This document shows positions 1-64,000 of a stretch of DNA of 64,000 nt, in pieces. Under the pieces are notes generated by a model. It worked only from the letters and a program-made list of their open reading frames with translations, was not told the DNA's origin and did no database searches. Source of the DNA: an uncultured Gammaproteobacteria bacterium (GTDB taxonomy: Bacteria; Patescibacteriota; Patescibacteriia; UBA9934); assembly GCA_964552565.1 (NCBI GenBank), contig CAZKGL010000001.1, positions 307,061-371,060 on the forward strand, given 5' to 3'. The stretch's first letter is position 1. The number at the start of each line of letters is the position of its first letter. The position numbers were made by a program, and so were the translations under genes.

Positions 1-319
1 ACACGTGAATAATGACCTCGACACGCCGGGCGCGCTCGCCGTGCTCTGGACGTTCGTAAACGACGCGGGCGTGCAAAGCGACGTGAAGGCGGCGACCGTG
101 CTTGCGATGGACGAGGTGCTTGGGCTGGCGTTGGAAGACGTCGTCGCGCGTCCCATCCGCATGACGGATGAAGCGCAGAAACTGCTCGACGAACGCCAGG
201 CTGCGCGTGCGGCGAAGGATTGGGGGAAATCGGACGCGCTGCGCGACCAGCTCGCGGAGCTCGGCTATCTGGTCGAGGACACGGCAGAAGGGCAGCGGGT
301 GCGGGAGAAGCGGTACTAA
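1..319 (+). CDS. cysS: Cysteinyl-tRNA synthetase, C-terminal fragment; the CDS enters from upstream of the window
   Basis: The translation (DLDTPGALAVL...ARAAKDWGKSDALRDQLAELGYLVEDT) matches the CysRS C-terminal anticodon-binding/DALR region. The frame is open from base 2. Confidence 0.75.
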   Translation, partial: HVNNDLDTPGALAVLWTFVNDAGVQSDVKAATVLAMDEVLGLALEDVVARPIRMTDEAQKLLDERQAARAAKDWGKSDALRDQLAELGYLVEDTAEGQRVREKRY

Positions 320-322
320 GTT

Positions 323-430
323 GGCCGGGTCCTGCCGCCTTCGCACCCTGTCGCGCTGAGCGCGACCCTGTTGGGCGCTCGACTGGCGTCTACGCGCCCA
401 AGCAGGGGACCTGCTCGGCGTCACCCGGCT
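323..430 (+). repeat. Interspersed long-hairpin repeat, copy A. It carries an extra internal palindrome insertion GTCGCGCTGAGCGCGAC.
   Basis: Near-identical to the sequences at 15689-15783, 46214-46308 (reverse complement) and 50724-50816. The termini GGCCGGG...CCCGGCT are inverted repeats. Confidence 0.8.
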
Positions 431-450
431 GTCGTGTGAGCCTGGCTCTG

Positions 451-476
451 AAGCTCAGCTTCGAAGCTGAGCTTCC
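451..476. repeat. Perfect 26-bp palindrome GAAGCTCAGCTTCGAAGCTGAGCTTC. It could be a hairpin terminator or a protein-binding site.
   Basis: Exact 13-nt inverted repeat read directly; no T-run follows. Confidence 0.5.
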
Positions 477-628
477 GAGTTGTGCATAACGACCGTTGAC
501 AACGTGTCCATGAAGATGATGAACTGAAGATACGCAAAATCAATAAGACTATTGATTTTGGGCTCAACGAAAAAGCTTCCCTACTTCTTTATGAAGTGTT
601 GGGGAGCTTTTCGTTTGTCAAAATGCAT

Positions 629-701
629 GGGCCTGTCAGCATAACGGTAATGCTATCGGCGTTGAGCCCCGAGTATGTCGGTTCGAATCCGGTCGGGTCC
701 A
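629..701 (+). tRNA. tRNA, class I cloverleaf, anticodon read as UGA. Acceptor stem has G3-U70 and A73 (alanine-type identity elements); the genomic 3' end reads ACACCA. Identity is unresolved.
   Basis: Hand fold: acceptor GGGCCTG/CGGGTCC, D-stem AGCA/TGCT, anticodon arm TCGGC-GTTGAGC-CCCGA with one C-C mismatch at 31-39, T-arm GTCGG-TTCGAAT-CCGGT, short variable loop. Confidence 0.55.
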
Positions 702-711
702 CACCACGAAA

Positions 712-1263
712 ATGTGCTACACTATCGTCATGCCCGACGAAGGGACGGAGAAGAGCGTGACCAGTAATATGCTCGCACCGGAAAGCGGTGCGAAGGTTGA
801 GGCTGCCACGGAGGCGGCGCCGGAAAAGCCGCTGGAGATGCACGGCGCGGACATGGAGGAGCCCGAGCCGCAGCCCAAGGAACAAGAACATCCCGCGTCC
901 CCGCCGCAGCCCCCCGAGCCCGCACCGGCTCCTGCGCCCGCCGCCGCGCCGCCGGCAAAGGACAAGGCGGTCGTCGATGTGGAGAACATCCTCGCGTCCG
1001 GCCTCGAAGCGATGTACACGCAGCTGCCCGATGCAAAGAAGACGGCGTTCCGGCAGAAGGGCGAAGAGGTCGCGCGCGCCATCGTGCAGATGTTCCAAAC
1101 CGGAAGGGTAAAGGTCCATGCCATCCTCGACGCCATCCGTGACTGGCTGCGCATGATTCCCGGCGTGAACAAGTTTTTCTTGGAACAGGAAGCAAAGATC
1201 AAGACCGACCGCGTCCTCGCGTACGGCGAGAAGGCGTCGAAGGAGCAAACTAACGAAGTCTAG
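712..1263 (+). CDS. Hypothetical protein with a Pro/Ala/Glu-rich low-complexity N-terminus and a C-terminal globular domain. Alternative start at 730.
   Basis: Long ORF immediately upstream of the coupling ATPase; no recognisable family. Confidence 0.4.
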   Translation: MCYTIVMPDEGTEKSVTSNMLAPESGAKVEAATEAAPEKPLEMHGADMEEPEPQPKEQEHPASPPQPPEPAPAPAPAAAPPAKDKAVVDVENILASGLEAMYTQLPDAKKTAFRQKGEEVARAIVQMFQTGRVKVHAILDAIRDWLRMIPGVNKFFLEQEAKIKTDRVLAYGEKASKEQTNEV

Positions 1264-1282
1264 TGTGGGAGGAGCGCTTGTC

Positions 1283-3802
1283 ATGACGGCATACGCGAAG
1301 ACGTCCGGTCTCAACACCGCGTCCGACCTTTCGTTTGCCCCGTACCTCGTCGTTGCGGCGATCCTCGCGGCCATCGTCGCGGTTGCGTTTTTCGTGGCGC
1401 GGTCGATGCTGCGCAAGAAATCGCGCCAGCGGGGCGGGGCGTACACGAACGTCACGCTCATGGTGACGATCCCCAAGTTCCGCAGCGAGGAAGAGGCGAA
1501 GGGCAACGACACCCAGCAGACCGTCAAGGAGTCGATTGCGATCGCCGAAACGTTCTTTTCCGCGGTCGGCGGCTTGAAGCCGGAGCACGGGTTGAAGGCG
1601 TGGCTGTACGGCCGCCCGGATTCCCTTGCGCTCGAGATCGTCGCGCACGCAAAGCTGGTGACGTTCTTCGTGACGGTGCCGCGGTATCTGCAGGAGTTCA
1701 TCGAACAGCAGCTCCATGCACAGTACAGCGACGCGCACATCGAGCCGGTCGAGGACTACAACCTGTTTGCGCCGACGGGCACGGTGCTCGGCGGCTATTT
1801 GACGTTAAAGCGCCAAAGCGTCTTCCCGCTCAAGACGTACAAGGAGCTCGATTCGGACCCCATGAACGCGCTCACGAACGCGTTGTCGAAGGTGCAGGAG
1901 GGCGACGGCGTTGCGGTGCAGTACATCGTGCGGCCAGCGCACCACGGCTGGCGCGAGCTTGGCGCGAAGATCGTGCGCAACATGAACAACGGCATGACGC
2001 TCGAGGAAGCGACGAAGGGCAAGTCGATGGCGAGCTGGTTTGCGACGAAGGAAGACGTCGAAAAGAAAAAAGAGGAGAAGCGCGAGCGCAAACTCTCCCA
2101 AGCTGAGCAGAAGATGGTCGAGGGGATCGGCAACAAGATCAGCAAGGCCGGCATGGAGGTCAATGTGCGCGTCGTGTCGTCCGCGCAATCGGCGGACACC
2201 GCGCTTGCGAACCTGAACAACGTGCTCCAGGCGTTCAGCCAGTACAACATTTACGAATACGGCAATTCGTTCAGCAAGGTCATCCCGCCGGGGAAGGGCA
2301 AGCTTATCGACGCGTTCATTTTCCGCACGTTCGAGGAGCGCCAGCGCGTCATCCTGAACACGGAAGAGATGGCGTCGCTCTGGCACCTGCCGCTCCCGTC
2401 GACCGATACCCCGAACATCCGCTGGATGCTTGCGCGCGTCGCGCCGGCGCCGACGAACACCCCGACCGAGGGCCTCTTGCTCGGGTTCAATACGTTCCGC
2501 GGCGTGAAGAAGGACGTCTACCTCAAGGATGCCGACCGCCGACGCCACCTGTACATCATCGGTAAAACGGGCGCCGGTAAGTCGGAGTTCATCAAGAACC
2601 AGGCGATCCAGGATATCCGGAACGGCAAGGGCGTCGCGGTCATCGACCCGCACGGCGACCTGGCGGACGGGCTGCTTGAACTCATCCCGAAGCATCGTTA
2701 CGACGACGTCATCTACTTCAATCCGTCCGACATGGAGCGCCCGATGGGTCTCAACATGCTCGAGGCGCCCAACGAGCAGATGCGCGACTTCGCCGTGCAG
2801 GAGATGATCAGCATCTTCTACATGCTGTTCCCGCCGGAGATGATCGGTCCCATGTTCGAGCACAACATGCGCAACTACATGCTGACGCTCATGGCCGACG
2901 TCGAGCATCCGGGCACCATCGTCGAGATCCCGCGCATGATTGCGGACGAGAAGTTCCAGCAGCAGTGGGTCGCGAAGGTCAAGGACCCGGTGGTGCGCAG
3001 CTTCTGGGAGGACGAGATGGCGAAGACGAGCGACTACCACAAGAGCGAGATGATGGGCTACCTCGTCAGCAAGGTCGGCCGTTTCGTCGAGAACGAGATG
3101 ATGCGCAATATCATCGGCCAGTCGAAGAGCGCGTTCAACTTCCGCGAGATCATGGACGAGGGCAAGATCCTCCTCGTTAACCTGTCGAAGGGCAAGACCG
3201 GCGAGGTGAACGGGAACCTCCTCGGCCTCATCCTTGTCGCGAAGCTCCAGATGGCGGCGTTCACCCGCGCGGACATCCCGGAGCCGGAGCGCAAGGATTT
3301 CTACCTGTACATCGACGAGTTCCAGAACTTCGTCACGCCGTCGATCGCCACGATCCTTTCCGAGGCGCGTAAGTACCGCCTGAACCTCGTGATGGCGCAC
3401 CAGTACATGGGGCAGCTTGTGAAGGACGGGAGGAGCGAGATCCGCGACGCTGTGCTTGGCAACGTCGGCAGCATGTTCGTGTCACGCATCGGTCCTGAAG
3501 ACACGGAGGTGCTTGCGAAGATCTACGAACCGACCTTCTCGCCGTACGACCTCATGAACAATGAGGCATACAGCTGGAATGCGAAGATCATCATCGACAA
3601 CTCGCAGGAGAAGCCGTTTACGCTCAAGGCGTATCCCCCGGAGAAGGGAAAGCCGAAGGTGGGCGAGGCCCTGAAGGAGATCTCGCGCCTCCTGTACGGA
3701 CGCGACAAGGGCATCGTGGAGCGCGAAATTACGATCCGCGCCGGGCTCGGCATGAAGCCGCCCGTAAAGCCCGTCGCCCCTGTTTCACCTCCAAGCCTCT
3801 AG
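1283..3802 (+). CDS. TraD/VirD4/TrwB-family type IV secretion coupling-protein-like ATPase with an N-terminal TM helix. Alternative start at 1265.
   Basis: Walker A IIGKTGAGKSEF followed by VIDPHGD (TrwB/T4SS-DNA-transfer signature). Walker B/TraG-D_C-like YLYIDEFQNF...VMAHQYMGQL. GGGAGGAG lies 8 nt upstream of ATG 1283. Confidence 0.6.
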   Translation: MTAYAKTSGLNTASDLSFAPYLVVAAILAAIVAVAFFVARSMLRKKSRQRGGAYTNVTLMVTIPKFRSEEEAKGNDTQQTVKESIAIAETFFSAVGGLKPEHGLKAWLYGRPDSLALEIVAHAKLVTFFVTVPRYLQEFIEQQLHAQYSDAHIEPVEDYNLFAPTGTVLGGYLTLKRQSVFPLKTYKELDSDPMNALTNALSKVQEGDGVAVQYIVRPAHHGWRELGAKIVRNMNNGMTLEEATKGKSMASWFATKEDVEKKKEEKRERKLSQAEQKMVEGIGNKISKAGMEVNVRVVSSAQSADTALANLNNVLQAFSQYNIYEYGNSFSKVIPPGKGKLIDAFIFRTFEERQRVILNTEEMASLWHLPLPSTDTPNIRWMLARVAPAPTNTPTEGLLLGFNTFRGVKKDVYLKDADRRRHLYIIGKTGAGKSEFIKNQAIQDIRNGKGVAVIDPHGDLADGLLELIPKHRYDDVIYFNPSDMERPMGLNMLEAPNEQMRDFAVQEMISIFYMLFPPEMIGPMFEHNMRNYMLTLMADVEHPGTIVEIPRMIADEKFQQQWVAKVKDPVVRSFWEDEMAKTSDYHKSEMMGYLVSKVGRFVENEMMRNIIGQSKSAFNFREIMDEGKILLVNLSKGKTGEVNGNLLGLILVAKLQMAAFTRADIPEPERKDFYLYIDEFQNFVTPSIATILSEARKYRLNLVMAHQYMGQLVKDGRSEIRDAVLGNVGSMFVSRIGPEDTEVLAKIYEPTFSPYDLMNNEAYSWNAKIIIDNSQEKPFTLKAYPPEKGKPKVGEALKEISRLLYGRDKGIVEREITIRAGLGMKPPVKPVAPVSPPSL

Positions 3803-3824
3803 TGTGCTAGTCTAGGCACACTAT
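3803..3824. promoter_or_regulatory. 22-bp perfect palindrome AGTGTGCTAGTCTAGGCACACT between the coupling ATPase stop and the dnaX start; possible operator.
   Basis: Inverted repeat read directly in the 20-nt intergenic gap. Confidence 0.35.
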
Positions 3825-5328
3825 GGCCGAGACGCTCTACCGCAAATACCGCCCACAGACCTTTGCCGATGTCGCCGAGCAGGACCATGTCCGGCGTACC
3901 GTCGAGAACCAGCTGAAGACCGACACGGTCGCGCACGCGTACCTCTTTTCGGGTCCGCGCGGCGTCGGCAAGACGACGATTGCCCGTCTCCTCGCAAAGG
4001 CGGTGAACTGTACCGGACGCGCCGCGGGGCAGAGCGAGCCGTGTAATGCGTGCTCGCATTGCGCCGACTTCGCCGCAGGGAGGTTTTTGGACGCCATCGA
4101 GATCGACGCGGCGTCGCACACCGGCGTCGACAACGTCCGCGAAAACGTCATCGAGAACGTCCGTTTTGTCCCGCAGCGGGGCAAGTACAAGGTCTTCATC
4201 ATCGACGAAGTGCACATGCTCTCGACGAGCGCGTTCAACGCGCTCCTGAAAACGCTCGAGGAACCGCCGGCGCACGTCATGTTCATTTTCGCCACGACCG
4301 AACTCCACAAGATTCCCGCGACCATTGTCTCGCGCTGCCAGCGGTTTGATTTCCACCGTATCCCGGCGGACGAGATGGTGGGGCGCCTCGGCCGTATTGC
4401 AAAGGCGGAGGGCGTCACCGTCGACGAGGACGTGCTGCGCACCATCGCGAAGCTCCCGGAGGGCTGCCTGCGCGACGCGGAGAGCCTGTTCGGCCAGGTC
4501 TTGTCCGTCGGCGGGCCGCAGATCACCGCGGAGTCGGCGTCGGCCGTGTTGCCGATGACGACCATCGCGCTTGTGCGGGACCTTCTCGAGTGCGTGGTCG
4601 TGAAGGACATGCCGGGCATCATCGCCAAGCTCACGGCCTTTGTTGACGAGGGCGGATCGGTGAAACAGCTGCACGATGAGCTGATTGAGGAGGCGCGCGA
4701 CGTCATGTGCGCGGCGATCGAGGGGAAGGAGGCGGCGGTTGACGCGGCCTCGGCGCGCCGCCTGCTCGACCTGTTGCTTGCTGCGCGGAACCGCCCGTCG
4801 CTCGCCATCCTTCCGCAGCTGCCGCTTGAACTGGCATTGGTCGAATTTGTGCTTGGCAATCCGTCGGCCCCTGCCACGCCCTCCGCACCGCCTCCGGCCC
4901 CTCCCAGGGGAGGAGGGGAGCCGCGCGGGCTTGTCGGGCCGCGTCCTGCACAGCCCCCACACCATCCCACCACCCCACCATCCACCAACGACACGACGCC
5001 GTCCGGCGCGCTCTCTTTTACGCTTGACGATATCCAGAACAAGTGGGAGCGATGCTGCGACTATGTCGCGGACCGGAACGTGGCGCTGCCGCTCGTGCTG
5101 CGCGCCGGCAAGCCGATGACGGTCGAGGGGAACCGCGTGACGATCGGCTTCGCGTACGGGTTCCACGCCGACGCCTGCAAGGAACAGAAAAACATCCGCC
5201 TTATCGAAGACGCGGTCGCGGCGGTCATGATGGAGCGGCCGATCGTCGGCGTCGCGGTGTTGCCGCAAACGAACACCGACCCGCTCGGCGACCTTGCGGC
5301 CGCGTTCGGCGGATCGGTGGTGGGCTAG
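3823..5328 (+). CDS. dnaX: DNA polymerase III subunit gamma/tau
   Basis: N-terminus YRPQTFADVAEQDHV...AYLFSGPRGVGKTTIARLLAKAVNC, then the CxxC zinc module and the DEVHML box. A Pro-rich linker contains a copy of the CCACCATC-type repeat. Confidence 0.9.
   Translation: MAETLYRKYRPQTFADVAEQDHVRRTVENQLKTDTVAHAYLFSGPRGVGKTTIARLLAKAVNCTGRAAGQSEPCNACSHCADFAAGRFLDAIEIDAASHTGVDNVRENVIENVRFVPQRGKYKVFIIDEVHMLSTSAFNALLKTLEEPPAHVMFIFATTELHKIPATIVSRCQRFDFHRIPADEMVGRLGRIAKAEGVTVDEDVLRTIAKLPEGCLRDAESLFGQVLSVGGPQITAESASAVLPMTTIALVRDLLECVVVKDMPGIIAKLTAFVDEGGSVKQLHDELIEEARDVMCAAIEGKEAAVDAASARRLLDLLLAARNRPSLAILPQLPLELALVEFVLGNPSAPATPSAPPPAPPRGGGEPRGLVGPRPAQPPHHPTTPPSTNDTTPSGALSFTLDDIQNKWERCCDYVADRNVALPLVLRAGKPMTVEGNRVTIGFAYGFHADACKEQKNIRLIEDAVAAVMMERPIVGVAVLPQTNTDPLGDLAAAFGGSVVG
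4957..4987. repeat. In-frame oligo-repeat CCACACCATCCCACCACCCCACCATCCACC (CCACCATC-type), copy 1, inside dnaX. It encodes PPHHPTTPPST.
   Basis: Shares the (CCACCATC)n core with 38644-38675 and 45415-45447. Confidence 0.6.
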
Positions 5329-5681
5329 TCGTTCAGGCCGAGGAGCACTTGCGCCTTGGCGATGTCGTCGTAAATTTTTTTGCGCATGACCTCTTCCGAT
5401 TCCCAGGGGATGAGGTCGCTGACCTTGTCGCCGATTTCGACGGCGAGCGTTTCTCCCATGAGCTCAAGGTCGGCGTTGAGGATGTGTACTTCGAATTTCT
5501 TGAGCCCGTCCGCGCCGTAGCAGATGATGGACGGGAGCGCGGTGCCTTTGTAGCTTGTCCGTCCGATGTACACGCCCGCGGGAATGCCAAGCGGCGCCTC
5601 GAGCGCGAGGTTTGCGGTAGGGGTGCCGAACATTTTTCCGGCGAGCCCCTGGCCTCTGACGACGGTCCCCCGGACGATCAT
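5325..5681 (-). CDS. Riboflavin kinase, stand-alone RibF C-terminal-type domain
   Basis: VVRGQGLAGKMFGTPTANL matches the riboflavin-kinase GxGRG..FPTAN motif. 118 aa, overlapping the ribH stop. Confidence 0.65.
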   Translation of the reverse strand: MIVRGTVVRGQGLAGKMFGTPTANLALEAPLGIPAGVYIGRTSYKGTALPSIICYGADGLKKFEVHILNADLELMGETLAVEIGDKVSDLIPWESEEVMRKKIYDDIAKAQVLLGLND

Positions 5682-6136
5682 AGGTCAAGCGTTGCCATTT
5701 CGAGCGCGACGTGCGCGGCTTCTGCGCCGCGGTTCATGGGCCCATCCCCTGCGCGTTCCTCCGCCTGCGCCTTGTCATTGACGGTCAGGACGCCGGCGAC
5801 GACCGGGAGGTTGTGGCCGATGGCGATGTCCTTCATGCCGTCGTACACCGCATGCGCGAGGTACTCGTCATGTTTCGTTGCGCCCTTGATGATGGCTCCT
5901 AGACAAATAATAGCATGGTACCGTTCGGCCGACGCCAGCATGTTCGCCGCATGGATGATTTCGAACGACCCGGGGACCTCGACGACACGGATACGATCGT
6001 CCGTGACGCCGCTGTCGCGAAGTACCTGGAGCGCCCCGTCGAGCAGTCCCTGGGTGATGGCATCGTTGAACCGTGCCCGGACGATGGCGACGCGGAGTCC
6101 GCCCCCGTCGACCGCGCGGAAGGTGTTGTGGTCCAT
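5678..6136 (-). CDS. ribH: 6,7-dimethyl-8-ribityllumazine synthase
   Basis: RVAIVRARFNDAITQGLLDGA...VVEVPGSFEI...GAIIKGATKH is typical lumazine synthase. Confidence 0.85.
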   Translation of the reverse strand: MDHNTFRAVDGGGLRVAIVRARFNDAITQGLLDGALQVLRDSGVTDDRIRVVEVPGSFEIIHAANMLASAERYHAIICLGAIIKGATKHDEYLAHAVYDGMKDIAIGHNLPVVAGVLTVNDKAQAEERAGDGPMNRGAEAAHVALEMATLDL

Positions 6137-6196
6137 AGTGGAGCAAGCGTAGGCGAAGCGCTTGGATATTGCAACGTCAGCAGTCCGGTTGACGGA

Positions 6197-6225
6197 TTGA
6201 CGCGGTCGGCCGGAAATGCTATTCT
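6197..6225 (+). promoter_or_regulatory. Putative sigma70-type promoter for tRNA-Gln: TTGACG-N17-TATTCT
   Basis: Hexamers 17 nt apart; the -10 ends about 20 nt before the tRNA 5' end. Confidence 0.4.
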
Positions 6226-6245
6226 CAGGCCGAAAATTGAACTCC

Positions 6246-6319
6246 TCCGGGATCGTCTAACGGCAGGACAACGGACTCTGAATCCGTTTATCTTGGTTCG
6301 AATCCAAGTCCCGGAACCA
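6246..6319 (+). tRNA. tRNA-Gln (anticodon CUG), CCA encoded
   Basis: Acceptor TCCGGGA/TCCCGGA, anticodon arm ACGGA-CTCTGAA-TCCGT, T-loop TTCGAAT, discriminator A plus CCA. Confidence 0.85.
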
Positions 6320-6321
6320 CG

Positions 6322-6350
6322 AAAAAACAACGGCAAACCCGTTGTTTTTT
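6322..6350 (+). terminator. Rho-independent terminator after tRNA-Gln
   Basis: AAAAAACAACGG-caaa-CCGTTGTTTTTT hairpin followed by a T-run. Confidence 0.7.
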
Positions 6351-6453
6351 CGTGCCACGTGGTCGGAGGAACCATGTCCGACGACTTTACGTGGCTGTAT
6401 TATTGCCGTTGTTCTCGTGGCAGGCCGCCGTTTTGATAGAATAGTTCCGACAT

Positions 6454-6912
6454 ATGAAAACGTACCTCCTCCTCGCTCTTATCGTGCTTTTGCTCCTCGG
6501 CCTGGTTGCGTGGTTTTTCCGCCCCGAGCTTCCGACGACCGACGTCGTCCTCGCCGACGATGTTGCGCTGTATATCCCCGACCAGCGGGCGGGCGGCCAG
6601 CTTGTCGGCGCGGTCGTGTCGACGCCGTCCGGCGGGTTCGTCATCGTGCATGAGCGTACCGAGGCCGGCGCCGGGGCGATTATCGGGGGGACAGGACTGC
6701 TGCCGCCCGGCCGGGTCGACGCGTTCGCCATCCCCCTCGAGCGGGACGCAGCGGACGGGGAGTGGCTGTACGCCATGTTGTACGCCGATACGGACGGCAA
6801 CGGGGACTTTACGGCCGGGGCGGACCAGCCCATGCGCGACAGTGCCGGCGCCACGGTGTACGGCATTCTCCAGACGCGGTCCGACCTCCCGAAATATCGC
6901 GCCAGGGAATAG
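6454..6912 (+). CDS. Hypothetical exported or membrane-anchored protein
   Basis: N-terminal hydrophobic segment LLLALIVLLLLGLVAWFF. The antisense ORFs here look GC-driven. Confidence 0.45.
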   Translation: MKTYLLLALIVLLLLGLVAWFFRPELPTTDVVLADDVALYIPDQRAGGQLVGAVVSTPSGGFVIVHERTEAGAGAIIGGTGLLPPGRVDAFAIPLERDAADGEWLYAMLYADTDGNGDFTAGADQPMRDSAGATVYGILQTRSDLPKYRARE

Positions 6913-7050
6913 GGGGTTCGGATTGGGTGGCCGTGTCAGTAGTACGCCTGACACGTGGCGGCGGTGGGGCAGCTATCCACAGGCCCCGCGTCTCTTGCAA
7001 AAACTTTGGGAGGTTATACTATAACGGCCACGTAATTCATATCACGCACT

Positions 7051-7230
7051 ATGAACACCGCAATCGCGACGGAACTCGAACTCAACGTACTCACCCCGGT
7101 GGCAATGGATCCGGATGAGGACGCGGGCGACGACATGGCCGATGATGATGAGGACGAGGAAGAGGCTGAAGGTGAGGAAGGCGATGAAGATGAGGAAGAG
7201 GCTGAAGGTGAGGAAGGCGACGACATGTAA
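7051..7230 (+). CDS. Small (59 aa), extremely acidic protein with the duplicated motif DEEEAEGEEGD
   Basis: My own translation is MNTAIATELELNVLTPVAMDPDEDAGDDMADDDEDEEEAEGEEGDEDEEEAEGEEGDDM. It is below the ORF-track size cutoff, has a putative TTGCAA-N16-TACTAT promoter upstream, and a hairpin terminator immediately downstream. Confidence 0.4.
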   Translation: MNTAIATELELNVLTPVAMDPDEDAGDDMADDDEDEEEAEGEEGDEDEEEAEGEEGDDM

Positions 7231-7233
7231 ATA

Positions 7234-7265
7234 AAATAGCGCGGCCATGCGGCCGTGCTATTTTA
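7234..7265. terminator. Bidirectional hairpin terminator between the convergent small acidic gene and dus
   Basis: AAATAGCGCGGCC-atgc-GGCCGTGCTATTTT. Confidence 0.55.
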
Positions 7266-8330
7266 TTTCCCCATCAACACCGCGGGGCGGAAGGTGAGGG
7301 TGTCGTTTGCGTCATGGTCGTCCTCGAACTGTTGGAAGATCGCTTCAAGTTCCTCCGGCGTCGCCGCTTTCATCATCGCGTCCTTGTACTTTTTCATTTG
7401 TGGCATCCCCTTGAAGTACCACGACAAGTGTTTGCGGAACGTCGGGACGGAGTTGGGCCCGTACTGCTCGAGATGCAGCGCGAGATGGCGGCGCACCACG
7501 CGCATGCGTTCGCCGAACGTCACCGGCGTCGGCGTCTTACCCGCGAGCACCTCGTTGATCTGCGTGAAGATCCACGGGTTGCCGAGCGCGCCGCGGGCGA
7601 TGAGCACGCCGTCTGCGCCGCTCTGCTTGAGTGCGTCGGCGACTTTCTCGGCCGTGTGGATGTCGCCATTCACGAGGACGGGAATGCGCACCGCCTTTTT
7701 CACTTCACCGACCTTCTTCCAGTCCGCAACGCCGCTGTAGCCCTGGCACTTCGTCCGGCCGTGGACGGTCAGCAGGTCGGCGCCGGCGTCCTCGAGCGTC
7801 TTGGCGAACGCGACGCAATCGTTTGGGTCTTCCCAGCCCAAGCGGATTTTCACCGACAAGGGGACGCTGATTGCTGCCTTCATCGCTTGTACGATGTCTG
7901 CGGCAAGTGCCGGCTGCTGCATGAGCGCGGCGCCGTTGAAGCTGTGGACGATCTTGTACACGGGGCAGCCCATGTTGATGTCGAACCCTTCGGGGCAGTG
8001 CTCGGCCTCGATGATGCGCGCCGCCTCTGCCATCGTCGTCGGGTCGCTGCCGAACACCTGTTGCACGAGCGGGCGCTCGTCAGCATGGATCTCCGTCATG
8101 CCGAGCGTCTTGTCGTTCCCGCGCACGACCGCCTCTGCCGAGACCATTTCGCGGAACACAATAGGGTTCGCGATCTCTTTGACGATGCGGCAAAAGGCAG
8201 AGTCCGTCATGTCAGCCATCGGGGAGAGGGCGACAATCGGGCGCGGCAGGGTGTTCCAGTCGAGTGCGGGCACAAGACGATGAGTATAGCCGGTTTTCGC
8301 ATCGCCGACAAGGTGGTACGATGTCCGCAT
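7263..8330 (-). CDS. tRNA-dihydrouridine synthase. The ORF is open back to 8510, but the family N-terminus begins near 8330.
   Basis: PIVALSPMADMTDSAFCRI...VFGSDP...NMGCP...KIRLGWED...HGRT...VNGDI are Dus family motifs. Confidence 0.85.
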   Translation of the reverse strand: MRTSYHLVGDAKTGYTHRLVPALDWNTLPRPIVALSPMADMTDSAFCRIVKEIANPIVFREMVSAEAVVRGNDKTLGMTEIHADERPLVQQVFGSDPTTMAEAARIIEAEHCPEGFDINMGCPVYKIVHSFNGAALMQQPALAADIVQAMKAAISVPLSVKIRLGWEDPNDCVAFAKTLEDAGADLLTVHGRTKCQGYSGVADWKKVGEVKKAVRIPVLVNGDIHTAEKVADALKQSGADGVLIARGALGNPWIFTQINEVLAGKTPTPVTFGERMRVVRRHLALHLEQYGPNSVPTFRKHLSWYFKGMPQMKKYKDAMMKAATPEELEAIFQQFEDDHDANDTLTFRPAVLMGK

Positions 8331-8560
8331 ATGACGGAAGCATTCACGAAAACTGCGGCGCAGATCTTCGATGAGATCGTCGAACGCGGCAGGAGCGAGA
8401 TGATCACGAGCAAGGAGGCGTACGACATGACGGTCGAAGAGGTCGTGGAAGAGCACCAAGATCTGGACGAGATCGACATCGACGAGGATAACGAGGGGCT
8501 GGAGGCGCATCTGAAGGAGCGTTTTGCGGACTACCTCGCGCAGCTCAAGGTCGAGTAGCT

Positions 8561-9928
8561 ATGCGCCTCACGTTTTTTGGCGCGACCGAGTCCGTGACCG
8601 GGTCGTGTTTTCTTGTGGAGACGAACGGTAGCACGCTGCTCGTCGATTGCGGCGCGGTGCAGGGCGAGCGCATGTGCAGCAAGACCAACCTTGAGGATTT
8701 TCCGTTCGACCCGAAAGCGATCGACGCCGTGCTTGTGACGCACGCGCACTTCGACCATACCGGCCGTTTGCCGAAACTCGTGCGGGACGGGTTCGCGGGC
8801 CCGATTTTTTCGACTGCACCGACGAAGAGCATTTCGGAGATCGTGCTCGAGGACTCGCTCACCGTCATGCGGGAGAACGCAGAGAAGTGCGGCGACGGCG
8901 TGCCGTACGAAGAAGAGGATATCGTTGCGGCGCTCGGCCGCATGAAGGGGATCGGCTACCACACCGAATTCGAGCCGGCGCGGCACGTACGCGCCATGTT
9001 CCACGATGCCGGGCACATCTTGGGTTCGTCGTTTGTTTCGCTGGACATCCCGGGCGAGGACATGGCGTCAGGCAATGAGGCGCGCATCGTGTTCAGCGGC
9101 GATATCGGCAACGACAACGTCCCGATCCTTCCCGATACTGATGCGATCGAGCATGCGGACATCGTGGTGTGTGAGTCGACGTATGGCGCGAAAGACCACG
9201 ACCCGGTCGAGACACGCGGCAAGGACCTCGCGGCGTTCGTGCAGGAGGTCATCGGTCGGGGCGGGACGCTGCTCATCCCGGCGTTTTCCGTCGAACGCAC
9301 GCAGGAGCTGCTGTACGAACTCGACTTGCTCCTCGAAGCGCGCGTCATCCCCGAGGTTCCTATTTACCTCGACAGCCCGCTCGCCATTAAGGCGACCGAG
9401 CTCTACCGCCACTACAAGGCGTATTTGCGTTTTGACCATCCGGCAAGCAAGGACGGGGACTTTTTCTCGTTCCGCAACCTGCGCGAGACGCTGACGGTGC
9501 AGGAATCGACGCTCATCGACACCGACCGTCGCCCGAAGATCGTCATCGCAGGCAACGGCATGATGACCGGCGGGCGCATTCTGCGTCATTTGCAACAGCA
9601 CCTCGGCGACCCGAAGTCGGGCGTGCTCATCATCGGGTTCCAAGGCGCATACACGCTCGGCCGGAAGATCCAGGACGGCGCGAAGACGGTGATGATTGAA
9701 AAGAGAAAAGTCGAGGTCGCCGCGACGGTGAAGTCCATCGAAGCGTTTTCGGCGCACGGCGACCGCGCCAAGCTCGCGCGCTGGCTGCATCCGGAGTCCG
9801 GCGGCGTCCCAAGGGTCTTCCTGACGCATGGTGAGCAGGAAACGAAGGAGCAGTTTGCGCAGTACTTGCACGCCCACGGCATCCCCGACGTCACTATTCC
9901 GCGCATCACGCAGACGTTCGAGTTTTGA
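8561..9928 (+). CDS. MBL-fold beta-CASP ribonuclease (RNase J / CPSF-like)
   Basis: HAHFDHTG metal-binding motif, DAGHILGS, beta-CASP region, and the C-terminal HGEQE... motif. Confidence 0.75.
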   Translation: MRLTFFGATESVTGSCFLVETNGSTLLVDCGAVQGERMCSKTNLEDFPFDPKAIDAVLVTHAHFDHTGRLPKLVRDGFAGPIFSTAPTKSISEIVLEDSLTVMRENAEKCGDGVPYEEEDIVAALGRMKGIGYHTEFEPARHVRAMFHDAGHILGSSFVSLDIPGEDMASGNEARIVFSGDIGNDNVPILPDTDAIEHADIVVCESTYGAKDHDPVETRGKDLAAFVQEVIGRGGTLLIPAFSVERTQELLYELDLLLEARVIPEVPIYLDSPLAIKATELYRHYKAYLRFDHPASKDGDFFSFRNLRETLTVQESTLIDTDRRPKIVIAGNGMMTGGRILRHLQQHLGDPKSGVLIIGFQGAYTLGRKIQDGAKTVMIEKRKVEVAATVKSIEAFSAHGDRAKLARWLHPESGGVPRVFLTHGEQETKEQFAQYLHAHGIPDVTIPRITQTFEF

Positions 9929-9930
9929 CC

Positions 9931-9965
9931 CTCCGTACCCCCCCTCGGTCGAGGGGGAGTATGAG
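9931..9965. terminator. Hairpin CCCCCTCG-gt-CGAGGGGG between convergent genes
   Basis: Inverted repeat read directly. Confidence 0.4.
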
Positions 9966-9983
9966 GGGGTTGCGCTGCGGTAT

Positions 9984-10550
9984 CTACTCGAGCGCCCAGT
10001 CGTAGAAGGGGACGGCGTCGGTGTTGAACGTCGTCGGGGCGATGGCGTCGTACGGCGGAAGGGTATCGATACTGATCGCGTTCCCCGCGCGGACATCGGC
10101 GGTGTACGTGCCTTGCGTGACATACGCCGTGCCGCGGAGCACCTTCACGTCGACTTTGTTGAGCCAGCTGTAGTGCACGAGCGTTGCCGCGCCGTCGACG
10201 GCAATCATCACGTCGCGCACGGTGAGCGTCGCGTCGCCGTCGATGACCACGCGCCCGGTGTCAAAACGGAACCGCTCGCCGTCCTGGGAAAGCAGCGTGT
10301 TCGTGTCCAGGAGGAACCGCGTGTCGCCGACGAGGTACTCGCGGTAGACATATTCCGAGCTGCGCAGTTCGTGCGCAGGCGCTTCGGTGTCCTGCCAGCA
10401 GGCGTCCGCGGTCTCTTCGGTGGTACAGAAGGTGGTGATGAGCGTGATGTCTTGCGTGTGTGGCGCGGTGTCGAGCCGGTTTTTGACGAGCAGTCCGGTG
10501 ACGAGAAGGGCGAGGACGACGGTCGCCGCGATTGTGGTAGTATTTCGCAT
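9984..10550 (-). CDS. Hypothetical secreted protein with a signal anchor. The ORF extends to 10604; the likely start is MRNTTT at 10550.
   Basis: N-terminal signal-like TIAATVVLALLVTGLLV. Confidence 0.4.
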   Translation of the reverse strand: MRNTTTIAATVVLALLVTGLLVKNRLDTAPHTQDITLITTFCTTEETADACWQDTEAPAHELRSSEYVYREYLVGDTRFLLDTNTLLSQDGERFRFDTGRVVIDGDATLTVRDVMIAVDGAATLVHYSWLNKVDVKVLRGTAYVTQGTYTADVRAGNAISIDTLPPYDAIAPTTFNTDAVPFYDWALE

Positions 10551-10567
10551 AGTACGTGATGTCCCGA

Positions 10568-10592
10568 TTTTCTCACGATCGTGAGTTTTCCG
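10568..10592. repeat. Palindromic element, copy 1: TTTTCTCACGATCGTGAGTTTTCCG, with flanks giving a ~39-nt imperfect palindrome. It lies in a divergent intergenic region.
   Basis: An identical 25-mer occurs at 39088-39112. The core is the 14-nt perfect palindrome CTCACGATCGTGAG. Confidence 0.7.
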
Positions 10593-10610
10593 CGACATGA
10601 CCATGCAAGT

Positions 10611-11459
10611 ATGACGAAAAGCGAGCGGATCCGGAAGATACGGCGGGGATTACTGGCGTGGTTTCGCCGCAAGGGCAGGGGTTTGCCATGGCGCAAGACG
10701 AGCGACCCGTACCGCATCGTCGTGTCGGAAGTCATGCTCCAGCAGACGCAAGTGCGCCGCGTCATCCCGAAGTACCGCGCGTTCCTCAAACGATTTCCGA
10801 CATGGCGCGCGCTCGCCCGCGCAACACAAGCCGACGTGGTGCGCATGTGGCACGGCCTCGGCTACAACCGGCGCGCAATGATGCTCCACCGGTTGGCGCA
10901 AGCGGTCGGTGAAGAGGAACTGCCGCGCGATCATGCATCGCTCATCACGCTTCCCGGCATTGGGACGTACACGGCAGAGGCGGTGCGCGCGTTTGCGTTC
11001 CGTGTTCCTGGCGCCGCACCGGTCGACACGAACATCGAGCGCATTTTGAAGCGCGTGTTCGGTGCGCACACGAAGCCGCGGGATGCTGTCCAGGCGTTGG
11101 CACACGAGGTCGTCCCGAGCGATGTGTGGAGCTGGAACCACGCCATGATGGACCTTGGCGCGACGGTCTGCACCGCACGTGCGCCGTTATGTACGGCATG
11201 TCCACTGCAGTCGGCATGTGCGTCGTATCCGTGCGCCGGGAATGACGTGAAGAAGCGTCCGCAGAAGAAGTTCGCGGATTCGGACCGCATGTATCGCGGC
11301 CGCATTATCGCCGTGCTCCGCGCAAAGGCGCACGACCCCGATGCGCTGCAGGCGGCCGTGCGGCTCGACGACGAGGAGCGGTTCGGCCGGCTTGTGGACA
11401 ACCTCACTGCCGAGGGGCTCGTTCGGCTGAAACGTGGTAGACTAGAGCTCAAATACTAA
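10611..11459 (+). CDS. HhH-GPD base-excision DNA glycosylase (MutY/Nth family) with a 4Fe-4S loop
   Basis: WRKTSDPYRIVVSEVMLQQTQV...GLGYNRRA...PGIGTYTAEAV and the C-x6-C-x2-C-x5-C cluster CTARAPLCTACPLQSAC. Confidence 0.7.
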   Translation: MTKSERIRKIRRGLLAWFRRKGRGLPWRKTSDPYRIVVSEVMLQQTQVRRVIPKYRAFLKRFPTWRALARATQADVVRMWHGLGYNRRAMMLHRLAQAVGEEELPRDHASLITLPGIGTYTAEAVRAFAFRVPGAAPVDTNIERILKRVFGAHTKPRDAVQALAHEVVPSDVWSWNHAMMDLGATVCTARAPLCTACPLQSACASYPCAGNDVKKRPQKKFADSDRMYRGRIIAVLRAKAHDPDALQAAVRLDDEERFGRLVDNLTAEGLVRLKRGRLELKY

Positions 11460-11728
11460 TGATTTCTATGGCCCTTTTGGAGTTTTACGGCGACACGTGC
11501 CCGCACTGCATCGCCATGAAGCCGCTCGTTGCCGACCTCGAAAAAGCGCTCGGGGTGACGGTCGAGCAGTACGAAGTGTGGAATAATGCAGACAACGCGA
11601 AGAAGATGGACGAACTCGACAAGGGCGAGTGCGGCGGCGTCCCGTATTTCTACAACACGGAAACCAACAAGCATCTATGCGGGTCAACCGACTACGAATC
11701 GCTCAAGGCCTGGGCGCAGGGGTCCTAG
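11459..11728 (+). CDS. Thioredoxin/glutaredoxin-like small redox protein
   Basis: CPHC active-site motif in an 89-aa protein. Confidence 0.6.
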   Translation: MISMALLEFYGDTCPHCIAMKPLVADLEKALGVTVEQYEVWNNADNAKKMDELDKGECGGVPYFYNTETNKHLCGSTDYESLKAWAQGS

Positions 11729-12564
11729 TACTCCTGGGCGCGGGCTGTACCGCCATCGTCCCGGACGCCACGACGTCCGAGGAGATCGACTTTCATGCCG
11801 GCGCGGCGTTCACCATCGAACAGACGTGGTTCGGCATCAACACGCCGCAGCGGGAAGCGTACGGCAAGCGCAACGTCACGGTCGACGAGTGGGCGGCGAA
11901 CGAATCCACGACGCTTTCGTGGACGATGACGTCGCGGCAGGAGACCGAGGCGTCGGTCGCGGCGCGCGAGGCGGCGTCGCAGGTGCCCATCGGGGAAGAG
12001 GCGAGCGTCCCCGACCCCGTCTACGAAGACGTGACGACGACGGGGTCCGTCATGACCGATGCGCTCAACAATGCGGAGCGCATCCTGCTCCCGTCGTACT
12101 GGCCGCAAGGCGCGTACGACGTGCGCGGCGAAGAGAACAGCGTCGTGTGGCTCTCGCGCCAGCAGTACGACGAGCTCGTGTCGACGAGGTCCTCGCATAT
12201 CGCCATCGGCCTGTTTGACGCGACGCTCCAGAATCTCATCGATTTTGGAGAAGGCGTGTCGAACGCCCTTGCGAAACTCCAGGGAGAGCTCGCGGCGCAG
12301 GAGACATCGAACACCGATATTACCAAGCTCGAAGCCGAAGGCGACTGGGGATCAATGACGTTGACGGTGAACGGCGAGCCGACTACCGTACGCACCATAG
12401 CGGCCACGAGCGCTTTTGCGGACTACGTCATTCTCGCCAATCCCGAGAACCCGCTCATCCTCAAGGTCTCCATCAAGCCGCTGTCGCTCGGGTTCGGGAT
12501 GCTTTCCACGCTCAGCGTGGTGAAGTCCCTTGCCGGATACGAAATTACTTCACTCACTTACTAA
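11677..12564 (+). CDS. Putative lipoprotein. The start overlaps the thioredoxin gene by ~52 nt and is uncertain.
   Basis: Signal peptide MRVNRLRIAQGLGAGVLVLLGAGC has a positive n-region and a lipobox-like LLGAGC. Confidence 0.45.
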   Translation: MRVNRLRIAQGLGAGVLVLLGAGCTAIVPDATTSEEIDFHAGAAFTIEQTWFGINTPQREAYGKRNVTVDEWAANESTTLSWTMTSRQETEASVAAREAASQVPIGEEASVPDPVYEDVTTTGSVMTDALNNAERILLPSYWPQGAYDVRGEENSVVWLSRQQYDELVSTRSSHIAIGLFDATLQNLIDFGEGVSNALAKLQGELAAQETSNTDITKLEAEGDWGSMTLTVNGEPTTVRTIAATSAFADYVILANPENPLILKVSIKPLSLGFGMLSTLSVVKSLAGYEITSLTY

Positions 12565-12571
12565 CCGCGAT

Positions 12572-12820
12572 ATGAAGTTCGACATGAAACTCAATACGTT
12601 TGCCGACCCGTTCTTCCGCACCGTGGCGCATGCGTTCCTTGGCTCGGTGTGCGGCCTCGTTGGCGGCATCGTCATCGGCGCGCTCATCGGGGTCATCGCC
12701 CGCTACGGTATCGAGGGCTACGGCGAGTTCGGCAGTTTCATTTCCATCGGTTCCATGTCGACCGGTGCAGTACTCGGCGCAATCTTCGGCGGCATCGTCG
12801 GCATCGTGCGGAAGGATTAA
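12572..12820 (+). CDS. Small glycine-zipper membrane protein
   Basis: GLVGGIVIGALIGVIA...GAVLGAIFGGIVGIV is hydrophobic and Gly-rich. Confidence 0.4.
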   Translation: MKFDMKLNTFADPFFRTVAHAFLGSVCGLVGGIVIGALIGVIARYGIEGYGEFGSFISIGSMSTGAVLGAIFGGIVGIVRKD

Positions 12821-12824
12821 AAAA

Positions 12825-12856
12825 ACCGGGGCCCTCGCGGGCCTCGATTTTTTATT
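12825..12856. terminator. Bidirectional terminator hairpin with an A-run and a T-run
   Basis: AAAAAAACCGGGGCCC-tcgc-GGGCCTCGATTTTTT. Confidence 0.5.
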
Positions 12857-13706
12857 CCATCCTATCCAGCCAGTTCGGGTCGACCTCGACCGAGAGATCG
12901 AGGAAGTACTTGCGGTTCGTCACGGCCTCGAGTTCGCGGCGGGTCGACTGGCCGATTTCGCGGATGCCGCGACCGCCGACACCGATGATCATCGGCTTGT
13001 AGCGTTCGGCCGAGGTGTAGATGATCGCCTTCACGTACATCATGCCGTTCTCGCGCTCGGCGATCTCCTCCACTTCGACGTGTGTCGAGTAGGGAAGCTC
13101 CTCGCGCAGGCGCAAGAAAAGCTTTTCGCGGATGAGCTCGGCGAGCCATTCCTCGTTGCTCATGTTCGTCATCTGGAACTCGGGGTAGTGCGCCTCGCCC
13201 TCCTTGAGGTTCTCGAAAATCCAACGCACGATGAGGTCGGTGTTCTTTCCCGTGAGCGCCGAGACTTCGGCGTATGCGTCGAAGTTCTTCGCAAGGTCGC
13301 GGTAAAAGTCGACGTTGCGCTTCGCGTCGCGGTCGTCCATTTTGTTGATGACGAGGAGCTTCGGGACTTCGACGTGCTCGACGAGCCGCAGCGCCGCCTT
13401 TTCTTCGTCGCCGATCGGGCGCGTCGGGTCGACGACGTACAATACGACGTCGATGTCGCGCAGCGCGTCCTTAATCCACCCGGTCAGTTTCTGCGTGAGC
13501 GGGTCGCGCGCCTTTTGCATGAACCCCGGCGTGTCGACAATGACGGCCTGGCCGAGGTCGGTGGTGATGACACCCTGCACCGGGCGGCGGGTCGTCTGCG
13601 GCTTGGGGGTCGTAATGGCGATCTTGCTGCCAACGAGGCTGTTCAAGAGCGTGGATTTTCCGACGTTGCTGCGGCCGATGACGGCCACGAATCCTGACTT
13701 TTTCAT
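12852..13706 (-). CDS. era: GTPase Era
   Basis: G1 GRSNVGKST, G3 DTPG, G4 NKMD and a C-terminal KH domain. Confidence 0.9.
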   Translation of the reverse strand: MKKSGFVAVIGRSNVGKSTLLNSLVGSKIAITTPKPQTTRRPVQGVITTDLGQAVIVDTPGFMQKARDPLTQKLTGWIKDALRDIDVVLYVVDPTRPIGDEEKAALRLVEHVEVPKLLVINKMDDRDAKRNVDFYRDLAKNFDAYAEVSALTGKNTDLIVRWIFENLKEGEAHYPEFQMTNMSNEEWLAELIREKLFLRLREELPYSTHVEVEEIAERENGMMYVKAIIYTSAERYKPMIIGVGGRGIREIGQSTRRELEAVTNRKYFLDLSVEVDPNWLDRME

Positions 13707-13821
13707 AGGAGGTGATCGCCCGGCAGGCGCCGGGCACCAAGAATGAAGTGGATATCTTAGCAGGATTGTCGCACAATTTCAAGTTGCTTGGTATACTGTG
13801 TGGCAGCACTAATCTTTTTTT

Positions 13822-13995
13822 ATGAAACGGAGGTCATCATCACTTTCGCAACATCCGCTCAGTTGGGCGTTCCTCGTACTCGCCATGGCGTTCGCATCGC
13901 TCGCCATCGCGATCCTCGTCGACCAGAATGACACGCTGACAAACCGCGTCGCGCAGCTCGAAGCGCAGCTCGCGGAGGTCGAAACCGCAGAGTAA
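13822..13995 (+). CDS. Small (57 aa) membrane protein with a coiled-coil tail (FtsB/DivIC-like architecture); below the ORF-track cutoff
   Basis: My own translation is MKRRSSSLSQHPLSWAFLVLAMAFASLAIAILVDQNDTLTNRVAQLEAQLAEVETAE. A perfect hairpin terminator follows. Confidence 0.35.
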   Translation: MKRRSSSLSQHPLSWAFLVLAMAFASLAIAILVDQNDTLTNRVAQLEAQLAEVETAE

Positions 13996-14006
13996 ACGCA
14001 AACGAC

Positions 14007-14036
14007 GACGCCCGGCCTCGCAAGAGGCCGGGCGTC
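14007..14036. terminator. Perfect 13-bp-stem hairpin between convergent genes
   Basis: GACGCCCGGCCTC-gcaa-GAGGCCGGGCGTC followed by TT. Confidence 0.55.
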
Positions 14037-14053
14037 TTGGTACCGAACGAAGG

Positions 14054-15187
14054 TCATGCCTTGCGCTGCAATGCCGCAACGAGCTCGACGTGCGGGGTGT
14101 GCGGGAACATGTCGATGGCGCGCATGGCCTCGACGGTGTAGTGCTCCTTGAGCTGCACCATCTCGCGTGCGAAATTTTTGTAGTTGCAAGAAATGTACAC
14201 GATGCGCTCCGGCTTCGCGGCGATGACGTCAGCGAGCGCCTTGTCGTGCATGCCGCTGCGCGGCGGGTCGAGGATGACGACGTCCGCACCGATCCGCATC
14301 CAATCGAACTCTTCCGTCTTTGCGTCATGGAACTCGACGCCGACCGCATTCAGTTCCGCGTTCATGCGTGCATCCTTGATCGCCTCGGGGACGAGTTCGA
14401 CGCCGACCGTGCGCGCAGCGAGCGGTGCCATGGCGACCGCGAAGAAGCCCGTGCCGCAATACAGGTCGAGCAACGTCTTGTGGGAAAGGTCGCCGGCGAA
14501 TTCGCGCACCGTGTCCATGAGCGCGGGTGCAGCGTAGGAGTTCGTCTGGAAGAACGCATTCGGGGAGATGCGGTAGCGCACGCCGTTGATGACCTCGTGA
14601 ATGACGCCGTCGCCCGTAATGACGCGCAGTTCGTCGCCGAAGCTCACGTCGGTAATGGTGTGGTTGATTGCCCACACCACGGTTGTCGCCTTACTGATGT
14701 CGGCAAGGTCGCGGAGCGCGGCTTCGACCGCCTGTGCTTCAGCGGCATCTGCGGGCGCGCTTGTCACGATTGACACCATCGTCTCGCCAAGCGTCGTTGC
14801 ACGGATGACGGCGTAGCGCAGCAAGCCGGTGTGCGCCTTGCGGTCAAAATACGACAGTCCGCATGCCTGTGCCCATGCGCGGACGACCGTGAACAGTTCG
14901 TCGATCTTCTCATCGCCAAGGAAACAGGCGTGGTCGTCGATGACGCGCCACCACTTGCCCTTTTCGCGCAGCCCGACCGCGCCTTCGAAGTTGATGACGA
15001 AGTCCATGCGGTTGCGGTAGTGCTCCGTCTTCGGCGATGCCACGATGCCATCCACGCGAAGGTCGAGTTTTTTCAGCGCAAAGCTCCCGTTAATGTCGGA
15101 GAGTTTTTGCTTGAGCTGCTTGTCGTAGGGGATATGCGACCAGCCGCAGGAACCGCAGATGTCGGGTTTGGGGCAAGGGGAGGCCAT
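14054..15187 (-). CDS. 23S rRNA (uracil-5)-methyltransferase, RlmD/RumA/TrmA family
   Basis: N-terminal Cys cluster CGSCGWSH, SAM motif DLYCGTGFF, DPPRSG, and a C-terminal catalytic region. Confidence 0.8.
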   Translation of the reverse strand: MASPCPKPDICGSCGWSHIPYDKQLKQKLSDINGSFALKKLDLRVDGIVASPKTEHYRNRMDFVINFEGAVGLREKGKWWRVIDDHACFLGDEKIDELFTVVRAWAQACGLSYFDRKAHTGLLRYAVIRATTLGETMVSIVTSAPADAAEAQAVEAALRDLADISKATTVVWAINHTITDVSFGDELRVITGDGVIHEVINGVRYRISPNAFFQTNSYAAPALMDTVREFAGDLSHKTLLDLYCGTGFFAVAMAPLAARTVGVELVPEAIKDARMNAELNAVGVEFHDAKTEEFDWMRIGADVVILDPPRSGMHDKALADVIAAKPERIVYISCNYKNFAREMVQLKEHYTVEAMRAIDMFPHTPHVELVAALQRKA

Positions 15188-15252
15188 AGGAAGGAAGCGA
15201 CTATACCCGAGCCGGTTGCAAACGGCAATGTGCTGCCGTATGCTCGGGGCGC

Positions 15253-15678
15253 ATGATCGTCATCGCGCATGACATCCGCAGCCTCCACAACGTCGGCAGC
15301 ATCTTCCGCAACGCCGCTGCGTTTGGGGTTGAGAAACTTTTGTTGACGGGCTATACTGCGGCACCGCCGCGCAAGGAGATTGCGAAGGTTGCGCTCGGCG
15401 CCGAAGCGCTCGTGCCGTGGGAGCAGGCGTCCATCGGGGACGCGGTTGCCCGCTGCAGGGCAGAAGGGTACCGTGTGCTCGGCCTTGAGACCGGCGGCGA
15501 CGACATCCGCGCGATCCGTGGCGAGAAGGTCGCATTGGTGCTCGGCAATGAAGTCGAGGGCATCGATGCTGCGACGCGTTCGCTCCTCGACGGCCTCGTG
15601 GAGATCCCCATGAGCAAAAAGCGTTCGCTGAACGTCTCCGTCGCAAGCGGCGTTGCCATGTACGTGCTTTCACAGTAA
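15253..15678 (+). CDS. SpoU/TrmH-family RNA 2'-O-methyltransferase
   Basis: HNVGSIFRNAAAFG...LVLGNEVEGI...SLNVSVASGVAMY are SPOUT motifs. Confidence 0.75.
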   Translation: MIVIAHDIRSLHNVGSIFRNAAAFGVEKLLLTGYTAAPPRKEIAKVALGAEALVPWEQASIGDAVARCRAEGYRVLGLETGGDDIRAIRGEKVALVLGNEVEGIDAATRSLLDGLVEIPMSKKRSLNVSVASGVAMYVLSQ

Positions 15679-15688
15679 CCATCACATC

Positions 15689-15783
15689 GGCCGGGTCCTG
15701 CCGCCTTCGCACCCTGTTGGGTGCTCGACTCGTCGGACTCGTCTGCGCGCCCAAGCAGGGGACCTGCTCGGCGTCACCCGGCC
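15689..15783 (+). repeat. Interspersed long-hairpin repeat, copy B, ending 6 nt upstream of tRNA-Arg
   Basis: GGCCGGGTCCTGCCGCCTTCGCACCCTGTTGGG...CCCAAGCAGGGGACCTGCTCGGCGTCACCCGGCC. Termini GGCCGGG/CCCGGCC are complementary. Confidence 0.8.
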
Positions 15784-15789
15784 GTTTCC

Positions 15790-15866
15790 GCACCCGTAGC
15801 TTAGCTGGATAAAGCGCCTCCCTCCGAAGGAGGAGACCGTGCGTTCGAATCGCGCCGGGTGCACCA
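15790..15866 (+). tRNA. tRNA-Arg (anticodon CCG), CCA encoded
   Basis: Acceptor GCACCCG/CGGGTGC, anticodon arm CCTCC-CTCCGAA-GGAGG, T-loop TTCGAAT, A73 plus CCA. Confidence 0.85.
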
Positions 15867-15921
15867 CGAGAGACTGACCAAAAAGGTCAGTTTTTCGTTT
15901 TTATGCTATTGTCGATGGCGT

Positions 15922-16635
15922 ATGCCGACCGTTGCCGTCGTCATTCCTGCCAAAAATGAAGAACGGTATCTGCCGGGGCTGCTTGAGGCATTGCGGCGGC
16001 AGACGGTGCGGCCGGATGACGTCGCGGTCGGCGATGGCGGCTCGAGCGACGCGACGCGCGACATTGCGCGGAAGTTCGGCGCGAAGGTGGTGCAGGGCGG
16101 CAGCACGGCGCTCGGCCGCAACAAGGGCGCCGCGGTGACGACGAGCGACCTCATCGTATTTTTTGACGCCGACGCGATTATTGAGGACCCGCGGTTCATC
16201 GAACGCGCGATGCGCGAATTCACCGAACGCGGCTTGGACGTCGCGACCGCGGACGTCGATGTGCGCGGCGGCACGCTCGTCGACCGCGCGAGCTTCGGGT
16301 TTTATAACCGCTATGTGCGGTGGTGGGGTGCGCGGCACCCGCACCCTATCGGCACGTTTATCATGGTCCGCCGCAGCGTGCATGAGGCGTTGCGCGGCTT
16401 CGATACCGCGGTGACGTTTGCGGAGGACCACGATTACGGGCTCCGGGCGCGCGACCTTGGGTACCGGTTCGGCGTCCTCGACACCGTCCGCATCGGCACG
16501 TCGCCGCGGCGGCAAGAACGCATCGGGCGCGTCCGGTTCCTTCTCGTCAACGCGCTCGCCGAGCCGTACATCATGCTGTTTGGTTCCATTAAGAAACGCG
16601 AATTCAAGGATGAGTACGAGAAGCCGGCGTCATGA
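15922..16635 (+). CDS. Glycosyltransferase family 2
   Basis: VAVVIPAKNEE...DGGSSD...FFDADAI (DxD) motifs. Start taken at MPTVAVV, because the longer ORF would overlap the tRNA. Confidence 0.75.
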   Translation: MPTVAVVIPAKNEERYLPGLLEALRRQTVRPDDVAVGDGGSSDATRDIARKFGAKVVQGGSTALGRNKGAAVTTSDLIVFFDADAIIEDPRFIERAMREFTERGLDVATADVDVRGGTLVDRASFGFYNRYVRWWGARHPHPIGTFIMVRRSVHEALRGFDTAVTFAEDHDYGLRARDLGYRFGVLDTVRIGTSPRRQERIGRVRFLLVNALAEPYIMLFGSIKKREFKDEYEKPAS

Positions 16636-16639
16636 TACA

Positions 16640-17557
16640 ATGCAGGCAATCGGAGGTATGCCGTCGACCACAGTCAAGGGGGAACTTTTTTCGTGGCAGC
16701 ACATCGTGCGGCCGAACGCGAAGGACGTCGCGTCCGTCGCCGAGGACTTTGCGTTAACGACCGCCGAGGCGGCATGGCTGCACCACGCGCCCGAGCTGCC
16801 GCGCCTCCTCGACCGCGGGCCATGGAACATGCTCACGCTCCATGTCCCGGGCTTCCTCATGAGTAAGCACGCCATGGAGCGGGCGACGCTCGTCCTCCTG
16901 TACGACAAGCGCCACGTGGTCACGCTGTGCGACAAGCCGCTCCCGATGCTCGCCGCGCTCGCCCCGAAAGGGAAGCGCAGGGCGCCGAAGCAGTTTGACC
17001 ATGGGACGTCCACGGATATCGTCGCGTGGATCCTTGGCGCGGTCTTCGAGGGCTTGCACGAGATCACCGACGACATGATGCGCGCCATCGAGCGCCTGGA
17101 ACGCGGCCTGCACCGCCGCCAGTCCGACGCGATGACGCGCGACCTCGGCCGTCTCCGCCGCGACATCCTCATGCTCGACCTCATGGTCGACCCAGCGCGC
17201 AGCGTCATCGAGGAGCTCCTGAAGACGCAGGAGCCGCACCGGTCGGAGGCGAGCGAACTCGCGCTCAGGCAGATCCGCGACCGCCTCCGCGGCATCCACG
17301 TCATCCTCGACCACTACAACAAACTCGTCGACGGTATTTTCCGCATGCACGAGACGCTGTTGTCGCACCACACCAACCGCGTCGTGCAGGCGCTCACCAT
17401 CATTTCCGTGCTCCTCATGCCGCCGACGCTCATCACGAGCTACTATGGCATGAACATCGCCGACCTTCCGCTTGCGCACGACTTCCGGATCGTTTCCCTC
17501 GGGCTCGTCGCGGTCGTCCTGCTCTTCTTGTTCTTGGTTCTGCGTATCCGCCGCTAG
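16640..17557 (+). CDS. corA: CorA-family Mg2+/Co2+ transporter
   Basis: C-terminal YGMNIADLP (GMN motif) with two C-terminal TM helices. The N-terminal ORF extension overlapping the GT2 gene is rejected. Confidence 0.7.
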   Translation: MQAIGGMPSTTVKGELFSWQHIVRPNAKDVASVAEDFALTTAEAAWLHHAPELPRLLDRGPWNMLTLHVPGFLMSKHAMERATLVLLYDKRHVVTLCDKPLPMLAALAPKGKRRAPKQFDHGTSTDIVAWILGAVFEGLHEITDDMMRAIERLERGLHRRQSDAMTRDLGRLRRDILMLDLMVDPARSVIEELLKTQEPHRSEASELALRQIRDRLRGIHVILDHYNKLVDGIFRMHETLLSHHTNRVVQALTIISVLLMPPTLITSYYGMNIADLPLAHDFRIVSLGLVAVVLLFLFLVLRIRR

Positions 17558-17559
17558 CT

Positions 17560-18141
17560 ATGTCCCGCCCCATCCCGGTCGAAATTATCCCGTCCCACGT
17601 CCACCTGTCCGAAGCGCACCACGCGGCGCTGTTCGGACCGACGCACGCGGCGACGATCGTCGAGAACCTGTCGCAGACGGGGCAGTTCGCGTATGCCGAG
17701 CGGGTCGAGGTGTACGGCAGGCTGAAACGCTCGGTGCCGCTGCGCGTCCTCGGCCCGTGCCGACGCACGACGCAGGTGGAACTCACGCCGACCGAGGCGC
17801 AGCTGCTTGGCCTCACGCCGCCTGTCGCGCGCTCCGGCGACATGTCGGAGGCGGTCGGGTGCCGCTTGGTCGGTCCGCACGGCGAGGTCGAGGCCGACGC
17901 CGTGGTCATCATCCCGAAGCCGCATCTGCATTGTTCCGACACCGAGGCGGCAAGCCTGCACGTCGTCAACGGCAAGACGGTGTCCGTGGAGGTCCTCGGC
18001 GATAACCCGTATGTGCTTGACGACGTCGTCGTCCGGGTCCACCCGAGCTACCGCCTGCGGCTCCACGTCCATCCCGACATCGCCCGGACGCATTGGATGA
18101 CCGGCGTTGTCCACGCCCGCATTCGCGACAAGGGGCTCTAG
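17560..18141 (+). CDS. PduL-type phosphate acyltransferase (phosphotransacylase)-like
   Basis: Two repeats of the PduL signature: IPVEIIPSHVHLSEAHHAALFG and VVIIPKPHLHCSDTEAASL. Confidence 0.65.
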   Translation: MSRPIPVEIIPSHVHLSEAHHAALFGPTHAATIVENLSQTGQFAYAERVEVYGRLKRSVPLRVLGPCRRTTQVELTPTEAQLLGLTPPVARSGDMSEAVGCRLVGPHGEVEADAVVIIPKPHLHCSDTEAASLHVVNGKTVSVEVLGDNPYVLDDVVVRVHPSYRLRLHVHPDIARTHWMTGVVHARIRDKGL

Positions 18142-18158
18142 TGGTAAAATGGCCGCGT

Positions 18159-19154
18159 ATGACCCGCGTGCTTGCCGCGTTGGCACTGTGTGCCGCACTT
18201 GCGTTCCCGCCGTCCGCCCGCGCCGCGACGGCCGACCTTTCTATCGACCAGGGGTCGATTACGTTTTCGACGTCGACATTTTACGCAGGGGACGACATCC
18301 GCATCTACGCGAAGGTCCGCAATGTCGGCGACACGGACATGACCGCGCTCGTCATCTTCTACCAGGGTTCCGCGGTCATCGGCAGGACGCAGCCGATTTC
18401 GTTGCGCGCCGGCGGGGCGCCGGAAGAGGTGTTCGTCGACTTCACTGTGCCGAACGCGTCGTTCAACATCCGGGCGGTCGTGTCTGGGGCGGAGCCGGCA
18501 GACGAGAACACGTCGAACAACGAGGCGACGACGCTTTTGTACACGCCGCTCCAGGACGACGACCGCGACGGGGTGGAAGATGACGCGGACAACTGCCCGA
18601 ACGATGCGAACGGCACGCAGGCGGATACGGACGGCGACGGGGACGGCGACGCGTGTGACAGCGACGACGATGCGGATTCGCTTTCCGACGCGACCGAGGA
18701 GTCGCGGGGGACCGATCCGGCCGACGACGATACGGACGATGACGGCGTCGACGATGCGGACGACGTTGCGCCGACGGACCCTGACGTCAGTGAGGAGCCG
18801 GCGCCAGCGCCGCAGCAGACGACATCGACCGCATCGACGAACAGCAGCGTGACGTCGTCGCCGATCGCGACCGCGCAGGCGGCTGAAACTGATGATGACG
18901 ATACTGCGGCAGAAACCGAAGAAGAGACGCCGGCATTCGAGCGGCCGACGTCTGCGTTCGCCCTGTTTCCCTCCGGCACGGTCGATGCGGACGGCGATGG
19001 TGTTGCGGACGACGCGGCGGGGTTCTTCCGCCTCAACAACCCGATCCTCGTCGGACTGCTCGGCGCGTTGGCGCTCGTCGCCATCGCCTGCATCGTCGCG
19101 ATCGTACTCATGCGGCGCCGCGAGGCGCGCGATGCGGACGGCAAGGACGTATGA
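18159..19154 (+). CDS. Secreted, membrane-anchored protein with a CARDB-like N-domain and thrombospondin-type-3 / Ca-binding Asp-rich repeats
   Basis: Signal peptide, DxDxDGxxDxxDNC-type repeats (DDDRDGVEDDADNCPNDANGTQADTDGDGDGDACDSDDD), acidic low-complexity middle, and a C-terminal TM. Confidence 0.55.
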   Translation: MTRVLAALALCAALAFPPSARAATADLSIDQGSITFSTSTFYAGDDIRIYAKVRNVGDTDMTALVIFYQGSAVIGRTQPISLRAGGAPEEVFVDFTVPNASFNIRAVVSGAEPADENTSNNEATTLLYTPLQDDDRDGVEDDADNCPNDANGTQADTDGDGDGDACDSDDDADSLSDATEESRGTDPADDDTDDDGVDDADDVAPTDPDVSEEPAPAPQQTTSTASTNSSVTSSPIATAQAAETDDDDTAAETEEETPAFERPTSAFALFPSGTVDADGDGVADDAAGFFRLNNPILVGLLGALALVAIACIVAIVLMRRREARDADGKDV

Positions 19155-20758
19155 TGCAGAAGCTGTTCCAGGCGGCATCGCCCTCCATCGCGAGCGCGGC
19201 GGTCATTGTGGCCGCTTTTTCCGTCGTCTCGCGCCTCGCGGGGTTTGTCCGCGACCGCATCTTGCTCGGCCTGTTCGGGGCGGGGGAGACGCTCGACATT
19301 TACTACCAGGCTTCCCGCATCCCGGATTTTTTGCTGCAGCTCTTGGTCGTCGGCGCGCTTTCCGCGAGCTTCATTCCGATTTTCGCCAAGTATCTTGTTG
19401 CGGGCGATGACGCGAAGGCGTGGCGGTACACGAACGGCATGCTTGCGTTCCTCGTCACCGGGTTCGGCGTCGTCGCCGTCGCGGGCGCCGTCGCGGCCCG
19501 GCCGCTCGCCGCACTCATCGCGCCGGGCTTTTCGGACGACGCGCTCGACCACGTCGCGCAGATGATGCGCGTCATGTTCCTCGGACAGTGCTTCTTCAGC
19601 GTCTCGCTCGTGTTCGGTTCTGCGCTCCAAGGCGCGAAGCGGTTTGTCGTGACGTCGCTCGCCCCGGTGGTGAACAACGTCGGCATCATCCTTGGCGCAC
19701 TGTTCCTCGTCCCGCTCATGGGGCCGGTCGGACTCGCGTGGGGCACGGTGCTCGGCGCGCTGCTGCACGCCCTCGTCCAGCTCGTCGGCGCCGCGTCCCT
19801 CGGATATGCGCCGTCGTTCGTACCGTTTTGGCGCGACAAGGACGTGCGGGCGACCGCATTCCACATGGCGCCGCGCACGCTGGGCCTTGCGGTGAACCAG
19901 ATCAACTTCCTGATTATGGGCGTCATCGCGACGACGCTCGCCGCGGGCTCCGCGACGATCTTCAACCTCGCGTACACGCTCAACTTTTTCCCGATCGGCG
20001 TCATCGCGGTGTCCTACGCCATCGCCGCGTTCCCGACGATGTGCGAACACGCGGCAAAGAAAAACACCGACGGGTTCCGCACCGTGTTTTCCGACACCAT
20101 CCGCCAGGTGTTGTTTTACATCATCCCCGCGACGGTGCTGTTCCTCCTGTTGCGTGCCCAGCTGGTGCGTGTGTTATTCGGCGCGGCCGCGTTCGACTGG
20201 GAGGCGACGATCCTGACCGCGGACACGCTTGCGTACTTTGCGCTGAGCTTCTTTGCGCAGTCGTTCGTGTTCGTGCTCGCCCGCGCCTACTTTGCCTTTG
20301 AAGACACGCTGACGCCGCTTGTCGTCGGCACCGCTTCCGCGCTCATCAACGCCGCGGCAGCGTGGGTACTCGCCGACGGCATGGGCGTCGTCGGCCTCGG
20401 CCTTGCCTTTTCCCTCACCGCGATGTTCCAGGCCGCGCTCTTGTGGGTGTTCCTGCGCATCCGCGTGGGCAGCCTGCACGAAGGGTCGATCCTCGCGTCG
20501 CTCGCGAAATTGTCGCTCGCCGGCCTTGCGGCGGGTGTGGCGACACAGGCGACGAAATATGCCGTCGTGCGCATCGTCGAACTCGACACCTTCTGGGCGG
20601 TGTTTGCGCAGGCCGCGATCGCGTCGGTCGCCGGGCTCGTCGTGTACGCTGCGGTCGCGTTTGTGCTCGGCAGCCGCGAGATGGCCGACGTCGCGCGCGG
20701 CTTGCGCCGGAAGTTGCTGCGTGCGGCGCGCCCGACCGGCGTCACGGAAACCGTATGA
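19151..20758 (+). CDS. murJ: Lipid II flippase MurJ
   Basis: Typical MviN/MurJ N-terminus SRLAGFVRDRILLGLFGAGETLDIYYQASRIPDFL and multiple TM helices. Confidence 0.85.
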   Translation: MMQKLFQAASPSIASAAVIVAAFSVVSRLAGFVRDRILLGLFGAGETLDIYYQASRIPDFLLQLLVVGALSASFIPIFAKYLVAGDDAKAWRYTNGMLAFLVTGFGVVAVAGAVAARPLAALIAPGFSDDALDHVAQMMRVMFLGQCFFSVSLVFGSALQGAKRFVVTSLAPVVNNVGIILGALFLVPLMGPVGLAWGTVLGALLHALVQLVGAASLGYAPSFVPFWRDKDVRATAFHMAPRTLGLAVNQINFLIMGVIATTLAAGSATIFNLAYTLNFFPIGVIAVSYAIAAFPTMCEHAAKKNTDGFRTVFSDTIRQVLFYIIPATVLFLLLRAQLVRVLFGAAAFDWEATILTADTLAYFALSFFAQSFVFVLARAYFAFEDTLTPLVVGTASALINAAAAWVLADGMGVVGLGLAFSLTAMFQAALLWVFLRIRVGSLHEGSILASLAKLSLAGLAAGVATQATKYAVVRIVELDTFWAVFAQAAIASVAGLVVYAAVAFVLGSREMADVARGLRRKLLRAARPTGVTETV

Positions 20759-21426
20759 GGGTGTTGTGGCGCATGGCAAAATGGTTGCTCGTGCTTGCGG
20801 TCGGCCTCACGATCGCGGTCTTTGTTTGTGCGCAGGCTGCGGTCGCGGAGATGGAGGCGAAGATCGTCACTGTCGCCGACCTTGCGCCGGCGCCGGCGGT
20901 CATCGTCCCCGGCGCGAGCGTGCTCAGGAACGGCCAGCCGTCCGACGTCCTCGCCGACCGGTTGCTGACCGCGATCGACATCTACGAGGCGGGGAAGGCG
21001 GAGAAGATCTTGGTGTCCGGCGACCATGGCGATGAGGAATATGACGAGGTGAACGTCATGCGGACGTACCTCCTCGACAAGGGCATCCCGGAGGAGGACA
21101 TTTTTCTCGACCACGCCGGGTTCGACACCTATGACACCATGTACCGCGCCCACCACCTTTTTGGGCTGACGGAGGCGGTCGTCGCCAGCCAGACGTTCCA
21201 CTTGCCCCGGGCGATCTATATCGGGGAGTCGCTTGGGATGGCGGTGCAGGGTGTGGCGTCGGAACGGCAGCCGTACGTCAAAGACGCGGAGTTTGCCTTC
21301 CGCGAGCGGTTCGCGGTCGTCAAAGCCTATGTGGATGTCATGCTGGGCTCGAATCCCGCGTATCTTGGCGAAAAAATCGATATTTCGGGCGATGGCCGCG
21401 TGACGTGGGACCAGGGGCTGGAATGA
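20755..21426 (+). CDS. DUF218-domain protein (YdcF/SanA/ElyC family)
   Basis: N-terminal TM plus a YdcF-like core. The start ATG overlaps the murJ stop as ATGA. Confidence 0.55.
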   Translation: MRVLWRMAKWLLVLAVGLTIAVFVCAQAAVAEMEAKIVTVADLAPAPAVIVPGASVLRNGQPSDVLADRLLTAIDIYEAGKAEKILVSGDHGDEEYDEVNVMRTYLLDKGIPEEDIFLDHAGFDTYDTMYRAHHLFGLTEAVVASQTFHLPRAIYIGESLGMAVQGVASERQPYVKDAEFAFRERFAVVKAYVDVMLGSNPAYLGEKIDISGDGRVTWDQGLE

Positions 21427-21435
21427 TGAGGGCGG

Positions 21436-21464
21436 TTGACAAACCTCGACCGCTCGTGTAGTAT
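21436..21464 (+). promoter_or_regulatory. Near-consensus sigma70 promoter TTGACA-N17-TAGTAT
   Basis: Hexamers read directly; the predicted TSS is ~17 nt upstream of the 21488 ORF. Confidence 0.5.
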
Positions 21465-21487
21465 TTTCGCTTGTCTTAGCGAAGAGC

Positions 21488-21757
21488 TTGGACTTGATGG
21501 AGGGGACTTTTCCAAAGGGGGCAGATTTGGAAAAGATGGAGCGTGAGGAGATGTACTTCGTGACGTTTCGCGTGTCGTCCGACCGCCATGGGGAGATGTC
21601 GGTCACGATCCCGTGGGCCGACCGGTTCGGCAGCCATGCGCGGTTCTCGCACCCGATCCCTCGGGATGCGGTCATCGCGCCGGCGCCAGCCCAGCCGGTC
21701 CCGGATCAGATCAAGGTGCGCATCGGCGCCCTTGTGTTCGTCCGTCGCGCGGCCTGA
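21488..21757 (+). CDS. Hypothetical small protein
   Basis: ORF immediately downstream of the strong promoter; no family recognised. Confidence 0.3.
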   Translation: MDLMEGTFPKGADLEKMEREEMYFVTFRVSSDRHGEMSVTIPWADRFGSHARFSHPIPRDAVIAPAPAQPVPDQIKVRIGALVFVRRAA

Positions 21758-21850
21758 CCGCTGCGCCGTAGGCTCCCTCGCCTCGTCGAGGGCTCCTACC
21801 ACCCGTCTTCATCATCCCAGGATGGTGGCGAGCGGTGGAGGGAGAAACAG

Positions 21851-22753
21851 ATGGACTTTCACTTCGCCGTCCTCATGCAGCGGCTCGAGGCCGTGCAGCG
21901 GGACATGCCCGTGGTCATGGCCGCGGTGCGCAACGAGACGATCCGCGTCGCGTCCGACCCCATGCTCGCGTGGTACGGGGAGAAGATGGTGTACACGGGG
22001 TTCCTCATCATGGGCCTGTGCCTCGTCTTCAGCGAGGCGATCGCCGAAGCGGTGCACCCGCGGCCCCCGCCGCGGCCCCGGCCTCGCACCAGCCTCATCT
22101 CGCTCGTCCCGCCTCCTCCGCCCAGCGGCGGGGACGGCGAGGACGCGCCGCGCGAGGAGGAGCCCGACCCGTCGGTCCGCAACACGCTGCCGGGCGACCG
22201 GCCGCTGCCCGCGCGCCTCGGCCTCGCGTCCGCATCGGCGGATCTCGGCTCGCCGCCGGACCCCCCGTCCGTGCCGCGCTCCGTGCGTCGCATGATGGGG
22301 CTCGACGACATCCTCGGCGCGCCGCGCGAGGACGACCCGTTCGCCGCCATGCGCGGCCCCGGGTACCAGTCCGCGTTCGACCCGCCGTCTCCGGTCCTCG
22401 TGTCGGAGAACGCGGAGGACGTGCCGACGCCGTCCCAGCTGCCGCGCGCCACCTCGCCGACTGCTGAGCACGAGGAAGACCTCATGGGCGGCCACGGCGG
22501 AGGGGCGGACGACCAGGAGTCGACCGAGGACCTCGGCGCGGACGACCAGGGCTCCGGAGACGGCAACGAGGACGCGCCGGCCGAGGAGCCGGGGCTGGTG
22601 CCGCCCACCGCGGGCGAGTTCCTGGCCCTCTCGGGCTTCGGGAAGGTCGAGGACGATTTCTTCAACAGCGAGGTCGGCACCGTCGGGCCCGTGGACCCGT
22701 CCCGGCAGCCGGGACGCATGCCGCGCCCCTCGACCGAAGAGGAAGAGTCCTAG
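21851..22753 (+). CDS. Hypothetical protein with one TM, then a long Pro-rich/acidic disordered region
   Basis: GGAGGGAG lies 7 nt upstream of the ATG. The hydrophobic segment is YTGFLIMGLCLVF. Confidence 0.4.
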   Translation: MDFHFAVLMQRLEAVQRDMPVVMAAVRNETIRVASDPMLAWYGEKMVYTGFLIMGLCLVFSEAIAEAVHPRPPPRPRPRTSLISLVPPPPPSGGDGEDAPREEEPDPSVRNTLPGDRPLPARLGLASASADLGSPPDPPSVPRSVRRMMGLDDILGAPREDDPFAAMRGPGYQSAFDPPSPVLVSENAEDVPTPSQLPRATSPTAEHEEDLMGGHGGGADDQESTEDLGADDQGSGDGNEDAPAEEPGLVPPTAGEFLALSGFGKVEDDFFNSEVGTVGPVDPSRQPGRMPRPSTEEEES

Positions 22754-22771
22754 CGTCAACAAGGAGGAACG

Positions 22772-22812
22772 GACGGTGTCCAGATCGTGGGCACCGTCTT
22801 CCTATTTCTGGG
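22772..22812 (+). terminator. Hairpin GACGGTG...CACCGTC followed by a T-rich tract
   Basis: Read directly after the stop at 22753. Confidence 0.5.
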
Positions 22813-22935
22813 GATGCGCGCTTGTAAGCGAGCTTTACTTTTGCGAGAATTCGGTGTAGATTATTGCGTCGTTTTCCTTCTGGGCCGTCGATACGAGCCG
22901 TACCGGTTCGCGCCGATCCCTGGAGGGAAGGCAAC

Positions 22936-23187
22936 ATGCATATCGTTCGTGGCATCGGGGCGTTCATCGTCGTCATCGGGTCGTTCTTCGCAGGGGCGTT
23001 CATCGTGTGGCAGGAGTCCGCGCCGACGATCGCCGCCTACCAAGCGCACAGCGCGTCGACGGAGCGCATCGCCCGGGAGTGCATCGAGAACAGTGAGAGG
23101 CTCGGCGGCCTCGCGGACGAGGCGTCGCAGCTGGCGGCCGATTCGCTCGCGCGCTACATCGCCTGCCAGGAGGAGCAGGGCAACTAG
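22936..23187 (+). CDS. Array gene 1: small membrane protein (83 aa) with 1 TM and a helical tail
   Basis: GGAGGG lies 8 nt upstream of the ATG. Translation begins MHIVRGIGAFIVVIGSFFAGAFIVW. Confidence 0.55.
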   Translation: MHIVRGIGAFIVVIGSFFAGAFIVWQESAPTIAAYQAHSASTERIARECIENSERLGGLADEASQLAADSLARYIACQEEQGN

Positions 23188-23274
23188 GCGACGACAACGT
23201 CGCGCGTCCGGATACTCGGCACGAGGTTCTCCTCGCGCCGATCTCCGGCCGAATGGATCGACCGAGGAGGCACA

Positions 23275-23604
23275 ATGTTCGAGCTCGTGGTCTTTTATAT
23301 CGTGTACATGGTTTTCTTGTCCGCCGCCCTTGGTTTGGGCTCGGTGGTGGGGGCGCGAGTGCCGCGCACGCGCCGTCGACCGGTGGCGATTGGAGCCATC
23401 TTCGGCTTCGTGTTCTTCTTCCTGTCTACGATTGTCGTAGCGCTGATGGGGATGCACAACGCCATGAGCATCATCGTGGCGTGTGCCGTGGTGCACAATT
23501 TTTCTGGGGGACTCCTCATTCGGTTCGTGCTGCAGATCATCAGTGAGCGTCACCGCTCGGCCGACGCCATTCGCCGCCTCTACCCTGACGACCACGTGCA
23601 GTGA
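23275..23604 (+). CDS. Array gene 2: small polytopic membrane protein (109 aa)
   Basis: Leader ...CCGGCCGAATGGATCGACCGAGGAGGcacaATG; about 3 TM helices. Confidence 0.55.
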   Translation: MFELVVFYIVYMVFLSAALGLGSVVGARVPRTRRRPVAIGAIFGFVFFFLSTIVVALMGMHNAMSIIVACAVVHNFSGGLLIRFVLQIISERHRSADAIRRLYPDDHVQ

Positions 23605-23867
23605 TGACGAGCATCGCCGCGTTCGTGTTCATGTCTTCGCTGCCGACTGCAGCGTACGTCGTCGCCGCGCTGTTCCTCGGGAGCGGCGCACTGCACTGGC
23701 GCAGTGCGTATCCGGCTGTAGGCCCGATTGTGGGCTGTGCGTGTGGGCATATCGTCGGAGCGCTGTTGGGCGAGATGATCGTGCAGGATCAGCTGATGTG
23801 GCCCGCCGCAATCGTGGTCCTGGCCGTCTACGTCGTCATGCACTTCGTGATCGCGTATTGCAGGTAG
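23604..23867 (+). CDS. Array gene 3: small membrane protein (87 aa)
   Basis: ATG overlaps the upstream stop (TGATG). About 3 TM helices. Confidence 0.45.
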   Translation: MTSIAAFVFMSSLPTAAYVVAALFLGSGALHWRSAYPAVGPIVGCACGHIVGALLGEMIVQDQLMWPAAIVVLAVYVVMHFVIAYCR

Positions 23868-23972
23868 GTGGCCCCGTCGCTCGCGAGCGACGGGGCGGGC
23901 CGGACGTCGAGATGAGGAAACGCCTCGTCTCGATCACCGGCCGAATCAACCAATCGGCCCCGGAGGTTGCCA

Positions 23973-24167
23973 GTGGTCCGTACCGTGTTGCGTATCTTCG
24001 TTCTCGGCATCATCATCGGGATCGTTGCGTCACTCGTCGGGGAGGGGTTGTTCGGCCACGACAGTCCCGTGCGGGCGCGGATGATGACCGCGGGCGCCGC
24101 GGTTCTGCTCATGCTCGGGCTTCCGGACCTTTGGGACATGTGGAAGGCGAAGAAGCGGGAGGGGTGA
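23973..24167 (+). CDS. Array gene 4: small membrane protein (~64 aa). GTG start proposed; an alternative TTG start lies at 23967.
   Basis: GGAGG sits 6 nt upstream of the GTG; 2 TM helices. Confidence 0.4.
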   Translation: MVRTVLRIFVLGIIIGIVASLVGEGLFGHDSPVRARMMTAGAAVLLMLGLPDLWDMWKAKKREG

Positions 24168-24323
24168 GCATCTGTCCGGCGTTTGCTCGCTCGTGTCGCG
24201 CGACGATTCCTCGAAGTCGTCGCGCCGCCGTCAATGTTCGAGTGTTCAAAAATGGCCGATCGTCATTTTTTGAACACATGGTCATCGACGGCCGAATGGA
24301 TCGACCGAGGAGGTACCTGTCCC

Positions 24324-24551
24324 ATGTTCCGCGCCATGCTCGCCCGCGTCCGTACGATGGATGCTGACGAGATCATCCTCTACTTCTGGTCGCCAACGGC
24401 CCTGCTGCTCATCATCCCGGGGATCTTCATCCGGGAAGTGGCTGCCCAGCAGGCGTTCGGCAAGCTGATGTTCGGGTGGCTGGTGTTCACTCCGCTCCTG
24501 TACCTCATCGTCTGCCTGGTTCGACGCGGGCCCGTGAAGACCGCCTCGTGA
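24324..24551 (+). CDS. Array gene 5: small membrane protein (75 aa)
   Basis: Same GGCCGAATGGATCGACCGAGGAGG leader module as gene 2; 2 TM helices. Confidence 0.5.
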   Translation: MFRAMLARVRTMDADEIILYFWSPTALLLIIPGIFIREVAAQQAFGKLMFGWLVFTPLLYLIVCLVRRGPVKTAS

Positions 24552-24726
24552 CGCCGACGGACGACGAGCTGGACCTGTTCCCTGAACTTCGTGACGACCG
24601 CTAGCCAGTCGTCCTGCCGGATCCTCGGCATCACCGGTTCGCGGTGGTGCCAAGTCCCGGCCGAAGGTGTGCGGCGCGGGAATGTCCCCGCGCGGCATGC
24701 GTGACCACCGGCCAACGGAGGACGTC

Positions 24727-25014
24727 ATGATCGTCATGATGTTCGTAGCAATCCTCAGCGCACCGGTGCACGCCGCCGATGCGTTCGCGTCATGGCCGCC
24801 GCCTGAGCCGCCGCAGCAGGAGGACGAGTGTGCGGGCGAGCTCGCCGAGGCGAACGCCCGCATTGTCGAGCTCGAGGAGGCGCTCATCGACGCGGAATGC
24901 GACACGGTGCGTGACCGCTGGGTTTCCCGTGTGGAAGATATTGTCACTGGGCTCGTCGTGGCGGGCGTCCTTGGCGCGCTGGTCTGGCTCAAGCCGGACC
25001 ACACGGGTCGCTGA
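24727..25014 (+). CDS. Array gene 6: small secreted or bitopic protein (95 aa) with a signal peptide, coiled coil and C-terminal TM
   Basis: Leader ...CCACCGGCCAACGGAGGacgtcATG. Signal peptide MIVMMFVAILSAPVHAADA. Confidence 0.5.
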   Translation: MIVMMFVAILSAPVHAADAFASWPPPEPPQQEDECAGELAEANARIVELEEALIDAECDTVRDRWVSRVEDIVTGLVVAGVLGALVWLKPDHTGR

Positions 25015-25019
25015 TCGAG

Positions 25020-25280
25020 ATGCGCGCACTTCGGACGCTGCTCCTCGCGGTCGCCGTGGCGCCGATCGTCGGCGTGTGGGCGTTCCCGCTGGGCGGGTTG
25101 CTCGCGGTCGCCATCTACGCGGTTCTCCTTGGCATCGGCCGCGCGGAGGACGCGGCGTGGTGCCTGCTCGGCTTCCCGTGCGCCGGGCTTGCGCTCGTCG
25201 GCCTGTCGCGCTCCCACGAGGAGCGGTGGCTTGCCGCCATTCCCATGCCGTCGCCCGACGATACGCCGTTCGCGGCGTGA
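25020..25280 (+). CDS. Array gene 7: small membrane protein (86 aa)
   Basis: Starts 5 nt after the gene 6 stop; ~3 TM helices; no own SD. Confidence 0.4.
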   Translation: MRALRTLLLAVAVAPIVGVWAFPLGGLLAVAIYAVLLGIGRAEDAAWCLLGFPCAGLALVGLSRSHEERWLAAIPMPSPDDTPFAA

Positions 25281-25398
25281 TGTCGGACAGCCGGACGTCG
25301 AGATGAGGGAACGCCCTTGTCTCGATCACCGGCCGAAGGTGTGCGGCGCGGGAATGTCCCCGCGCGGCATGCGTGACCACCGGCCAACGGAGGCCACC

Positions 25399-25728
25399 AT
25401 GGGCATCGTCATCGTCACTCTTTCCGTTTCCGCTGCGTGGATCATCGGGCTGGCGGCGCTCCTCGGACTCATGGATCCATGGCCCCTCTTCTCCCGGAAC
25501 ATCCGAGAGTGGATGCTGGCCGCGGCTCCGGTCCCGCCCGTCCGCCCGATGTCGCCGATCGTGTCGCCTGCGCTCCTCATGATGTCCGGCATTGTGCTCA
25601 TCGCCGCATCGCTGCCCCTCGTCACTATGGAGTGGGGATGCCTTTCGAGGATCATCCTCATCATCATCGGAGGGGCGTTCGTCGCCACCGCGCTCACGCG
25701 GATCCACCGGTACTTCACGGTGGGCTAG
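25399..25728 (+). CDS. Array gene 8: small polytopic membrane protein (109 aa)
   Basis: Same CCGGCCGAAGGTGTGCGGCGCGGGAATGTCCCCGCGCGGCATGCGTGACCACCGGCCAACGGAGG leader as gene 6. Confidence 0.5.
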   Translation: MGIVIVTLSVSAAWIIGLAALLGLMDPWPLFSRNIREWMLAAAPVPPVRPMSPIVSPALLMMSGIVLIAASLPLVTMEWGCLSRIILIIIGGAFVATALTRIHRYFTVG

Positions 25729-25828
25729 CGGGAACGCCGTCCGGATACTCGGCACGAGGTTCTCCTCGCGCCGATCTCCGGCCGAACTGTTCGGTCCCGT
25801 TCCGTCCAACCCTGTCCCCGGAGGTTCC

Positions 25829-26248
25829 GTGGAGCACGTGCACTTCGCGATCGCCGCCATCGTGCCGCCGACACGCCACTCGCTCGGCGCGTTGGTCGTC
25901 ATGTGCGCCGTCGCGGCCGCCATCATCTTCATCCTGGCGAAGCCGGAGTTCGCGCGGCGCATCGCGCGGCGCATGCTCCGCGTGGGAATCGCGCTTGCCA
26001 TCATGACGCTGCTCATCATCGGCGGGTACGCGCTGCGCGTCGGCCTGTCGGGTGTCGGCCTGCCCGAGTCGCTGTCGAACATCATCGGCTTCACGGTGAC
26101 GTGGGGCGGGATGTACCTGGTCATCATCGACTGGATGCGCCGGCAGCGCGCGTTCCTCGCATCGCAACAGCAGGCTGCGCGCGACGCAGGCGTCCGCGCG
26201 CTCCGCCCTGGCCGCTTCCCGCACCCCGAGCCACCGGAGGACCCATGA
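25829..26248 (+). CDS. Array gene 9: membrane protein (~139 aa), GTG start
   Basis: CCCCGGAGGttccGTG; 3-4 TM helices. Confidence 0.45.
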   Translation: MEHVHFAIAAIVPPTRHSLGALVVMCAVAAAIIFILAKPEFARRIARRMLRVGIALAIMTLLIIGGYALRVGLSGVGLPESLSNIIGFTVTWGGMYLVIIDWMRRQRAFLASQQQAARDAGVRALRPGRFPHPEPPEDP

Positions 26249-26526
26249 ACCAGGTCGTGTCGCTCTTTGTCCGACTCTCGTACCACCCGGCCGCGCCGTA
26301 CCTCACGATGCTCATCGTCGGAGAGGCGGCTGTCGGACTCATCTCCTGGGGCGGCGGACTCACGCACGTCCCCTGGTGGCATGCGGCGCTCGGCGTCGGC
26401 GTCACCATGCTGGTGCTGACGGCCGCTCTCCGCGCCGACGAGCGGACGCTGGCGAAGTACTACGGGCACATGCTCGTCGCCTTCGCCGCCGTCGTGCTCC
26501 TCGTCGGCTGGATGGTGACGCCGTGA
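26245..26526 (+). CDS. Array gene 10: small membrane protein (93 aa)
   Basis: GGAGGacccATG overlaps the upstream stop (ATGA); 3 TM helices. Confidence 0.5.
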   Translation: MNQVVSLFVRLSYHPAAPYLTMLIVGEAAVGLISWGGGLTHVPWWHAALGVGVTMLVLTAALRADERTLAKYYGHMLVAFAAVVLLVGWMVTP

Positions 26527-26684
26527 CGCTCACGGCCGCCTCCGTCGCTGCGTGCGCCGTCGACCTCGTCCTCGCGCTCGCCGTCCTCGTCGCCATGATC
26601 CGATGGTGGCCGGAGACGCGGCGCGAGCGCCTCAATCGCCGCATGGGAGGACCGGACCTCCGTGAACGCCCCCGCTCGTGCTGA
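26523..26684 (+). CDS. Array gene 11: very small TM protein (~53 aa), GTG start overlapping the upstream stop (GTGA)
   Basis: One TM plus a basic tail. Weakly supported; the terminator follows. Confidence 0.25.
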   Translation: MTLTAASVAACAVDLVLALAVLVAMIRWWPETRRERLNRRMGGPDLRERPRSC

Positions 26685-26708
26685 GCCGGGGCGTTCTTCC
26701 TTTTATTG
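26664..26708 (+). terminator. Rho-independent terminator closing the small-gene array
   Basis: GAACGCCCCCG...CGGGGCGTTC hairpin followed by TTCCTTTTATT. Confidence 0.55.
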
Positions 26709-26745
26709 CAAACGATGGGCGTTTTCGTTACACTCATCCCATTCT

Positions 26746-28527
26746 ATGATTACCGGCAACGAACTTCGCAAGAAGTACATCGATTTTTTCAAAACGAAAG
26801 GCCACGCCGAGATCGCGTCCGCATCCGTCGTCCCCGAAAACGACCCGACGGTGCTCTTCACGACCGCCGGCATGCACCCGCTCGTCCCGTACCTTTTGGG
26901 CGAGCCGCATCCGTCCGGCAAGCGCCTTGTCGACTACCAGCGCTGCATCCGCACCGGCGACATCGACGACGTGGGCGACAACACGCACCTCACATTCTTC
27001 ACGATGCTCGGCAACTGGAGCCTCGGCGATTACTTCAAGAGGGAGTCGATTGCATGGAGCTTCGAGTTTTTGACGTCGCCGGAGTGGCTCGGCATTCCAT
27101 TGTCGCATCTGTCGTTCACGGTGTTCGAGGGCGACGAGAACGCGCCGTTCGACGATGAGGCGTACGGCCATTGGACGCAGCTCGGCGTCGCGCCGGAGCG
27201 CATTGCGAAGCTCGGCAAGGAGGACAACTGGTGGGGTCCGGCGGGCAAGACCGGTCCGTGCGGTCCGGACACGGAGATTTTTTATTGGACGGGGGAGGGC
27301 GAGGCGCCGGCCGTGTACGACCCGAAGGACAAGCGCTGGATGGAGATCTGGAACAACGTCTTCATGCAGTTCAACAAGCAGGAGGACGGCACGCTTGCGC
27401 CGCTTGCCGCGGGGAGCGTCGACACGGGCATGGGGCTCGAGCGCACCATCGTCGCCCTGCAGAAGAAGGCGAACGTGTACGAGACCGAATTGTTCACCGG
27501 CATCCTCGGCGCCATCGAGCGGCTGTCGGGCAAGGCATACGCGTCCGACGCCGACGTCACGAAGTCGATGCGCATCATCGCCGACCACCTCCGTGCCGCG
27601 TCCGTCATGGTGATGGATGGCGTCGCGCCGTCGAACAAAGACCAGGGGTACATTCTCCGCCGCCTTGTGCGCCGCGCCATCCGGCACGGGCGCAAGCTTG
27701 GCGTCGAGAGCGGCGCGCTGATCCCGGCGGTCGTCGGCGAAATCGCCGCGTCGCTTGGCGAGGCATATCCAAAACTCGTCGAAACGCAATCGGACATCGT
27801 CGCGGCCATCGATGCCGAGGCGAAGAAGTTTGAGAAGACGATCGCGCAGGGCTTGAAGGAGTTCCAGAAGATTTGGGAAAAGAAGCAAGCGATTTCCGGT
27901 GAAGACGCATTCAATCTGTACCAGTCGTACGGCTTCCCGCTCGAGGTGACGCAGGAGCTGGCGGCAGAGCAGGGGCAGCAGGTTGATCGTGACGTCTTTG
28001 CGTCGGAATTCAAGAAGCACCAGGACCTCTCGCGCGCGGGCGCGGAGCAGAAGTTCGCCGGAGGCCTCGCGGACCATTCCGCCGAGACGACGCGGCTCCA
28101 CACCGCGACGCACCTCGTGCACCAGGCGCTGCGCGATGTGCTCGGCCCGCACGTGGCGCAGAAGGGGAGTAACATCACTGCCGAGCGCATGCGCTTTGAC
28201 TTTTCGCATCCCGAAAAGATGACGCCGGAGCAGATCGCCGAGGTCGAACGCATCGTCAACGAACAGATCAAAAAAGACATGCCGGTGCACTTCGAGCTCC
28301 TCACGGTCGAGGAGGCGAAGGCGCGCGGCGCGATTGGCCTCTTCGAGGACAAGTACGCGGCCATCGGCGGCAAGATCAAGGTCTACTTCATGGGCGACTA
28401 CTCGAAGGAGATCTGCGGCGGCCCGCACGTCGAGCACACGGGTGAACTCGGCGGCTTCAAAATCGTAAAGGAAGAGGCCGTGTCGGCGGGTGTCCGACGT
28501 ATCAAAGCCGTTCTTGGTTCAACATAG
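26746..28527 (+). CDS. alaS: Alanyl-tRNA synthetase, short form (593 aa) without the C-terminal C-Ala domain
   Basis: N-terminus ELRKKYIDFFKTKGHAEIASASVVPENDPTVLFTTAGM. Editing-domain motifs HTATHLVHQAL and CGGPHVEH are present; the protein ends shortly after. Confidence 0.85.
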   Translation: MITGNELRKKYIDFFKTKGHAEIASASVVPENDPTVLFTTAGMHPLVPYLLGEPHPSGKRLVDYQRCIRTGDIDDVGDNTHLTFFTMLGNWSLGDYFKRESIAWSFEFLTSPEWLGIPLSHLSFTVFEGDENAPFDDEAYGHWTQLGVAPERIAKLGKEDNWWGPAGKTGPCGPDTEIFYWTGEGEAPAVYDPKDKRWMEIWNNVFMQFNKQEDGTLAPLAAGSVDTGMGLERTIVALQKKANVYETELFTGILGAIERLSGKAYASDADVTKSMRIIADHLRAASVMVMDGVAPSNKDQGYILRRLVRRAIRHGRKLGVESGALIPAVVGEIAASLGEAYPKLVETQSDIVAAIDAEAKKFEKTIAQGLKEFQKIWEKKQAISGEDAFNLYQSYGFPLEVTQELAAEQGQQVDRDVFASEFKKHQDLSRAGAEQKFAGGLADHSAETTRLHTATHLVHQALRDVLGPHVAQKGSNITAERMRFDFSHPEKMTPEQIAEVERIVNEQIKKDMPVHFELLTVEEAKARGAIGLFEDKYAAIGGKIKVYFMGDYSKEICGGPHVEHTGELGGFKIVKEEAVSAGVRRIKAVLGST

Positions 28528-28613
28528 ACCCATCCCGAGGCGGATGCCGAGGGACCTAGAAAAACGTCGTCACAGCGTCTGCTGGGTCCCTCCTGGCGTC
28601 GGGATGGTTTCAT

Positions 28614-29102
28614 ATGCCGATACTCCTCACAATTCTTCGTCCCTTCGCCGCAGTGGTGTTCTGGGCGATGGCGCGGTACCAGCGCCGCTACGGTCGGTTG
28701 CCGGAATGGTATTTTTTCCGCTTGCCGAAAATTGCCGTACAGACGGCGTGCGAGGTGCTCGTCATGCGTGGCGACGAACTCCTGCTGACCAAGCGTCCCG
28801 CAGACGATCCGTACTGGCCGTCGCAGTGGCATTTCCCCGGGACGCTCATCCGCCTTGCCGACGACGAGGCGTCGATCATGCGTCGACTTGCACGCGAACT
28901 CGGCGTCGATGCGCTTCCCTCGCGTCCGGTGCTGCACGCGACGGAGCTCTGGACGAACGAGCGCGGCCGTCATTTGCACGTGTTTTATCGGATGGATGTC
29001 CCAACGGACGCAACGTTTCCCGAGGGAACATTTTTCCCGCTTGCTGCGTTGCCCGGCGACATGATCGCGTACCAACGGGAACAGCTTCACCGCGTTCGTT
29101 GA
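28614..29102 (+). CDS. NUDIX-family hydrolase-like protein with a degenerate Nudix box
   Basis: WHFPGTLIRLADDEASIMRRLARELGV resembles the GX5EX7REUXEEXGU box. Confidence 0.4.
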   Translation: MPILLTILRPFAAVVFWAMARYQRRYGRLPEWYFFRLPKIAVQTACEVLVMRGDELLLTKRPADDPYWPSQWHFPGTLIRLADDEASIMRRLARELGVDALPSRPVLHATELWTNERGRHLHVFYRMDVPTDATFPEGTFFPLAALPGDMIAYQREQLHRVR

Positions 29103-29173
29103 GCATCGCCATTTCTCCGTTATACACACTCCCGCTTGCCCGGTCCCGATATCAGTCCGACAATATCGGTACT

Positions 29174-29617
29174 ATGCCCGAACGAGAACCGCACCGCCCC
29201 GATAACGAAACGCGCGCACGGCTCGAGGACATCAAGGCGCAGGCGAGGAAGATGCTCTTCGAAGACCCTGACCCGGAAACGCGCTACCAGGCGTACCAGC
29301 AGTACATCCGCGCGGCGGACAAGCTGGGCGATGCGTTTTCCGACCGGGAAATCCCGCTCGCGGTGAAGGGAAAGAGTTTGGATCGTGAGGCGTTCGCCGC
29401 GTGGGAATCCGGACGCGCAGGGCGCGAGCTCCAGGCAAAAGAGATCGGCGCGGCGATCGATAGGCGATGGGAGGCGGAAAGCGCCGCGCGGCGCGATGCG
29501 GCGATCGCCGAGGCCGCGAAGCTGCGCGAAACGCTGGAACAGGAGGAGCACACCGATCCTTTGGGCCACGCGCGGGAGTTCCGCATACAGGATTTTTTGA
29601 AAAAGGACGAGGAATAA
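29174..29617 (+). CDS. Hypothetical charged helical protein (147 aa)
   Basis: ORF with the internal start MPEREPHR; no family recognised. Confidence 0.4.
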   Translation: MPEREPHRPDNETRARLEDIKAQARKMLFEDPDPETRYQAYQQYIRAADKLGDAFSDREIPLAVKGKSLDREAFAAWESGRAGRELQAKEIGAAIDRRWEAESAARRDAAIAEAAKLRETLEQEEHTDPLGHAREFRIQDFLKKDEE

Positions 29618-29691
29618 GTAGGGTTCCACGCGTTCTTGACGTTTTCCTTATGGTTCGGTACACTCTGGGCGCCTCAAAAACGTCCCTTTTC

Positions 29692-29720
29692 TTGCATAGT
29701 TAGCGGAGATTTGCTATAGT
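29692..29720 (+). promoter_or_regulatory. Strong sigma70-like promoter TTGCAT-N17-TATAGT for the infA-ribosomal operon. It would give a near-leaderless transcript. A second candidate, TTGACG-N17-TACACT, lies at 29636-29664.
   Basis: Hexamers read directly; the -10 ends 11 nt before the infA ATG. Confidence 0.5.
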
Positions 29721-29731
29721 CCCGCTACCGT

Positions 29732-29947
29732 ATGGCAGAAAAGATGTTTATTGAGATGCGCGGCGAGGTGCTTGAAGCCCTGCCCGCAGGCGCGTTCCGG
29801 GTCAAACTCGAGAACGACCAAGAGATTCTCGCTCACCTGTCAGGAAAGATGCGTCAGAACCGCATCCGCATCCTGCCCGGCGACGATGTCAGGATTGAGA
29901 TCAGCCCGTATGATCTCACGAAAGGACGCATCACGTTCCGCTTCTAA
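29732..29947 (+). CDS. infA: Translation initiation factor IF-1
   Basis: The 71-aa S1-like protein [41 protein letters not shown] is a typical IF-1. Confidence 0.9.
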
Positions 29948-30036
29948 AGCAGACGGCATGACGTCCTTCGACAGAATCATCTCGTTCCTTGTGGGATGAT
30001 TTTGTCGTAAAAGGAGGCACGATAATTAACTGCGTT

Positions 30037-30153
30037 ATGAAAGTACGCGCATCCGTCAAAAAGATGTGCCGCGAATGCCAGGTGGTGCGCCGCCAGGGCC
30101 GCGTGCACGTCATTTGTCCCAAGACTCCTAAGCACAAGCAGCGTCAAGGCTAA
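30037..30153 (+). CDS. rpmJ: 50S ribosomal protein L36
   Basis: My translation [38 protein letters not shown] has the zinc-ribbon CxxC...C...H. It is below the ORF-track cutoff. Confidence 0.85.
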
Positions 30154-30156
30154 CCT

Positions 30157-30543
30157 ATGGCACGTATCGCCGGAGTAACCCTCCCCAGCAACAAGCGCAT
30201 CGTCATCGCCCTGCAGTACATCTACGGGATCGGTGCGACCCGCGCCCAAGACATCCTGAAGCGCGCCAAGGTGAGCGAGGACACCCGCGCCAAAGACCTC
30301 ACGGCCGACGAAGAGAACGCCATCCGCGTCATCGTGGAAAAGGAGTTCCGCGTCGAAGGTGAACTGCGCCGCGAAGTCATGGGTAACATCAAGCGCCTGA
30401 AAGACATCGGTTCGTACCGTGGCGCACGCCACACGAAGAACCTGCCGGCCCGCGGCCAGCGCACGCGCACGAACTCGCGCACCCGCCGTGGCAACGTCCG
30501 CAAGACTGCGGGCAGCGGCCGCCGCATCCTGACGAAGACCTAG
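30157..30543 (+). CDS. rpsM: 30S ribosomal protein S13
   Basis: [26 protein letters not shown] is the S13 signature. Confidence 0.9.
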
Positions 30544-30552
30544 TCTCCTGCT

Positions 30553-31035
30553 ATGAGCGAAGAAATGATCAAGACTGACGCCCCGGCGGCTGAGGCCCCG
30601 GTATCGACGGAGGAGGGCAAGGCTGCCGTCGCCAAGAAAGGCGACAAGGCGCAGCGCACGGCAAAGGGCAAGAAGCGCGTCGTACGCGCCGTGCCCCAGG
30701 GCCGCGCCTACATCCAGGCGAGCTTCAACAACACGATCGTCACCCTGACGGACGCCAACGGCAACACCCTTTCGTGGGCGAGCGCCGGCAACTGCGGGTT
30801 CAAGGGCCCGAAGAAGGCGACCCCGTACGCGGCGAGCATGATCGTGAAGAAGATCGCGGAGCAGAGCGTTCCGTACGGCGTGAAGGACCTGCACGTGTTC
30901 GTCAGCGGCATCGGCAACGGCCGCGACGGCGCGCTCCGCGCACTGAACGCCAACGGTTTCAACGTACTTTCGATTAAGGACCTGACGCCGGTCGCGCACA
31001 ACGGGTGCCGCCCGCGCCGCGCCCGCCGCGTCTAA
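30553..31035 (+). CDS. rpsK: 30S ribosomal protein S11 with an N-terminal extension
   Basis: GRAYIQASFNNTIVTLTDANGNTLSWASAG...GFKGPKKATPYAA. Confidence 0.9.
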   Translation: MSEEMIKTDAPAAEAPVSTEEGKAAVAKKGDKAQRTAKGKKRVVRAVPQGRAYIQASFNNTIVTLTDANGNTLSWASAGNCGFKGPKKATPYAASMIVKKIAEQSVPYGVKDLHVFVSGIGNGRDGALRALNANGFNVLSIKDLTPVAHNGCRPRRARRV

Positions 31036-31038
31036 TCT

Positions 31039-31662
31039 ATGGGTAAGACTCTCAACAAACTTGGGAAGATGAGCCGCCGCGAGGGCGTGCCGCTTTCGAC
31101 GAGCGCGAGTATCATCAAGGTGATGCAGCGACGCCCGTATGCGCCGGGTGCACACGGCAAGAAGAACGCAGGCCGCCCGCCGCGCCTGTCCGTCTTCGGC
31201 CAGCAGCTGCGCGAAAAGCAGAAGGCGAAGCGCCTCTACGGCATCATGGAACAGCAGTTCCGCAACTACTTCACCAAGGCCTCGCGCCTGGAGGGCAACA
31301 CGGGTGAACACCTGAGCCGCCTCCTCGAGCTGCGCCTCGACAACGTCGTGTTCCGCCTCGGATTCGCGAAGACCCGCCCGCAGGCCCGCCAGATGGTCAG
31401 CCATGGCATGTTCCTCGTGAACGGCGAGAAGGTGAACATCCCGTCGTATCAGGTGCGCATCGGCGATATCGTCGAGCTGCGCCCGAACAAGAAGGACAAG
31501 AAGGTGTTTGGCGACTTGGAAGACCGCTTGAAGACCGTCACGGTCCCGGGCTGGCTCCACATGGAGGCTGCGAAGGGCAAAGTGGTCAGCGTTCCTGCAG
31601 GCGAGGACCTTAAGGAAGCGTTCGATCCTAAACTCATCGTCGAGTTCTACTCGATGCGATAA
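31039..31662 (+). CDS. rpsD: 30S ribosomal protein S4
   Basis: LREKQKAKRLYGIMEQQFRNYF...RLDNVVFRLGFA. Confidence 0.9.
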   Translation: MGKTLNKLGKMSRREGVPLSTSASIIKVMQRRPYAPGAHGKKNAGRPPRLSVFGQQLREKQKAKRLYGIMEQQFRNYFTKASRLEGNTGEHLSRLLELRLDNVVFRLGFAKTRPQARQMVSHGMFLVNGEKVNIPSYQVRIGDIVELRPNKKDKKVFGDLEDRLKTVTVPGWLHMEAAKGKVVSVPAGEDLKEAFDPKLIVEFYSMR

Positions 31663-31674
31663 TATCGCCCTTCT

Positions 31675-32418
31675 ATGGAGAACATTCTCCTTCCGTCCAA
31701 GATGTACTTCGCCCCTGGCGAGCGCGAGCATGAGGCCATCCTCACCATCGAGCCTTTGCACCACGGGTACGGCACCACGGTCGGCAACACGCTCCGCCGC
31801 ATCCTCCTCTCGTCCCTTCCGGGCGCTGCGGTGGTCGGCATGAAGATCAAGGGCGTCCAGCACGAGTTCTCGGCCGTCACCGGCGTCAAGGAAGACGTGC
31901 TCGAGATCATGCTCAACTTGAAGCAGTTGCGCATGAAGGTGCACAGCGAAGAGCCGGTCACGCTGAAGCTCACCGCGAACAAGGCGGGCGAGGTCACGGC
32001 GGCCGACATCGCGCCGAACGCGGATGTCGAGATCATGAACAAGGAACTCGTCATCTGCACGCTGACCGACGCCGCGAACTTCGACATGGACATCGTCGTG
32101 TCGCGCGGCCGCGGCTACCTCCCGACGGAGGAGCGCGAAGAGACGACGTCGGAGATCGGCATGATCGCGGTTGACGCGATGTTCAGCCCGGTCCGCCAAG
32201 TGGGTCTTCGCATCGAAAACACCCGTGTCGGCGAAATCACGAACTACGACAAGCTCATCATGAGCATTGTGACCGACGGGACGGTGACGCCCCAGGAGGC
32301 GGTCGAGCACGCGACGAAGATCATCCTCAACCACTTTACCTGGATCCAGAGCCAGTTGAGTCACGCCTCCCTGACCGAACAGATCGCGAAGGCGGCGGAC
32401 GCATCGGCCGAGGGCTAA
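31675..32418 (+). CDS. rpoA: DNA-directed RNA polymerase alpha subunit, N-terminal domain only (247 aa); no alpha-CTD
   Basis: The NTD matches (ILTIEPLHHGYGTTVGNTLRRILLSSLPGAAV). The stop is at 32418 and rplQ starts at 32425, so there is no room for a CTD. Confidence 0.85.
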   Translation: MENILLPSKMYFAPGEREHEAILTIEPLHHGYGTTVGNTLRRILLSSLPGAAVVGMKIKGVQHEFSAVTGVKEDVLEIMLNLKQLRMKVHSEEPVTLKLTANKAGEVTAADIAPNADVEIMNKELVICTLTDAANFDMDIVVSRGRGYLPTEEREETTSEIGMIAVDAMFSPVRQVGLRIENTRVGEITNYDKLIMSIVTDGTVTPQEAVEHATKIILNHFTWIQSQLSHASLTEQIAKAADASAEG

Positions 32419-32424
32419 GTCACT

Positions 32425-32775
32425 ATGCGCCACCGAAAGAATAAAAAGACATTCAGCAGGCACACCTCGGCCCGCAAGGCCCTGGTGCGTGACCTTGTCA
32501 CGAGCGTCGTCACCTACGAGAAGGTCGAGACGACGATTGCCCGCGCCAAGGTGACCCGCCCGGCGCTCGAGAAGCTTATTACGCTCTCGAAGCGCGGCGA
32601 CCTTGCCGCGCGCCGCGCGCTCCTCGCGTACTTCACGACCGAACAGCCGGTCAAGAAGCTCCTCGAGGTGCTCGGCCCGCGCTACAAGGACCGCACCGGC
32701 GGCTACACCCGTATTACGAAGCTCGGCACCCGCAAGGGCGACGCGGCCGACTTGGCGCTCATCGAACTCGTGTAA
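32425..32775 (+). CDS. rplQ: 50S ribosomal protein L17
   Basis: MRHRKNKKTFSRHTSARKALVRDLV. Confidence 0.9.
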   Translation: MRHRKNKKTFSRHTSARKALVRDLVTSVVTYEKVETTIARAKVTRPALEKLITLSKRGDLAARRALLAYFTTEQPVKKLLEVLGPRYKDRTGGYTRITKLGTRKGDAADLALIELV

Positions 32776-32776
32776 T

Positions 32777-33145
32777 ATGGCAACGAAGAACATCACCACG
32801 GTCCGCAAGACCGTCACCATCGACGCGACGGGCAAGGTGCTCGGACGCTTGGCGACCTCGATTGCCATGAACCTCATGGGCAAGACGAGTGCGGCCTACG
32901 TGCCGAACGTCGACGCCGGCAATGCCGTCGTCGTCACCAATGTCGCCGGCATGAAGGTCACCGGCAAAAAGTACGAGCAGAAGGAGTACTTCCGCCACAG
33001 CGGCTGGCCGGGCGGCATCCACAAGAAGACGATGCGCGAGATGTGGGAGAAAGACCCGGCAGAGGTGCTCCGCGCAGCGGTGTCCCGCATGCTCCCGAAG
33101 AACAAGCACCGCACCAACCGTTTGAAGCGCCTCACCATCTCGTAA
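32777..33145 (+). CDS. rplM: 50S ribosomal protein L13
   Basis: TIDATGKVLGRLATSIAMNLMGK...GWPGGIH. The ATG is at 32777, inside a longer ORF frame. Confidence 0.85.
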   Translation: MATKNITTVRKTVTIDATGKVLGRLATSIAMNLMGKTSAAYVPNVDAGNAVVVTNVAGMKVTGKKYEQKEYFRHSGWPGGIHKKTMREMWEKDPAEVLRAAVSRMLPKNKHRTNRLKRLTIS

Positions 33146-33146
33146 T

Positions 33147-33542
33147 ATGGCAGAAAAGTATTTCCAGGCTATCGGCCGCCGCAAGACCGCCATCGCGCAG
33201 GTCCGCCTCTATCCGGGCGGCAGCGGTACGATCACGGTGAACGACAAGCCGTACGATGCATTCTTCACCACGCCGACCCTTCGCGCCGCAGTCTTGCGTC
33301 CGCTGAAGGAGGCGGGGAAGGCGACCGCGGTCAACGTCACGGTGAAAACCGTCGGCGGCGGCCCGACCGGCCAGGCCGACGCGACCAAGCTCGGCATCGC
33401 CCGCGCGCTCGTCATGTACGACGAGGCGCTCAAGCCGTCCTTGAAGGCGCACAGCCTCTTGACGCGCGACCCGCGCAAGAAGGAGCGCAAGAAGTTCGGT
33501 AAGCACGGTGCCCGCCGCTCGCCGCAGTGGCGCAAGCGCTAA
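33147..33542 (+). CDS. rpsI: 30S ribosomal protein S9
   Basis: YFQAIGRRKTAIAQVRL...KKFGKHGARRSPQWRKR. Confidence 0.9.
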   Translation: MAEKYFQAIGRRKTAIAQVRLYPGGSGTITVNDKPYDAFFTTPTLRAAVLRPLKEAGKATAVNVTVKTVGGGPTGQADATKLGIARALVMYDEALKPSLKAHSLLTRDPRKKERKKFGKHGARRSPQWRKR

Positions 33543-33551
33543 GCAACAAAC

Positions 33552-33586
33552 AAAAACCCTCTCGCTCCGGCGAGGGGTTTTTGTTT
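33552..33586. terminator. Intrinsic terminator AAAAACCCTCTCGC-tccg-GCGAGGGGTTTTTG; first of three near-identical copies
   Basis: Read directly; bidirectional (A-run and T-run). Confidence 0.7.
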
Positions 33587-33593
33587 GCATGCG

Positions 33594-34028
33594 CTATGCC
33601 GCGCGTCGGATGCATTGTCCCAGCCAGGTGACGAGGTCGTTTTGCACGGCTTTGTTATCTGTCGATGAGGATTCAGCGACACGGATAACCGTCGCTTCAA
33701 GTTGTTCGGGTGGACAGGTAAATTCGTATCCGTTGATGGCGAGGAACACGATGAGCGCAGTACAGGCGATTCGCTTGTTACCGTTGTGCAGCGCATGTGC
33801 TTTTACAATGCCATAAAAGAGCACCGCAGCCTTCTCCTCGAAGCGAGGATACAGTTCTTGGCCTGCAAATGACTGTTGCGGACTGAAAAGTGCTGCATCC
33901 AGTTTGTGCAATTCGTTACGAGGGTCATCGAATGCGGGCATCGGCTCTCCGTATCGCGCAAACATCTCATTCGCAAGCGTCAACGCGAGTGTACGCAAAT
34001 CGTCCATTGTTAAGTAACGGACAGACAT
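33594..34028 (-). CDS. doc: Doc (death-on-curing) family toxin, Fic fold
   Basis: HALHNGNKRIACTALIVFLAINGY matches the Doc HxFx(D/N)GNKR motif. Confidence 0.75.
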   Translation of the reverse strand: MSVRYLTMDDLRTLALTLANEMFARYGEPMPAFDDPRNELHKLDAALFSPQQSFAGQELYPRFEEKAAVLFYGIVKAHALHNGNKRIACTALIVFLAINGYEFTCPPEQLEATVIRVAESSSTDNKAVQNDLVTWLGQCIRRAA

Positions 34029-34030
34029 GG

Positions 34031-34186
34031 CTATTTGTCCGCAAGATTGCGCAAAACTTGACCGTAGCGCTCTACGGTCATCCGCGTCGCCTCTTCGACG
34101 CTGATCCGCTTTGTCGGCATCTTCTCGACGTGCCGGCGGGTCAACGAGCGGATCTTTTTCTTTGCCTCATGGTAGAGTTTGCGCAT
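34031..34186 (-). CDS. Putative antitoxin (51 aa) immediately upstream of doc; below the ORF-track cutoff
   Basis: My own translation of the minus strand is MRKLYHEAKKKIRSLTAGHVEKMPTKRISVEEATRMTVERYGQVLRNLADK. It stops 2 nt before the doc ATG. Confidence 0.4.
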   Translation of the reverse strand: MRKLYHEAKKKIRSLTRRHVEKMPTKRISVEEATRMTVERYGQVLRNLADK

Positions 34187-34317
34187 AGGAGAGGGTCTCG
34201 TTCCATCATACAGAAGGCATCAGATCCTGCCAACTCGCTCGTGCACCGTGCGGGGTTGCGCGATTTCTATCCCCAGAACAGATTGTGGGGCAGCGTACGT
34301 TTGCTATTCTTTCGCAT

Positions 34318-35538
34318 ATGAAAAAGCACATCTGGCTGTGGACGTCGTATGATCTGGCGAATTCACTGGCGTCCGTGACGGTGGCGTTTTACTTCAGCCT
34401 TTGGCTCGTCAAAGAACGCGGCGCGTCCGACCTTTGGGTCAGCCTTCCCATGGCGATCGCGACGTTCATCCTTCTCATCACATTGCCGTACTTCGGCAAA
34501 CTGTCCGACCAGATGGGGAAGCGCAAGCCATTCCTTGCGGTCACGACGACCGTCGCCGCAGCGGCACTCATGGCGCTCGGATGGTACGCCTCTGGCGTCG
34601 ATGTGCTCACGAACGGGTCGCTTGCCGTCATCGTCATCCTTTTCTCTGTCTACCAGTATTGCTTCCAGGCGGCACTTGCATTTTACATGGCGTATCTGGC
34701 CGACCTCGCCGTTGCGAAGTCGAAAGAAGCAGTCGCTGGTCTTGGCGTCGCTGCGGGCCAGATGGGGAATATCATCGGACTTATTGTCGCATTGCCCTTG
34801 GCCGAACAGTCCGGCCGTCCGATGGCACTCCTGCTCGGTGGTGCGATGTTTCTCGTCGTGGCGCTCCCGATGCTCATCTGGTTGCCGGAAGCCAAACGCA
34901 CGAGCGGACAGGCGGTCATGGCATCGCCAAAGGAGATGCTGCGCTCACTGAAGGATATCCGCGCCGTCCCAGGTTTGCTCCGTTACCTCCTGGTCTTCTA
35001 CCTTTTCGCGGATGCGCTGTTGACGCTGAACGCCTTCGTATCCCTTTACCTTGAAGAAGTTGGAGGAATGACCGACAAGACAAAGACGCTGGTGATGGTC
35101 ATTGGGCTGTTGCTTGCAGTGTTAAGCGGTACGGTCGCCGACCGTTTGATGCGTGCAATCGGAAGCCTCAAACGTGCCATGTCCGTCCTCATCCTCACGT
35201 GGGTCGTATTCATCATCGCGCTTGCGCTTGTGACGTCCCCAGTCGCGTTCGGCATCGTGGCATCCCTGAACGGCTTCGCATTCGGTGCGCTCTTCGCGCT
35301 TTCCCGCGCCTACTACTCCGACCTTGCGCCGCGCCACCGGCAGGGTGAATTCTTTGGCTATTACGTCCTCTTCGAGCGTTTCGCATCCATGATCGGCCCG
35401 CTCTTGTGGAGCCTTGTCGCACTGCTCTTTATTGATCTCGGCGCCGACCGGTACCGGTTTTCCGTCGCCTCGCTCGCCATCCTCGTTGCGCTGAGTTACG
35501 TCCTCCTCCGGAAGGTTCCTGAGCCAAAGCGCTTGTAA
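34318..35538 (+). CDS. MFS-type transporter
   Basis: About 12 predicted TM segments with an MFS-like motif region (LPYFGKLSDQMGKRKP). Confidence 0.65.
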   Translation: MKKHIWLWTSYDLANSLASVTVAFYFSLWLVKERGASDLWVSLPMAIATFILLITLPYFGKLSDQMGKRKPFLAVTTTVAAAALMALGWYASGVDVLTNGSLAVIVILFSVYQYCFQAALAFYMAYLADLAVAKSKEAVAGLGVAAGQMGNIIGLIVALPLAEQSGRPMALLLGGAMFLVVALPMLIWLPEAKRTSGQAVMASPKEMLRSLKDIRAVPGLLRYLLVFYLFADALLTLNAFVSLYLEEVGGMTDKTKTLVMVIGLLLAVLSGTVADRLMRAIGSLKRAMSVLILTWVVFIIALALVTSPVAFGIVASLNGFAFGALFALSRAYYSDLAPRHRQGEFFGYYVLFERFASMIGPLLWSLVALLFIDLGADRYRFSVASLAILVALSYVLLRKVPEPKRL

Positions 35539-35539
35539 C

Positions 35540-35572
35540 AAAAACCCTCTCGCTCCGACGAGGGGTTTTGTA
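35540..35572. terminator. Terminator copy 2: AAAACCCTCTCGC-tccga-CGAGGGGTTTTG
   Basis: Near-identical to 33552-33586. Confidence 0.65.
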
Positions 35573-35587
35573 ATATAATGATTATAT

Positions 35588-35848
35588 ATGACTCGAAAAC
35601 AATGGGGATGGTGTTTCATAATCATTCCCTGGGTTGGGCTGGCAATAATAATTCTTTGGCAAGCGTTGGACAGCCCAGTTTCTTACGATCCTGCTGCTAT
35701 GGTTGATACACGGTCGCAGGTAAATGCGGCTGCAATTCGAGGCGTTTTTACCATTATCTCTTTCACAGGAATTTTAGTTGGCAATCCTCTAGGTATCTAT
35801 CTTATAAGGTCAGCTGATCGGAAGAAAAATATTTCCCCTGGTCGGTAA
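35588..35848 (+). CDS. Small membrane protein (86 aa) in a local low-GC (~43%) island
   Basis: AT-rich codons (ata, att, tta) in an otherwise ~65% GC context; flanked by terminator copies 2 and 3. Confidence 0.45.
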   Translation: MTRKQWGWCFIIIPWVGLAIIILWQALDSPVSYDPAAMVDTRSQVNAAAIRGVFTIISFTGILVGNPLGIYLIRSADRKKNISPGR

Positions 35849-35878
35849 AGCCTCTCGCTTCACGCGAGGGGTTTTTGG
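35848..35878. terminator. Terminator copy 3: AAAGCCTCTCGC-ttcac-GCGAGGGGTTTTTGG
   Basis: Same stem sequence as copies 1 and 2. Confidence 0.6.
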
Positions 35879-35921
35879 TTGCAATTGGATGAGACTGCTG
35901 GTAGCCTAAGGTGCACTGGAG

Positions 35922-36200
35922 GTGTCCATGGCATTCTTCGACTGGATCGGAAGTCCCGATTCGCTGCCCGTCTTCATCGCGCTCGTGGTCGCGATCCTCT
36001 CGAACCTCGCGCCCATCCCCGTGACGGCGGCGCTCGCCATCGGTTGGTCGCTGTTCGTCACCATCGGCCTCGCGCGGACGTGGATTCTCTCCCGCCGCAC
36101 GGAGAACGGCATGACGGTCGGCGACGCCACCATGTTTCTTGTCTTCTACCATCTGCCGGTCGTCCTGTGCGCCTTCGTCATCTGGACGCGCACGCACTGA
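35922..36200 (+). CDS. Hypothetical small membrane protein (~3 TM)
   Basis: Hydrophobic ORF. Confidence 0.4.
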   Translation: MSMAFFDWIGSPDSLPVFIALVVAILSNLAPIPVTAALAIGWSLFVTIGLARTWILSRRTENGMTVGDATMFLVFYHLPVVLCAFVIWTRTH

Positions 36201-36367
36201 CTGTCAGACCTGACCCCTGCAGCGCAACCGTGCGCCGCGGGGGTCGCGTCGTTTTTCCCACCTGTCAAAAACTCGACGGCCGTCACATTTTGACAGGCCG
36301 CTTGTCAAGCGCGACCACGTCCTGCTTGTGCTTGCGCATGGTTCTTTGGCGTGCAAGCGTGGGGTAT

Positions 36368-36745
36368 ATGCATGTCCAAACGCGCTTCGCTCATCCGTGG
36401 TCGACCGCCGGCATCATCGGCGGGACATTTACGCTGCTGTTCCTCTTCGGCGTCATCCCCATCCCGGAGCTCCCGCTTCGTGCGGGGGCGGGGGAGGCGG
36501 CGCCACGCGGGTACGACCATCCGTTGCTCAACAACGCATCGGAAGCCGAGCTTACGGCAGGCGGCGTCGACCTGCGCAGCATCCCGACGGTCATCTCGCG
36601 GACGCAGGAGACGTGCGCCGTCACCGCGCTTGGGCAGGAGCGCGTCGACGCCATCAAGGGCGGCGCCACGGTCACGATGTCCGATTACGCGCTCGCGAAG
36701 CACTGCATCAGCACTTGGGCAAGCGGATATCTCGGCGAGCGTTGA
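36368..36745 (+). CDS. Hypothetical exported protein (125 aa)
   Basis: N-terminal TM/signal IIGGTFTLLFLFGVIPIP. Start chosen at the ATG inside a longer ORF frame. Confidence 0.35.
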   Translation: MHVQTRFAHPWSTAGIIGGTFTLLFLFGVIPIPELPLRAGAGEAAPRGYDHPLLNNASEAELTAGGVDLRSIPTVISRTQETCAVTALGQERVDAIKGGATVTMSDYALAKHCISTWASGYLGER

Positions 36746-36776
36746 AGAAAACAGGTAGACGGAGTAGTGTAAGGGC

Positions 36777-38243
36777 ATGTCTGCCCATCAAACGTTAGCG
36801 AAAAATACGCTGTTTTTGACTGCGGCCTCCATCGGGCAAAAGGTCATCGCGCTCGTGTACTTTTTCCTTATTTCCGGCTACCTCGGCACCGAGGGGACGG
36901 GCGGGTATTTTTTGGCGCTCGCGATGGTGACGACGATCGGCGTCATCGACGACATCGGGCTCACGTCGGTCCTCATCCGCGGCGTCGCAAGCAAACCCTC
37001 CGAAGCCGCGACGTGGCTGCGCAACGTCCTCGGGTACAAGGTATTCACCATCCCATTCACCATTCTTCTTGCATTCGTCGTCCCGGCGCTCGCCGGGTTT
37101 GATGCGGAAGCGGCGTACCTTGTCCGTATCGCCATCGCCATCATGATCGCGGATACGCTGTCGCTGACGTGCTACGGCGTCTTGCGCGGCATGCAGTCGC
37201 TCAAGTACGAGTCGCTCGGCATCTTCGTCGGCCAGCTCGTCACGAGCGTCATCGGCATTGGGCTTGTGGTGACCGGCACCGCGACGTTGCCGCTCCTCAT
37301 TGTCGCGCTCATCGTCGGGAGCGTGTGGAACCTCGTGTTCTCTGCGGTGCAGGTCGCGCGCTGCATCGGGTGGGGCGCCTTCGTGCCGGCGTACACCATG
37401 GGGAACGCGCCGCTGAAGATGGCGTTTGCATTTTTCCTTTCCGCCGTCTTCGTGAAGGTGTATTCGTACATGGATTCGTTCATCCTGAACGCGACGCTTG
37501 GCGAGTCGGCGGTCGGCGTGTACAGCATCGCGTACAAGATGACGTACGCATTTCAGTTTTTGCCGCTTGCGCTCGTCGGCGCGCTGTACCCGTCGCTGTC
37601 CGCCGCCGCGGGCGACCCGGAGCGGCTCAAAAAGATCTTTTTTGCCGCCGAATGGTACGTTGCGCTTCTCGCTGCGCCGATCGTCTTCGGCATCTGGTCG
37701 CTCGCGCCGGAACTCGTCGGGCTCCTCAAGCCCGAGTTCGCGGAGGCCGCCGGCCCGCTGTCCATCCTCATTTTCGTCCTCATCTTCATCTTCCTCGATT
37801 TTCCCATCGGGTCGCTCCTCAACGCGACGCATCGCCAGGCGACGAAGACGGTCATCATGGGCGCGACCATGGTCATCAACATCTGCGCGAACATCTACCT
37901 CATTCCGCGCTTCAACGTCGAAGGCGCGAGCATTGCCGCGCTGATCAGTTTCGTGTTCATGTTCGTTGCGGGGTGGGGGAGCGTCGCGGCGGCGGCCAAG
38001 CTGTCGTTCGCCGAGCTTGTGCAGAAGGTCGGTGGGTTTTTCCTCGCCGGCGCCGTCATGGGCGTCGTGGTCATCGCGGCGAAGGCGTATATCCCGTGGG
38101 TCTCCGCAATCCCGATCGGCGCCGCGGTGTATGTCGTCCTCATCTTTGCCATGAAGACCGTGACCGTCGACCACCTCCGCCAGATGCGCAGCATCGTACG
38201 CCCCGAAAAACCGTATGCCACGAATACTTCTGCCGACAATTGA
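36777..38243 (+). CDS. Polysaccharide/oligosaccharide flippase (Wzx/MOP superfamily)
   Basis: 12-14 TM protein with a polysaccharide-biosynthesis-protein-like N-terminus. Confidence 0.7.
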   Translation: MSAHQTLAKNTLFLTAASIGQKVIALVYFFLISGYLGTEGTGGYFLALAMVTTIGVIDDIGLTSVLIRGVASKPSEAATWLRNVLGYKVFTIPFTILLAFVVPALAGFDAEAAYLVRIAIAIMIADTLSLTCYGVLRGMQSLKYESLGIFVGQLVTSVIGIGLVVTGTATLPLLIVALIVGSVWNLVFSAVQVARCIGWGAFVPAYTMGNAPLKMAFAFFLSAVFVKVYSYMDSFILNATLGESAVGVYSIAYKMTYAFQFLPLALVGALYPSLSAAAGDPERLKKIFFAAEWYVALLAAPIVFGIWSLAPELVGLLKPEFAEAAGPLSILIFVLIFIFLDFPIGSLLNATHRQATKTVIMGATMVINICANIYLIPRFNVEGASIAALISFVFMFVAGWGSVAAAAKLSFAELVQKVGGFFLAGAVMGVVVIAAKAYIPWVSAIPIGAAVYVVLIFAMKTVTVDHLRQMRSIVRPEKPYATNTSADN

Positions 38244-39198
38244 GCTGCCTGGCGCACGGGGAGGCATTGCGCGGTACATCGACGCGATCGCGAAGACGAT
38301 TCCGGACGTTGAGGTTGCCCCGTGGTCGAAGAGCCGTAGCGTCGAGTCGAAAGGGTACGACGCCGTGTGGGTGCACCACGTGCTCCCCATCGGCACCCAG
38401 GCGTGGCTGCAGCGCCTTCGTGGCGGCACGCCGTACGTCGTGTTTTTGCATGGCATGGATTTCGATCTCGCCCGCCGCAATGTGTGGAAACGATTTCTCA
38501 CGCGTCGTATCTTGCGTGGTGCAACACGCGTGGTGACCAATTCGCGCGCACTCGCCGGCGAGGTTGCGGCGTTTGCGGACATCCCGATGCCGATGGTGGT
38601 GTACCCGTGCGTGAGCGACGATATGGTCGCAGCCGCAGCCATCCCACCATCCCACCATCCACCGTCCACCACACTCCGTCTCCTCACCGTCGGCCGGCTT
38701 GTCGAACGGAAGGGCCACATGAAGGTGCTCGACGCCATCGCGGACATGCCGGACGTGACGTACGCGATCGTCGGCGACGGGCCGATGCGGGGTGCGATCA
38801 CGCGGCGCATCGAGGAGCTCGGACTTCGCGACCGTGTGACGCTCCATGCGGATGTCGCGGACGATGCGCTGCCCGAGTATTATCGGAACGCTGATGTTTT
38901 TGTCATGCCCGCGTCGCAATCCGCGGGCGACCGCGAAGGGTTCGGCATCGTCTATCTCGAGGCAAACCTGTTCGGCCTTCCGGTCATCGCGTGCAAGACG
39001 CCCGGTGTCGACGAGGCGGTGGTTGATGGAGAGACGGGCGTGCTCATCGACGATACTCCCGTCGCGCTGCGTGACGCATTGTCGCGGTTTTCTCACGATC
39101 GTGAGTTTTCCGTGACGCTCGGACAGCAGGGCAGGGAGCGGGTATTGGCCGATTTCACACGCGAAACGCAGTTTGCTACACTGCGTGCTCTGCTATGA
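38215..39198 (+). CDS. Glycosyltransferase family 4 (GT-B); carries the in-frame CCACCATC repeat in its inter-domain linker
   Basis: C-terminal domain motifs RLLTVGRLVERKG...EGFGIVYLEANLFGLPVIA. Confidence 0.75.
   Translation: MPRILLPTIELPGARGGIARYIDAIAKTIPDVEVAPWSKSRSVESKGYDAVWVHHVLPIGTQAWLQRLRGGTPYVVFLHGMDFDLARRNVWKRFLTRRILRGATRVVTNSRALAGEVAAFADIPMPMVVYPCVSDDMVAAAAIPPSHHPPSTTLRLLTVGRLVERKGHMKVLDAIADMPDVTYAIVGDGPMRGAITRRIEELGLRDRVTLHADVADDALPEYYRNADVFVMPASQSAGDREGFGIVYLEANLFGLPVIACKTPGVDEAVVDGETGVLIDDTPVALRDALSRFSHDREFSVTLGQQGRERVLADFTRETQFATLRALL
38644..38675. repeat. In-frame repeat CCATCCCACCATCCCACCATCCACCGTCCACC, copy 2, inside GT4; encodes IPPSHHPPST
   Basis: Near-identical to the fmt copy, but read in a different frame. 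Confidence 0.7.
39088..39112. repeat. Palindromic element, copy 2 (TTTTCTCACGATCGTGAGTTTTCCG), here inside the GT4 coding sequence (encodes SHDREFS)
   Basis: Identical 25-mer to 10568-10592, with similar flanks (GTCGCGG...CCGTGAC). Confidence 0.7.
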
Positions 39199-39902
39199 AC
39201 GGTCTTGTTTCCGTCGTCATCCCGACCTACCAGCACGCCGGCACGATCGGGGCGTGTTTGGATTCGGTATTCGCCCAGACGTACTCCCCGATCGAGGTCA
39301 TTGTCGTCAACGACGGATCGACGGACGCCACGCAGGAGGTCCTCGCGCCGTACCGCGACCGCGCGACGGTCATCACGCAGGAGAACCGCGGCGGCAACCC
39401 GGCGCGGAACCGCGGCCTCGCGGCGGCCAACGGGGAGTTTGTCATCTTTTGCGACGCCGACGTCATCATGCGGCCGGACATGATCGAGCGCATGGTTGCG
39501 GCGCTCGCGGCGCACCCGGATGCGAGCATCGCGTATTCCGGATTCCGGTTCGGGTGGAAGCGGTTCCGCGGCGTGCCGTGGAATCCCGCGCGGTTGCGCA
39601 AAGTGAACTACATCCATACGACGAGTCTTGTCCGCCGGGATGCGTTCCCGGGGTTTGACGAAGCGATCAAGCGGTTCCAGGACTGGGACGTGTGGCTCAC
39701 CATGCTCGCGCAGGGGAAGTCGGGCGTCCTGGTGCCGGGGACGCTGTTCCGTTGCCTTATTGACGGCGAGTCGCGTACCGGATCGCGGTGGCTCCCGTCG
39801 TTCATGTACCGGATCCCGTGGGAATGGCTGCCGTGGCGGCCGCACCAGGTTGCGAAGTACGAAGCCGCGCGCGCCGTCATGGTCGCGAAGCACAAACTAT
39901 GA
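39195..39902 (+). CDS. Glycosyltransferase family 2
   Basis: VSVVIPTYQHAGTI...VVNDGSTD...FCDADV (DxD). Confidence 0.75.
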   Translation: MNGLVSVVIPTYQHAGTIGACLDSVFAQTYSPIEVIVVNDGSTDATQEVLAPYRDRATVITQENRGGNPARNRGLAAANGEFVIFCDADVIMRPDMIERMVAALAAHPDASIAYSGFRFGWKRFRGVPWNPARLRKVNYIHTTSLVRRDAFPGFDEAIKRFQDWDVWLTMLAQGKSGVLVPGTLFRCLIDGESRTGSRWLPSFMYRIPWEWLPWRPHQVAKYEAARAVMVAKHKL

Positions 39903-40753
39903 TCGACGTCTCTCTCGTCATCGTCACGTACAAAGAGCATCCCGACGTCTTGCGGGCTTGTTTTGACGCGGTTGCGGCGTCGCGTGATGTGACGGTTGAG
40001 ACGATTGTTGTCGATAACGGGGGGAGCGAAGCGACAAAGACATTGCTCGCCGAGGTGTTGCCGGGAGCGCAGTACGCCCCAAATCCGCAGAACCGGGGCT
40101 TTGCCGCGGCAGTCAACCAGGGAATGCGGGTCGCGCAAGGTCGCTACGTGCTCTTGCTCAACCCCGACACCGTCATTCCCGACGACGCGCTCGCGCGGAT
40201 GGTGCGCCATATGGACCGCGACACGGACGTCGGCATCGCAAGCGCGGTCATCCGGTACCCGGACGGGCGGCTGCAGGAAAGCATCCGTCGTTTCCCGACG
40301 CTCATCGACCAGGTGCTTATTCTCCTCAAGGCGCCCCACGTCGTGCGCCGCCTGCCGTGGGTCGACCACTACATGATGCGCGACGCCGATCCGCTCGCGA
40401 CGCAGGACGTCGACTCGATCATGGGCGCGTTCATGATGATCCGCCGCGAGGTCATCGACCGCATCGGCATGTTCGACGAACGGTACTTCATTTGGTTCGA
40501 GGAGGTCGACTATTGCAAGATGGCGCGCGATGCGGGCTTCCGTGTGCGTCATTACGGCGACGTGGCGATCGTCCACCACAAGGGGCACACGTTCGACCAG
40601 CTTGCCACGATCCGGAAACAGCGGTGGGTGCGCGAAAGCATGCGGAAATACATGGCAAAGCACCATGGCGCCGCTACGGCCGCAATCTTCTGGGTGCTCG
40701 CCCCGATGTTTATCGTCCTTGCGTACCTTGCGGCATTCATGAAGAAAGGATAG
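39899..40753 (+). CDS. Glycosyltransferase family 2 (rhamnosyltransferase-like)
   Basis: VSLVIVTYKEHPDVL...VDNGGSEAT...LLNPDTV. ATGA start/stop overlap. Confidence 0.7.
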   Translation: MIDVSLVIVTYKEHPDVLRACFDAVAASRDVTVETIVVDNGGSEATKTLLAEVLPGAQYAPNPQNRGFAAAVNQGMRVAQGRYVLLLNPDTVIPDDALARMVRHMDRDTDVGIASAVIRYPDGRLQESIRRFPTLIDQVLILLKAPHVVRRLPWVDHYMMRDADPLATQDVDSIMGAFMMIRREVIDRIGMFDERYFIWFEEVDYCKMARDAGFRVRHYGDVAIVHHKGHTFDQLATIRKQRWVRESMRKYMAKHHGAATAAIFWVLAPMFIVLAYLAAFMKKG

Positions 40754-40801
40754 ATTCATACGTTGTTCAAAAACTGACGATCGGCAGTATTTTGCACAGA
40801 T

Positions 40802-42394
40802 ATGTTCGCAAAACAGTTTCTCGGAAAAACCGCTGCGGTCACGTTTCCCGCGCTCGCCGCGGTCCATCTGGTCGCGATTCCGCTCCAGCACAACGACCTT
40901 CCGAGCGCCGTCGCGCTCGCGCTCGTCGGCGTGGCCGCGTGCGCCCTCACCGCACGGTCCCTCGTGTGGGGCCTTGTCCTTGCGTTCGCCGAAATCATAG
41001 CCGGCGGCCACGGCCACCTGCTCGCCGCGGACATCGCCGGGTTCCCGCTGTCGCTGCGCATGGCCGTGTTCGCCGGTGTCATGCTGGGCTACGTCTGGCA
41101 CGTCGCGCGCCGCCGCGTCCGGCCGACCTTCCTCGTCTTCCGCGACACGCCGTTCTTGCTCCTTGCCATCGCGGTCGCCATCGGGACCGTACACGGGATG
41201 CTCGCGAACGACCCGCTCCATGCGTTCGACGACATGAACGGTTACTTCACGCTCGCGTACCTCCTGCCGCTCGCGTCGGTGGCGTGGGACAACACGACGC
41301 GCCGCGCGCTGCTCCAAGGGATGTTCGCGTCGGTCATGTGGGTTGCGCTCTCGACGCTTGCCATCGTGTTCCTTTTCACGCACCTGCCGGGCTGGATGCT
41401 GCATGATGTCTACGCGTTCGTGCGGGATGCGCGCATCGCCGAGGTGACGCTCCTCACCGGTCCGGATTGGTTTGTCGGCAACCTCCTGCCCGACGCGAGT
41501 CCGTGGTATTTCCGCGTGTTCGAGCCCGCGCATTTCTTCGTCCTCGTGCTCGGCCTCATCTTGGTGGCGGCGCGGTTCCTCTTGTGGAAAGGGGAGCGGA
41601 TGCCCCACATGGCGCGCGTGGCGTTCACGCTTTGTGTTGCCGCGTTCATCGCCAGCCTCTCGCGGAGTTTCCTTATCGGCGCGGCCGCCGGGCTCTGCGC
41701 GACCGCGGTGTTCGTCGGGGTCGACGCGCCGCGCGCCATCGGCAGGCACCTGCTCCGCAGCCTCCCGCTCCTGTTCTTGGTATTCCTCGGCGCCGGCGTG
41801 TTCTGGGCCACGGTCGTTTTCCCGTTCCCAAGCCACCCGAACCTGCAGGACGCGGCGTTTTACCGTGAGACGGAAAGCGACGACCGGGACCTTGCGGTCT
41901 CCAGCCGGTGGAACCTCTTGTACCCGATGTTTACGGCGATCATGGAGCACCCCGTAGTCGGGGCCGGCTTCGGCAAAGAGGTCACGTTCATCTCTGACGA
42001 CCCGCGGGTCCGCGACATCAACCCGAGCGGGGAGTGGACCACGTATCGGTTCGAGTGGGGCTACCAGGATATCTGGCTCAAGATGGGGCTCCTCGGCCTG
42101 GTCGCGTTCGTGTGGTACCTCGTCGTGTTGTCACGCGCGTTTTACTTCAGTTACCTTCGCCACGGGCACCGCTGGCTGGTGACCGGGCTCTACGCCGGCG
42201 TCATCGCGCTCTTCGCCACGCACGTGTTCTCGCCGTACCTCAACCATCCCATCGGCCTCGGCTTCATGCTGTTCGTGCTGCCGTTCTTCGATTGGCAGGG
42301 CGTCGTCGCGTCGTTTGCGAAAGAGGACGAGGCCCGCGCGAAAGAATCGGTCGTGAAGGTACCGACGCCGGTCGTGACGATGCGCGGCGAGTGA
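40802..42394 (+). CDS. O-antigen ligase / Wzy_C-domain polytopic membrane protein
   Basis: About 12 TM helices and a periplasmic loop with the FSRSFLIGAAAG region typical of the family. Confidence 0.5.
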   Translation: MFAKQFLGKTAAVTFPALAAVHLVAIPLQHNDLPSAVALALVGVAACALTARSLVWGLVLAFAEIIAGGHGHLLAADIAGFPLSLRMAVFAGVMLGYVWHVARRRVRPTFLVFRDTPFLLLAIAVAIGTVHGMLANDPLHAFDDMNGYFTLAYLLPLASVAWDNTTRRALLQGMFASVMWVALSTLAIVFLFTHLPGWMLHDVYAFVRDARIAEVTLLTGPDWFVGNLLPDASPWYFRVFEPAHFFVLVLGLILVAARFLLWKGERMPHMARVAFTLCVAAFIASLSRSFLIGAAAGLCATAVFVGVDAPRAIGRHLLRSLPLLFLVFLGAGVFWATVVFPFPSHPNLQDAAFYRETESDDRDLAVSSRWNLLYPMFTAIMEHPVVGAGFGKEVTFISDDPRVRDINPSGEWTTYRFEWGYQDIWLKMGLLGLVAFVWYLVVLSRAFYFSYLRHGHRWLVTGLYAGVIALFATHVFSPYLNHPIGLGFMLFVLPFFDWQGVVASFAKEDEARAKESVVKVPTPVVTMRGE

Positions 42395-42425
42395 TGCCTC
42401 GCGTCCGTTCTGCTATACTCCTGCT

Positions 42426-44192
42426 ATGTCATTGTCCGTCCGCCCGACGATCCGGGTATTTTGGCGGCATGTGCGGCGGTACCCGGTCGTTGCGGCATTC
42501 CTGGCCGTCGCCTTGCTCGCGCTCAACCTGACTGAGCTTGCGCGGCCGCTGCTCGGCAAGCGGTTTTTTGACGTGTTCGAGTCGGGCCTTTCCGGCGGCG
42601 CGCTGCAGTCCGCCCTGGTTGACGTGCTCGTGCTCATGATCGGGCTCGGCGTCGTGCAGTTCTTGCTGTTCCGCGTCGCAAGCTTCATGAACAACTGGTT
42701 CCAGCCGCGGGTCATCGCCGACCTCGAGCGCACGGCGTTCGGATACATCCTCGACCATTCGTACCGGTTCTTCTCGAATAACTTCGCCGGTTCGTTGGTC
42801 CGGAAAATTCACCGCCTCGGACGCGCGTTCGAGACGATCGCCGACCAGCTCGAGTGGCGGCTTATCCAGCTTGTCGTCGCCATCGTCGGGACGATCATCA
42901 TTTTTTCCCTCCGCAGCCCGCTCGTCGCCGCCATCCTTGCGGCGTGGATCGTCATCTTCATCGCCGTGAACTTCGTCGTGGCGCGGTGGAAGCTCAAATA
43001 CGACACGGAGCGCGCGGAGCTCGACACGGAGGCGGGCGGCATGCTTTCCGACGCGGTGTCGAACGCGATGACCATCCAGCAGTTCGTCGGCAAGGACTTC
43101 GAACGGGCGCGTTACGCGGAGGTCAGCGAGCGCTGGCGTGTCATGCAGACGTTTACGTGGAACCTTGGCGACATCAACGAAGCGATCCAGGCCGCGCTCA
43201 TGATCGTGCTCGAGGGCGTCACGATGTACTTCGCCATCCAGTTCTACATCGACGGCACGCTGACGCTCGGCGATTTCGCGCTGATCCAGACGGCGTTCAT
43301 CGGGCTCTTCACCAAGCTTTGGGATTTCGGCCGCGTCATCCGCCACACGTACGAAGGGTTTGCCGATGCGAAAGAAATGGTCGATATCCTCGAGCTGCCG
43401 CACGAGGTCCACGACAAGCCCACGGCAAAAAAACTCAAGGTCAAACACGGGCAGATCGAGTTTGTCGACGTGTCGTTCGCGTACAACATGACGCGGCCGG
43501 TGTTGCGCGACCTCTCGCTCACCATCACGCCGGGGGAGAAGATCGCGTTTGTCGGCCCGAGCGGTGCGGGCAAATCCACGGTCATCAAACTCCTCATGCG
43601 GTTCTTCGACGTCACAAGCGGGAAGATCCGCATCGACGGACAGAATATCGCCGACGTGACGCAGGACAGCGTGCGCGGCAACGTCTCGCTCGTCCCGCAG
43701 GACCCGCTGCTGTTCCACCGCAGCATCATGGAAAACATCCGCTACGGCCGGCGCACCGCGTCCGACGCCGAGGTCATTGCGGCGTCGAAGAAGGCGCACT
43801 GTCACGAGTTCATCACGCAGCTGCCGAGCGGCTACGACACGCTCGTCGGCGAACGCGGCATTAAGCTCTCCGGCGGCGAACGCCAGCGCGTCGCCATCGC
43901 GCGCGCCATCCTGAAGAACGCCCCGATCCTCGTCCTCGACGAGGCGACGTCGAGCCTCGATTCGGAAAGCGAAGCGTTGATCCAGGACGCCCTGCGCGCG
44001 CTCATGAAGGACAAGACCGTCATCGTCATCGCGCACCGCCTGTCGACCATCATGCAAATGGACCGGATTGTGGTTATCGAAAAGGGGGCGGTGACGGACG
44101 CGGGGCGACACGACGAGCTCGTGCGTCGAGAGGGGACATACCAAAAATTGTGGAGCATTCAGGCCGGGGGTTTTCTGCCAGATAAAGCATAA
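42426..44192 (+). CDS. ABC exporter, fused permease-ATPase (MsbA-like)
   Basis: Six-TM domain, then Walker A GPSGAGKST, signature LSGGERQR and Walker B ILVLDEATS. Confidence 0.85.
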   Translation: MSLSVRPTIRVFWRHVRRYPVVAAFLAVALLALNLTELARPLLGKRFFDVFESGLSGGALQSALVDVLVLMIGLGVVQFLLFRVASFMNNWFQPRVIADLERTAFGYILDHSYRFFSNNFAGSLVRKIHRLGRAFETIADQLEWRLIQLVVAIVGTIIIFSLRSPLVAAILAAWIVIFIAVNFVVARWKLKYDTERAELDTEAGGMLSDAVSNAMTIQQFVGKDFERARYAEVSERWRVMQTFTWNLGDINEAIQAALMIVLEGVTMYFAIQFYIDGTLTLGDFALIQTAFIGLFTKLWDFGRVIRHTYEGFADAKEMVDILELPHEVHDKPTAKKLKVKHGQIEFVDVSFAYNMTRPVLRDLSLTITPGEKIAFVGPSGAGKSTVIKLLMRFFDVTSGKIRIDGQNIADVTQDSVRGNVSLVPQDPLLFHRSIMENIRYGRRTASDAEVIAASKKAHCHEFITQLPSGYDTLVGERGIKLSGGERQRVAIARAILKNAPILVLDEATSSLDSESEALIQDALRALMKDKTVIVIAHRLSTIMQMDRIVVIEKGAVTDAGRHDELVRREGTYQKLWSIQAGGFLPDKA

Positions 44193-44283
44193 TTTTGGCA
44201 TTTCGGCTTGACTCGACCGTACTCCGGTGCTCACATGGGCTTGCACGCCGCCTTGGGGGGCGGAGTGCGCATAAGGGGGGACA

Positions 44284-44913
44284 ATGCTCAAGTTGGTCAG
44301 CGAACACCCGCAGGCGTTCCTGACGCTCTTCACCATCGTGTGCATCATGGCACTCGTGCTCCTGGCGGTCACCGGCGGGCTGCTCTACGAGTGGAACTCC
44401 ACGCGCGCGACGCTGAAGGACCGCGTGGAAGAGGTCGCGAACCTCCACACGCTGATGGAACAGGGGAAGGCGGCCGCGGACGGCGCGATTGCGGAGGCGC
44501 ACGCGTCCGATGCCGCGAAGCTCGAGGCCGAAGCGCGGGTGCGCGACAAGGAGCACGAGCGGCGGCGCCTCGACGGCTACGTCGACGGCATCCTCCTCGC
44601 GTTCCATACGGCCCGAAGCGTGCTCGGCGAGCGCGACTTCGCGCCGTTCGTGCGGCTGCTCTCGCACTGGGCGGTGGAGGAGGCCAAGCTCCAGAACATC
44701 CGCGGCCGCGACCGGTTCGTGGACCACGCCCTGCGCGTCGCGTGCGAGGAGCACCTCGTGACGCCGGAGATCCTCGCGGAGCTCCCTCCGGAGGTCATCG
44801 AGCGGACGGTTCGGCACCGTATCCGCGACCTGCAGAAGCACGGGGCCCAGGGGTGGGCGATCGTCGAGCACGCGCTCGCGTTGCCGGACGAAGAGCGCCC
44901 CGCGGCGAAATAG
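44284..44913 (+). CDS. Hypothetical membrane-anchored protein
   Basis: N-terminal TM, then a charged helical region. Confidence 0.4.
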   Translation: MLKLVSEHPQAFLTLFTIVCIMALVLLAVTGGLLYEWNSTRATLKDRVEEVANLHTLMEQGKAAADGAIAEAHASDAAKLEAEARVRDKEHERRRLDGYVDGILLAFHTARSVLGERDFAPFVRLLSHWAVEEAKLQNIRGRDRFVDHALRVACEEHLVTPEILAELPPEVIERTVRHRIRDLQKHGAQGWAIVEHALALPDEERPAAK

Positions 44914-44930
44914 GGGCGAAAAAGGGAGGC

Positions 44931-44972
44931 GTACCTGGGTGCTGGCTCGTGCCGCGCCCAGGTCGTTTTTTT
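44931..44972. terminator. Hairpin ACCTGGG...CCCAGGT followed by T8
   Basis: Read directly. Confidence 0.55.
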
Positions 44973-45037
44973 CTACGAAGATGCACCGCCCTTGTGAGGC
45001 GGTGCATGGGGACGGAACCAGCGTCCGTCGAGCGCGG

Positions 45038-45244
45038 TCATGACATGAATTCCGCGAGGTAGTTGCCGGCGAGGGTGATGAAGAGCACCACGGACACGAA
45101 GACGAGGCTCCGCATCCGCGCGCGCTCGGCGCCGGCCATGTCATGGGGATCGCGCGCCGTGCCGCGCTCGAATTCCGAAATGAGCCACAGGGCGATGCCG
45201 ATGAGGAACAGGCATCCGAGCACGACGTTGGCGAGCCAGGGCAT
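45038..45244 (-). CDS. Small two-TM membrane protein (68 aa) downstream of fmt
   Basis: GGAGGTG lies 5 nt upstream of the ATG at 45244. The longer ORF to 45517 is rejected. Confidence 0.45.
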   Translation of the reverse strand: MPWLANVVLGCLFLIGIALWLISEFERGTARDPHDMAGAERARMRSLVFVSVVLFITLAGNYLAEFMS

Positions 45245-45264
45245 GGGGCACCTCCGCCACCAGG

Positions 45265-46206
45265 CTACACGCCGAGCTCCGCGTTGGCAATGTCGGCGTA
45301 GCCGCGCAGGAAGGCATCGGCGGGCATGCGCGTGCCGCCTGCGGGCTGGATCGCAAGAATGCGCAGCGCGGTCGAGCCCGTGCCGACGTACAGCGATCCG
45401 TTTTCGACAAGTACGGTGGACGGTGGGATGGTGGGATGGTGGGATGGCGACGCAGCGAAAATTTTCAGCGTCATCGGCTGCCCATTCCGGTTCCATGTCG
45501 TCCACGTCCCGGGCCAAGGGTTATACGCGCGGATCTTCCGCTCGATGACTTCGGCCGGTTCGGCCCAGTCGATTTTTCCGTCTTCGCGGGTGAGGAGCGC
45601 ACAGAATGTCGCTTGAGTGTGATCTTGCGCTCTGGGCGTGGCTGTCCCCGCCGCGAGCTGTTTGAGCGTATCGAGAAGAAGCGGCGCGCCGTGCGCAACG
45701 ACTTTTTCCGTGAGGCTCGATGTCGTTTCGTCGGATACGACCGGGAACGTCGTTTGCGCAAGCACGGGGCCATGGTCCATCTCTGCATCAAGCAGCATGA
45801 GGGAAACGCCGGTTTCGGTTTCCCCATTCGCGATCGCGGAAATAATCGGCGACGGACCACGAAGTTTCGGCAGGAGCGAGGGGTGGACGTTGACACAGCC
45901 CATCGGCGGGATGTCGAGGACGGCCTGCGGGAGAATGCGGCCGTAGGCGATGACGACAAACGCATCCGCATCGAACGCGCGCAGCGTGTCATGGAATGCG
46001 GGATCCTTCAGCTTTGTGGGCTGGAGCACGGGGATGCCGAGGCTCATTGCCCTCGTCTTGACCGGCGACGGCGTCAGCTCCTTCTTTCTTCCGACCGGTT
46101 CATCCGACGTGGTGATCACTGCCGCAATTTCGAAAAACGGATCCGCATGGAGCGCGGAAAGGAATTGCCCGGCGAATTCCGGCGTACCAAAGAAAACGAG
46201 CTTCAT
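45265..46206 (-). CDS. fmt: Methionyl-tRNA formyltransferase
   Basis: MKLVFFGTPEFA...SLLPKLRGPSPI. Contains copy 3 of the in-frame repeat (SPSHHPTIPPST). Confidence 0.9.
   Translation of the reverse strand: MKLVFFGTPEFAGQFLSALHADPFFEIAAVITTSDEPVGRKKELTPSPVKTRAMSLGIPVLQPTKLKDPAFHDTLRAFDADAFVVIAYGRILPQAVLDIPPMGCVNVHPSLLPKLRGPSPIISAIANGETETGVSLMLLDAEMDHGPVLAQTTFPVVSDETTSSLTEKVVAHGAPLLLDTLKQLAAGTATPRAQDHTQATFCALLTREDGKIDWAEPAEVIERKIRAYNPWPGTWTTWNRNGQPMTLKIFAASPSHHPTIPPSTVLVENGSLYVGTGSTALRILAIQPAGGTRMPADAFLRGYADIANAELGV
45415..45447. repeat. In-frame repeat GGTGGACGGTGGGATGGTGGGATGGTGGGATGG (plus strand), copy 3, inside fmt
   Basis: The reverse complement CCATCCCACCATCCCACCATCCCACCGTCCACC matches the GT4 copy. 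Confidence 0.7.
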
Positions 46207-46213
46207 AGGAGAA

Positions 46214-46308
46214 GGGCGGGTGACGCCGAGCAGGTCCCCTGCTTGGGCGCGCAGACGAGTCCGACGAGTCGAGCACCCAACAGGGTGCGAAGGCGGCAGG
46301 ACCCGCCC
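46214..46308 (-). repeat. Interspersed long-hairpin repeat, copy C. It fills the def-fmt intercistronic gap in gene orientation.
   Basis: The reverse complement is identical to copy B except for termini GGGCGGG/CCCGCCC, which are a compensatory change. Confidence 0.8.
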
Positions 46309-46312
46309 GGCA

Positions 46313-46792
46313 TTACAGGCGCGACTTTACGTGGTTGATGATGTTCGTGGCGCGGTCGATGAACAGGATGCCGTCGAGGTGGTCGATCTCGTGCTGGAAA
46401 ATAATGGCCAGCAGTCCGTTGGCTTTCAGCGCGAGTTCCTCGCCCTTGCGGTTCTTCGCCTTTACCTTGACGCTCGAGTGGCGCTTCACCGCGCCGGAAA
46501 TGCCCGGGACGGAGAGGCAGCCCTCGATGCTCGTCACCATGCGCACCGAACGCGAGGTGATCTCGGGATTGATAAACGCCTCCACGCCATGCGGCGTCTC
46601 GACGATGATGATGCGCTGGTGCGCGCCAACTTGCGGCGCCGCGATGCCGACGCCGTTTTCTTCCGCCATCGTCTCGATGAGGTTGTCGATGAGCGCCTGC
46701 GTCTTCGCATCCGAAAGCTGCGCGTCGGTTACGGGCTGGGACACGACGCGGAGTTCAGGATTCGGATTGTGGAGCACGGTGAGTGCGGACAT
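46313..46792 (-). CDS. def: Peptide deformylase
   Basis: GIAAPQVG, EGCLS and HEIDHLDG motifs. Start taken at MSALTVLHNP; it overlaps the priA 3' end by ~38 nt. Confidence 0.85.
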   Translation of the reverse strand: MSALTVLHNPNPELRVVSQPVTDAQLSDAKTQALIDNLIETMAEENGVGIAAPQVGAHQRIIIVETPHGVEAFINPEITSRSVRMVTSIEGCLSVPGISGAVKRHSSVKVKAKNRKGEELALKANGLLAIIFQHEIDHLDGILFIDRATNIINHVKSRL

Positions 46793-48551
46793 AGGTCTGG
46801 TCGACGGAAATGACTGCGGTATCGGGAAGCGCGGCGAGTTGCGCGATGCTTGCGGAAAGCGTGTCGTAGGGGATGCGGCCGATGGCACCGAGGATCTCGG
46901 GTTCGGGGATGAACGGCGCGCCGACGACCGCGGCGACCGCTTCGGCATCGGCGTGGCGTACGGTGATGACCGCGCCGTAGGGCGGCAGGGCGTACCGTTC
47001 GCGGACCGCGCGTTCGTTCGTGAGGAACACGTCGGCATCCGTCATTGGGACGATGGCGTCGGGCATCCAGGTTTGGATGACGCAGGACGCGCCTTGCTGC
47101 CGGGCGAACTGCGACAGGCGGTGCAGCTTGCGCGCAGTCGTTTCCGCAGCGCGGAAATCGTCGGGGTTCATGGACAGGTCGATGCACGCGTCCGCGACAA
47201 GACCGAAGGCCTTTGGCGCAAACGGCGCGGCAACGTTCGCGAAGTAATACTCCGTCACGAGCAGGACATTCGCGTCCACGTCCGGCGGGCGACCCTTTTC
47301 GATGCGCGCGATCGTCGTTCCGGGCAGGAACTCGGCAAGCGATTTTTCGAGATGCGCGTTGCCGATGCCTTTTAGGCCAAGCCTGCCGTGCGTACACGAG
47401 GGGCAGGCGTCGGGGATCGGGAATGACGCCCGGCATCGGGGGCATTCGCACGCAGCGTCCGCAACCTTCGGGATACTGCCGCAGTCCCGGCAGGTCAAGA
47501 CGTGCCCGCAACTGCGGCACTGGACTCGCCTCGCCACCCCCTTGCGGTTGTAGAAAAGTAGCACCTTTTTTTGGCTTTGTAAAGCGGTTTTCATTTCCGC
47601 GAGCAGGCGCTCGGTGACGAGCTCGCTGCCGGTGGACTCTTCGGGACGCCGGAGGTCGACGACGACCGCCTGCGACGGCGCCAAAACGACGCTCCGGTCC
47701 GCGGCGCTGCGGTCTTCGGGGCGGGGGAGGCTGTCGCACAGGACAAGCGGGGCGCCGTGCTGCGCAGCTTGGGCTTCTGCGGCCAGGCGGGTGTCGAGGC
47801 GCGGGTTCCTGCGGTTCGAAAAGTGGTCGTCCGTCCCCGTCGTCATGACGAGCACGAGCCCGATGCGCTTTGCCGGCAAGAGGGAGGCTTGGAGCGTCCC
47901 GATGAGCGTGGTGACGGCGCCGCTGCGCCATGCATGGATGATGCGCTCGCGTTCCGCGGGCTTGGTGTGGCCGTGGAGCACCGCCGTGTGTCCGCCGAAC
48001 GCGATCGTCCTGCCGAGCAGGTCGGCGTCGCGTTCGCGCGGGACGACGATGAGGAGCTGTTCCCGCGTCCGCTTGCGCAGCACTTGGGCGAGGGCATAGG
48101 CGCCTTCGGGGGAGAGCTGGCACGAAAGCGTCATTGCGCCGTCGAGCGCGGCGACGGCGGCGCTGACGGCGTCGGCGACCTCGCGGGGCAGCGACAACGA
48201 TGCGGGCGACGCATGCGCGGCGCGCGGCAACGCGCGGTCGCCGTTTGGGGCGCCGAAGGCGTAGTGGAGGAGCGTCGACGGCGATTGGGCGATCGCCTGC
48301 GCGAGCGAGGTGGTCCGCGCGATGTCGCCGGCGCCGAGCGCCGCGGGGAACGCCACGTCCTGCACGTCCGAGAGGTCGCCGCGGACCTCGGTCACGTCGG
48401 AGAGCGCGGCGACGGCGCCGACGATCGTGCGGCCGTGGAAGGGGACGCGCACGAGGTCGCCCACCGCAACGCGGACGCCGTCGGGGACGCGATAATCAAA
48501 CACGCCGAACCTCCTCGGCAGACGCAAGAGTGGGAGGATGCGGGCGAACAT
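46755..48551 (-). CDS. priA: Primosomal protein N' (PriA)-like with degenerate helicase motifs
   Basis: PriA N-terminus (FDYRVP...VRVPFHGR) and the Cys-rich zinc region CRSCGH...CRDCGS...CPRC...CPSC. No clear Walker A. Confidence 0.6.
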   Translation of the reverse strand: MFARILPLLRLPRRFGVFDYRVPDGVRVAVGDLVRVPFHGRTIVGAVAALSDVTEVRGDLSDVQDVAFPAALGAGDIARTTSLAQAIAQSPSTLLHYAFGAPNGDRALPRAAHASPASLSLPREVADAVSAAVAALDGAMTLSCQLSPEGAYALAQVLRKRTREQLLIVVPRERDADLLGRTIAFGGHTAVLHGHTKPAERERIIHAWRSGAVTTLIGTLQASLLPAKRIGLVLVMTTGTDDHFSNRRNPRLDTRLAAEAQAAQHGAPLVLCDSLPRPEDRSAADRSVVLAPSQAVVVDLRRPEESTGSELVTERLLAEMKTALQSQKKVLLFYNRKGVARRVQCRSCGHVLTCRDCGSIPKVADAACECPRCRASFPIPDACPSCTHGRLGLKGIGNAHLEKSLAEFLPGTTIARIEKGRPPDVDANVLLVTEYYFANVAAPFAPKAFGLVADACIDLSMNPDDFRAAETTARKLHRLSQFARQQGASCVIQTWMPDAIVPMTDADVFLTNERAVRERYALPPYGAVITVRHADAEAVAAVVGAPFIPEPEILGAIGRIPYDTLSASIAQLAALPDTAVISVDQTYVRTHRAPQSES

Positions 48552-49342
48552 CAGTCCATCATGAAATGCACGACCGCATAGCCGACGCCGAACGGGTGCT
48601 CGTAGCTCATGATGCTCGGCGTCATGGCGGTGCCTTCGAGCACGCCAAGGAGGATGAGGAGCTTCTGGTACGCCGACTCCTGGGCATGGCGGCGCAACGA
48701 CTCATCCATGTGCATGAGCCCGACCGCATTATGATGCTCGAGCGCGGTGAGGAGCGTTTCGTCGTAGCGGATGCCGTCCTCGTGGAACCCGCCCGGCGCG
48801 AAATCGGTCAGCGTGTGGGCGAGGTCGCCTGCGGAGATGACGGCGATCCGCTTGCGGCTTTCCACCAGCGTCGGTTTCAAGGCCTGGCCGAACGCGAAGT
48901 GCGCCTTCGGGTCAAGGCCGGAAGGGCTGATGGGCACGATACGGATGTGCGGCAATTTTTCCGTGAGGAACTCGAGTGGGACCGCGGCGGAAAAATGGAG
49001 GCGGTCGTCGGTCGACAGCGACACGGGCTCGCCGGCCTGGCGCAATGCGCGCTGCAGGGCGTCGATGAGGGGAAAGTCGGGATGGTACGTCTTCTGGTAC
49101 CCGAGGTAGCCGACGTCGGAGAGGTCGCAGCGGTACGGATCGCTCACCGAAATCGAGAAGGCGTCATCGTACTGCGTCGGGTGGTCGGAGAGGAGGAGGA
49201 TGGTGTCCGGCTTTGCCGCGTACAGCTCGCCGGCGAGCTCCTCGAGCGCGTCGCGGGTCTTGGCGACTGCGCCAATGCGGTCGCCCGCAACGGGCGGCAG
49301 GAGGAGCGGCGAGTTTGGGACGTGTGCGGCAAAGACGATCAT
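48551..49342 (-). CDS. Class III extradiol dioxygenase / MEMO-like superfamily protein
   Basis: N-terminal AAHVPNSP (HxxP-type) and VISAGDLAHTL resemble LigB/Memo signatures. Confidence 0.4.
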   Translation of the reverse strand: MIVFAAHVPNSPLLLPPVAGDRIGAVAKTRDALEELAGELYAAKPDTILLLSDHPTQYDDAFSISVSDPYRCDLSDVGYLGYQKTYHPDFPLIDALQRALRQAGEPVSLSTDDRLHFSAAVPLEFLTEKLPHIRIVPISPSGLDPKAHFAFGQALKPTLVESRKRIAVISAGDLAHTLTDFAPGGFHEDGIRYDETLLTALEHHNAVGLMHMDESLRRHAQESAYQKLLILLGVLEGTAMTPSIMSYEHPFGVGYAVVHFMMD

Positions 49343-49351
49343 ATGGCGCGG

Positions 49352-50707
49352 TTATTCGGCGATGTCTGCACCGAGCGGGTGGAGCGCGAGCGTCCCGTCG
49401 TCGATGGTGACGATATCATCCCACGACCAGCCGTACGCAAGGAAGACCTGTTCGGACGCGATCGCGCGGCGCATGCCGTCGGTAATGACGTACACGACCG
49501 GCGTCGACCCCTTCACGAGGTAGCCGTCGGGCAGGAGGAGCGCGTCGCCCTCGCGGAATTGTTCGATGACGACCGGCGCGACGCTCGTCGGCGTCTGTCC
49601 GGGGAACCGCGCGTCTGCGATCGCCGGGTCGGTGATGACGTGGCGCGTGCCGTCCTGAATGAAGTATCGCGTCCCGTTCGTGCTCAACTGGTACAGGGTG
49701 CCGGTCGGAGCGACGGTCGCCGTCGTGATGGGTTCGCCCTCGCCATACGTCTCACGGTCTTCGTTCGTGATATCCACGATCTCGTCCTCGCTGAACCCGA
49801 CGGCGCGGAACGCCTCCATGCTTTCGATGTGCCGCAGGCTGTCGTCGACCAAGAGGAAGATGCTGCCGTCCTCGTCGCGCAGGAGGCTGTAGTTGGGGAA
49901 ACTGATCGGGGCACCGTCCGCGTAGTTGTCGAGCGTCGTCTTGCTGACCGGGATGATGAGATCCTCGTTAAAGCGCGAGAGGAGCGCGCTGCGGCTCGTG
50001 ATGGGGCGGCGGTAGCCATACTCGATGAGGTAGACGCCGGGCTCGCCGACGGCCTGGAGGAGCGACCCGGTCGGGTATTCGGCGCCAAACCAGCGGTCCC
50101 AGATGGCCGCGAAGTTTTCGTTGCCGTGGAGGTGGGGCGTGTACGCGTAGAGCGCGGCGGTCGCGGCGTTTTCCGGCACGACGGTCGTGCCGTCGATCGT
50201 CACCGGGATGTCCGGGCCGTACTTGCCCTGCGTAATGCCGTCACTTTCAATATCTGCAAGATAGCCTTCGCTGAACTGCATCGCCGCGGAATTCACTTGC
50301 TTGCCAAAGCCCTTCCAGCGTTGGATGGCCGGGTCGTCCATGCTGCAGTCGTCGCACACGGCGTAACCCGCTGCCCAGTCGAGCTGCTTCTGCGTGGGCT
50401 CGTCGTCCTCGACGAGACTCTGCTCTTTTTGCAGCAGCACGAGGAGGAAGCGGGGGCTGACGCCATGCATTTGCGCGGCGCGCCAGATAATGTCCGCCGC
50501 ATACCGCGTGACGCCGGCATAGTCCTCGGTTTTGTAGTCGCCGAGGTATCCGCGCTCGAGGTAGGCCTGGATTTGGTTTCGGTCGAGCGAAAAAGGGTTG
50601 GTGAGTTCGTCGTCGGAGATGATGTAGTCGGGGTTGAACGCAAGCGCCGGAGCAATCGGCGCGAACGTAACACCAAAAATCGCAAGCGTAGCAAATAGAC
50701 GCTTCAT
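49352..50707 (-). CDS. Secreted hypothetical protein (451 aa), possibly cell-wall related
   Basis: Signal peptide MKRLFATLAIFGVTFAPIAPALA; no confident family. Confidence 0.4.
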   Translation of the reverse strand: MKRLFATLAIFGVTFAPIAPALAFNPDYIISDDELTNPFSLDRNQIQAYLERGYLGDYKTEDYAGVTRYAADIIWRAAQMHGVSPRFLLVLLQKEQSLVEDDEPTQKQLDWAAGYAVCDDCSMDDPAIQRWKGFGKQVNSAAMQFSEGYLADIESDGITQGKYGPDIPVTIDGTTVVPENAATAALYAYTPHLHGNENFAAIWDRWFGAEYPTGSLLQAVGEPGVYLIEYGYRRPITSRSALLSRFNEDLIIPVSKTTLDNYADGAPISFPNYSLLRDEDGSIFLLVDDSLRHIESMEAFRAVGFSEDEIVDITNEDRETYGEGEPITTATVAPTGTLYQLSTNGTRYFIQDGTRHVITDPAIADARFPGQTPTSVAPVVIEQFREGDALLLPDGYLVKGSTPVVYVITDGMRRAIASEQVFLAYGWSWDDIVTIDDGTLALHPLGADIAE

Positions 50708-50723
50708 AGATTTCCATTATAGC

Positions 50724-50816
50724 AAAAATCGGGTCCTGCCACCTTCGCACCCTGTTGAGTGCTCGACTGGCGTCTGCGCGCTCAACAGGGGACCTGCTCG
50801 GTGTCACCCGGTTTTT
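50724..50816 (+). repeat. Interspersed long-hairpin repeat, copy D, antisense to the flanking genes
   Basis: AAAAATCGGG...CCCGGTTTTT termini, with two internal compensatory pairs relative to copy B. Confidence 0.75.
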
Positions 50817-50850
50817 GCCTACCTATAGGCGGGGTCCCCGCACCCCGCCG

Positions 50851-51537
50851 TTACTTCACCTCCGGCAAAAACGGGATGCGCGCGAGGACGAACTTGGTAA
50901 TGGGGAAGAAGCGGAGTTGCTCGAGGAGGGGGTTGAGCCAGCCGGTCGTGATGCAGTAATGCGAATCGTGCGGGGCGGTGTGGTGGAGTCGGTGGCGTGC
51001 CGGGGTGAGGATCAGGCCGCGCGCTTGGAGCCATCGTGCGACTGCGTTCGGGTTGTCCTGGTGCGCCCACTTGTGGATTTGGTTTGTGAAGAAGATGCTG
51101 ATGACGAGGAAGAACAGCGAGGCAAACGCGAAGGCGATCCACGGGTTCGCAAGCCATGCGGCGGGCACGGCGTGGTACAGAACAAGCATGACCGGCAGCG
51201 ACACGAGGCAATTGTTGCCGTTCGTATAGTAGAAGTCGTGGCGCGTGATCGCCTTCTGGTCGGTGTGGTGTTCGCGGAATGCGTAGATGAACGCCTTGCC
51301 GACGACCGGCGTGTGCTCGTCACCGACCGTGTCGCCGAGGAAGTGCACGAAGCCGGACGCAAAGTCGGCGAGCAGGTAGCCGACTACAGGGGAGAACGCG
51401 AGCAGGACGACGTCGAGCACCGCATCTGCGGTAACGAAGAACCCGACGACCTTCACGAACAGCAAAACGGCGTACACGAGGTACGCCCACGTGCTCGCAA
51501 TGTGGAGCCAGCGGAAGTCCTTTGGCTGGTCATGCAT
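50851..51537 (-). CDS. Membrane fatty-acid/lipid desaturase-like protein (CarF/TMEM189-type His boxes)
   Basis: Histidine motifs FREHH, HKWAH and HRLHH in a polytopic membrane protein. Start taken at MHDQPKDF. Confidence 0.45.
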   Translation of the reverse strand: MHDQPKDFRWLHIASTWAYLVYAVLLFVKVVGFFVTADAVLDVVLLAFSPVVGYLLADFASGFVHFLGDTVGDEHTPVVGKAFIYAFREHHTDQKAITRHDFYYTNGNNCLVSLPVMLVLYHAVPAAWLANPWIAFAFASLFFLVISIFFTNQIHKWAHQDNPNAVARWLQARGLILTPARHRLHHTAPHDSHYCITTGWLNPLLEQLRFFPITKFVLARIPFLPEVK

Positions 51538-51612
51538 ACGTTGCCGCCCACGATGCCGGATTTTTTGGCTTTTGTCAACGCAAAAGCAGGCCGTGGGGCC
51601 TGCTCTGCGCAC

Positions 51613-54255
51613 CTACTTTACCTTGATCTCGACCTCGTCCTTCTTCGCGTCGATCGTGACGATCGCTTCCTCTGGCACGTCGCCCTTGATGATCTTCATC
51701 GCAAGCGGGTCGAGGATGAGCGACTGGATGACGCGCTTGAGCGGCCGGGCGCCGTATTGCTGGTCGTACCCGCGGTCGCCGAGCAGTTTCTTCGCCTTCT
51801 CGGTAACGCGCAGCGTGATCTTCCGTTCTTCGGCAAGCCGCTTGCCGACGATGGCGAGCTGGAGGTCGACGATGCCGCCGATCTGCTCCGGCGTCAGCGC
51901 ATGGAAGACGATAACCTCGTCGATGCGGTTCAAGAACTCCGGGCGGAAGTGGTCGCCGAGCATGTCGAGCACCTTGTTGCGCAGCGTGTCTTCCTCGCGG
52001 CGCTCTTCGCCTTGGAATCCGAGGTCCACCACGCGACGGTCGGAGAGGATGATCTCCGAACCGATGTTCGACGTCATGATGATGATGGTGTTCTTGAAGT
52101 TGACGACGCGGCCCTTCGCGTCCGTCAGGCGGCCGTCGTCGAGGATCTGCAAGAGGATGTTGAAGACGTCGGGGTGTGCTTTCTCGATCTCATCGAACAG
52201 GACGACGGAGTACGGGTGGCGGCGGATCTTTTCCGTGAGCTGCCCAGCCTCATCGTAGCCGACGTAGCCCGGCGGCGAGCCGACCATCTTGCTCACGCTG
52301 TGGCGCTCCATGTACTCGCTCATGTCGAGGCGGACGAGCGACTTTTCGTCGTTGAACATGAACTCCGCCAGCGCCTTCGCGAGTTCGGTCTTGCCGACGC
52401 CGGTCGGGCCCATGAAGATGAACGAACCGATCGGGCGTTTCTCTTCGGCGATGCCGGCGCGCGAGCGGCGGAGCGCGTTACTCACCGCGCGGATCGCCTC
52501 CCCCTGGCCGACGACGCGCTTGCTGAGCTCGTCCTCCATGCGGGCGAGCTTGTCCATCTCGCTTTCGAGCATCTTCGACACCGGGATGTGCGTCCAGCGC
52601 GCGACGACCGCGGCGATGTCTTCTTCGCTGATGACTTCTTTCAAGAGCCCGCGCTCGCTCTGGAGGACTTTCAGCTCCGCCTCGGCCTTCCCGAGCTCTT
52701 CGCGCTTGTCCGGGATCTGCCCGTAGCGGATCTCTGCGACGCGCTCCAAGTTGCCGCGGCGCTCTTCAAACTCCGCCTCGCTTACCAGCTTGTCCATCTC
52801 GTTCTTGAGCGCACGGATGCCCTCGATGAGCCGCTTCTCGGAATTCCACGCGATCTCGAGCGCGCTCGACCGTTCCTTGATGTCGGCGATCTGCTTCTCG
52901 ATCTCCTTCAGCCGCGCCTTCGATTCCTTATCTTCCTCCTTGAGGAGCGCCTGGCGCTCGATCTGCAGACGCATCTCGTCGCGCTTCATGCGGTCGAGGT
53001 CTTCCGGCATCGAGTCGATCTGGAGGCGCAACGCCGACGCGGCTTCGTCGACGAGGTCGACGGCCTTGTCCGGCAACTGGCGGTCCGTGATGTAGCGCGC
53101 GGAAAGTTCCGCGGCCGCGATAATCGCGCTGTCGCTGATGCGCACGCCGTGGTGGATTTCGTAGCGCTCCTTGATGCCGCGGAGGATGGCGATGGTGTCT
53201 TCGACCGACGGTTCGTCGACCATGATCGGCTGGAAACGGCGTTCAAGCGCCTGGTCCTTCTCGATGTACTTCTGGTATTCCTTGGTCGTCGTCGCGCCGA
53301 CCACGCGCAGCTCGCCGCGGGCGAGGGCGGGCTTCAGGAGGTTCGACGCATCCATCGGCGCCTCGTCGCCTTTGCCCGCGCCGACAAGCATGTGCAGCTC
53401 GTCGATAAACAAGATCATCTTGCCGGCAGACTCGTGGATTTCGCGGATGACCGCTTTCAGGCGTTCTTCAAATTCGCCGCGGAACTTCGTCCCCGCGATG
53501 AGCGAGCCAAGGTCGAGCGAGACGACCTCCTTATTTTTGAGCGACTCGGGGACGTCGCCGGCGACAATGCGCTGGGCGAGGCCCTCGACGATCGCGGTCT
53601 TGCCGACGCCGGCCTCGCCGATGAGGACCGGGTTGTTCTTCGTGCGGCGCGACAAGACCTGCATGACGCGGCGGATCTCGCCGTCGCGGCCGATGACCGG
53701 ATCGAGTTTGCCGCGGCGCGCCATCTCGGTGAGGTTGATGCTGTACTTCTCGACGGCCTGATACTTCGCTTCCGGCTCCGCGCTGTCGACCCTCTGGTTG
53801 CCGCGGACTTCCTTGAGCGCCGCAAGCACGGCGTCTTCGTCGACGGCGTGGTTCCGCAGCATCTGCCCGGTCATCTTTTCTTCGAGGAGCGCGAGGAAGA
53901 GGTGTTCGGTTGAAATGAACTCGTCGCCGAACTGTTTTGCGCGCTTGACCGCACTCTGCAGGACGTGCGCGAGCGGCGGCGTCAAAAAGATCTGCCCCGG
54001 GGAAGGGGCTTCGACCGACGCGTGGCGCGGGATGGTGTCGAGCACGCGCATGATGTCGTTCTGGAGCGCGGTGAGCGGGACGCCGAGCTTGAGCAACAGC
54101 GTGATGACGATGCCGTCGTCCTGGGCGAGCAGGGCGGCGAGCAGATGGATGGGTTCGATGCCGTGCTGGCCGTTGTCCGCGGCGATCATCTGCGCCGCCT
54201 GCATGGCCTCGTTGGACTTGCTTGTAAAATTATTTGGCATCATACGGTCAATCAA
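51613..54255 (-). CDS. clpB: ATP-dependent chaperone ClpB
   Basis: Two AAA+ modules ([25 protein letters not shown]), the long coiled-coil middle domain, and a Clp N-domain. Confidence 0.9.
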
Positions 54256-54297
54256 TCTTGATATGGCCAGCCTGGGGGAGAAACAGCAAGCACTGGC

Positions 54298-54324
54298 TTA
54301 GCACTCTCAAGTATAGAGTGCTAA
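54298..54324. promoter_or_regulatory. CIRCE operator (HrcA site) TTAGCACTC-N9-GAGTGCTAA, upstream of clpB
   Basis: Perfect match to the CIRCE consensus, ~45 nt upstream of the clpB start. Confidence 0.85.
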
Positions 54325-54379
54325 GGAATAGTGCGTCAAGCATTGCCCTACGGCGGTTTCTTTGCTAATCTTTGGCGGT

Positions 54380-54787
54380 ATGACGACCTATCGACAGGCC
54401 GTGACCGTGATCGCATGGGTGCTGTTTTTTCATGTGCTCGGCGTCATTGCGCTCTACTCGTGGTACCCGCACTACGACATCCCGATGCATTACGCTGGCG
54501 GGGTGGCGATGGGCGTGCTCGGGTTCGCCCTGTGGGACCACGCGGTGCGCAGCGTGAGCTTCAGCGTCAAGAAGCCTTGGCTCAAGGACGCGTTCACGAC
54601 GGTGTGCATCCTCGGGTTTGTAGCGCTCATCGGGATCGGCTGGGAGTGGTTCGAGTTCGCGTTCGACATGGCGGTTGCGGACCGTTTCGATTTCGGCCTC
54701 GCGCAACTCGGGCTTGCGGACACGATGGGCGACTTTTTCTTTGACCTCGCGGGCGGCCTTTCGGCCGTCTTGTGGCGGAAGGTATGA
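54380..54787 (+). CDS. Hypothetical polytopic membrane protein
   Basis: Hydrophobic ORF. The start at 54362 or 54380 is uncertain. Confidence 0.4.
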   Translation: MTTYRQAVTVIAWVLFFHVLGVIALYSWYPHYDIPMHYAGGVAMGVLGFALWDHAVRSVSFSVKKPWLKDAFTTVCILGFVALIGIGWEWFEFAFDMAVADRFDFGLAQLGLADTMGDFFFDLAGGLSAVLWRKV

Positions 54788-55587
54788 CGAGCGTGACGCT
54801 CCTCGGCGTGCGGGTCGACGACATCGGCCGCGACGAAGCGCGGAGCGTGTTTGCGTGTTGGCTCGCGGAGGACGGGCGGCACGTCGTGAGCACGCCCAAC
54901 CCGGAGTTCGTGCTGCTTGCGCAACGCGACGAGGCGTTCCGTGCGCGGCTGAACGCGAGCGACCTCGCGCTTCCCGACGGGGTGGGGCTGCGCTTTGCGA
55001 GCGCGGCGCTGACCGACCATGTCATCCGCAACCGCGTTCCCGGCGTTGACGCGCTCGCCATGCTTGCCGAGCTCTGCGCGGCGCGCGGCCTTCGGATGCT
55101 CCTTGTCGGGTCGCAGCCATCGCTCGTCCAGGCGGCGAACGTCCTCCGGTCGCGCTTTCCCGGCATCGACATCGTTTGTGTCGACCCGGGCCACGTGGAC
55201 AGGGAAGGGGAGCTGGGTGATGACGCACTTCGCCGCATCCGTGAGGCCGAGGCCGCAGTCATCGCGGTCGGGCTGGGGCAGGGGAAACAGGAGGCGTGCA
55301 TCGCCCGGTATGTCCACGAATGGCCGGGCGTTCGGGTCGCGATCGGCGTCGGCGGCGCATTTGCGATGATTGGCGGCGTCCTGCCGCGCGCGCCGCGCGT
55401 CATGCGGGCCATGGGCCTGGAATGGGTTTGGCGCGTGGTGCGCGAACCGAAGCGCCTGCGCCGTATCCTCGCCGCGTTTCCGGGCTTTCCTGCGGTCGTG
55501 GTATGGACTACACTGCGTCAACGAAGGTTTGTGCGCGCCTGCCGCCGCGCGATCCCCGAAATATTCCGCCAACTCCTTGGACGATAA
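54784..55587 (+). CDS. WecB/TagA/CpsF-family glycosyltransferase (GT26)
   Basis: LLGVRVDD...VSTPNPEFV...LPDGVGL...VGSQP are family motifs. Confidence 0.7.
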   Translation: MTSVTLLGVRVDDIGRDEARSVFACWLAEDGRHVVSTPNPEFVLLAQRDEAFRARLNASDLALPDGVGLRFASAALTDHVIRNRVPGVDALAMLAELCAARGLRMLLVGSQPSLVQAANVLRSRFPGIDIVCVDPGHVDREGELGDDALRRIREAEAAVIAVGLGQGKQEACIARYVHEWPGVRVAIGVGGAFAMIGGVLPRAPRVMRAMGLEWVWRVVREPKRLRRILAAFPGFPAVVVWTTLRQRRFVRACRRAIPEIFRQLLGR

Positions 55588-55588
55588 T

Positions 55589-57049
55589 ATGACCATCCGC
55601 ACCCGTATCGCGCCGTCGCCGACCGGCTTCATGCATATCGGCACGCTCCGTACCGTCATGTTCGACTACTTCGTCGCACGCCAGGCCGGCGGCCAGTTCA
55701 TCGTGCGCATCGAGGATACGGACCAGGGGCGCTTTGTCCCGGGTGCACTTGAGAGTTTGCTTGGCACGTTCCAAAAGCTTGGCATCGATTACGACGAGGG
55801 GCCGGCGTTGCAGCCGGACGGCAGCGTCTCCGAAAAGGGCGACTACGGCCCGTACACGCAGTCGAAGCGCTTGGATATCTATACGAAGTACGCGGAGCAG
55901 CTGGTGGATGCCGGGCACGCGTACGCCTGCTTCTGTTCGTCCGAGCGGCTCGAGGAGATGCGCGCGGCACAGACTGCGGCCAAACAGACGCCGAAGTACG
56001 ACCGCCGCTGCCTCGCCCTCGCGAAGGACGAGGTCGCCTCGCGCCTTGCCGCGGGCGAACCGCACGTCATCCGCATGAAGATCCCCGAAGGCACTGTCGC
56101 ATTCGAGGACGCAATCCGCGGACGCATCGAGTTCAACCTTGCCGACGTCGACGACCAGGTCATCGTGAAGTCGGACGGCTTCGCGACGTACCATCTTGCC
56201 GTTGTCGTCGACGACCACCTCATGAAGATCTCGCACGTGCTCCGCGGCGAAGAGTGGATCTCGTCGACGCCGAAGCAGATCGTGCTCCACGACATGCTCG
56301 GGTGGACGATGCCGGTGTACGCGCATGTCCCGCTCATCCTCAACCCGGACAAGACGAAGCTGTCGAAGCGCAAGGGCGACGTCTCCGTCGAAAGCTATCT
56401 CGCGAAGGGCTATCTTCCGGAGGCGCTCATCAACTTTATCAGCACGCTCGGCTTCAACCCGAAGTCCGACCAGGAGATCTACACGCGCGACGAACTTGTG
56501 CGGCTGTTCGACCTGTCGAAGGTCAACCGCGGCGGCGCCGTGATGAACATCGACAAGCTCGATTGGATGAACCACCACTACATCATGCAGCTTTCGGACG
56601 ACGCGCTGTACGAGGCGGTTCGGCCGTTCGGCGTCGATGCCACGACGGATGTCGCCCGCCGCGCGCTGCGCACGGAGCGCGCCCGCGTCAACCGCCTCAC
56701 GGAATTCGCGGAAAAGATCGCCCCGTACCTTGCGTTGCCCGTCTATGACCCCGCCGTCCTCGTATGGAAAAAGGCGGACAAGGCCGACGCCGTTGCGCAA
56801 CTGACGAACGTCGGGACGTTTCTTGCGGAGGTATCGGACGAAACGTTTGCGCAAACCGCGCTTCTCGAAGGGGCGCTGAAGGAGTATATTGAAGGCAACG
56901 GGCTGTCGAACGGCAACGTGCTCTGGCCGTTGCGCGTCGCGCTCTCCGGGCTGGAGAAGTCGGCGAGTCCGTACGAGCTCCTGTGGGCGCTCGGCAAGAC
57001 CGAATCCCTTGCGCGCATCGCTGCCGCGCTTGGGCGACTTAACGCCTAG
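55589..57049 (+). CDS. gltX: Glutamyl-tRNA synthetase
   Basis: RIAPSPTGFMHIGTLRT (HIGH) and KLSKRKG (KMSKS). Start at MTIRTR inside a longer ORF frame. Confidence 0.9.
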   Translation: MTIRTRIAPSPTGFMHIGTLRTVMFDYFVARQAGGQFIVRIEDTDQGRFVPGALESLLGTFQKLGIDYDEGPALQPDGSVSEKGDYGPYTQSKRLDIYTKYAEQLVDAGHAYACFCSSERLEEMRAAQTAAKQTPKYDRRCLALAKDEVASRLAAGEPHVIRMKIPEGTVAFEDAIRGRIEFNLADVDDQVIVKSDGFATYHLAVVVDDHLMKISHVLRGEEWISSTPKQIVLHDMLGWTMPVYAHVPLILNPDKTKLSKRKGDVSVESYLAKGYLPEALINFISTLGFNPKSDQEIYTRDELVRLFDLSKVNRGGAVMNIDKLDWMNHHYIMQLSDDALYEAVRPFGVDATTDVARRALRTERARVNRLTEFAEKIAPYLALPVYDPAVLVWKKADKADAVAQLTNVGTFLAEVSDETFAQTALLEGALKEYIEGNGLSNGNVLWPLRVALSGLEKSASPYELLWALGKTESLARIAAALGRLNA

Positions 57050-57052
57050 TCC

Positions 57053-58261
57053 ATGCACCGCGGAGGAATCGCATGCATCGCAACCATCCTCTTTGCCGCC
57101 GTCCTCATCTTGGCCGGCGGCCCTCAGGCGTTTGCAGAAACGTCGTCGGAAGAAATCAACGAGATGAAGTCGGAGATCGACGAGCGGCGCGCAAGCATCG
57201 ATGACATCAACCGCAAGCTTGACGCGTACCGCGAGAAGATCACGCAGTACTCGTCGCAATCCGCGTCGCTCATGAACGATATCGCGCTTATTGAAAACCA
57301 GGCCGCGATGGCGGAGCTCGATATCGCGGCGACGCGCAACGAAATCGAAGCGCAAACGCTCGAAGTGTCGTTGCTTGAAGCGCGCATCCGCGAGCAGAAC
57401 GCGGAGCTCGACTCGCAGCGCGCTATGCTGTCGGGCATGCTGTTTTCGCTGCACCAGCACGAGGAGCGCGGTCTCGTCACGACGCTGTTCGGTTCGGACA
57501 GTTTTCACGAGGCGTTCGATAGCGTCGTCCAGCTTGAAGAGGTGAACGCCGGTCTCGCGCGCGCGGTCGATGCGACCAAGACGACGCGTGCAAACCTTGA
57601 AGCAGACAGGGCCGAGCACGAACTTAAGCTCGCGTCGCTGCTTGACCTGGAACGCGAGCTTGAAGAGCGCGTGCAGAAACTCGCCGTCCAGCAGGAGGCG
57701 AAGGAGGTGCTCGTCGCGCAGACGGCGTCGAGCGAGGCGGAGTACCGCACGCTCATGAGCGAACTCAGGCAAGAGCAGCAGTACATCGCGTCGCAGATCG
57801 CCAAGCTGCAGGCGGAGATGCAGGGAAAAATCGACGCGGCGGACGAGATGGGGGACTCCACGGTAATGACGTGGCCCCTCACTGGCATCATCACCACTAC
57901 ATTTCACGACCCTACCTACCCGTTCCGCCATTTGTTCGAGCACTCGGGGCTAGATATCGCGATCCCTGTCGGCACCTCGGTCGAGGCGTCGGCACCAGGC
58001 TACGTGGCGTGGGCCCGGACCGGCCGCCAATACGGCAACTACGTCATGATCATCCATGCGAACGGCATGGCGACGCTGTACGCGCACTTGATGCGCATCG
58101 ACGTCGTACCGGACCAGTACGTAACCCGAGGCGACCAGATCGGCCTTTCCGGCGGAAAGCCCGGCATGGCTGGCGCAGGCCTTTCAACCGGCCCCCATCT
58201 CCACTTTGAGATCCGCAAAGACGGTATTCCCGTCGACCCGATGCTGTACTTGGTCGATTAG
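57053..58261 (+). CDS. M23-family peptidase with an N-terminal coiled coil (EnvC-like murein hydrolase activator)
   Basis: C-terminal HxxxD / HxH M23 core (GLDIAIPVGTSV...GPHLHFEIR). Confidence 0.75.
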   Translation: MHRGGIACIATILFAAVLILAGGPQAFAETSSEEINEMKSEIDERRASIDDINRKLDAYREKITQYSSQSASLMNDIALIENQAAMAELDIAATRNEIEAQTLEVSLLEARIREQNAELDSQRAMLSGMLFSLHQHEERGLVTTLFGSDSFHEAFDSVVQLEEVNAGLARAVDATKTTRANLEADRAEHELKLASLLDLERELEERVQKLAVQQEAKEVLVAQTASSEAEYRTLMSELRQEQQYIASQIAKLQAEMQGKIDAADEMGDSTVMTWPLTGIITTTFHDPTYPFRHLFEHSGLDIAIPVGTSVEASAPGYVAWARTGRQYGNYVMIIHANGMATLYAHLMRIDVVPDQYVTRGDQIGLSGGKPGMAGAGLSTGPHLHFEIRKDGIPVDPMLYLVD

Positions 58262-58724
58262 GATTTCGTCAGAATTTCTCTTTTGATTTCAGGGGTACTA
58301 GGATACCCCTGGTTTAATACAGCGCATTTAAATTGGTCGCGGTTTTTGGCGACGTGGCGGGGGAAGGGCCTCTTTGGTAGACGCGGATGTTTTTGGGGTT
58401 CGTCGGCGCTTGCATCGTACTGAGAGCTTCATAATTTTGCGATCGTGAAGTTATGAAGCTCGGCGAGCGTGGGAGTGTGGCTCGTGCCTCTGGTCGCTTC
58501 GTTTTTATAGGAGGAGGGGAGGATTGCGACACGTCGGTCTTGGACCGCCGGCGGCATTCCTGAGGTTATGGTTCTTGGAATGTATATTGTGCGACACTAT
58601 GGATCGCGTAGGCCAACATGCGGCGCCTGAGTCCTCCTCCCTCCCCCCACCCGACGATTTTTGACAACAGCAGCTGCTTGCACGTAAGAGTCCAAGTATG
58701 GTTTGCTATATGCAAATTTCTTTT

Positions 58725-60128
58725 ATGCAAAAAATCATTTCGCGTGCGGCGGCGTTTGTTGCACTCACGGCGCTCCTCGTTCCTTCGTCGACCGTCCGCG
58801 CGACAACCGACGTGTCCGGTAATGTCCCCCACGTGGTGTCGATCATTTGCGGCAACATCGTTGGGAATGATTACGTCGCGATTTCCCAGGGCTCGGGCGT
58901 CATCATCGGCGACAACGACATCATCACGAACGTCCACGTCATTACCGACGAGGACGGCGTCAGTTACCTGGAATGGTGCGTCGGCGGGACTGCGGAGAAT
59001 TCGTACAGCGAGCCGTATTACGCCTTTCTCCTCTACCCCACCGAGTTCGCGCGCAATGACGAGTACTTCGATTACGTGTTCATGGACGCCTACAACGACG
59101 ACGGCACGCCGTACGAGTTCGATTCGTACGCCGTCGCCGCGAACGCCGATTCCATGGTCCTGAGCGAGGACATCGTCCTCATGGGCTTTCCGGCCTCCGC
59201 GGGCTCGACCGTCACGGTGACCGAGGGCACGATAAGCGGCTACTACGGGACCAACTGGATCAAGACGGACGCCATTGCGGATTCGGGCAGCTCGGGCGGC
59301 GGCGCGTTCGACGTGGCCGGCAACCTATTCGGCATTCCGACGGCGGTCGTTGAGGGCGACTACAACTCCTACACGTACATCCAAAACATCAATGCGATTT
59401 TTGAGGACGCCTTCGGCGAGGATATCGCGGTGCGCGATTACGGCACCTTGTACGAGACAGAGAATATCTTCTGCCTCTACGACGTCTGTTACCAATACGC
59501 GCCGGACGAAAACACATGGGCGGAGAACCTCGAGGTCGATGAGGATGTGGTCGACGACGATGCTGAGGCGCTGATCGACGAGGTGGAAGACGATACGGAA
59601 GTGGAGGCGACCGAGGACGAAGCGGCCGCCGACGATGAACTCGTGTACACCGTCCCGGACCATGCGGTCTACGCTGAGGCGTCGTACGATGCGGCGATGC
59701 AATCGCGCGTCAAAGGCTACATCCTCCTCCAGGTACAGCAGCACGGCGAGGCGTGGTACGTGCACACGCAGGACGGCTTGCGCTACTACATGCGCGACGG
59801 CGCGATTGCCTACCAGATGATGCGCACCTTCGGCCTTGGCATCACGGATGCGGACCTCGAGGCTATCCCCGCGGTCGACACGGTCGAGGAGATGCGCACG
59901 GCGACGAGCGTGTGCAGTACGAACTCCCTAGCAAACCGCGTGAAGGGGCAGATCCTCCTCCAGGTGCAGCAGCACGGCGAGGCGTGGTACGTCCATCCGG
60001 ACACCTGCCGTCGCGTCTACATGAAAGACGGCGACGTCGCGTACTCGACGATGCGCTATCTCAGCCTCGGAATCACCGATGGCGATCTGGCAAAGCTTCC
60101 CTACTCGAGCGAATTGGAGATCAAGTGA
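58725..60128 (+). CDS. Secreted trypsin-like serine protease with two C-terminal ~55-aa tandem repeat domains
   Basis: Signal peptide, His TNVHV, Ser DSGSSGGGA. The repeats are VKGYILLQVQQHGEAWYVH... and VKGQILLQVQQHGEAWYVH... An alternative start is at 58710. Confidence 0.6.
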   Translation: MQKIISRAAAFVALTALLVPSSTVRATTDVSGNVPHVVSIICGNIVGNDYVAISQGSGVIIGDNDIITNVHVITDEDGVSYLEWCVGGTAENSYSEPYYAFLLYPTEFARNDEYFDYVFMDAYNDDGTPYEFDSYAVAANADSMVLSEDIVLMGFPASAGSTVTVTEGTISGYYGTNWIKTDAIADSGSSGGGAFDVAGNLFGIPTAVVEGDYNSYTYIQNINAIFEDAFGEDIAVRDYGTLYETENIFCLYDVCYQYAPDENTWAENLEVDEDVVDDDAEALIDEVEDDTEVEATEDEAAADDELVYTVPDHAVYAEASYDAAMQSRVKGYILLQVQQHGEAWYVHTQDGLRYYMRDGAIAYQMMRTFGLGITDADLEAIPAVDTVEEMRTATSVCSTNSLANRVKGQILLQVQQHGEAWYVHPDTCRRVYMKDGDVAYSTMRYLSLGITDGDLAKLPYSSELEIK

Positions 60129-60158
60129 TACAAGAGCGCGCCGTGGGGCGCGCTCTTG

Positions 60159-60635
60159 TTATTTCTGCAGTGCAGCGAGGTCGCGGAGCACTTCGTCGAC
60201 GTGCCCACTGACCTTCACGTTCTCATATACCTTGCGGACGACGCCTTCAGGGTCGATGAGGAGCGTCGTGCGGACGATCCCCATGTATTTCTTCCCCATC
60301 ATCGACTTCTGTTGCCAGACTCCATACGCCTCGAGCGCCGTGCGGTCTTCATCCGACAGCACGGGAAAGTTCAGCTGTTCGACCTCCGCGAATTTGGCAT
60401 GGCGTTTGACGGAGTCTGCCGAAACGCCGAGCACCGCCGCGCCTGCGGCCTTCACGCGGCCGAGGTTGTCGCGGAAGTTGCACGCCTCGATGGTACAGCC
60501 CGGGGTCATGTCCTTCGGATAAAAGTAGAGGACGAGCCATGCGCCCGCATAGTCGCGGAGCGCGTGGGCGTTTCCCTCCTGGTCGTGGAGCGAGAACGCG
60601 GGTGCCTTTTTGCCGAGCAGTTCTGATGGATGCAT
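60159..60635 (-). CDS. bcp: Peroxiredoxin, Bcp type
   Basis: YFYPKDMTPGCTIEAC is the peroxidatic-Cys motif. Confidence 0.8.
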   Translation of the reverse strand: MHPSELLGKKAPAFSLHDQEGNAHALRDYAGAWLVLYFYPKDMTPGCTIEACNFRDNLGRVKAAGAAVLGVSADSVKRHAKFAEVEQLNFPVLSDEDRTALEAYGVWQQKSMMGKKYMGIVRTTLLIDPEGVVRKVYENVKVSGHVDEVLRDLAALQK

Positions 60636-60636
60636 A

Positions 60637-61521
60637 TTATCGCGATTTGATATAGACGTGATTGCCGAAACGCAGGTCGACATACTCGAGTGACGCGAGC
60701 GGCTGTTCGCTGCCATGCCGGAATGCGTCGAACATGGCCAGCGTCTCGGTAAGGTCGAGCGTGAGGTCAACAAGGATCGCGGTGTCGGATGTTTCCGCGG
60801 TTGTCCAAGGCGACGAGGCCTCCTCGACCGTGTACCGGAGCGGCACAAGCTCACGGTCGCGCAACGCGGCATCGAGTGTCAAGATCCGTTCGAGCATAAG
60901 GGACGAGAGGACCGGCTGCCCGAGCGTCACGGTTTCTCCCTTCAGGTTTTCAATGATCGGCATGGTGGGCTGCAGTCCGGGGGCAAACGGCACGTCCGCA
61001 GCGTTCGCCACGCGCGCCGTAATCTGCGCCTTGGCCTCTTCGCTCGCCTCGCTCACCGCGATCCCCGTGAGGTCGACGAGGGATGTGGCCCCCGCGGAGA
61101 TCCACGCGACCTGCGTGATACGTTCTTTCGCATCGATGACGAGCGTACGGCCTTCGCGCCGGAGCGTGAGCGATGCGAAATTGTAGGCCGCCTGGAGGTC
61201 GTGTTCGATGCGGCCGCGATGGGCAAAGACGAGATGGCGGCCGGGGATGACGAGGAGCCGCCGTTTGTCGAGCGTCGTTTCGACCGTGGCGCGGACGTCG
61301 TCGACGGAGAGCGTGGTCAGCCCGTCGATGCGGACATCGCGATACGCCAAGAACGGCGCGAAGAGGAACAGGCTGCCCGCACCGACGACGATCGCCAGGA
61401 ATACGGCCAGGACGATGCCGCGCGGGATGCGCCGAGGCTCATGCGAAAAAAACGGGTTGCGCAGCTTGCGCCCCGAGTATGCGTGTGCTTGGAACGATCG
61501 GGTGAAGTTCCGATGCTTCAT
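60637..61521 (-). CDS. ftsQ: Cell division protein FtsQ/DivIB-like
   Basis: N-terminal TM, then a POTRA-like region (YRDVRIDGLTTLS). Confidence 0.55.
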   Translation of the reverse strand: MKHRNFTRSFQAHAYSGRKLRNPFFSHEPRRIPRGIVLAVFLAIVVGAGSLFLFAPFLAYRDVRIDGLTTLSVDDVRATVETTLDKRRLLVIPGRHLVFAHRGRIEHDLQAAYNFASLTLRREGRTLVIDAKERITQVAWISAGATSLVDLTGIAVSEASEEAKAQITARVANAADVPFAPGLQPTMPIIENLKGETVTLGQPVLSSLMLERILTLDAALRDRELVPLRYTVEEASSPWTTAETSDTAILVDLTLDLTETLAMFDAFRHGSEQPLASLEYVDLRFGNHVYIKSR

Positions 61522-62666
61522 ACGACAACCCGCGGCAAGTGCGCGCTGATGCGCGTCACCACCTCATAGTTGATTGTAGCAAGTTTTTCCGCAATCTCCT
61601 CGGCCGAGACGGTCCCGATCCCTTCCCTGCCGATGATGGTCGCGACATCGTCCGGTTTGACCTGGGCGATCGCGGAGACGTCGACCATGGCCATGTTCAT
61701 GCAGACGCGGCCGACGACCGGGCACGGACGGCCGTGGACAAGCACTTTGCCGCCGTTCGACAGCCCGCGGTCGAACCCGTCGTAATAGCCGACCGGGAGC
61801 ACCGCGATGCGCATGGGGCGGTTGGCGATGAAGGTGCGGTCATAGCCGATGCCCCCGCCTGCAGGCACGTCTTTTACCTGCGCGATGCGCGCTTTCCAGG
61901 ACAGCACGGGCGTGAGTTCACACGCCCTGCCGCGCTGCACGGCGATCTTGATGTCACGGCTCGGCCACAGGCCGTACAACGCAATACCCGCGCGTACCAT
62001 GGTGCCTTGGACATGGCGCGCGAAAATCGTCGCCGCACTGTTTGCCGCGTGGACGAACGGGACCTCGATGCCGTACGTGTGGCAGAGCGCGCGTGCCTCC
62101 TCGAGCGCGGCGAACTGTGTATCGACGATGTGCTGGCTCGCCACATCTTCGGCGGACGAGAGGTGCGTGGAAATCCCGACGAGCATGGCGCTGCGCTGCG
62201 CGCGCTGGATGCGCTGGAGAAGCGACGGGAGGGCGCGCAGGGGCACGCCGAGGCGGTTCAGCCCGGTCTCGACCTCGATGTTGATGAGCGCGGTGCCTTG
62301 CGCGGCGACCGCGGCCTCGATAAGCGCGTCGACGCCGGCTTCGTCGTACAGGTGCGCGACGGCGCGGCATGCGACGACGTCGGCCATGCGCTCATGCGGC
62401 ACCATGCCGGCGATGAAGATTGCGGCCTCCGGCGCGTGGCGGCGCACGACGTTCGCCTCGTCGATGCTGTCGACGCCGAAGTGCCCTACCCCCGCCTCGT
62501 GGAGGAGCCGCGTCGTCAATGCAATGTCGTGGCCGTATGCGTTTGCCTTGACGAATGCGCAAAGCGAGACACCCGGTTCGAGCGCGGCACGCAGTGTGGC
62601 GACATTTGCATGAAGAGCCGGGCGGGAAATCTCCACCCAGCTCCGCATTCCCAAGGGGATGTGCAC
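61518..62666 (-). CDS. alr: Alanine racemase
   Basis: AFVKANAYGHD is the PLP-lysine motif; also a C-terminal domain. Confidence 0.85.
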   Translation of the reverse strand: MHIPLGMRSWVEISRPALHANVATLRAALEPGVSLCAFVKANAYGHDIALTTRLLHEAGVGHFGVDSIDEANVVRRHAPEAAIFIAGMVPHERMADVVACRAVAHLYDEAGVDALIEAAVAAQGTALINIEVETGLNRLGVPLRALPSLLQRIQRAQRSAMLVGISTHLSSAEDVASQHIVDTQFAALEEARALCHTYGIEVPFVHAANSAATIFARHVQGTMVRAGIALYGLWPSRDIKIAVQRGRACELTPVLSWKARIAQVKDVPAGGGIGYDRTFIANRPMRIAVLPVGYYDGFDRGLSNGGKVLVHGRPCPVVGRVCMNMAMVDVSAIAQVKPDDVATIIGREGIGTVSAEEIAEKLATINYEVVTRISAHLPRVVV

Positions 62667-62667
62667 A

Positions 62668-63930
62668 TTAGTATTTCGGCGTCAGCACCGACTTGCCCAT
62701 GGAGGCCTGGAGTACGTCCGGGACGCGCACGGAGCCGTCGGCCTCCTGGTAGTTTTCGAGGATCGCGGCGATCGGGCGGCCCGAGAACGCGGTCCCGTTC
62801 ACCGTGTGCACGAACGCCACGCCCTCTTCGGTGCGGTAGCGCGTGTTGAGGCGGCGTGCCTGGAAGTCAGTGCAGTTGCTCGTCGAATGCGTTTCGCGGT
62901 AGCGCTCCTGTGCCGGGAACCACGCCTCGATGTCCCATTTCTTCGCCGCCGGGAGCCCGAGGTCGCCGGAGACGATGTCGAGCACGTGGTACGGGAGCCC
63001 GAGCGCTTGCATGAGCTCTTCTTCGATCGCGAGCATCATCGCGTGCTCGTCCGCAGACTGTTCTGGCGTGCAGAAGCTGAACATCTCGACCTTGGTGAAC
63101 TGGTGGAGGCGAATGATGCCCTTCGTGTCCTTGCCGTAGCTGCCGGACTCGCGGCGGTAGCACGGCGAGATGCCGACGTAGCGCAACGGCAGGCTGCCCG
63201 CATCCAGGATTTCGTCCGTGTGCATTGGTCCGATCGCCTGTTCCGACGTGCCGATGAGGTAGAGGTTGTCTTTTGCAAGGTAGTAAATTTCGTCGTGGCC
63301 GCCGTGCTCGAGGTAGCCCATGGCGCGCATCGCTTTTGCGCTGACGAGGTGCGGCACCGTCACCGGGACGAACCCGTGCTTCACTGCAGTTTTTACCGCG
63401 AGGTCGATGAGCGCAAGTTCGAGCAGCGCCCCGTCGCCGACGAAATAGGTGAACCGGGAGCCGCTGACCTTTGCCGCGCGCGCGGTGTCGATGATGCCGA
63501 GGGATTCGCCGAGCGACAGGTGATCTTTTGGCGTGAAATCGAATTTCCGCGGCTCGCCGACGGTACGGATGGCGACGTTTTCTTCGTCGGTTTTCCCGAT
63601 ACGGACGTCCGGCAACGGCGCGTTGGGGATTTTGTACAGCAACTCCGTCAGCTCTTCCTCGAGCGGCGCAAACTCCGCCTGCAGCTGTTCGGCGCGCCGG
63701 TCGAGCGGGCGCATCTCTTCGATGAGCGCCTTTCGCTCCTCGGGGCTGGCTTTCGCGATGCGCTTCGACGCCTCGTTTTTTTGCGCGGCGATCGCTTCGA
63801 TCTCGCCCTTCAGGCCGCGCACGCGGCGGTCGAGGTCGAGGATGCGGTCGATATCGACCTCCACGTTTTTCGCTTTCGCGGCGTCGCGGATAAGGTTCGG
63901 AGTTTCTCGCAAGACTTTCAGGTCGATCAT
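62668..63930 (-). CDS. serS: Seryl-tRNA synthetase
   Basis: N-terminal coiled coil, then the class II core (motif 2 FRRESGSYGKDTKGIIRLHQF, motif 3 GRPIAAILENYQ). Confidence 0.9.
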   Translation of the reverse strand: MIDLKVLRETPNLIRDAAKAKNVEVDIDRILDLDRRVRGLKGEIEAIAAQKNEASKRIAKASPEERKALIEEMRPLDRRAEQLQAEFAPLEEELTELLYKIPNAPLPDVRIGKTDEENVAIRTVGEPRKFDFTPKDHLSLGESLGIIDTARAAKVSGSRFTYFVGDGALLELALIDLAVKTAVKHGFVPVTVPHLVSAKAMRAMGYLEHGGHDEIYYLAKDNLYLIGTSEQAIGPMHTDEILDAGSLPLRYVGISPCYRRESGSYGKDTKGIIRLHQFTKVEMFSFCTPEQSADEHAMMLAIEEELMQALGLPYHVLDIVSGDLGLPAAKKWDIEAWFPAQERYRETHSTSNCTDFQARRLNTRYRTEEGVAFVHTVNGTAFSGRPIAAILENYQEADGSVRVPDVLQASMGKSVLTPKY

Positions 63931-64000
63931 ATGTGCGGGGTGCGCCGGAGTGACGACTTATATGTTTCGGGTTCGTGGGCGGCGGCGACGATGATGTTCG

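What the first reader, a model, noticed from the sequence alone, without database searches (positions are those of the whole stretch)
22900..26710. Tandem array of ~11 small membrane-protein genes with their own hairpin leaders (cassette / immunity-island-like)
About 3.8 kb holds 11 ORFs of 53-139 aa on one strand. Nearly all are predicted single- or multi-pass membrane proteins with no mutual similarity.
- Each sits behind its own leader. A possible TTGTAA/GAGAAT promoter precedes the array and a clean terminator closes it at 26664-26708.
- Several genes are translationally coupled (TGATG, ATGA, GTGA overlaps).
- I do not recognise these proteins. The architecture (many unrelated small TM proteins, repeat-punctuated) resembles orphan immunity-gene islands or integron-like cassette arrays.
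- No integrase or recombinase is in the window.
Basis: partly seen in the sequence, partly recalled or inferred. Interest (0 to 1): 0.85.

Follow-up and report, generated by a model that had tools for sequence, protein, structure and literature searches.

The report
Orphan membrane-gene operon with repeated hairpin spacers
A candidate-phylum (Uhrbacteria) genome carries a lineage-specific 3.9 kb operon of 11 small membrane-protein genes with no detectable relatives; its seven gene units are separated by a repeated two-hairpin spacer built around an invariant CGGCCGAA, which most likely works in the RNA, although a new kind of gene-cassette junction is not excluded.

Summary
Window 22936-26684 holds 11 co-oriented ORFs of 53-139 aa. 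All are in the best host codon-usage frame, all have at least one TM-like segment, and none resembles another. None matches Pfam, NCBIfam, PHROGs or PADLOC. The four tested in the large protein collections (o1, o2, o9, o10) hit only themselves.

The genes form 7 units, not 11. Six junctions carry the same architecture:
- hairpin B, with a conserved GCCGG/CCGGC foot and a variable upper stem;
- an invariant CGGCCGAA;
- hairpin C;
- GGAGG, then the start codon.

B and C types are combined mosaically. Eight Uhrbacteria-like relatives keep MurJ-(DUF218)-alaS but lack the array.

It is not a canonical integron. There are no R''/R' attC boxes, no recombinase was found in the 64 kb, and composition is host-like. 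No immunity family is hit.

In 5 of 6 junctions the SD lies 2-3 nt after hairpin C, in a genome that rarely uses SDs. The internal hairpins also lack T-tracts. I therefore favour intercistronic RNA processing/stability/translation modules within one transcript (confidence about 0.45). A non-integron cassette junction remains possible (about 0.2). Only one MAG from one sample carries the locus, so nothing here is decisive.

The parts
21851..22753 (+). o0: 300-aa protein with one TM segment and a long Pro/acidic tail. It is probably associated with the array. Relatives have a short acidic ORF at this position.
   Evidence: Its GGAGGGAG SD sits in a long hairpin, as for o1. No Pfam or PADLOC hit.
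22771..22809 (+). Terminator-like hairpin plus T-rich tail that ends the o0 transcript
22822..22850 (+). Possible promoter TTGTAA-17-GAGAAT, in the only AT-rich stretch of the block
   Evidence: Sequence. It matches 8 of 12 consensus positions, below the scanner's threshold. Inferred only.
22872..22931 (+). Leader 1: a long hairpin in which UUUUCCUUCUGGG pairs with CCCUGGAGGGAAGG and hides the o1 SD
   Evidence: fold; P unpaired of the SD = 0.006
22936..23187 (+). o1, 83 aa: N-terminal TM plus a soluble helical tail. Orphan.
23188..23203 (+). Hairpin A directly after the o1 stop codon
23205..23253 (+). Junction 1: hairpin B type 1 plus core CGGCCGAA
   Evidence: Identical to the copy at 25738-25786.
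23247..23263 (+). Hairpin C type 1; GGAGG follows at 23266
23275..23867 (+). Unit of o2 (109 aa, 3 TM) and o3 (87-88 aa, 3 TM), overlapping by TGATG
   Evidence: o2 has no homologue among 1.84e9 representative proteins.
23871..23896 (+). Hairpin A (perfect 11-bp palindrome) after o3
   Evidence: (I20)
23898..23945 (+). Junction 2: hairpin B type 2 plus core
23939..23959 (+). Hairpin C type 3 (GGCCGA/UCGGCC); GGAGG follows at 23962
23973..24167 (+). o4, 64 aa (start ambiguous: TTG 23967, GTG 23973 or GTG 23985)
24198..24225 (+). Hairpin A after o4
24227..24296 (+). Junction 3: hairpin B type 4 (long, AT-rich centre, foot GCCGUC/GACGGC) plus core
   Evidence: (I3)
24290..24306 (+). Hairpin C type 1 (second copy); GGAGG follows at 24309
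   Evidence: (D11)
24324..24551 (+). o5, 75 aa, 2 TM
24616..24665 (+). Junction 4: hairpin B type 3 plus core
24659..24713 (+). Hairpin C type 2; GGAGG follows at 24717. It contains an in-frame ATG (24682) that NCBI uses as the o6 start.
   Evidence: (D1)
24727..25280 (+). Unit of o6 (95 aa: signal-like N-terminus, coiled region, C-terminal TM) and o7 (86 aa), with a 5-nt gap between them
25290..25337 (+). Junction 5: hairpin B type 2' plus core. It differs from the 23898 copy by pair-preserving changes.
   Evidence: (D13, D2)
25331..25385 (+). Hairpin C type 2 (second copy; 100% identical over 65 nt to 24657-24721); GGAGG follows at 25389
   Evidence: (D1)
25399..25728 (+). o8, 109 aa, 3 TM
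25738..25786 (+). Junction 6: hairpin B type 1 (second copy) plus core
   Evidence: (D4)
25780..25797 (+). Hairpin C type 4; GGAGG follows at 25820
25838..26684 (+). Unit of o9 (136-139 aa), o10 (93 aa) and o11 (53 aa), coupled by ATGA and GTGA overlaps
   Evidence: o9 and o10 are orphans.
26665..26708 (+). Intrinsic terminator (GC stem plus CTTCCTTTTATT) closing the array; it overlaps the o11 stop codon

Best explanation
The block 22.82-26.71 kb is one lineage-specific transcription unit. It encodes 11 fast-evolving, orphan small membrane or envelope proteins of a high-GC Candidatus Uhrbacteria bacterium.

The repeated junction (hairpin B, CGGCCGAA, hairpin C, GGAGG) most likely acts in the mRNA as an intercistronic module. 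The proposed steps are:
1. The polycistronic RNA is cut by an endoribonuclease. The site would be either the short single-stranded CGAA linker just 3' of the conserved foot of hairpin B, or the foot and internal loop of B itself.
2. Hairpin B then protects the 3' end of the upstream segment.
3. Hairpin C caps the 5' end of the downstream segment and holds a strong Shine-Dalgarno just outside a stable helix.

Each of the seven units would thus get its own stability and translation rate. The first gene (and o0 upstream) is additionally held off by an SD-sequestering hairpin.

The mosaic of B and C types would arise from unequal or homologous exchange between junctions at the shared core. The same exchange would also expand or shrink the array.

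**Shown:** the anatomy, the predicted folds, the SD geometry, absence of the array from relatives, and orphan status.
**Inferred:** co-transcription, cleavage, the role of the core, and any function of the proteins.
For: - **Non-random core.** Six invariant CGGCCGAA lie on the coding strand in 3.8 kb (about 0.22 expected). Each follows a hairpin of -26 to -35 kcal/mol, and none of the other 8 copies in the window does.
- **Conserved foot, free upper stem.** The B feet are conserved (GCCGG/CCGGC, with one G-C to U-A swap in type 4). The upper stems are four unrelated sequences that all pair, and the two type-2 copies differ by pair-preserving changes including G-U.
- **Paired CGGC, open CGAA.** In the folding ensemble, CGGC of the core is paired in all six junctions. 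The following CGAA is mostly unpaired.
- **Fixed SD spacing.** Every C type pairs GGCCGA(A) with a downstream complement, and GGAGG starts 2-3 nt after C in 5 of 6 junctions.
- **Unusual SD use.** GGAGG precedes 8 of 11 array genes, including all 7 unit-first genes, but only 3 of 37 other genes of this genome (Fisher P = 6e-5). Many of the other genes look leaderless.
- **No internal terminators.** Internal hairpins have no T-tract, whereas this genome's terminators do, including the one that closes the array.
- **Strand of the wobble pairs.** G-U pairs make the sense strand fold better for B2, B4 and C2.
- **Native genes.** Codon use and GC3 are host-like.
- **A relevant nuclease.** An RNase J-like beta-CASP nuclease is encoded in the window.
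Against: - There are no transcript data. Cleavage, co-transcription and the role of the octamer are all inferred.
- Only four B types and four C types exist, in one genome and one sample. Covariation support is therefore thin.
- B1 folds better on the antisense strand.
- No Rfam family matches, and the covariance model finds no further copy in 328 kb of window plus relatives.
- Modules 100% identical over 49-65 nt sit next to completely unrelated coding sequences. Selection on RNA structure alone does not easily produce this; it requires recent copying of modules.
Confidence: 0.45

Rival explanations
1. A non-integron gene-cassette array. Hairpin B plus CGGCCGAA would be a structure-recognised recombination site, analogous to attC. 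Each unit (C ... ORFs ... B) would be a mobile cassette exchanged at the core by a recombinase or HUH/Y1 enzyme encoded elsewhere in the genome.
For: - Unrelated orphan ORFs sit between near-identical junction modules.
- Every B-C combination differs, and the switch point lies exactly at the invariant octamer. Module identity starts at the hairpin foot.
- B has a basal stem, an internal loop and a distal stem, with a variable tip, as attC sites do.
- The array is absent from all 8 relatives with conserved flanks.
- Unit sizes of 351-924 bp are cassette-like.
Against: - No R''/R' attC boxes lie in the array on either strand.
- The Pfam scans and precomputed gene calls found no tyrosine/serine recombinase, transposase or reverse transcriptase in the 64 kb.
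- Composition and codon use are uniform and host-like.
- Three units hold 2-3 coupled genes.
- The SD is fixed 2-3 nt after hairpin C, and G-U pairs on the sense strand point to RNA.
- Homologous exchange at the shared core explains the mosaic without any dedicated enzyme.
- No second copy of the site was found outside the array.
Confidence: 0.2
2. REP/BIME-like selfish or neutral palindromic repeats. These would have accumulated in the spacers of an ordinary operon of fast-evolving membrane-protein genes, with at most a generic mRNA-stabilising effect. The conserved octamer would simply be part of the repeat.
For: - The junctions are mosaics of short palindromic modules.
- The genome carries another, unrelated structured repeat family with 4 copies in the same 64 kb, so it tolerates or propagates hairpin repeats.
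- Extra hairpins (A) follow three stop codons.
Against: - The B/C modules occur only inside this array and nowhere else in the window or the relatives.
- Orientation is strictly the same at all six junctions.
- The position relative to the SD is fixed.
- No RAYT/IS200-like gene was found in the window.
Confidence: 0.15
3. Orphan immunity or protection island. The 11 membrane proteins would be immunity factors against membrane-targeting toxins, bacteriocins or phages, collected in one locus like AID/rAID clusters. This is a claim about protein function and is compatible with any of the junction models.
For: [quoted passage not shown]
- The array is absent from relatives.
Against: - No hit to any immunity, defence or phage family.
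- No cognate toxins or secretion-system effectors were seen nearby. The flanking recombinase and GC skew that define rAID-1 are absent.
- The four proteins tested have no homologues at all, whereas orphan immunity genes are recognised through homology to cognate immunity genes.
Confidence: 0.1

Closest known systems
RNase III processing hairpins between cistrons of phage T7 early mRNA, and similar operon-internal stabiliser hairpins (from general knowledge, not tested here)
   Same: A hairpin of roughly two helical turns, interrupted by an internal loop, sits between consecutive cistrons of one long transcript. In the T7 case, cleavage leaves the upstream message with a protective 3' hairpin. 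Here B has a 5-6 bp foot, a 2-3 nt internal loop and a 10-13 bp upper stem at each of six junctions.
   Different: Cleavage is not shown here. The sites here carry an invariant octamer and a second hairpin that abuts the SD, and they separate orphan membrane-protein genes in a CPR bacterium.
Integron cassette arrays and CALINs (attC sites)
   Same: Co-oriented, mostly promoterless, unrelated small ORFs are each followed by a structured imperfect palindrome with a conserved foot and a variable tip. Sites are highly similar while the ORFs are unrelated. The switch between modules lies at a fixed point at the 3' foot.
   Different: There is no RYYYAAC/GTTRRRY and no IntI was found in 64 kb. The sense-strand folds are as good or better, the SD is part of the repeat unit, several units hold more than one gene, and composition is host-like.
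rAID-1 recombinase-associated orphan immunity arrays of Bacteroidales (bioRxiv 10.1101/471110)
   Same: A long co-directional array of small unrelated genes with repetitive intergenic sequences.
   Different: rAID-1 is defined by a 5' XerD-like recombinase and skewed low GC, and its genes are homologous to known immunity genes. None of these is present here.
REP/BIME extragenic palindromes of enterobacteria (from general knowledge)
   Same: Mosaic combinations of short palindromic units in operon spacers, with known mRNA-stabilising effects.
   Different: REP/BIME elements are dispersed in hundreds of copies and associated with RAYT transposases. Here the modules are confined to one operon, in one orientation, and tied to the SD.
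Synthetic 'insulator' parts (a ribozyme or Csy4 cleavage site followed by a hairpin and then the RBS; from general knowledge)
   Same: The order matches: cleavage or processing site, then a hairpin, then an exposed SD 2-3 nt later.
   Different: Those parts are engineered, and no natural family with this sequence is known. There is no ribozyme or other Rfam match.

Membership tests
Integron cassette array / CALIN | attC sites with inverse core R'' (RYYYAAC) and core R' (GTTRRRY) flanking an imperfect palindrome | tested here: not met
   A regex scan of both strands found no R''...R' pair in 21-28 kb. GTTRRRY occurs only once per strand in the array, and not at a junction.
Integron cassette array / CALIN | Hairpin with a basal stem, an unpaired central spacer, a distal stem and a variable tip, functional as the bottom strand | tested here: inconclusive
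   The B hairpins have a foot, an internal loop and an upper stem. However, the sense strand folds better for 3 of 4 types, owing to G-U/G-T pairs.
Integron cassette array / CALIN | intI integrase with attI and Pc next to the array (not required for a CALIN) | tested here: not met
   No recombinase domain appears in the Pfam scans or the precomputed gene calls covering the 64 kb.
Integron cassette array / CALIN | Cassette content varies between strains, with boundaries at the site | not testable with these tools
   The locus exists in one MAG and one sample only. More distant relatives lack the whole array.
rAID-1 orphan immunity cluster | 5' XerD-like tyrosine recombinase | tested here: not met
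   The upstream genes are MurJ, DUF218 and o0, with no recombinase.
rAID-1 orphan immunity cluster | GC content skewed relative to the genome | tested here: not met
   Array GC is 0.67 and GC3 0.86; control genes have GC 0.64 and GC3 0.83.
rAID-1 orphan immunity cluster | Genes homologous to known immunity families | tested here: not met
   No significant Pfam, NCBIfam, PHROGs or PADLOC hit. Four of four proteins tested are orphans.
rAID-1 orphan immunity cluster | Co-directional array with repetitive intergenic sequences | tested here: met
Intercistronic RNA processing/stability hairpins (T7 RNase III-site type) | Located between cistrons of a single polycistronic transcript | tested here: inconclusive
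   There is one AT-rich promoter-like region and one T-tract terminator, and the internal hairpins lack T-tracts. No transcript data exist.
Intercistronic RNA processing/stability hairpins (T7 RNase III-site type) | Extended hairpin with an internal loop | tested here: met
   Folds give 15-27 pairs, with an internal loop above a 5-6 bp foot.
Intercistronic RNA processing/stability hairpins (T7 RNase III-site type) | Endonucleolytic cleavage at the site in vivo | not testable with these tools
   This needs RNA end mapping.
REP/BIME | Many copies dispersed through extragenic space of the genome | tested here: not met
   Copies lie only inside the array, within 64 kb plus relatives.
Known cis-regulatory RNAs, riboswitches and ribozymes (Rfam 15) | Match to a curated covariance model | tested here: not met
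   No relevant hit at the gathering threshold or at E <= 10.
Known multi-subunit membrane complex | Subunits match families of one complex | tested here: not met
   There are only sub-threshold, unrelated Pfam hits and none in NCBIfam.

The most novel reading that the evidence does not exclude
The hairpin-plus-CGGCCGAA junctions are recombination sites of a previously unknown, non-integron gene-cassette system in CPR bacteria. Each unit (hairpin C, SD, ORFs, hairpin B) would be a mobile cassette that brings its own translation signal, captured into a fixed chromosomal slot upstream of alaS by an enzyme encoded elsewhere in the genome.
Probability: 0.15. Interest if true: 0.85.

Novelty: new variant of a known kind. 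Interest (0 to 1): 0.45.

Why it matters
- **If the RNA reading holds.** This would be a natural, compact 'cut, cap and expose the RBS' module repeated six times in one operon. It sits in a genome that otherwise relies mostly on leaderless or SD-less initiation. That makes it a clean case for studying how CPR bacteria set expression ratios within a polycistron, and a possible source of insulator parts.
- **If the DNA reading holds.** It would be a cassette-capture system unrelated to integrons, in a phylum where mobile-gene mechanisms are almost unknown.
- **In either case.** The locus marks a lineage-specific hotspot for orphan membrane proteins next to envelope genes (MurJ, DUF218). This is the kind of accessory surface repertoire thought to matter for the episymbiotic lifestyle of CPR bacteria.

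Tried and rejected
**Family and homology searches**
- Rfam at the gathering threshold and at E <= 10: only tRNAs and noise. This rejects riboswitch, ribozyme and ANTAR-type readings. Loop sequences also do not fit guanidine-II or ANTAR motifs by eye.
- Canonical attC boxes: absent.
- Pfam, NCBIfam, PHROGs and PADLOC on the peptides: nothing above threshold.
- Homologue searches for o1, o9 and o10 (5.8e9 clusters) and exhaustive phmmer for o2 (1.84e9 representatives): self hits only.
- tblastn of the 11 array peptides plus o0 against 80 alaS loci: no hit.
- Paralogy among the 11 proteins: none significant.
- Prepilin-like N-termini: not present, by inspection.

**Searches for further copies or relatives**
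- alaS-anchored scans of genomes and metagenomes gave relatives of at most 83% AlaRS identity, and none has the array.
The one double hit, L365, is a duplicated coding gene.
- blastn of the 3.9 kb against phage and plasmid collections: no match.
- The covariance model of B plus core finds only its own training copies.
- Exact-protein look-ups for strain variants returned the same MAG and the same SRA run only.

**Other tests**
- SD-accessibility comparison with control genes: not significant (P = 0.2). Most control genes have no SD at all, which became a finding in its own right.
- Strand asymmetry of the hairpins: mixed.
- Structure prediction was not attempted. The proteins are single-sequence orphans made of TM helices, so fold matches would be meaningless.

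Full report
**Source and setting.**
The window is chromosomal DNA of a high-GC (0.62-0.63) Candidatus Uhrbacteria (Patescibacteria/CPR) MAG.
- The array genes are identical to those on contig JACOUU010000014.1 of GCA_016177675.1 (locus tags HYS28_01410 to HYS28_01455). Otherwise they occur only in Logan contigs of one run, SRR12113420.
- The neighbours are ordinary chromosomal genes. Upstream lie GT2, CorA, PTAC, a CARDB-domain protein, MurJ and DUF218. Downstream lie alaS, NUDIX, IF-1 and ribosomal protein genes.
- No recombinase, transposase or reverse transcriptase domain appears among the precomputed gene calls or my Pfam scans across the 64 kb.

- Eleven + strand ORFs of 53-139 aa lie between 22936 and 26684, and NCBI calls the same eleven.
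- They are coding by composition. GC3 is 0.78-0.92 against 0.73-0.88 in housekeeping genes. Under a codon model trained on confident genes of the window, the annotated frame is the best of six for all eleven. The long antisense ORFs score negative.
- Every product has at least one strongly hydrophobic 19-mer, and several have three.
- The 11 proteins are not detectably related to one another. BLASTP gives nothing below E = 0.07 among the array peptides. Among 55 Smith-Waterman comparisons against shuffles, the lowest p is 0.02.
- The stated overlaps (TGATG, ATGA, GTGA) and the closing terminator at 26665-26708 are in the sequence.
- The proposed promoter TTGTAA-17-GAGAAT sits in the only AT-rich stretch. 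It matches 8 of 12 consensus positions and was not called by the scanner.

**The proteins are orphans.**
- Pfam, NCBIfam, PHROGs and PADLOC give no hit above any curated threshold.
- o1, o9 and o10 searched against 5.8 billion clusters return only themselves. So does o2 in an exhaustive phmmer search of 1.84 billion representatives.
- They therefore do not match a known multi-subunit complex. There is also no positive evidence for an immunity, holin, pilin or transporter role.

**The array is accessory.**
- Eight Uhrbacteria-like relatives (AlaRS 70-83% identical, GC about 0.5) keep the order PTAC, CARDB, MurJ, (DUF218), alaS.
- Between MurJ/DUF218 and alaS they have at most one short acidic ORF. 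None has small TM genes there, and none of the 11 array peptides (nor o0) hits any of 80 alaS loci by tblastn.
- The 3.9 kb block (4.9 kb with o0) is therefore lineage-specific.
- Its base composition and codon use are those of the host. It is either old in this lineage or was made there.

**The junctions are the interesting part.**
The genes fall into seven units: [o1][o2,o3][o4][o5][o6,o7][o8][o9,o10,o11]. Each of the six internal junctions contains an invariant CGGCCGAA on the + strand. Six copies in 3.8 kb compare with about 0.22 expected, P about 1e-7.

The layout is the same at every junction:
- **Hairpin B** comes first, at -26 to -35 kcal/mol. Its foot is conserved: GCCGG/CCGGC, or GCCGUC/GACGGC in one type, which is a G-C to U-A swap. 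Above a small internal loop, the upper stem has one of four unrelated sequences.
- **The core.** In the folding ensemble CGGC is always paired, as the 3' side of the B foot. The following CGAA is mostly single-stranded.
- **Hairpin C** follows. In all four of its types, the 5' arm GGCCGA(A) overlaps the core and pairs with a downstream complement.
- **GGAGG** starts 2-3 nt after C in five of the six junctions, and 22 nt after it in the sixth. The start codon follows 4-13 nt later.
- Three junctions have an extra hairpin A directly after the preceding stop codon.

None of the other eight CGGCCGAA in the window has such a context. A covariance model of B plus core finds nothing else in 328 kb of window and related loci.

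**The modules are mosaic.**

| Junction (before) | B type | C type |
|---|---|---|
| 1 (o2) | B1 | C1 |
| 2 (o4) | B2 | C3 |
| 3 (o5) | B4 | C1 |
| 4 (o6) | B3 | C2 |
| 5 (o8) | B2' | C2 |
| 6 (o9) | B1 | C4 |

- No B-C combination repeats.
- The two B1 copies are identical over 49 nt, and the two C2 copies over 65 nt. The flanking coding sequences are unrelated.
- Similarity starts at the hairpin foot and ends at or just past the start codon.
- The two B2 copies differ by changes that keep pairing, one of them through a G-U pair.

**Why I favour an RNA-level role.**
- The repeat unit includes the ribosome-binding site at a fixed distance from hairpin C. A DNA recombination site has no reason to do this.
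- The genome hardly uses Shine-Dalgarno sequences. Only 3 of 37 other genes have GGAGG within 4-20 nt of the start, and many have a -10-like box 12-18 nt before the ATG, as leaderless mRNAs do. In contrast, 8 of 11 array genes have it, including all seven unit-first genes (P = 6e-5).
- The internal hairpins lack the T-tract that follows this genome's recognisable terminators, including the array's own. The block therefore looks like one transcript.
- Wobble pairs favour the sense strand for B2, B4 and C2. B1 is the exception.
- The first gene's SD is buried in a long hairpin (P unpaired = 0.006), and o0 upstream shows the same device.

The layout runs: a long hairpin with an internal loop, a short single-stranded conserved linker, a second hairpin, then an exposed SD. 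This is the logic of intercistronic processing sites such as the RNase III sites of T7 early mRNA, and of engineered 'cleave, hairpin, RBS' insulators (general knowledge, not tested). An RNase J-like nuclease is encoded in the window. Exchange between junctions at the shared core can produce the mosaic, and can change unit number, without any dedicated enzyme.

**Why the cassette reading is not dead.**
- Near-identical structured sites between unrelated orphan ORFs, with a module switch exactly at an invariant core at the 3' foot of a hairpin, is also the signature of cassette arrays.
- Identity of 100% over 49-65 nt next to unalignable coding sequence is awkward for pure structural selection.
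- The site is nevertheless not an attC, and no enzyme was found in the window.
- I could not scan the rest of the genome or any strain variant, so I put this reading at about 0.2. A REP-like neutral repeat (0.15) gains some support from a second, unrelated hairpin repeat family with four copies in the same window. An immunity function for the proteins (0.1) has no positive support.

**Limits.**
- One MAG and one sample, with no transcript data.
- Only four independent versions of each hairpin.
- Several start codons are ambiguous. NCBI starts o6 and o8 at an ATG inside C2, which would give both a shared MSPRGMRDHRPTE N-terminus.

**Verdict.**
The finding is real and unusual in its junction architecture. 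It is not an integron, and nothing shows it to be an immunity island. It is best filed as a new variant of operon-internal RNA processing/translation modules in an orphan membrane-protein operon, with a minority chance of being a new cassette system.

Noticed in passing
window 361-428 (+), 15688-15789 (+), 46208-46309 (-), 50746-50811 (+): A second, unrelated structured repeat family of about 70-100 nt. It forms a long hairpin, CACCCTGTTGGGTGC...GCGCCCAAGCAGGGG, followed by ACCTGCTCGGCGTCACCCGG. One copy abuts tRNA-Arg and another abuts the fmt start codon. One G-C to A-U compensatory pair is seen among the copies, and there is no Rfam match.
   Followed up: partly
whole window (37 annotated starts examined, e.g. 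15922, 18159, 26746, 39195, 42426, 50707): Most genes lack a Shine-Dalgarno, and many have a TAnAnT-like box 12-18 nt upstream of the ATG. This suggests widespread leaderless or near-leaderless mRNAs in this Uhrbacteria genome. GGAGG-led genes are rare outside the array.
   Followed up: partly
window 21757-21850 (leader of o0, 21851-22753): The o0 leader folds into a long hairpin that pairs CUCCUACCACC with GGUGGAGGGAG and so hides its SD, much like the o1 leader. o0 (one TM plus a Pro/acidic tail) may belong functionally to the array.
   Followed up: partly
window 21303-21447: These 145 bp are present in the window but absent from the copy of NCBI contig JACOUU010000014.1 returned as L081. 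They encode the conserved C-terminus of the DUF218 protein, so the deposited contig probably carries a deletion or an assembly error.
   Followed up: partly
window 1265-3802 (+): An 845-aa protein with VirD4/TraG/TrwB coupling-protein ATPase domains, on an otherwise housekeeping stretch.
   Followed up: no
window 24682 and 25354: In-frame ATGs lie inside the two identical C2 modules. NCBI uses them as the starts of o6 and o8, which would give both proteins the same 13-residue N-terminus, MSPRGMRDHRPTE. The GGAGG-led ATGs 45 nt downstream look more likely, but this is unresolved.
   Followed up: partly
window 34000-36000: A dip in GC to 0.53-0.57 around the Fic-domain gene, a 51-aa ORF and an MFS transporter gene. 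This may be a small foreign or variable segment.
   Followed up: no

Follow-up and report, generated by a model that had tools for sequence, protein, structure and literature searches.

Mycobacterial interspersed repetitive units (MIRUs) are reportedly repeats of 40-100 bp that lie in the operon spacers of a GC-rich genome, are oriented with transcription and occur at ~40 dispersed loci, often as tandem copy-number variants with small coupling ORFs. The RNase III hairpins of phage T7 are said to consist of two stems of ~10 bp, with cleavage leaving a 3' stabilising stem. Among integron-type arrays, IntI may be absent next to CALINs. Patescibacteria possess small, repeat-poor genomes and encode many lineage-specific small membrane proteins of obscure origin and expression. 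REPs are imperfect stem-loops of 35-40 nt with a conserved tetranucleotide at the foot, and in E. coli they occur in hundreds of dispersed copies, often as inverted pairs, and are linked to the RAYT transposase (PMC3479197). Among the devices documented to shape operons are protective hairpins between cistrons and cleavage beside 5' hairpins (PMC5927463).

The locus described here lies in a window of 64 kb, the whole stretch of DNA that was analysed, from the 0.84 Mb genome of an uncultured groundwater member of Candidatus Uhrbacteria (Patescibacteria). The GC content of the window is 63%. Between 22936 and 26684 it carries 11 genes for small membrane proteins of the ORFan type, all on the same (+) strand and inserted between a DUF218 gene and alaS; the island constitutes a lineage-specific 5.3-kb insertion within a conserved gene neighbourhood. 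The array is absent from the relatives examined, protein searches with g0, g2 and g9 matched only the query proteins themselves (for g2 among 5.8e9 proteins), and these searches yielded no homologous arrays for a conservation test. The first gene, g1 (22936-23187), encodes an ORFan-type small protein of 83 aa with one TM segment; its GC3 is 0.92, and the array coding sequence as a whole has a high GC3. It is followed by g2 (23275-23604, 109 aa, 3 TM), g3 (23601-23867, 88 aa, overlapping g2 by ATGA), g4 (23973-24167, 64 aa, GTG start, with the NCBI call starting at 23985), g5 (24324-24551, 75 aa, 2 TM), g6 (24727-25014, 95 aa), g7 (25020-25280, 86 aa), g8 (25399-25728, 109 aa, ~4 TM), g9 (from 25829, 139 aa, GTG start), g10 (26245-26526, 93 aa) and, as last gene of the array, g11 (26523-26684, 53 aa), with g9, g10 and g11 overlapping. 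For g6 and g8 the NCBI starts (24682 and 25354) fall within the spacer module E described below.

Canonical hairpins with T-runs bracket the array, namely the g0 terminator at 22771-22799 and a terminator-like hairpin at ~26664-26706 (GAACGCCCC...GGGGCGTTC then TTCCTTTTATTG), which the scan placed at 26653-26698 with -27.8 kcal/mol and 7 T in the tail. Downstream of the latter follow a putative alaS promoter (TTGCAA-N17-TACACT) and the ATG of alaS at 26746, apparently leaderless. An AT-rich promoter-like region 3' of the g0 terminator (22820-22865, + strand) can be read as TTTACT-N17-TAGATT or TTGTAA-N17-GAGAAT; it was assigned by inspection of the sequence, and the consensus scan gave no call there. 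The proposed single promoter-to-terminator unit comprises ~3.9 kb including the 5'UTR. No sigma-70-like promoter was detected within the array and no -10-like TANNNT near the internal starts, and the internal hairpins, with CCGAA... tails containing 1-3 T in 10 nt versus 4-7 T in the outer ones, do not resemble intrinsic terminators. It is rather improbable that the array is made up of separate transcription units, in which the T-less hairpins would act as I-shaped terminators and the downstream modules would carry unrecognised promoters. The hairpins do lie 3-20 nt 3' of stop codons, sometimes two in tandem, and palindrome D in the g4-g5 spacer resembles the promoter region of a Wzy-like gene (21 of 22 nt in common), but D is the only spacer element with a promoter box, the recognisable terminators of this genome have T-runs and its promoters are AT-rich TTGnnn/TAnnnT elements near the ATG. 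A conserved CCGAA tail and foot would furthermore be atypical of terminators.

The translation signals set the array apart. A perfect GGAGG precedes eight array starts (dG -9.5 to -13 kcal/mol), as compared with only three of the 39 other genes (mean of the others -3.5). Twelve other genes, mostly apparent first genes of units, have a -10 box 6-12 nt 5' of the ATG. Judged from these signals, translation elsewhere in the genome seems to start on leaderless mRNAs or by reinitiation, almost without Shine-Dalgarno (SD) sites, and it is for this reason that the SD-bearing array leaders stand out. The predicted P(unpaired) of the array SDs (0.006-0.6) overlaps with that of other genes, and SD pairing in the predicted folds is unremarkable for GC-rich RNA.

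All six long spacers follow a common plan, in which an imperfect hairpin of 41-44 nt is followed by the tail CCGAA and a variable 5'UTR with a perfect GGAGG; each of the six spacers of at least 87 nt carries one CGGCCGAA, always in the same orientation. The elements named in the following are all on the + strand. Between g1 and g2, a small hairpin (23188-23203) precedes module A (23205-23253; foot CCGGA/TCCGG, 11-bp upper stem with an A.C mismatch, tail CCGAA) and module F (TGGATCGACCGAGGAGG, 23254-23270), which ends in the SD 4 nt 5' of the g2 ATG. The g3 stop is directly followed by a GC-rich perfect palindrome without a T-run (23871-23896), then by module B (23899-23945; foot CCGG/CCGG, 11-bp upper stem with one U.G pair, tail CCGAA) and the unique leader x (TCAACCAATCGGCCCCGGAGGTTGCCA, 23946-23972), whose UCGGCC is complementary to the junction GGCCGA and whose GGAGG lies 6 nt 5' of the g4 GTG. 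In the g4-g5 spacer (elements at 24198-24296) a hairpin with a perfect 10-11 bp stem (~24198-24226) is followed by palindrome D (24227-24292), which is long, imperfect and AT-cored (76% over 33-nt arms, core 24242-24279 with one bulge) and ends in ACGGCCGAA (24288-24296), and by the second copy of module F (24297-24313), here with the SD 10 nt 5' of the g5 ATG. Module C (24612-24665), with foot and tail as in A and B and a 12-bp upper stem of different sequence, and module E (24666-24721) precede g6; E consists of a hairpin (GUGUGC.GCGCGGG/CCCGCGC.GCAUGC) and CCACCG-GCCAA-CGGAGG, in which the anti-SD-like CCACCG can pair with the SD. Upstream of g8 are found B' (25290-25337), which is 94% identical to B with differences that preserve pairing (G-C to G.U, plus one extra G-C pair), and a second copy of E (25338-25393, 100% identical). 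The last long spacer combines a second copy of A (25738-25786, 100% identical) with the unique leader y (25787-25828), which has GGAGG 4 nt 5' of the g9 GTG and in which CCGAAC-UG-UUCGG is predicted to fold the tail into a small hairpin. The 5' leader of g1 (22871-22935) contains a degenerate A-like hairpin (TCGCGCCGATCCCTGG versus TCGCGCCGATCTCCGG; MFE -36.8, z -3.6) with a weak covariance-model score of 11.7 bits. In the predicted fold of its outer stem UUUUCCUUCUGGG pairs with the SD CCCUGGAGGGAAGG, and this sequestering of the SD in the 5'UTR of g1 places the hairpin type in a leader.

The initial annotation had recognised these spacers as modular leaders in which one hairpin is joined to different downstream modules, and this holds. 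The repeats themselves are real, with identical copies over 49, 65 and 25 nt and a further copy over 48 nt at 94% identity, and only the positions given for them have to be shifted by 1-5 nt. Module A (GTCCGGATAC...CCGGCCGAA) is found at 23206-23253 and 25739-25786 with 100% identity, the second copy having been placed 5 nt away, and its identity extends to 49 nt (23205-23253 = 25738-25786). The module B pair (23901-23945 and 25292-25337) is related, but it is not an exact copy (94% over 48 nt, with 2 substitutions and 1 indel). Counting CGGCCGAA, the two copies of TGGATCGACCGAGGAGG form an exact repeat of 25 nt; the 56-nt module E forms one of 65 nt counting CCGGCCGAA. The latter is the longest exact direct repeat in 22700-26800, where 200 first-order Markov surrogates gave a mean of 12.5 and a maximum of 16, and the repeats are far beyond chance. 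Of three extra hairpins described as perfect, those at 23871-23896 and ~24198-24226 are so and that at 24227-24292 is imperfect. Five copies of CCGGCCGAA and one ACGGCCGAA occur in the array, the heptamer GGCCGAA is enriched 18-fold there, and the only 2 copies of CCGGCCGAA elsewhere in the window are both on the minus strand and have no adjoining hairpin. Copies of the modules outside the operon were not found in the other 60 kb of the window.

The hairpins form one family. All five foot-and-tail hairpins match CCGGA-N2-4-TCG-N16-28-CRA-NNN-CCGGCCGAA, for which 0 matches are expected in shuffled sequences, and together with the variant D they lie within 2.6 kb in one orientation. Types A, B/B' and C have the foot and tail in common and differ in their upper stems, where two-sided compensatory changes occur at 5 of 12 positions and disruptive ones at none. 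When only A was used to build a covariance model, the model picked up B, B' and C (B 26 bits, C 15.3 bits) and nothing convincing elsewhere in the 64 kb. Folding of the leaders, which had been proposed as a check, gave strong structures throughout, with z-scores of -3 to -5.9 in five of six; strong hairpins are however common in a window of 63% GC, which contains 183 clusters at or below -22 kcal/mol. What is distinctive is the repetition together with the conserved foot and tail rather than the stability. A search of Rfam 15, including riboswitches, ROSE/fourU thermometers and leaders, gave no match at the gathering threshold, and the best E-values (2-6) were to unrelated miRNA and snoRNA models. 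The array is also not a CRISPR, in which one constant repeat alternates with spacers of 25-50 nt: it has three or four hairpin sequences, and between them lie 250-860 nt of high-GC3 coding sequence.

The strand on which the hairpins would act is less uniform. B, B' and the E hairpin contain sense-strand G.U pairs and four of six whole leaders fold better as sense RNA; hairpin A is more stable antisense (-30.7 versus -25.5) and C is neutral. By virtue of this mixed signal a role as single-stranded DNA is possible, and the modules might be REP- or MITE-like selfish palindromic DNA, the ssDNA substrate of an HUH/Y1-type enzyme encoded elsewhere, copies of which have colonised the spacers. Their architecture resembles that of REPs: stem-loops of 41-44 nt with mismatches or bulges and an internal loop have a conserved foot abutted by the flank CCGAA, the bottom strand reads 5'-TTCGG followed by an imperfect hairpin, comparable to GTAG plus REP, the A copies pair better on that strand, and copies are 100% identical with abrupt edges. 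We nevertheless regard this origin as unlikely, as all six copies are confined to one operon with 0 in the other 60 kb despite many intergenic regions, their single orientation has a probability of ~1/32 by chance, and no inverted pairs (BIME/REPIN), no target-site duplication (the A, B, E and F copies have no duplicated target in common at their flanks) and no Y1 or RAYT gene in the window were found. Nor would this origin explain the downstream modules E and F, which are equally repeated and have the SD at their end. The array hairpins are also similar to the REP/BIME stabiliser hairpins and other protective RNA structures found between the cistrons of operons (E. coli malE-malF and papBA; Dar and Sorek 2018, PMC5927463), being GC-rich imperfect stem-loops in polycistronic spacers shortly 3' of stop codons, repeated, free of a T-tract and accompanied by a conserved foot-flanking motif; more than one may be present per operon. 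They differ from E. coli REPs in their restriction to one operon and one direction, and in that each hairpin is fused to an SD-bearing 5'UTR module which is itself repeated.

Upstream-module identity stops and downstream-module identity starts inside CGGCCGAA, with a further sharp edge of the downstream modules at GGAGG; the edges of the A, B, E and F repeats are abrupt and the flanking genes unrelated. Since all partner switches map within CGGCCGAA, DNA exchange must, as had been suggested, have occurred at or near this motif, and perfect identity over 49-65 nt points to very recent events at the DNA level. A simple duplication of one gene plus its leader, named beforehand as the outcome that would speak against recombination, is ruled out because the flanking genes are not homologous. 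Remnants of tandem gene-plus-leader duplications whose coding parts diverged beyond recognition are likewise largely refuted and extremely unlikely: all gene products are small and hydrophobic and g6 and g8 share ATCGTCAT just 3' of the ATG, but pairwise protein similarity among g1-g11 is absent (best E ~0.08 in a database of 12 sequences), identical spacers of 49-65 nt beside unalignable coding DNA are the reverse of the expected divergence, and the module combinations are mosaic rather than unit-wise.

The site-specific cassette-shuffling system that had been considered is unsupported: recombinase, attC core, outside copies and variation were all lacking in the sequences searched. In its explicit form, an integron- or CALIN-like cassette array downstream of one promoter would consist of units of a 5'UTR, one to three ORFs and a hairpin as recombination site, which are inserted, excised or reshuffled within CGGCCGAA. 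Small same-direction ORFan genes served by one promoter, imperfect palindromes in which the ends are conserved and the centres vary and covary between the units, partner switching exactly at a core of 8-9 nt at the hairpin 3' end and a lineage-specific 5.3-kb insertion between conserved genes are what such an array would exhibit, and in these respects the locus is similar to attC sites and CALINs, in which promoterless genes are mostly ORFans. The core sites RYYYAAC/GTTRRRY are however absent; the hairpin ends read G(Y)CCGGA plus NCCGGCCGAA on the top strand and TTCGGCCGG...TCCGGRC on the bottom strand, with no AAC/GTT pair. The gene calls of ~14.3-56 kb and 10 further large ORFs from the ends of the 64 kb window included no IntI or other integrase, no transposase and no other recombinase, and no domain of the Phage_integrase or another recombinase type was detected in them. 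Copies of the modules were not found in phage, plasmid or viral collections. Moreover, F (g2-g3 and g5) and E (g6-g7 and g8) are 5' modules common to units with unrelated genes and different 3' hairpins, which one crossover point cannot yield, and the edge at GGAGG is not accounted for. The array is identical in the window, the NCBI assembly GCA_016177675.1 and the Logan SRR12113420 contigs, which all represent one population or site at contig level. Taken together, a cassette array of this kind is quite unlikely. We consider it still less probable that the hairpins plus CGGCCGAA are single-strand recombination sites of a new cassette platform of Patescibacteria, with its enzyme encoded elsewhere in the genome, and equally doubtful that ORFan genes for small membrane proteins were captured or assembled by it behind one promoter with a stock 5'UTR/SD and a 3' hairpin. 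Such a platform would work similarly to an integron without its IntI and attC sequence signatures.

The other option raised initially, repeated regulatory RNA leaders, fits better, because all elements are oriented with transcription, because they fill every long spacer of one promoter-to-terminator unit and because the downstream modules end exactly at a perfect SD which is rare elsewhere in the genome. Our favoured reading, at somewhat less than an even chance, is that the spacers are structured RNA leaders between the cistrons and that local copying among paralogous spacers has homogenised them; that they are co-transcribed, that they act as RNA and how they were copied is inferred. MIRUs are similar in that their elements span the interval from a gene's stop to the start signals of its downstream neighbour, but the array has no tandem repeats, no dispersal in the window and a dominant hairpin. 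With phage T7 it has in common that irregular hairpins which resemble one another and have an internal loop lie between the cistrons of long polycistronic RNAs, but its lower stem is only 4-5 bp and the context is not phage.

Stock leader parts serve every internal gene of this ORFan island, and they have clearly been copied from spacer to spacer in recent time. If the RNA-leader reading is true, these parts would be compact natural portable expression modules, composed of a boundary hairpin and a strong SD, which enable new cistrons inside an operon of an apparently leaderless or reinitiation-driven genome and bear on how new genes gain expression; if the elements act as DNA, the Candidate Phyla Radiation would have a cassette or REP-like system of a new kind. 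All of the evidence stems from a single population, and in either case the practical impact is modest for now.

In the RNA-leader reading, the module mosaic would have arisen from recent local non-reciprocal copying, either by gene conversion or by template switching at stalled hairpins, with exchanges resolved in the only motifs common to all spacers (hairpin foot, CGGCCGAA and GGAGG); a common motif of 5-9 nt is, however, short for RecA-type conversion. The whole operon would be transcribed as a single RNA, in which the first part of each leader, 3' of the upstream stop, forms an imperfect hairpin of 41-44 nt: above a conserved foot of 4-5 bp (CCGGA...CCGG) lie an asymmetric internal loop and an upper stem of 11-12 bp whose sequence varies, and the tail CCGAA is single-stranded. 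The second part would be a short 5'UTR that closes with a perfect GGAGG 4-10 nt 5' of the start codon and whose 3' portion can pair with either the GGCCGA junction or the SD; it would provide each internal cistron with its own, partly masked ribosome entry site. The hairpins would mark the cistron boundaries and protect the upstream cistron as 3' barriers against exonucleases; once the unpaired tail is cut, they would be left as structured ends. They may also serve as 5' stem-loops which keep a 5'-3' RNase J-type enzyme away from the downstream cistron, and a gene for an enzyme of this type is located elsewhere in the window, at 8561-9928.

The spacers of the array, a run of small membrane-protein genes on one strand (g1 to g11, 22936-26684) between a DUF218 gene and alaS, are built of recurring modules, as the initial annotation had proposed. 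Module A (49 nt, upstream of the junction) and the downstream modules E (65 nt) and F (25 nt) recur with 100% identity, and in surrogate sequences the longest repeat never exceeded 16 nt. Module B recurs as well, but the pair B/B' agrees at 94% over 48 nt and is not fully identical; the modules were confirmed, with coordinates 1-5 nt off those first assigned. Their edges are abrupt, as alignments extended by 120 nt in both directions revealed no similarity outside the modules. CCGAA forms the exact 3' limit of the upstream modules and the downstream modules run from C(C)GGCCGAA to GGAGG, so that CGGCCGAA is the sole sequence common to all junctions. The proposed shared junction is thereby borne out: CGGCCGAA occurs once per spacer and in one orientation in all six spacers of at least 87 nt. 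GGCCGAA is enriched 18-fold in the array, and the window's two other copies of CCGGCCGAA are on the minus strand without an adjoining hairpin. Avoidance of CGGCCG by a restriction-modification system was rejected with 91 sites in the window. An assembly artefact was likewise rejected, since independent Logan contigs (assembled from reads of run SRR12113420) show 100% identity and end at the repeats, as expected of a k=31 graph. Further breaks, at the ends of the contigs L215 and L082, fall within g2 (23390) and shortly past the array terminator (26702), where the window carries no repeat; they could stem from low coverage or from variants in the population at the array end.

The five upstream hairpins (A twice, B, B' and C) fit one strict pattern beyond chance expectation, with a CCGG/CCGG foot, an internal loop of 3-4 nt by 3 nt, an upper stem of 11-12 bp, a loop of 4-5 nt and the tail CCGAA. 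At upper-stem positions 4, 5, 8, 10 and 11 both sides have changed across the three sequence types with pairing kept, and the remaining differences are G.U pairs or a repaired mismatch; intra-strand pairing is thus conserved, beyond the sequence alone. A covariance model derived solely from A recovered B (26 bits), B' (16 bits) and C (15 bits) and nothing credible in the rest of the window; one additional match (31453-31490, 17.9 bits) lies inside rpsD and was judged to be due to chance. The sixth spacer, between g4 and g5, carries a longer AT-cored palindrome (D) ending in ACGGCCGAA, and the Shine-Dalgarno (SD) sequence of g1 is masked, in its 5'UTR, by the outer stem of a degenerate A-like hairpin. 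Past the junction, the leaders contain a junction-complementary segment followed by a perfect GGAGG; this segment is UCGGCC in x (the leader of g4), UCGACCG in F, a second CGGCC in E and GUUCGG in y (the leader of g9). Searches of Rfam at gathering and at permissive thresholds returned nothing relevant. The structured, locally repeated leader family is real and without described relatives, and represents a kind of intercistronic palindromic element.

Two modes of translation start can be distinguished in the window from the sequence, one without SD and one led by GGAGG. Most conserved genes lack an SD (mean anti-SD duplex energy -3.5 kcal/mol; GGAGG in three of 39), and internal ribosomal-protein genes start within a few nt of the preceding stop. 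In 12 genes, mostly the apparent first genes of units, a TANNNT box (with an extended TG in seven) ends 6-12 nt ahead of the ATG, which suggests leaderless mRNAs. Examples of the start modes are found at alaS (26700-26748) and at the gene starts in the loci L083 and L218. A perfect GGAGG at 4-10 nt, with duplex energies of -9.5 to -13 kcal/mol, precedes g0 (the gene ahead of the array), g1, g2, g4, g5, g6, g8, g9 and g10, and is almost confined to small hypothetical genes, namely those between g0 and g10 and elsewhere hyp68, hyp90 and hyp209. The repeated downstream modules stop exactly at the SD and look like portable ribosome-entry leaders. Partition-function calculations of SD accessibility did not set the array leaders apart from the remaining genes. 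Public gene calls begin g6 at 24682 and g8 at 25354, at an ATG inside module E, which gives both proteins the identical N-terminus MSPRGMRDHRPTE. The downstream ATG has a perfect GGAGG 5 nt ahead of it, an argument for it as the real start of both genes and for the shorter proteins as the true products; leader B'+E translated in frame, used as a protein query for genes annotated through module E, gave no match. In 24476-24604, the 53 nt past the g5 stop look coding in another frame, as part of a 42-aa ORF that ends 8-12 nt before C. g5 may be frameshifted or overlapped by a second small ORF, which would account for the unusually long gap of 60 nt between stop and hairpin.

The array appears to be a single transcript, as it is enclosed by hairpin-plus-T-run terminators (22771-22799 and about 26664-26706), contains one AT-rich promoter-like stretch between them (22820-22865) and has internal hairpins without T-runs. 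No further AT-rich box was found between the terminators apart from palindrome D, and ECF- or sigma-54-type promoters in the modules did not fit on inspection by eye. The possibility of repeated regulatory RNA leaders, raised initially, fits the uniform orientation, the single element per long spacer, the restriction to one operon and the fusion to SD modules. In B, B' and the hairpin of E the G.U pairs point to the sense strand, in A they point to the antisense strand, and C is neutral, so that the strand test favors sense RNA only weakly. Hairpins with a protective or processing role inside operons are the nearest analogues (PMC5927463). The window also encodes an RNase J-like beta-CASP enzyme (8561-9928), against which a 5' stem-loop before each cistron could plausibly serve as a shield. 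Palindromic DNA elements of the REP type have the same combination of a hairpin and a foot motif (PMC3479197), but within the window this reading fails on dispersal, orientation and associated enzyme and is unlikely.

The block is specific to its lineage. JACOUU010000014.1 (GCA_016177675.1, annotated as Candidatus Uhrbacteria) is near-identical to the window, and Logan contigs likewise match it. AlaRS-anchored loci were compared in 80 genomes; the relatives by AlaRS are Uhrbacteria and other Patescibacteria, the nearest sharing 72-83% identity in AlaRS at a GC content of about 50%. In these nearest relatives 84-960 bp separate murJ, the DUF218 gene and alaS, none to two unrelated small membrane-protein genes lie between them, and neither CGGCCGAA hairpins nor comparable repeats were present at their alaS site. 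The same gap spans 5.3 kb in the window (21427-26745, DUF218 gene to alaS) and holds an 89-aa ORF, g0 (300 aa) and g1 to g11, all on the plus strand. All of these ORFs show a coding GC pattern (GC3 0.78-0.94) and, by a hydropathy threshold, all except g10 have at least one hydrophobic segment. A Pfam search assigned the array proteins to no family and gave transmembrane noise below threshold only, and g0, g2 and g9 matched only themselves among 5.8e9 and 1.84e9 proteins. The short gap of the relatives together with this lack of homologs marks the block as a hotspot for the gain or birth of small membrane-protein genes.

The mosaic of modules requires recent DNA exchange between spacers. Duplication of one ancestral gene with its leader would have left homologous genes, and no pairwise similarity was found among the block genes. 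Site-specific shuffling of cassettes, which had been suggested initially, would make the array integron-like with hairpin recombination sites in the junction. This is very unlikely: core sites of the attC type are lacking, neither the gene calls over about 14.3-56 kb nor 10 further large ORFs from the ends of the window include an integrase or transposase, and a single crossover site cannot yield units sharing a 5' module with unrelated genes and different 3' hairpins. Moreover, the array does not vary among the available assemblies (window, NCBI assembly and Logan contigs, all from one population), and viral, phage and plasmid collections hold no copies: viral contigs lack any exact match to E or F, and blastn of the array against phages and plasmids gave none. 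Nine single matches to the hairpin pattern in viral contigs were dismissed; all have weaker folds (-8 to -20 kcal/mol) than the array hairpins (about -26 kcal/mol), and several resemble coding sequence. In metagenome contigs the pattern gave at least 120 single matches in high-GC contigs, with a mean fold of -14 kcal/mol among the matches listed; the two best low-GC matches among those listed fall in a 23S rRNA helix, and the scan is too unspecific, being swamped by chance matches. The exchange between spacers is attributed instead to local gene conversion or template switching, with the short motifs common to the spacers as points of resolution, and a dedicated site-specific mechanism may lie behind it, the data coming from one population.

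A protein of 845 aa encoded at 1265-3802, some 20 kb upstream of the array, has ATPase domains of the type IV secretion coupling-protein kind (TrwB/TraG/VirD4-like). The core of palindrome D (24255-24276) matches 21 of 22 nt at 40764-40785 (minus), in the promoter region of a Wzy_C-family gene starting just past it at 40802. The common motif TTCAAAAA..GACGATCGGC may be a shared promoter or operator, and within the array it could act as an internal or antisense promoter. Two segments of the window, 145 bp (21303-21447) and 63 bp (35119-35181), are missing from JACOUU010000014.1, which derives from the same population. The 63-bp segment lies outside Logan contig coverage; the 145-bp segment, in which the DUF218 gene ends and a good sigma-70-like promoter (21436-21464) lies in part, is supported by Logan contig L217.
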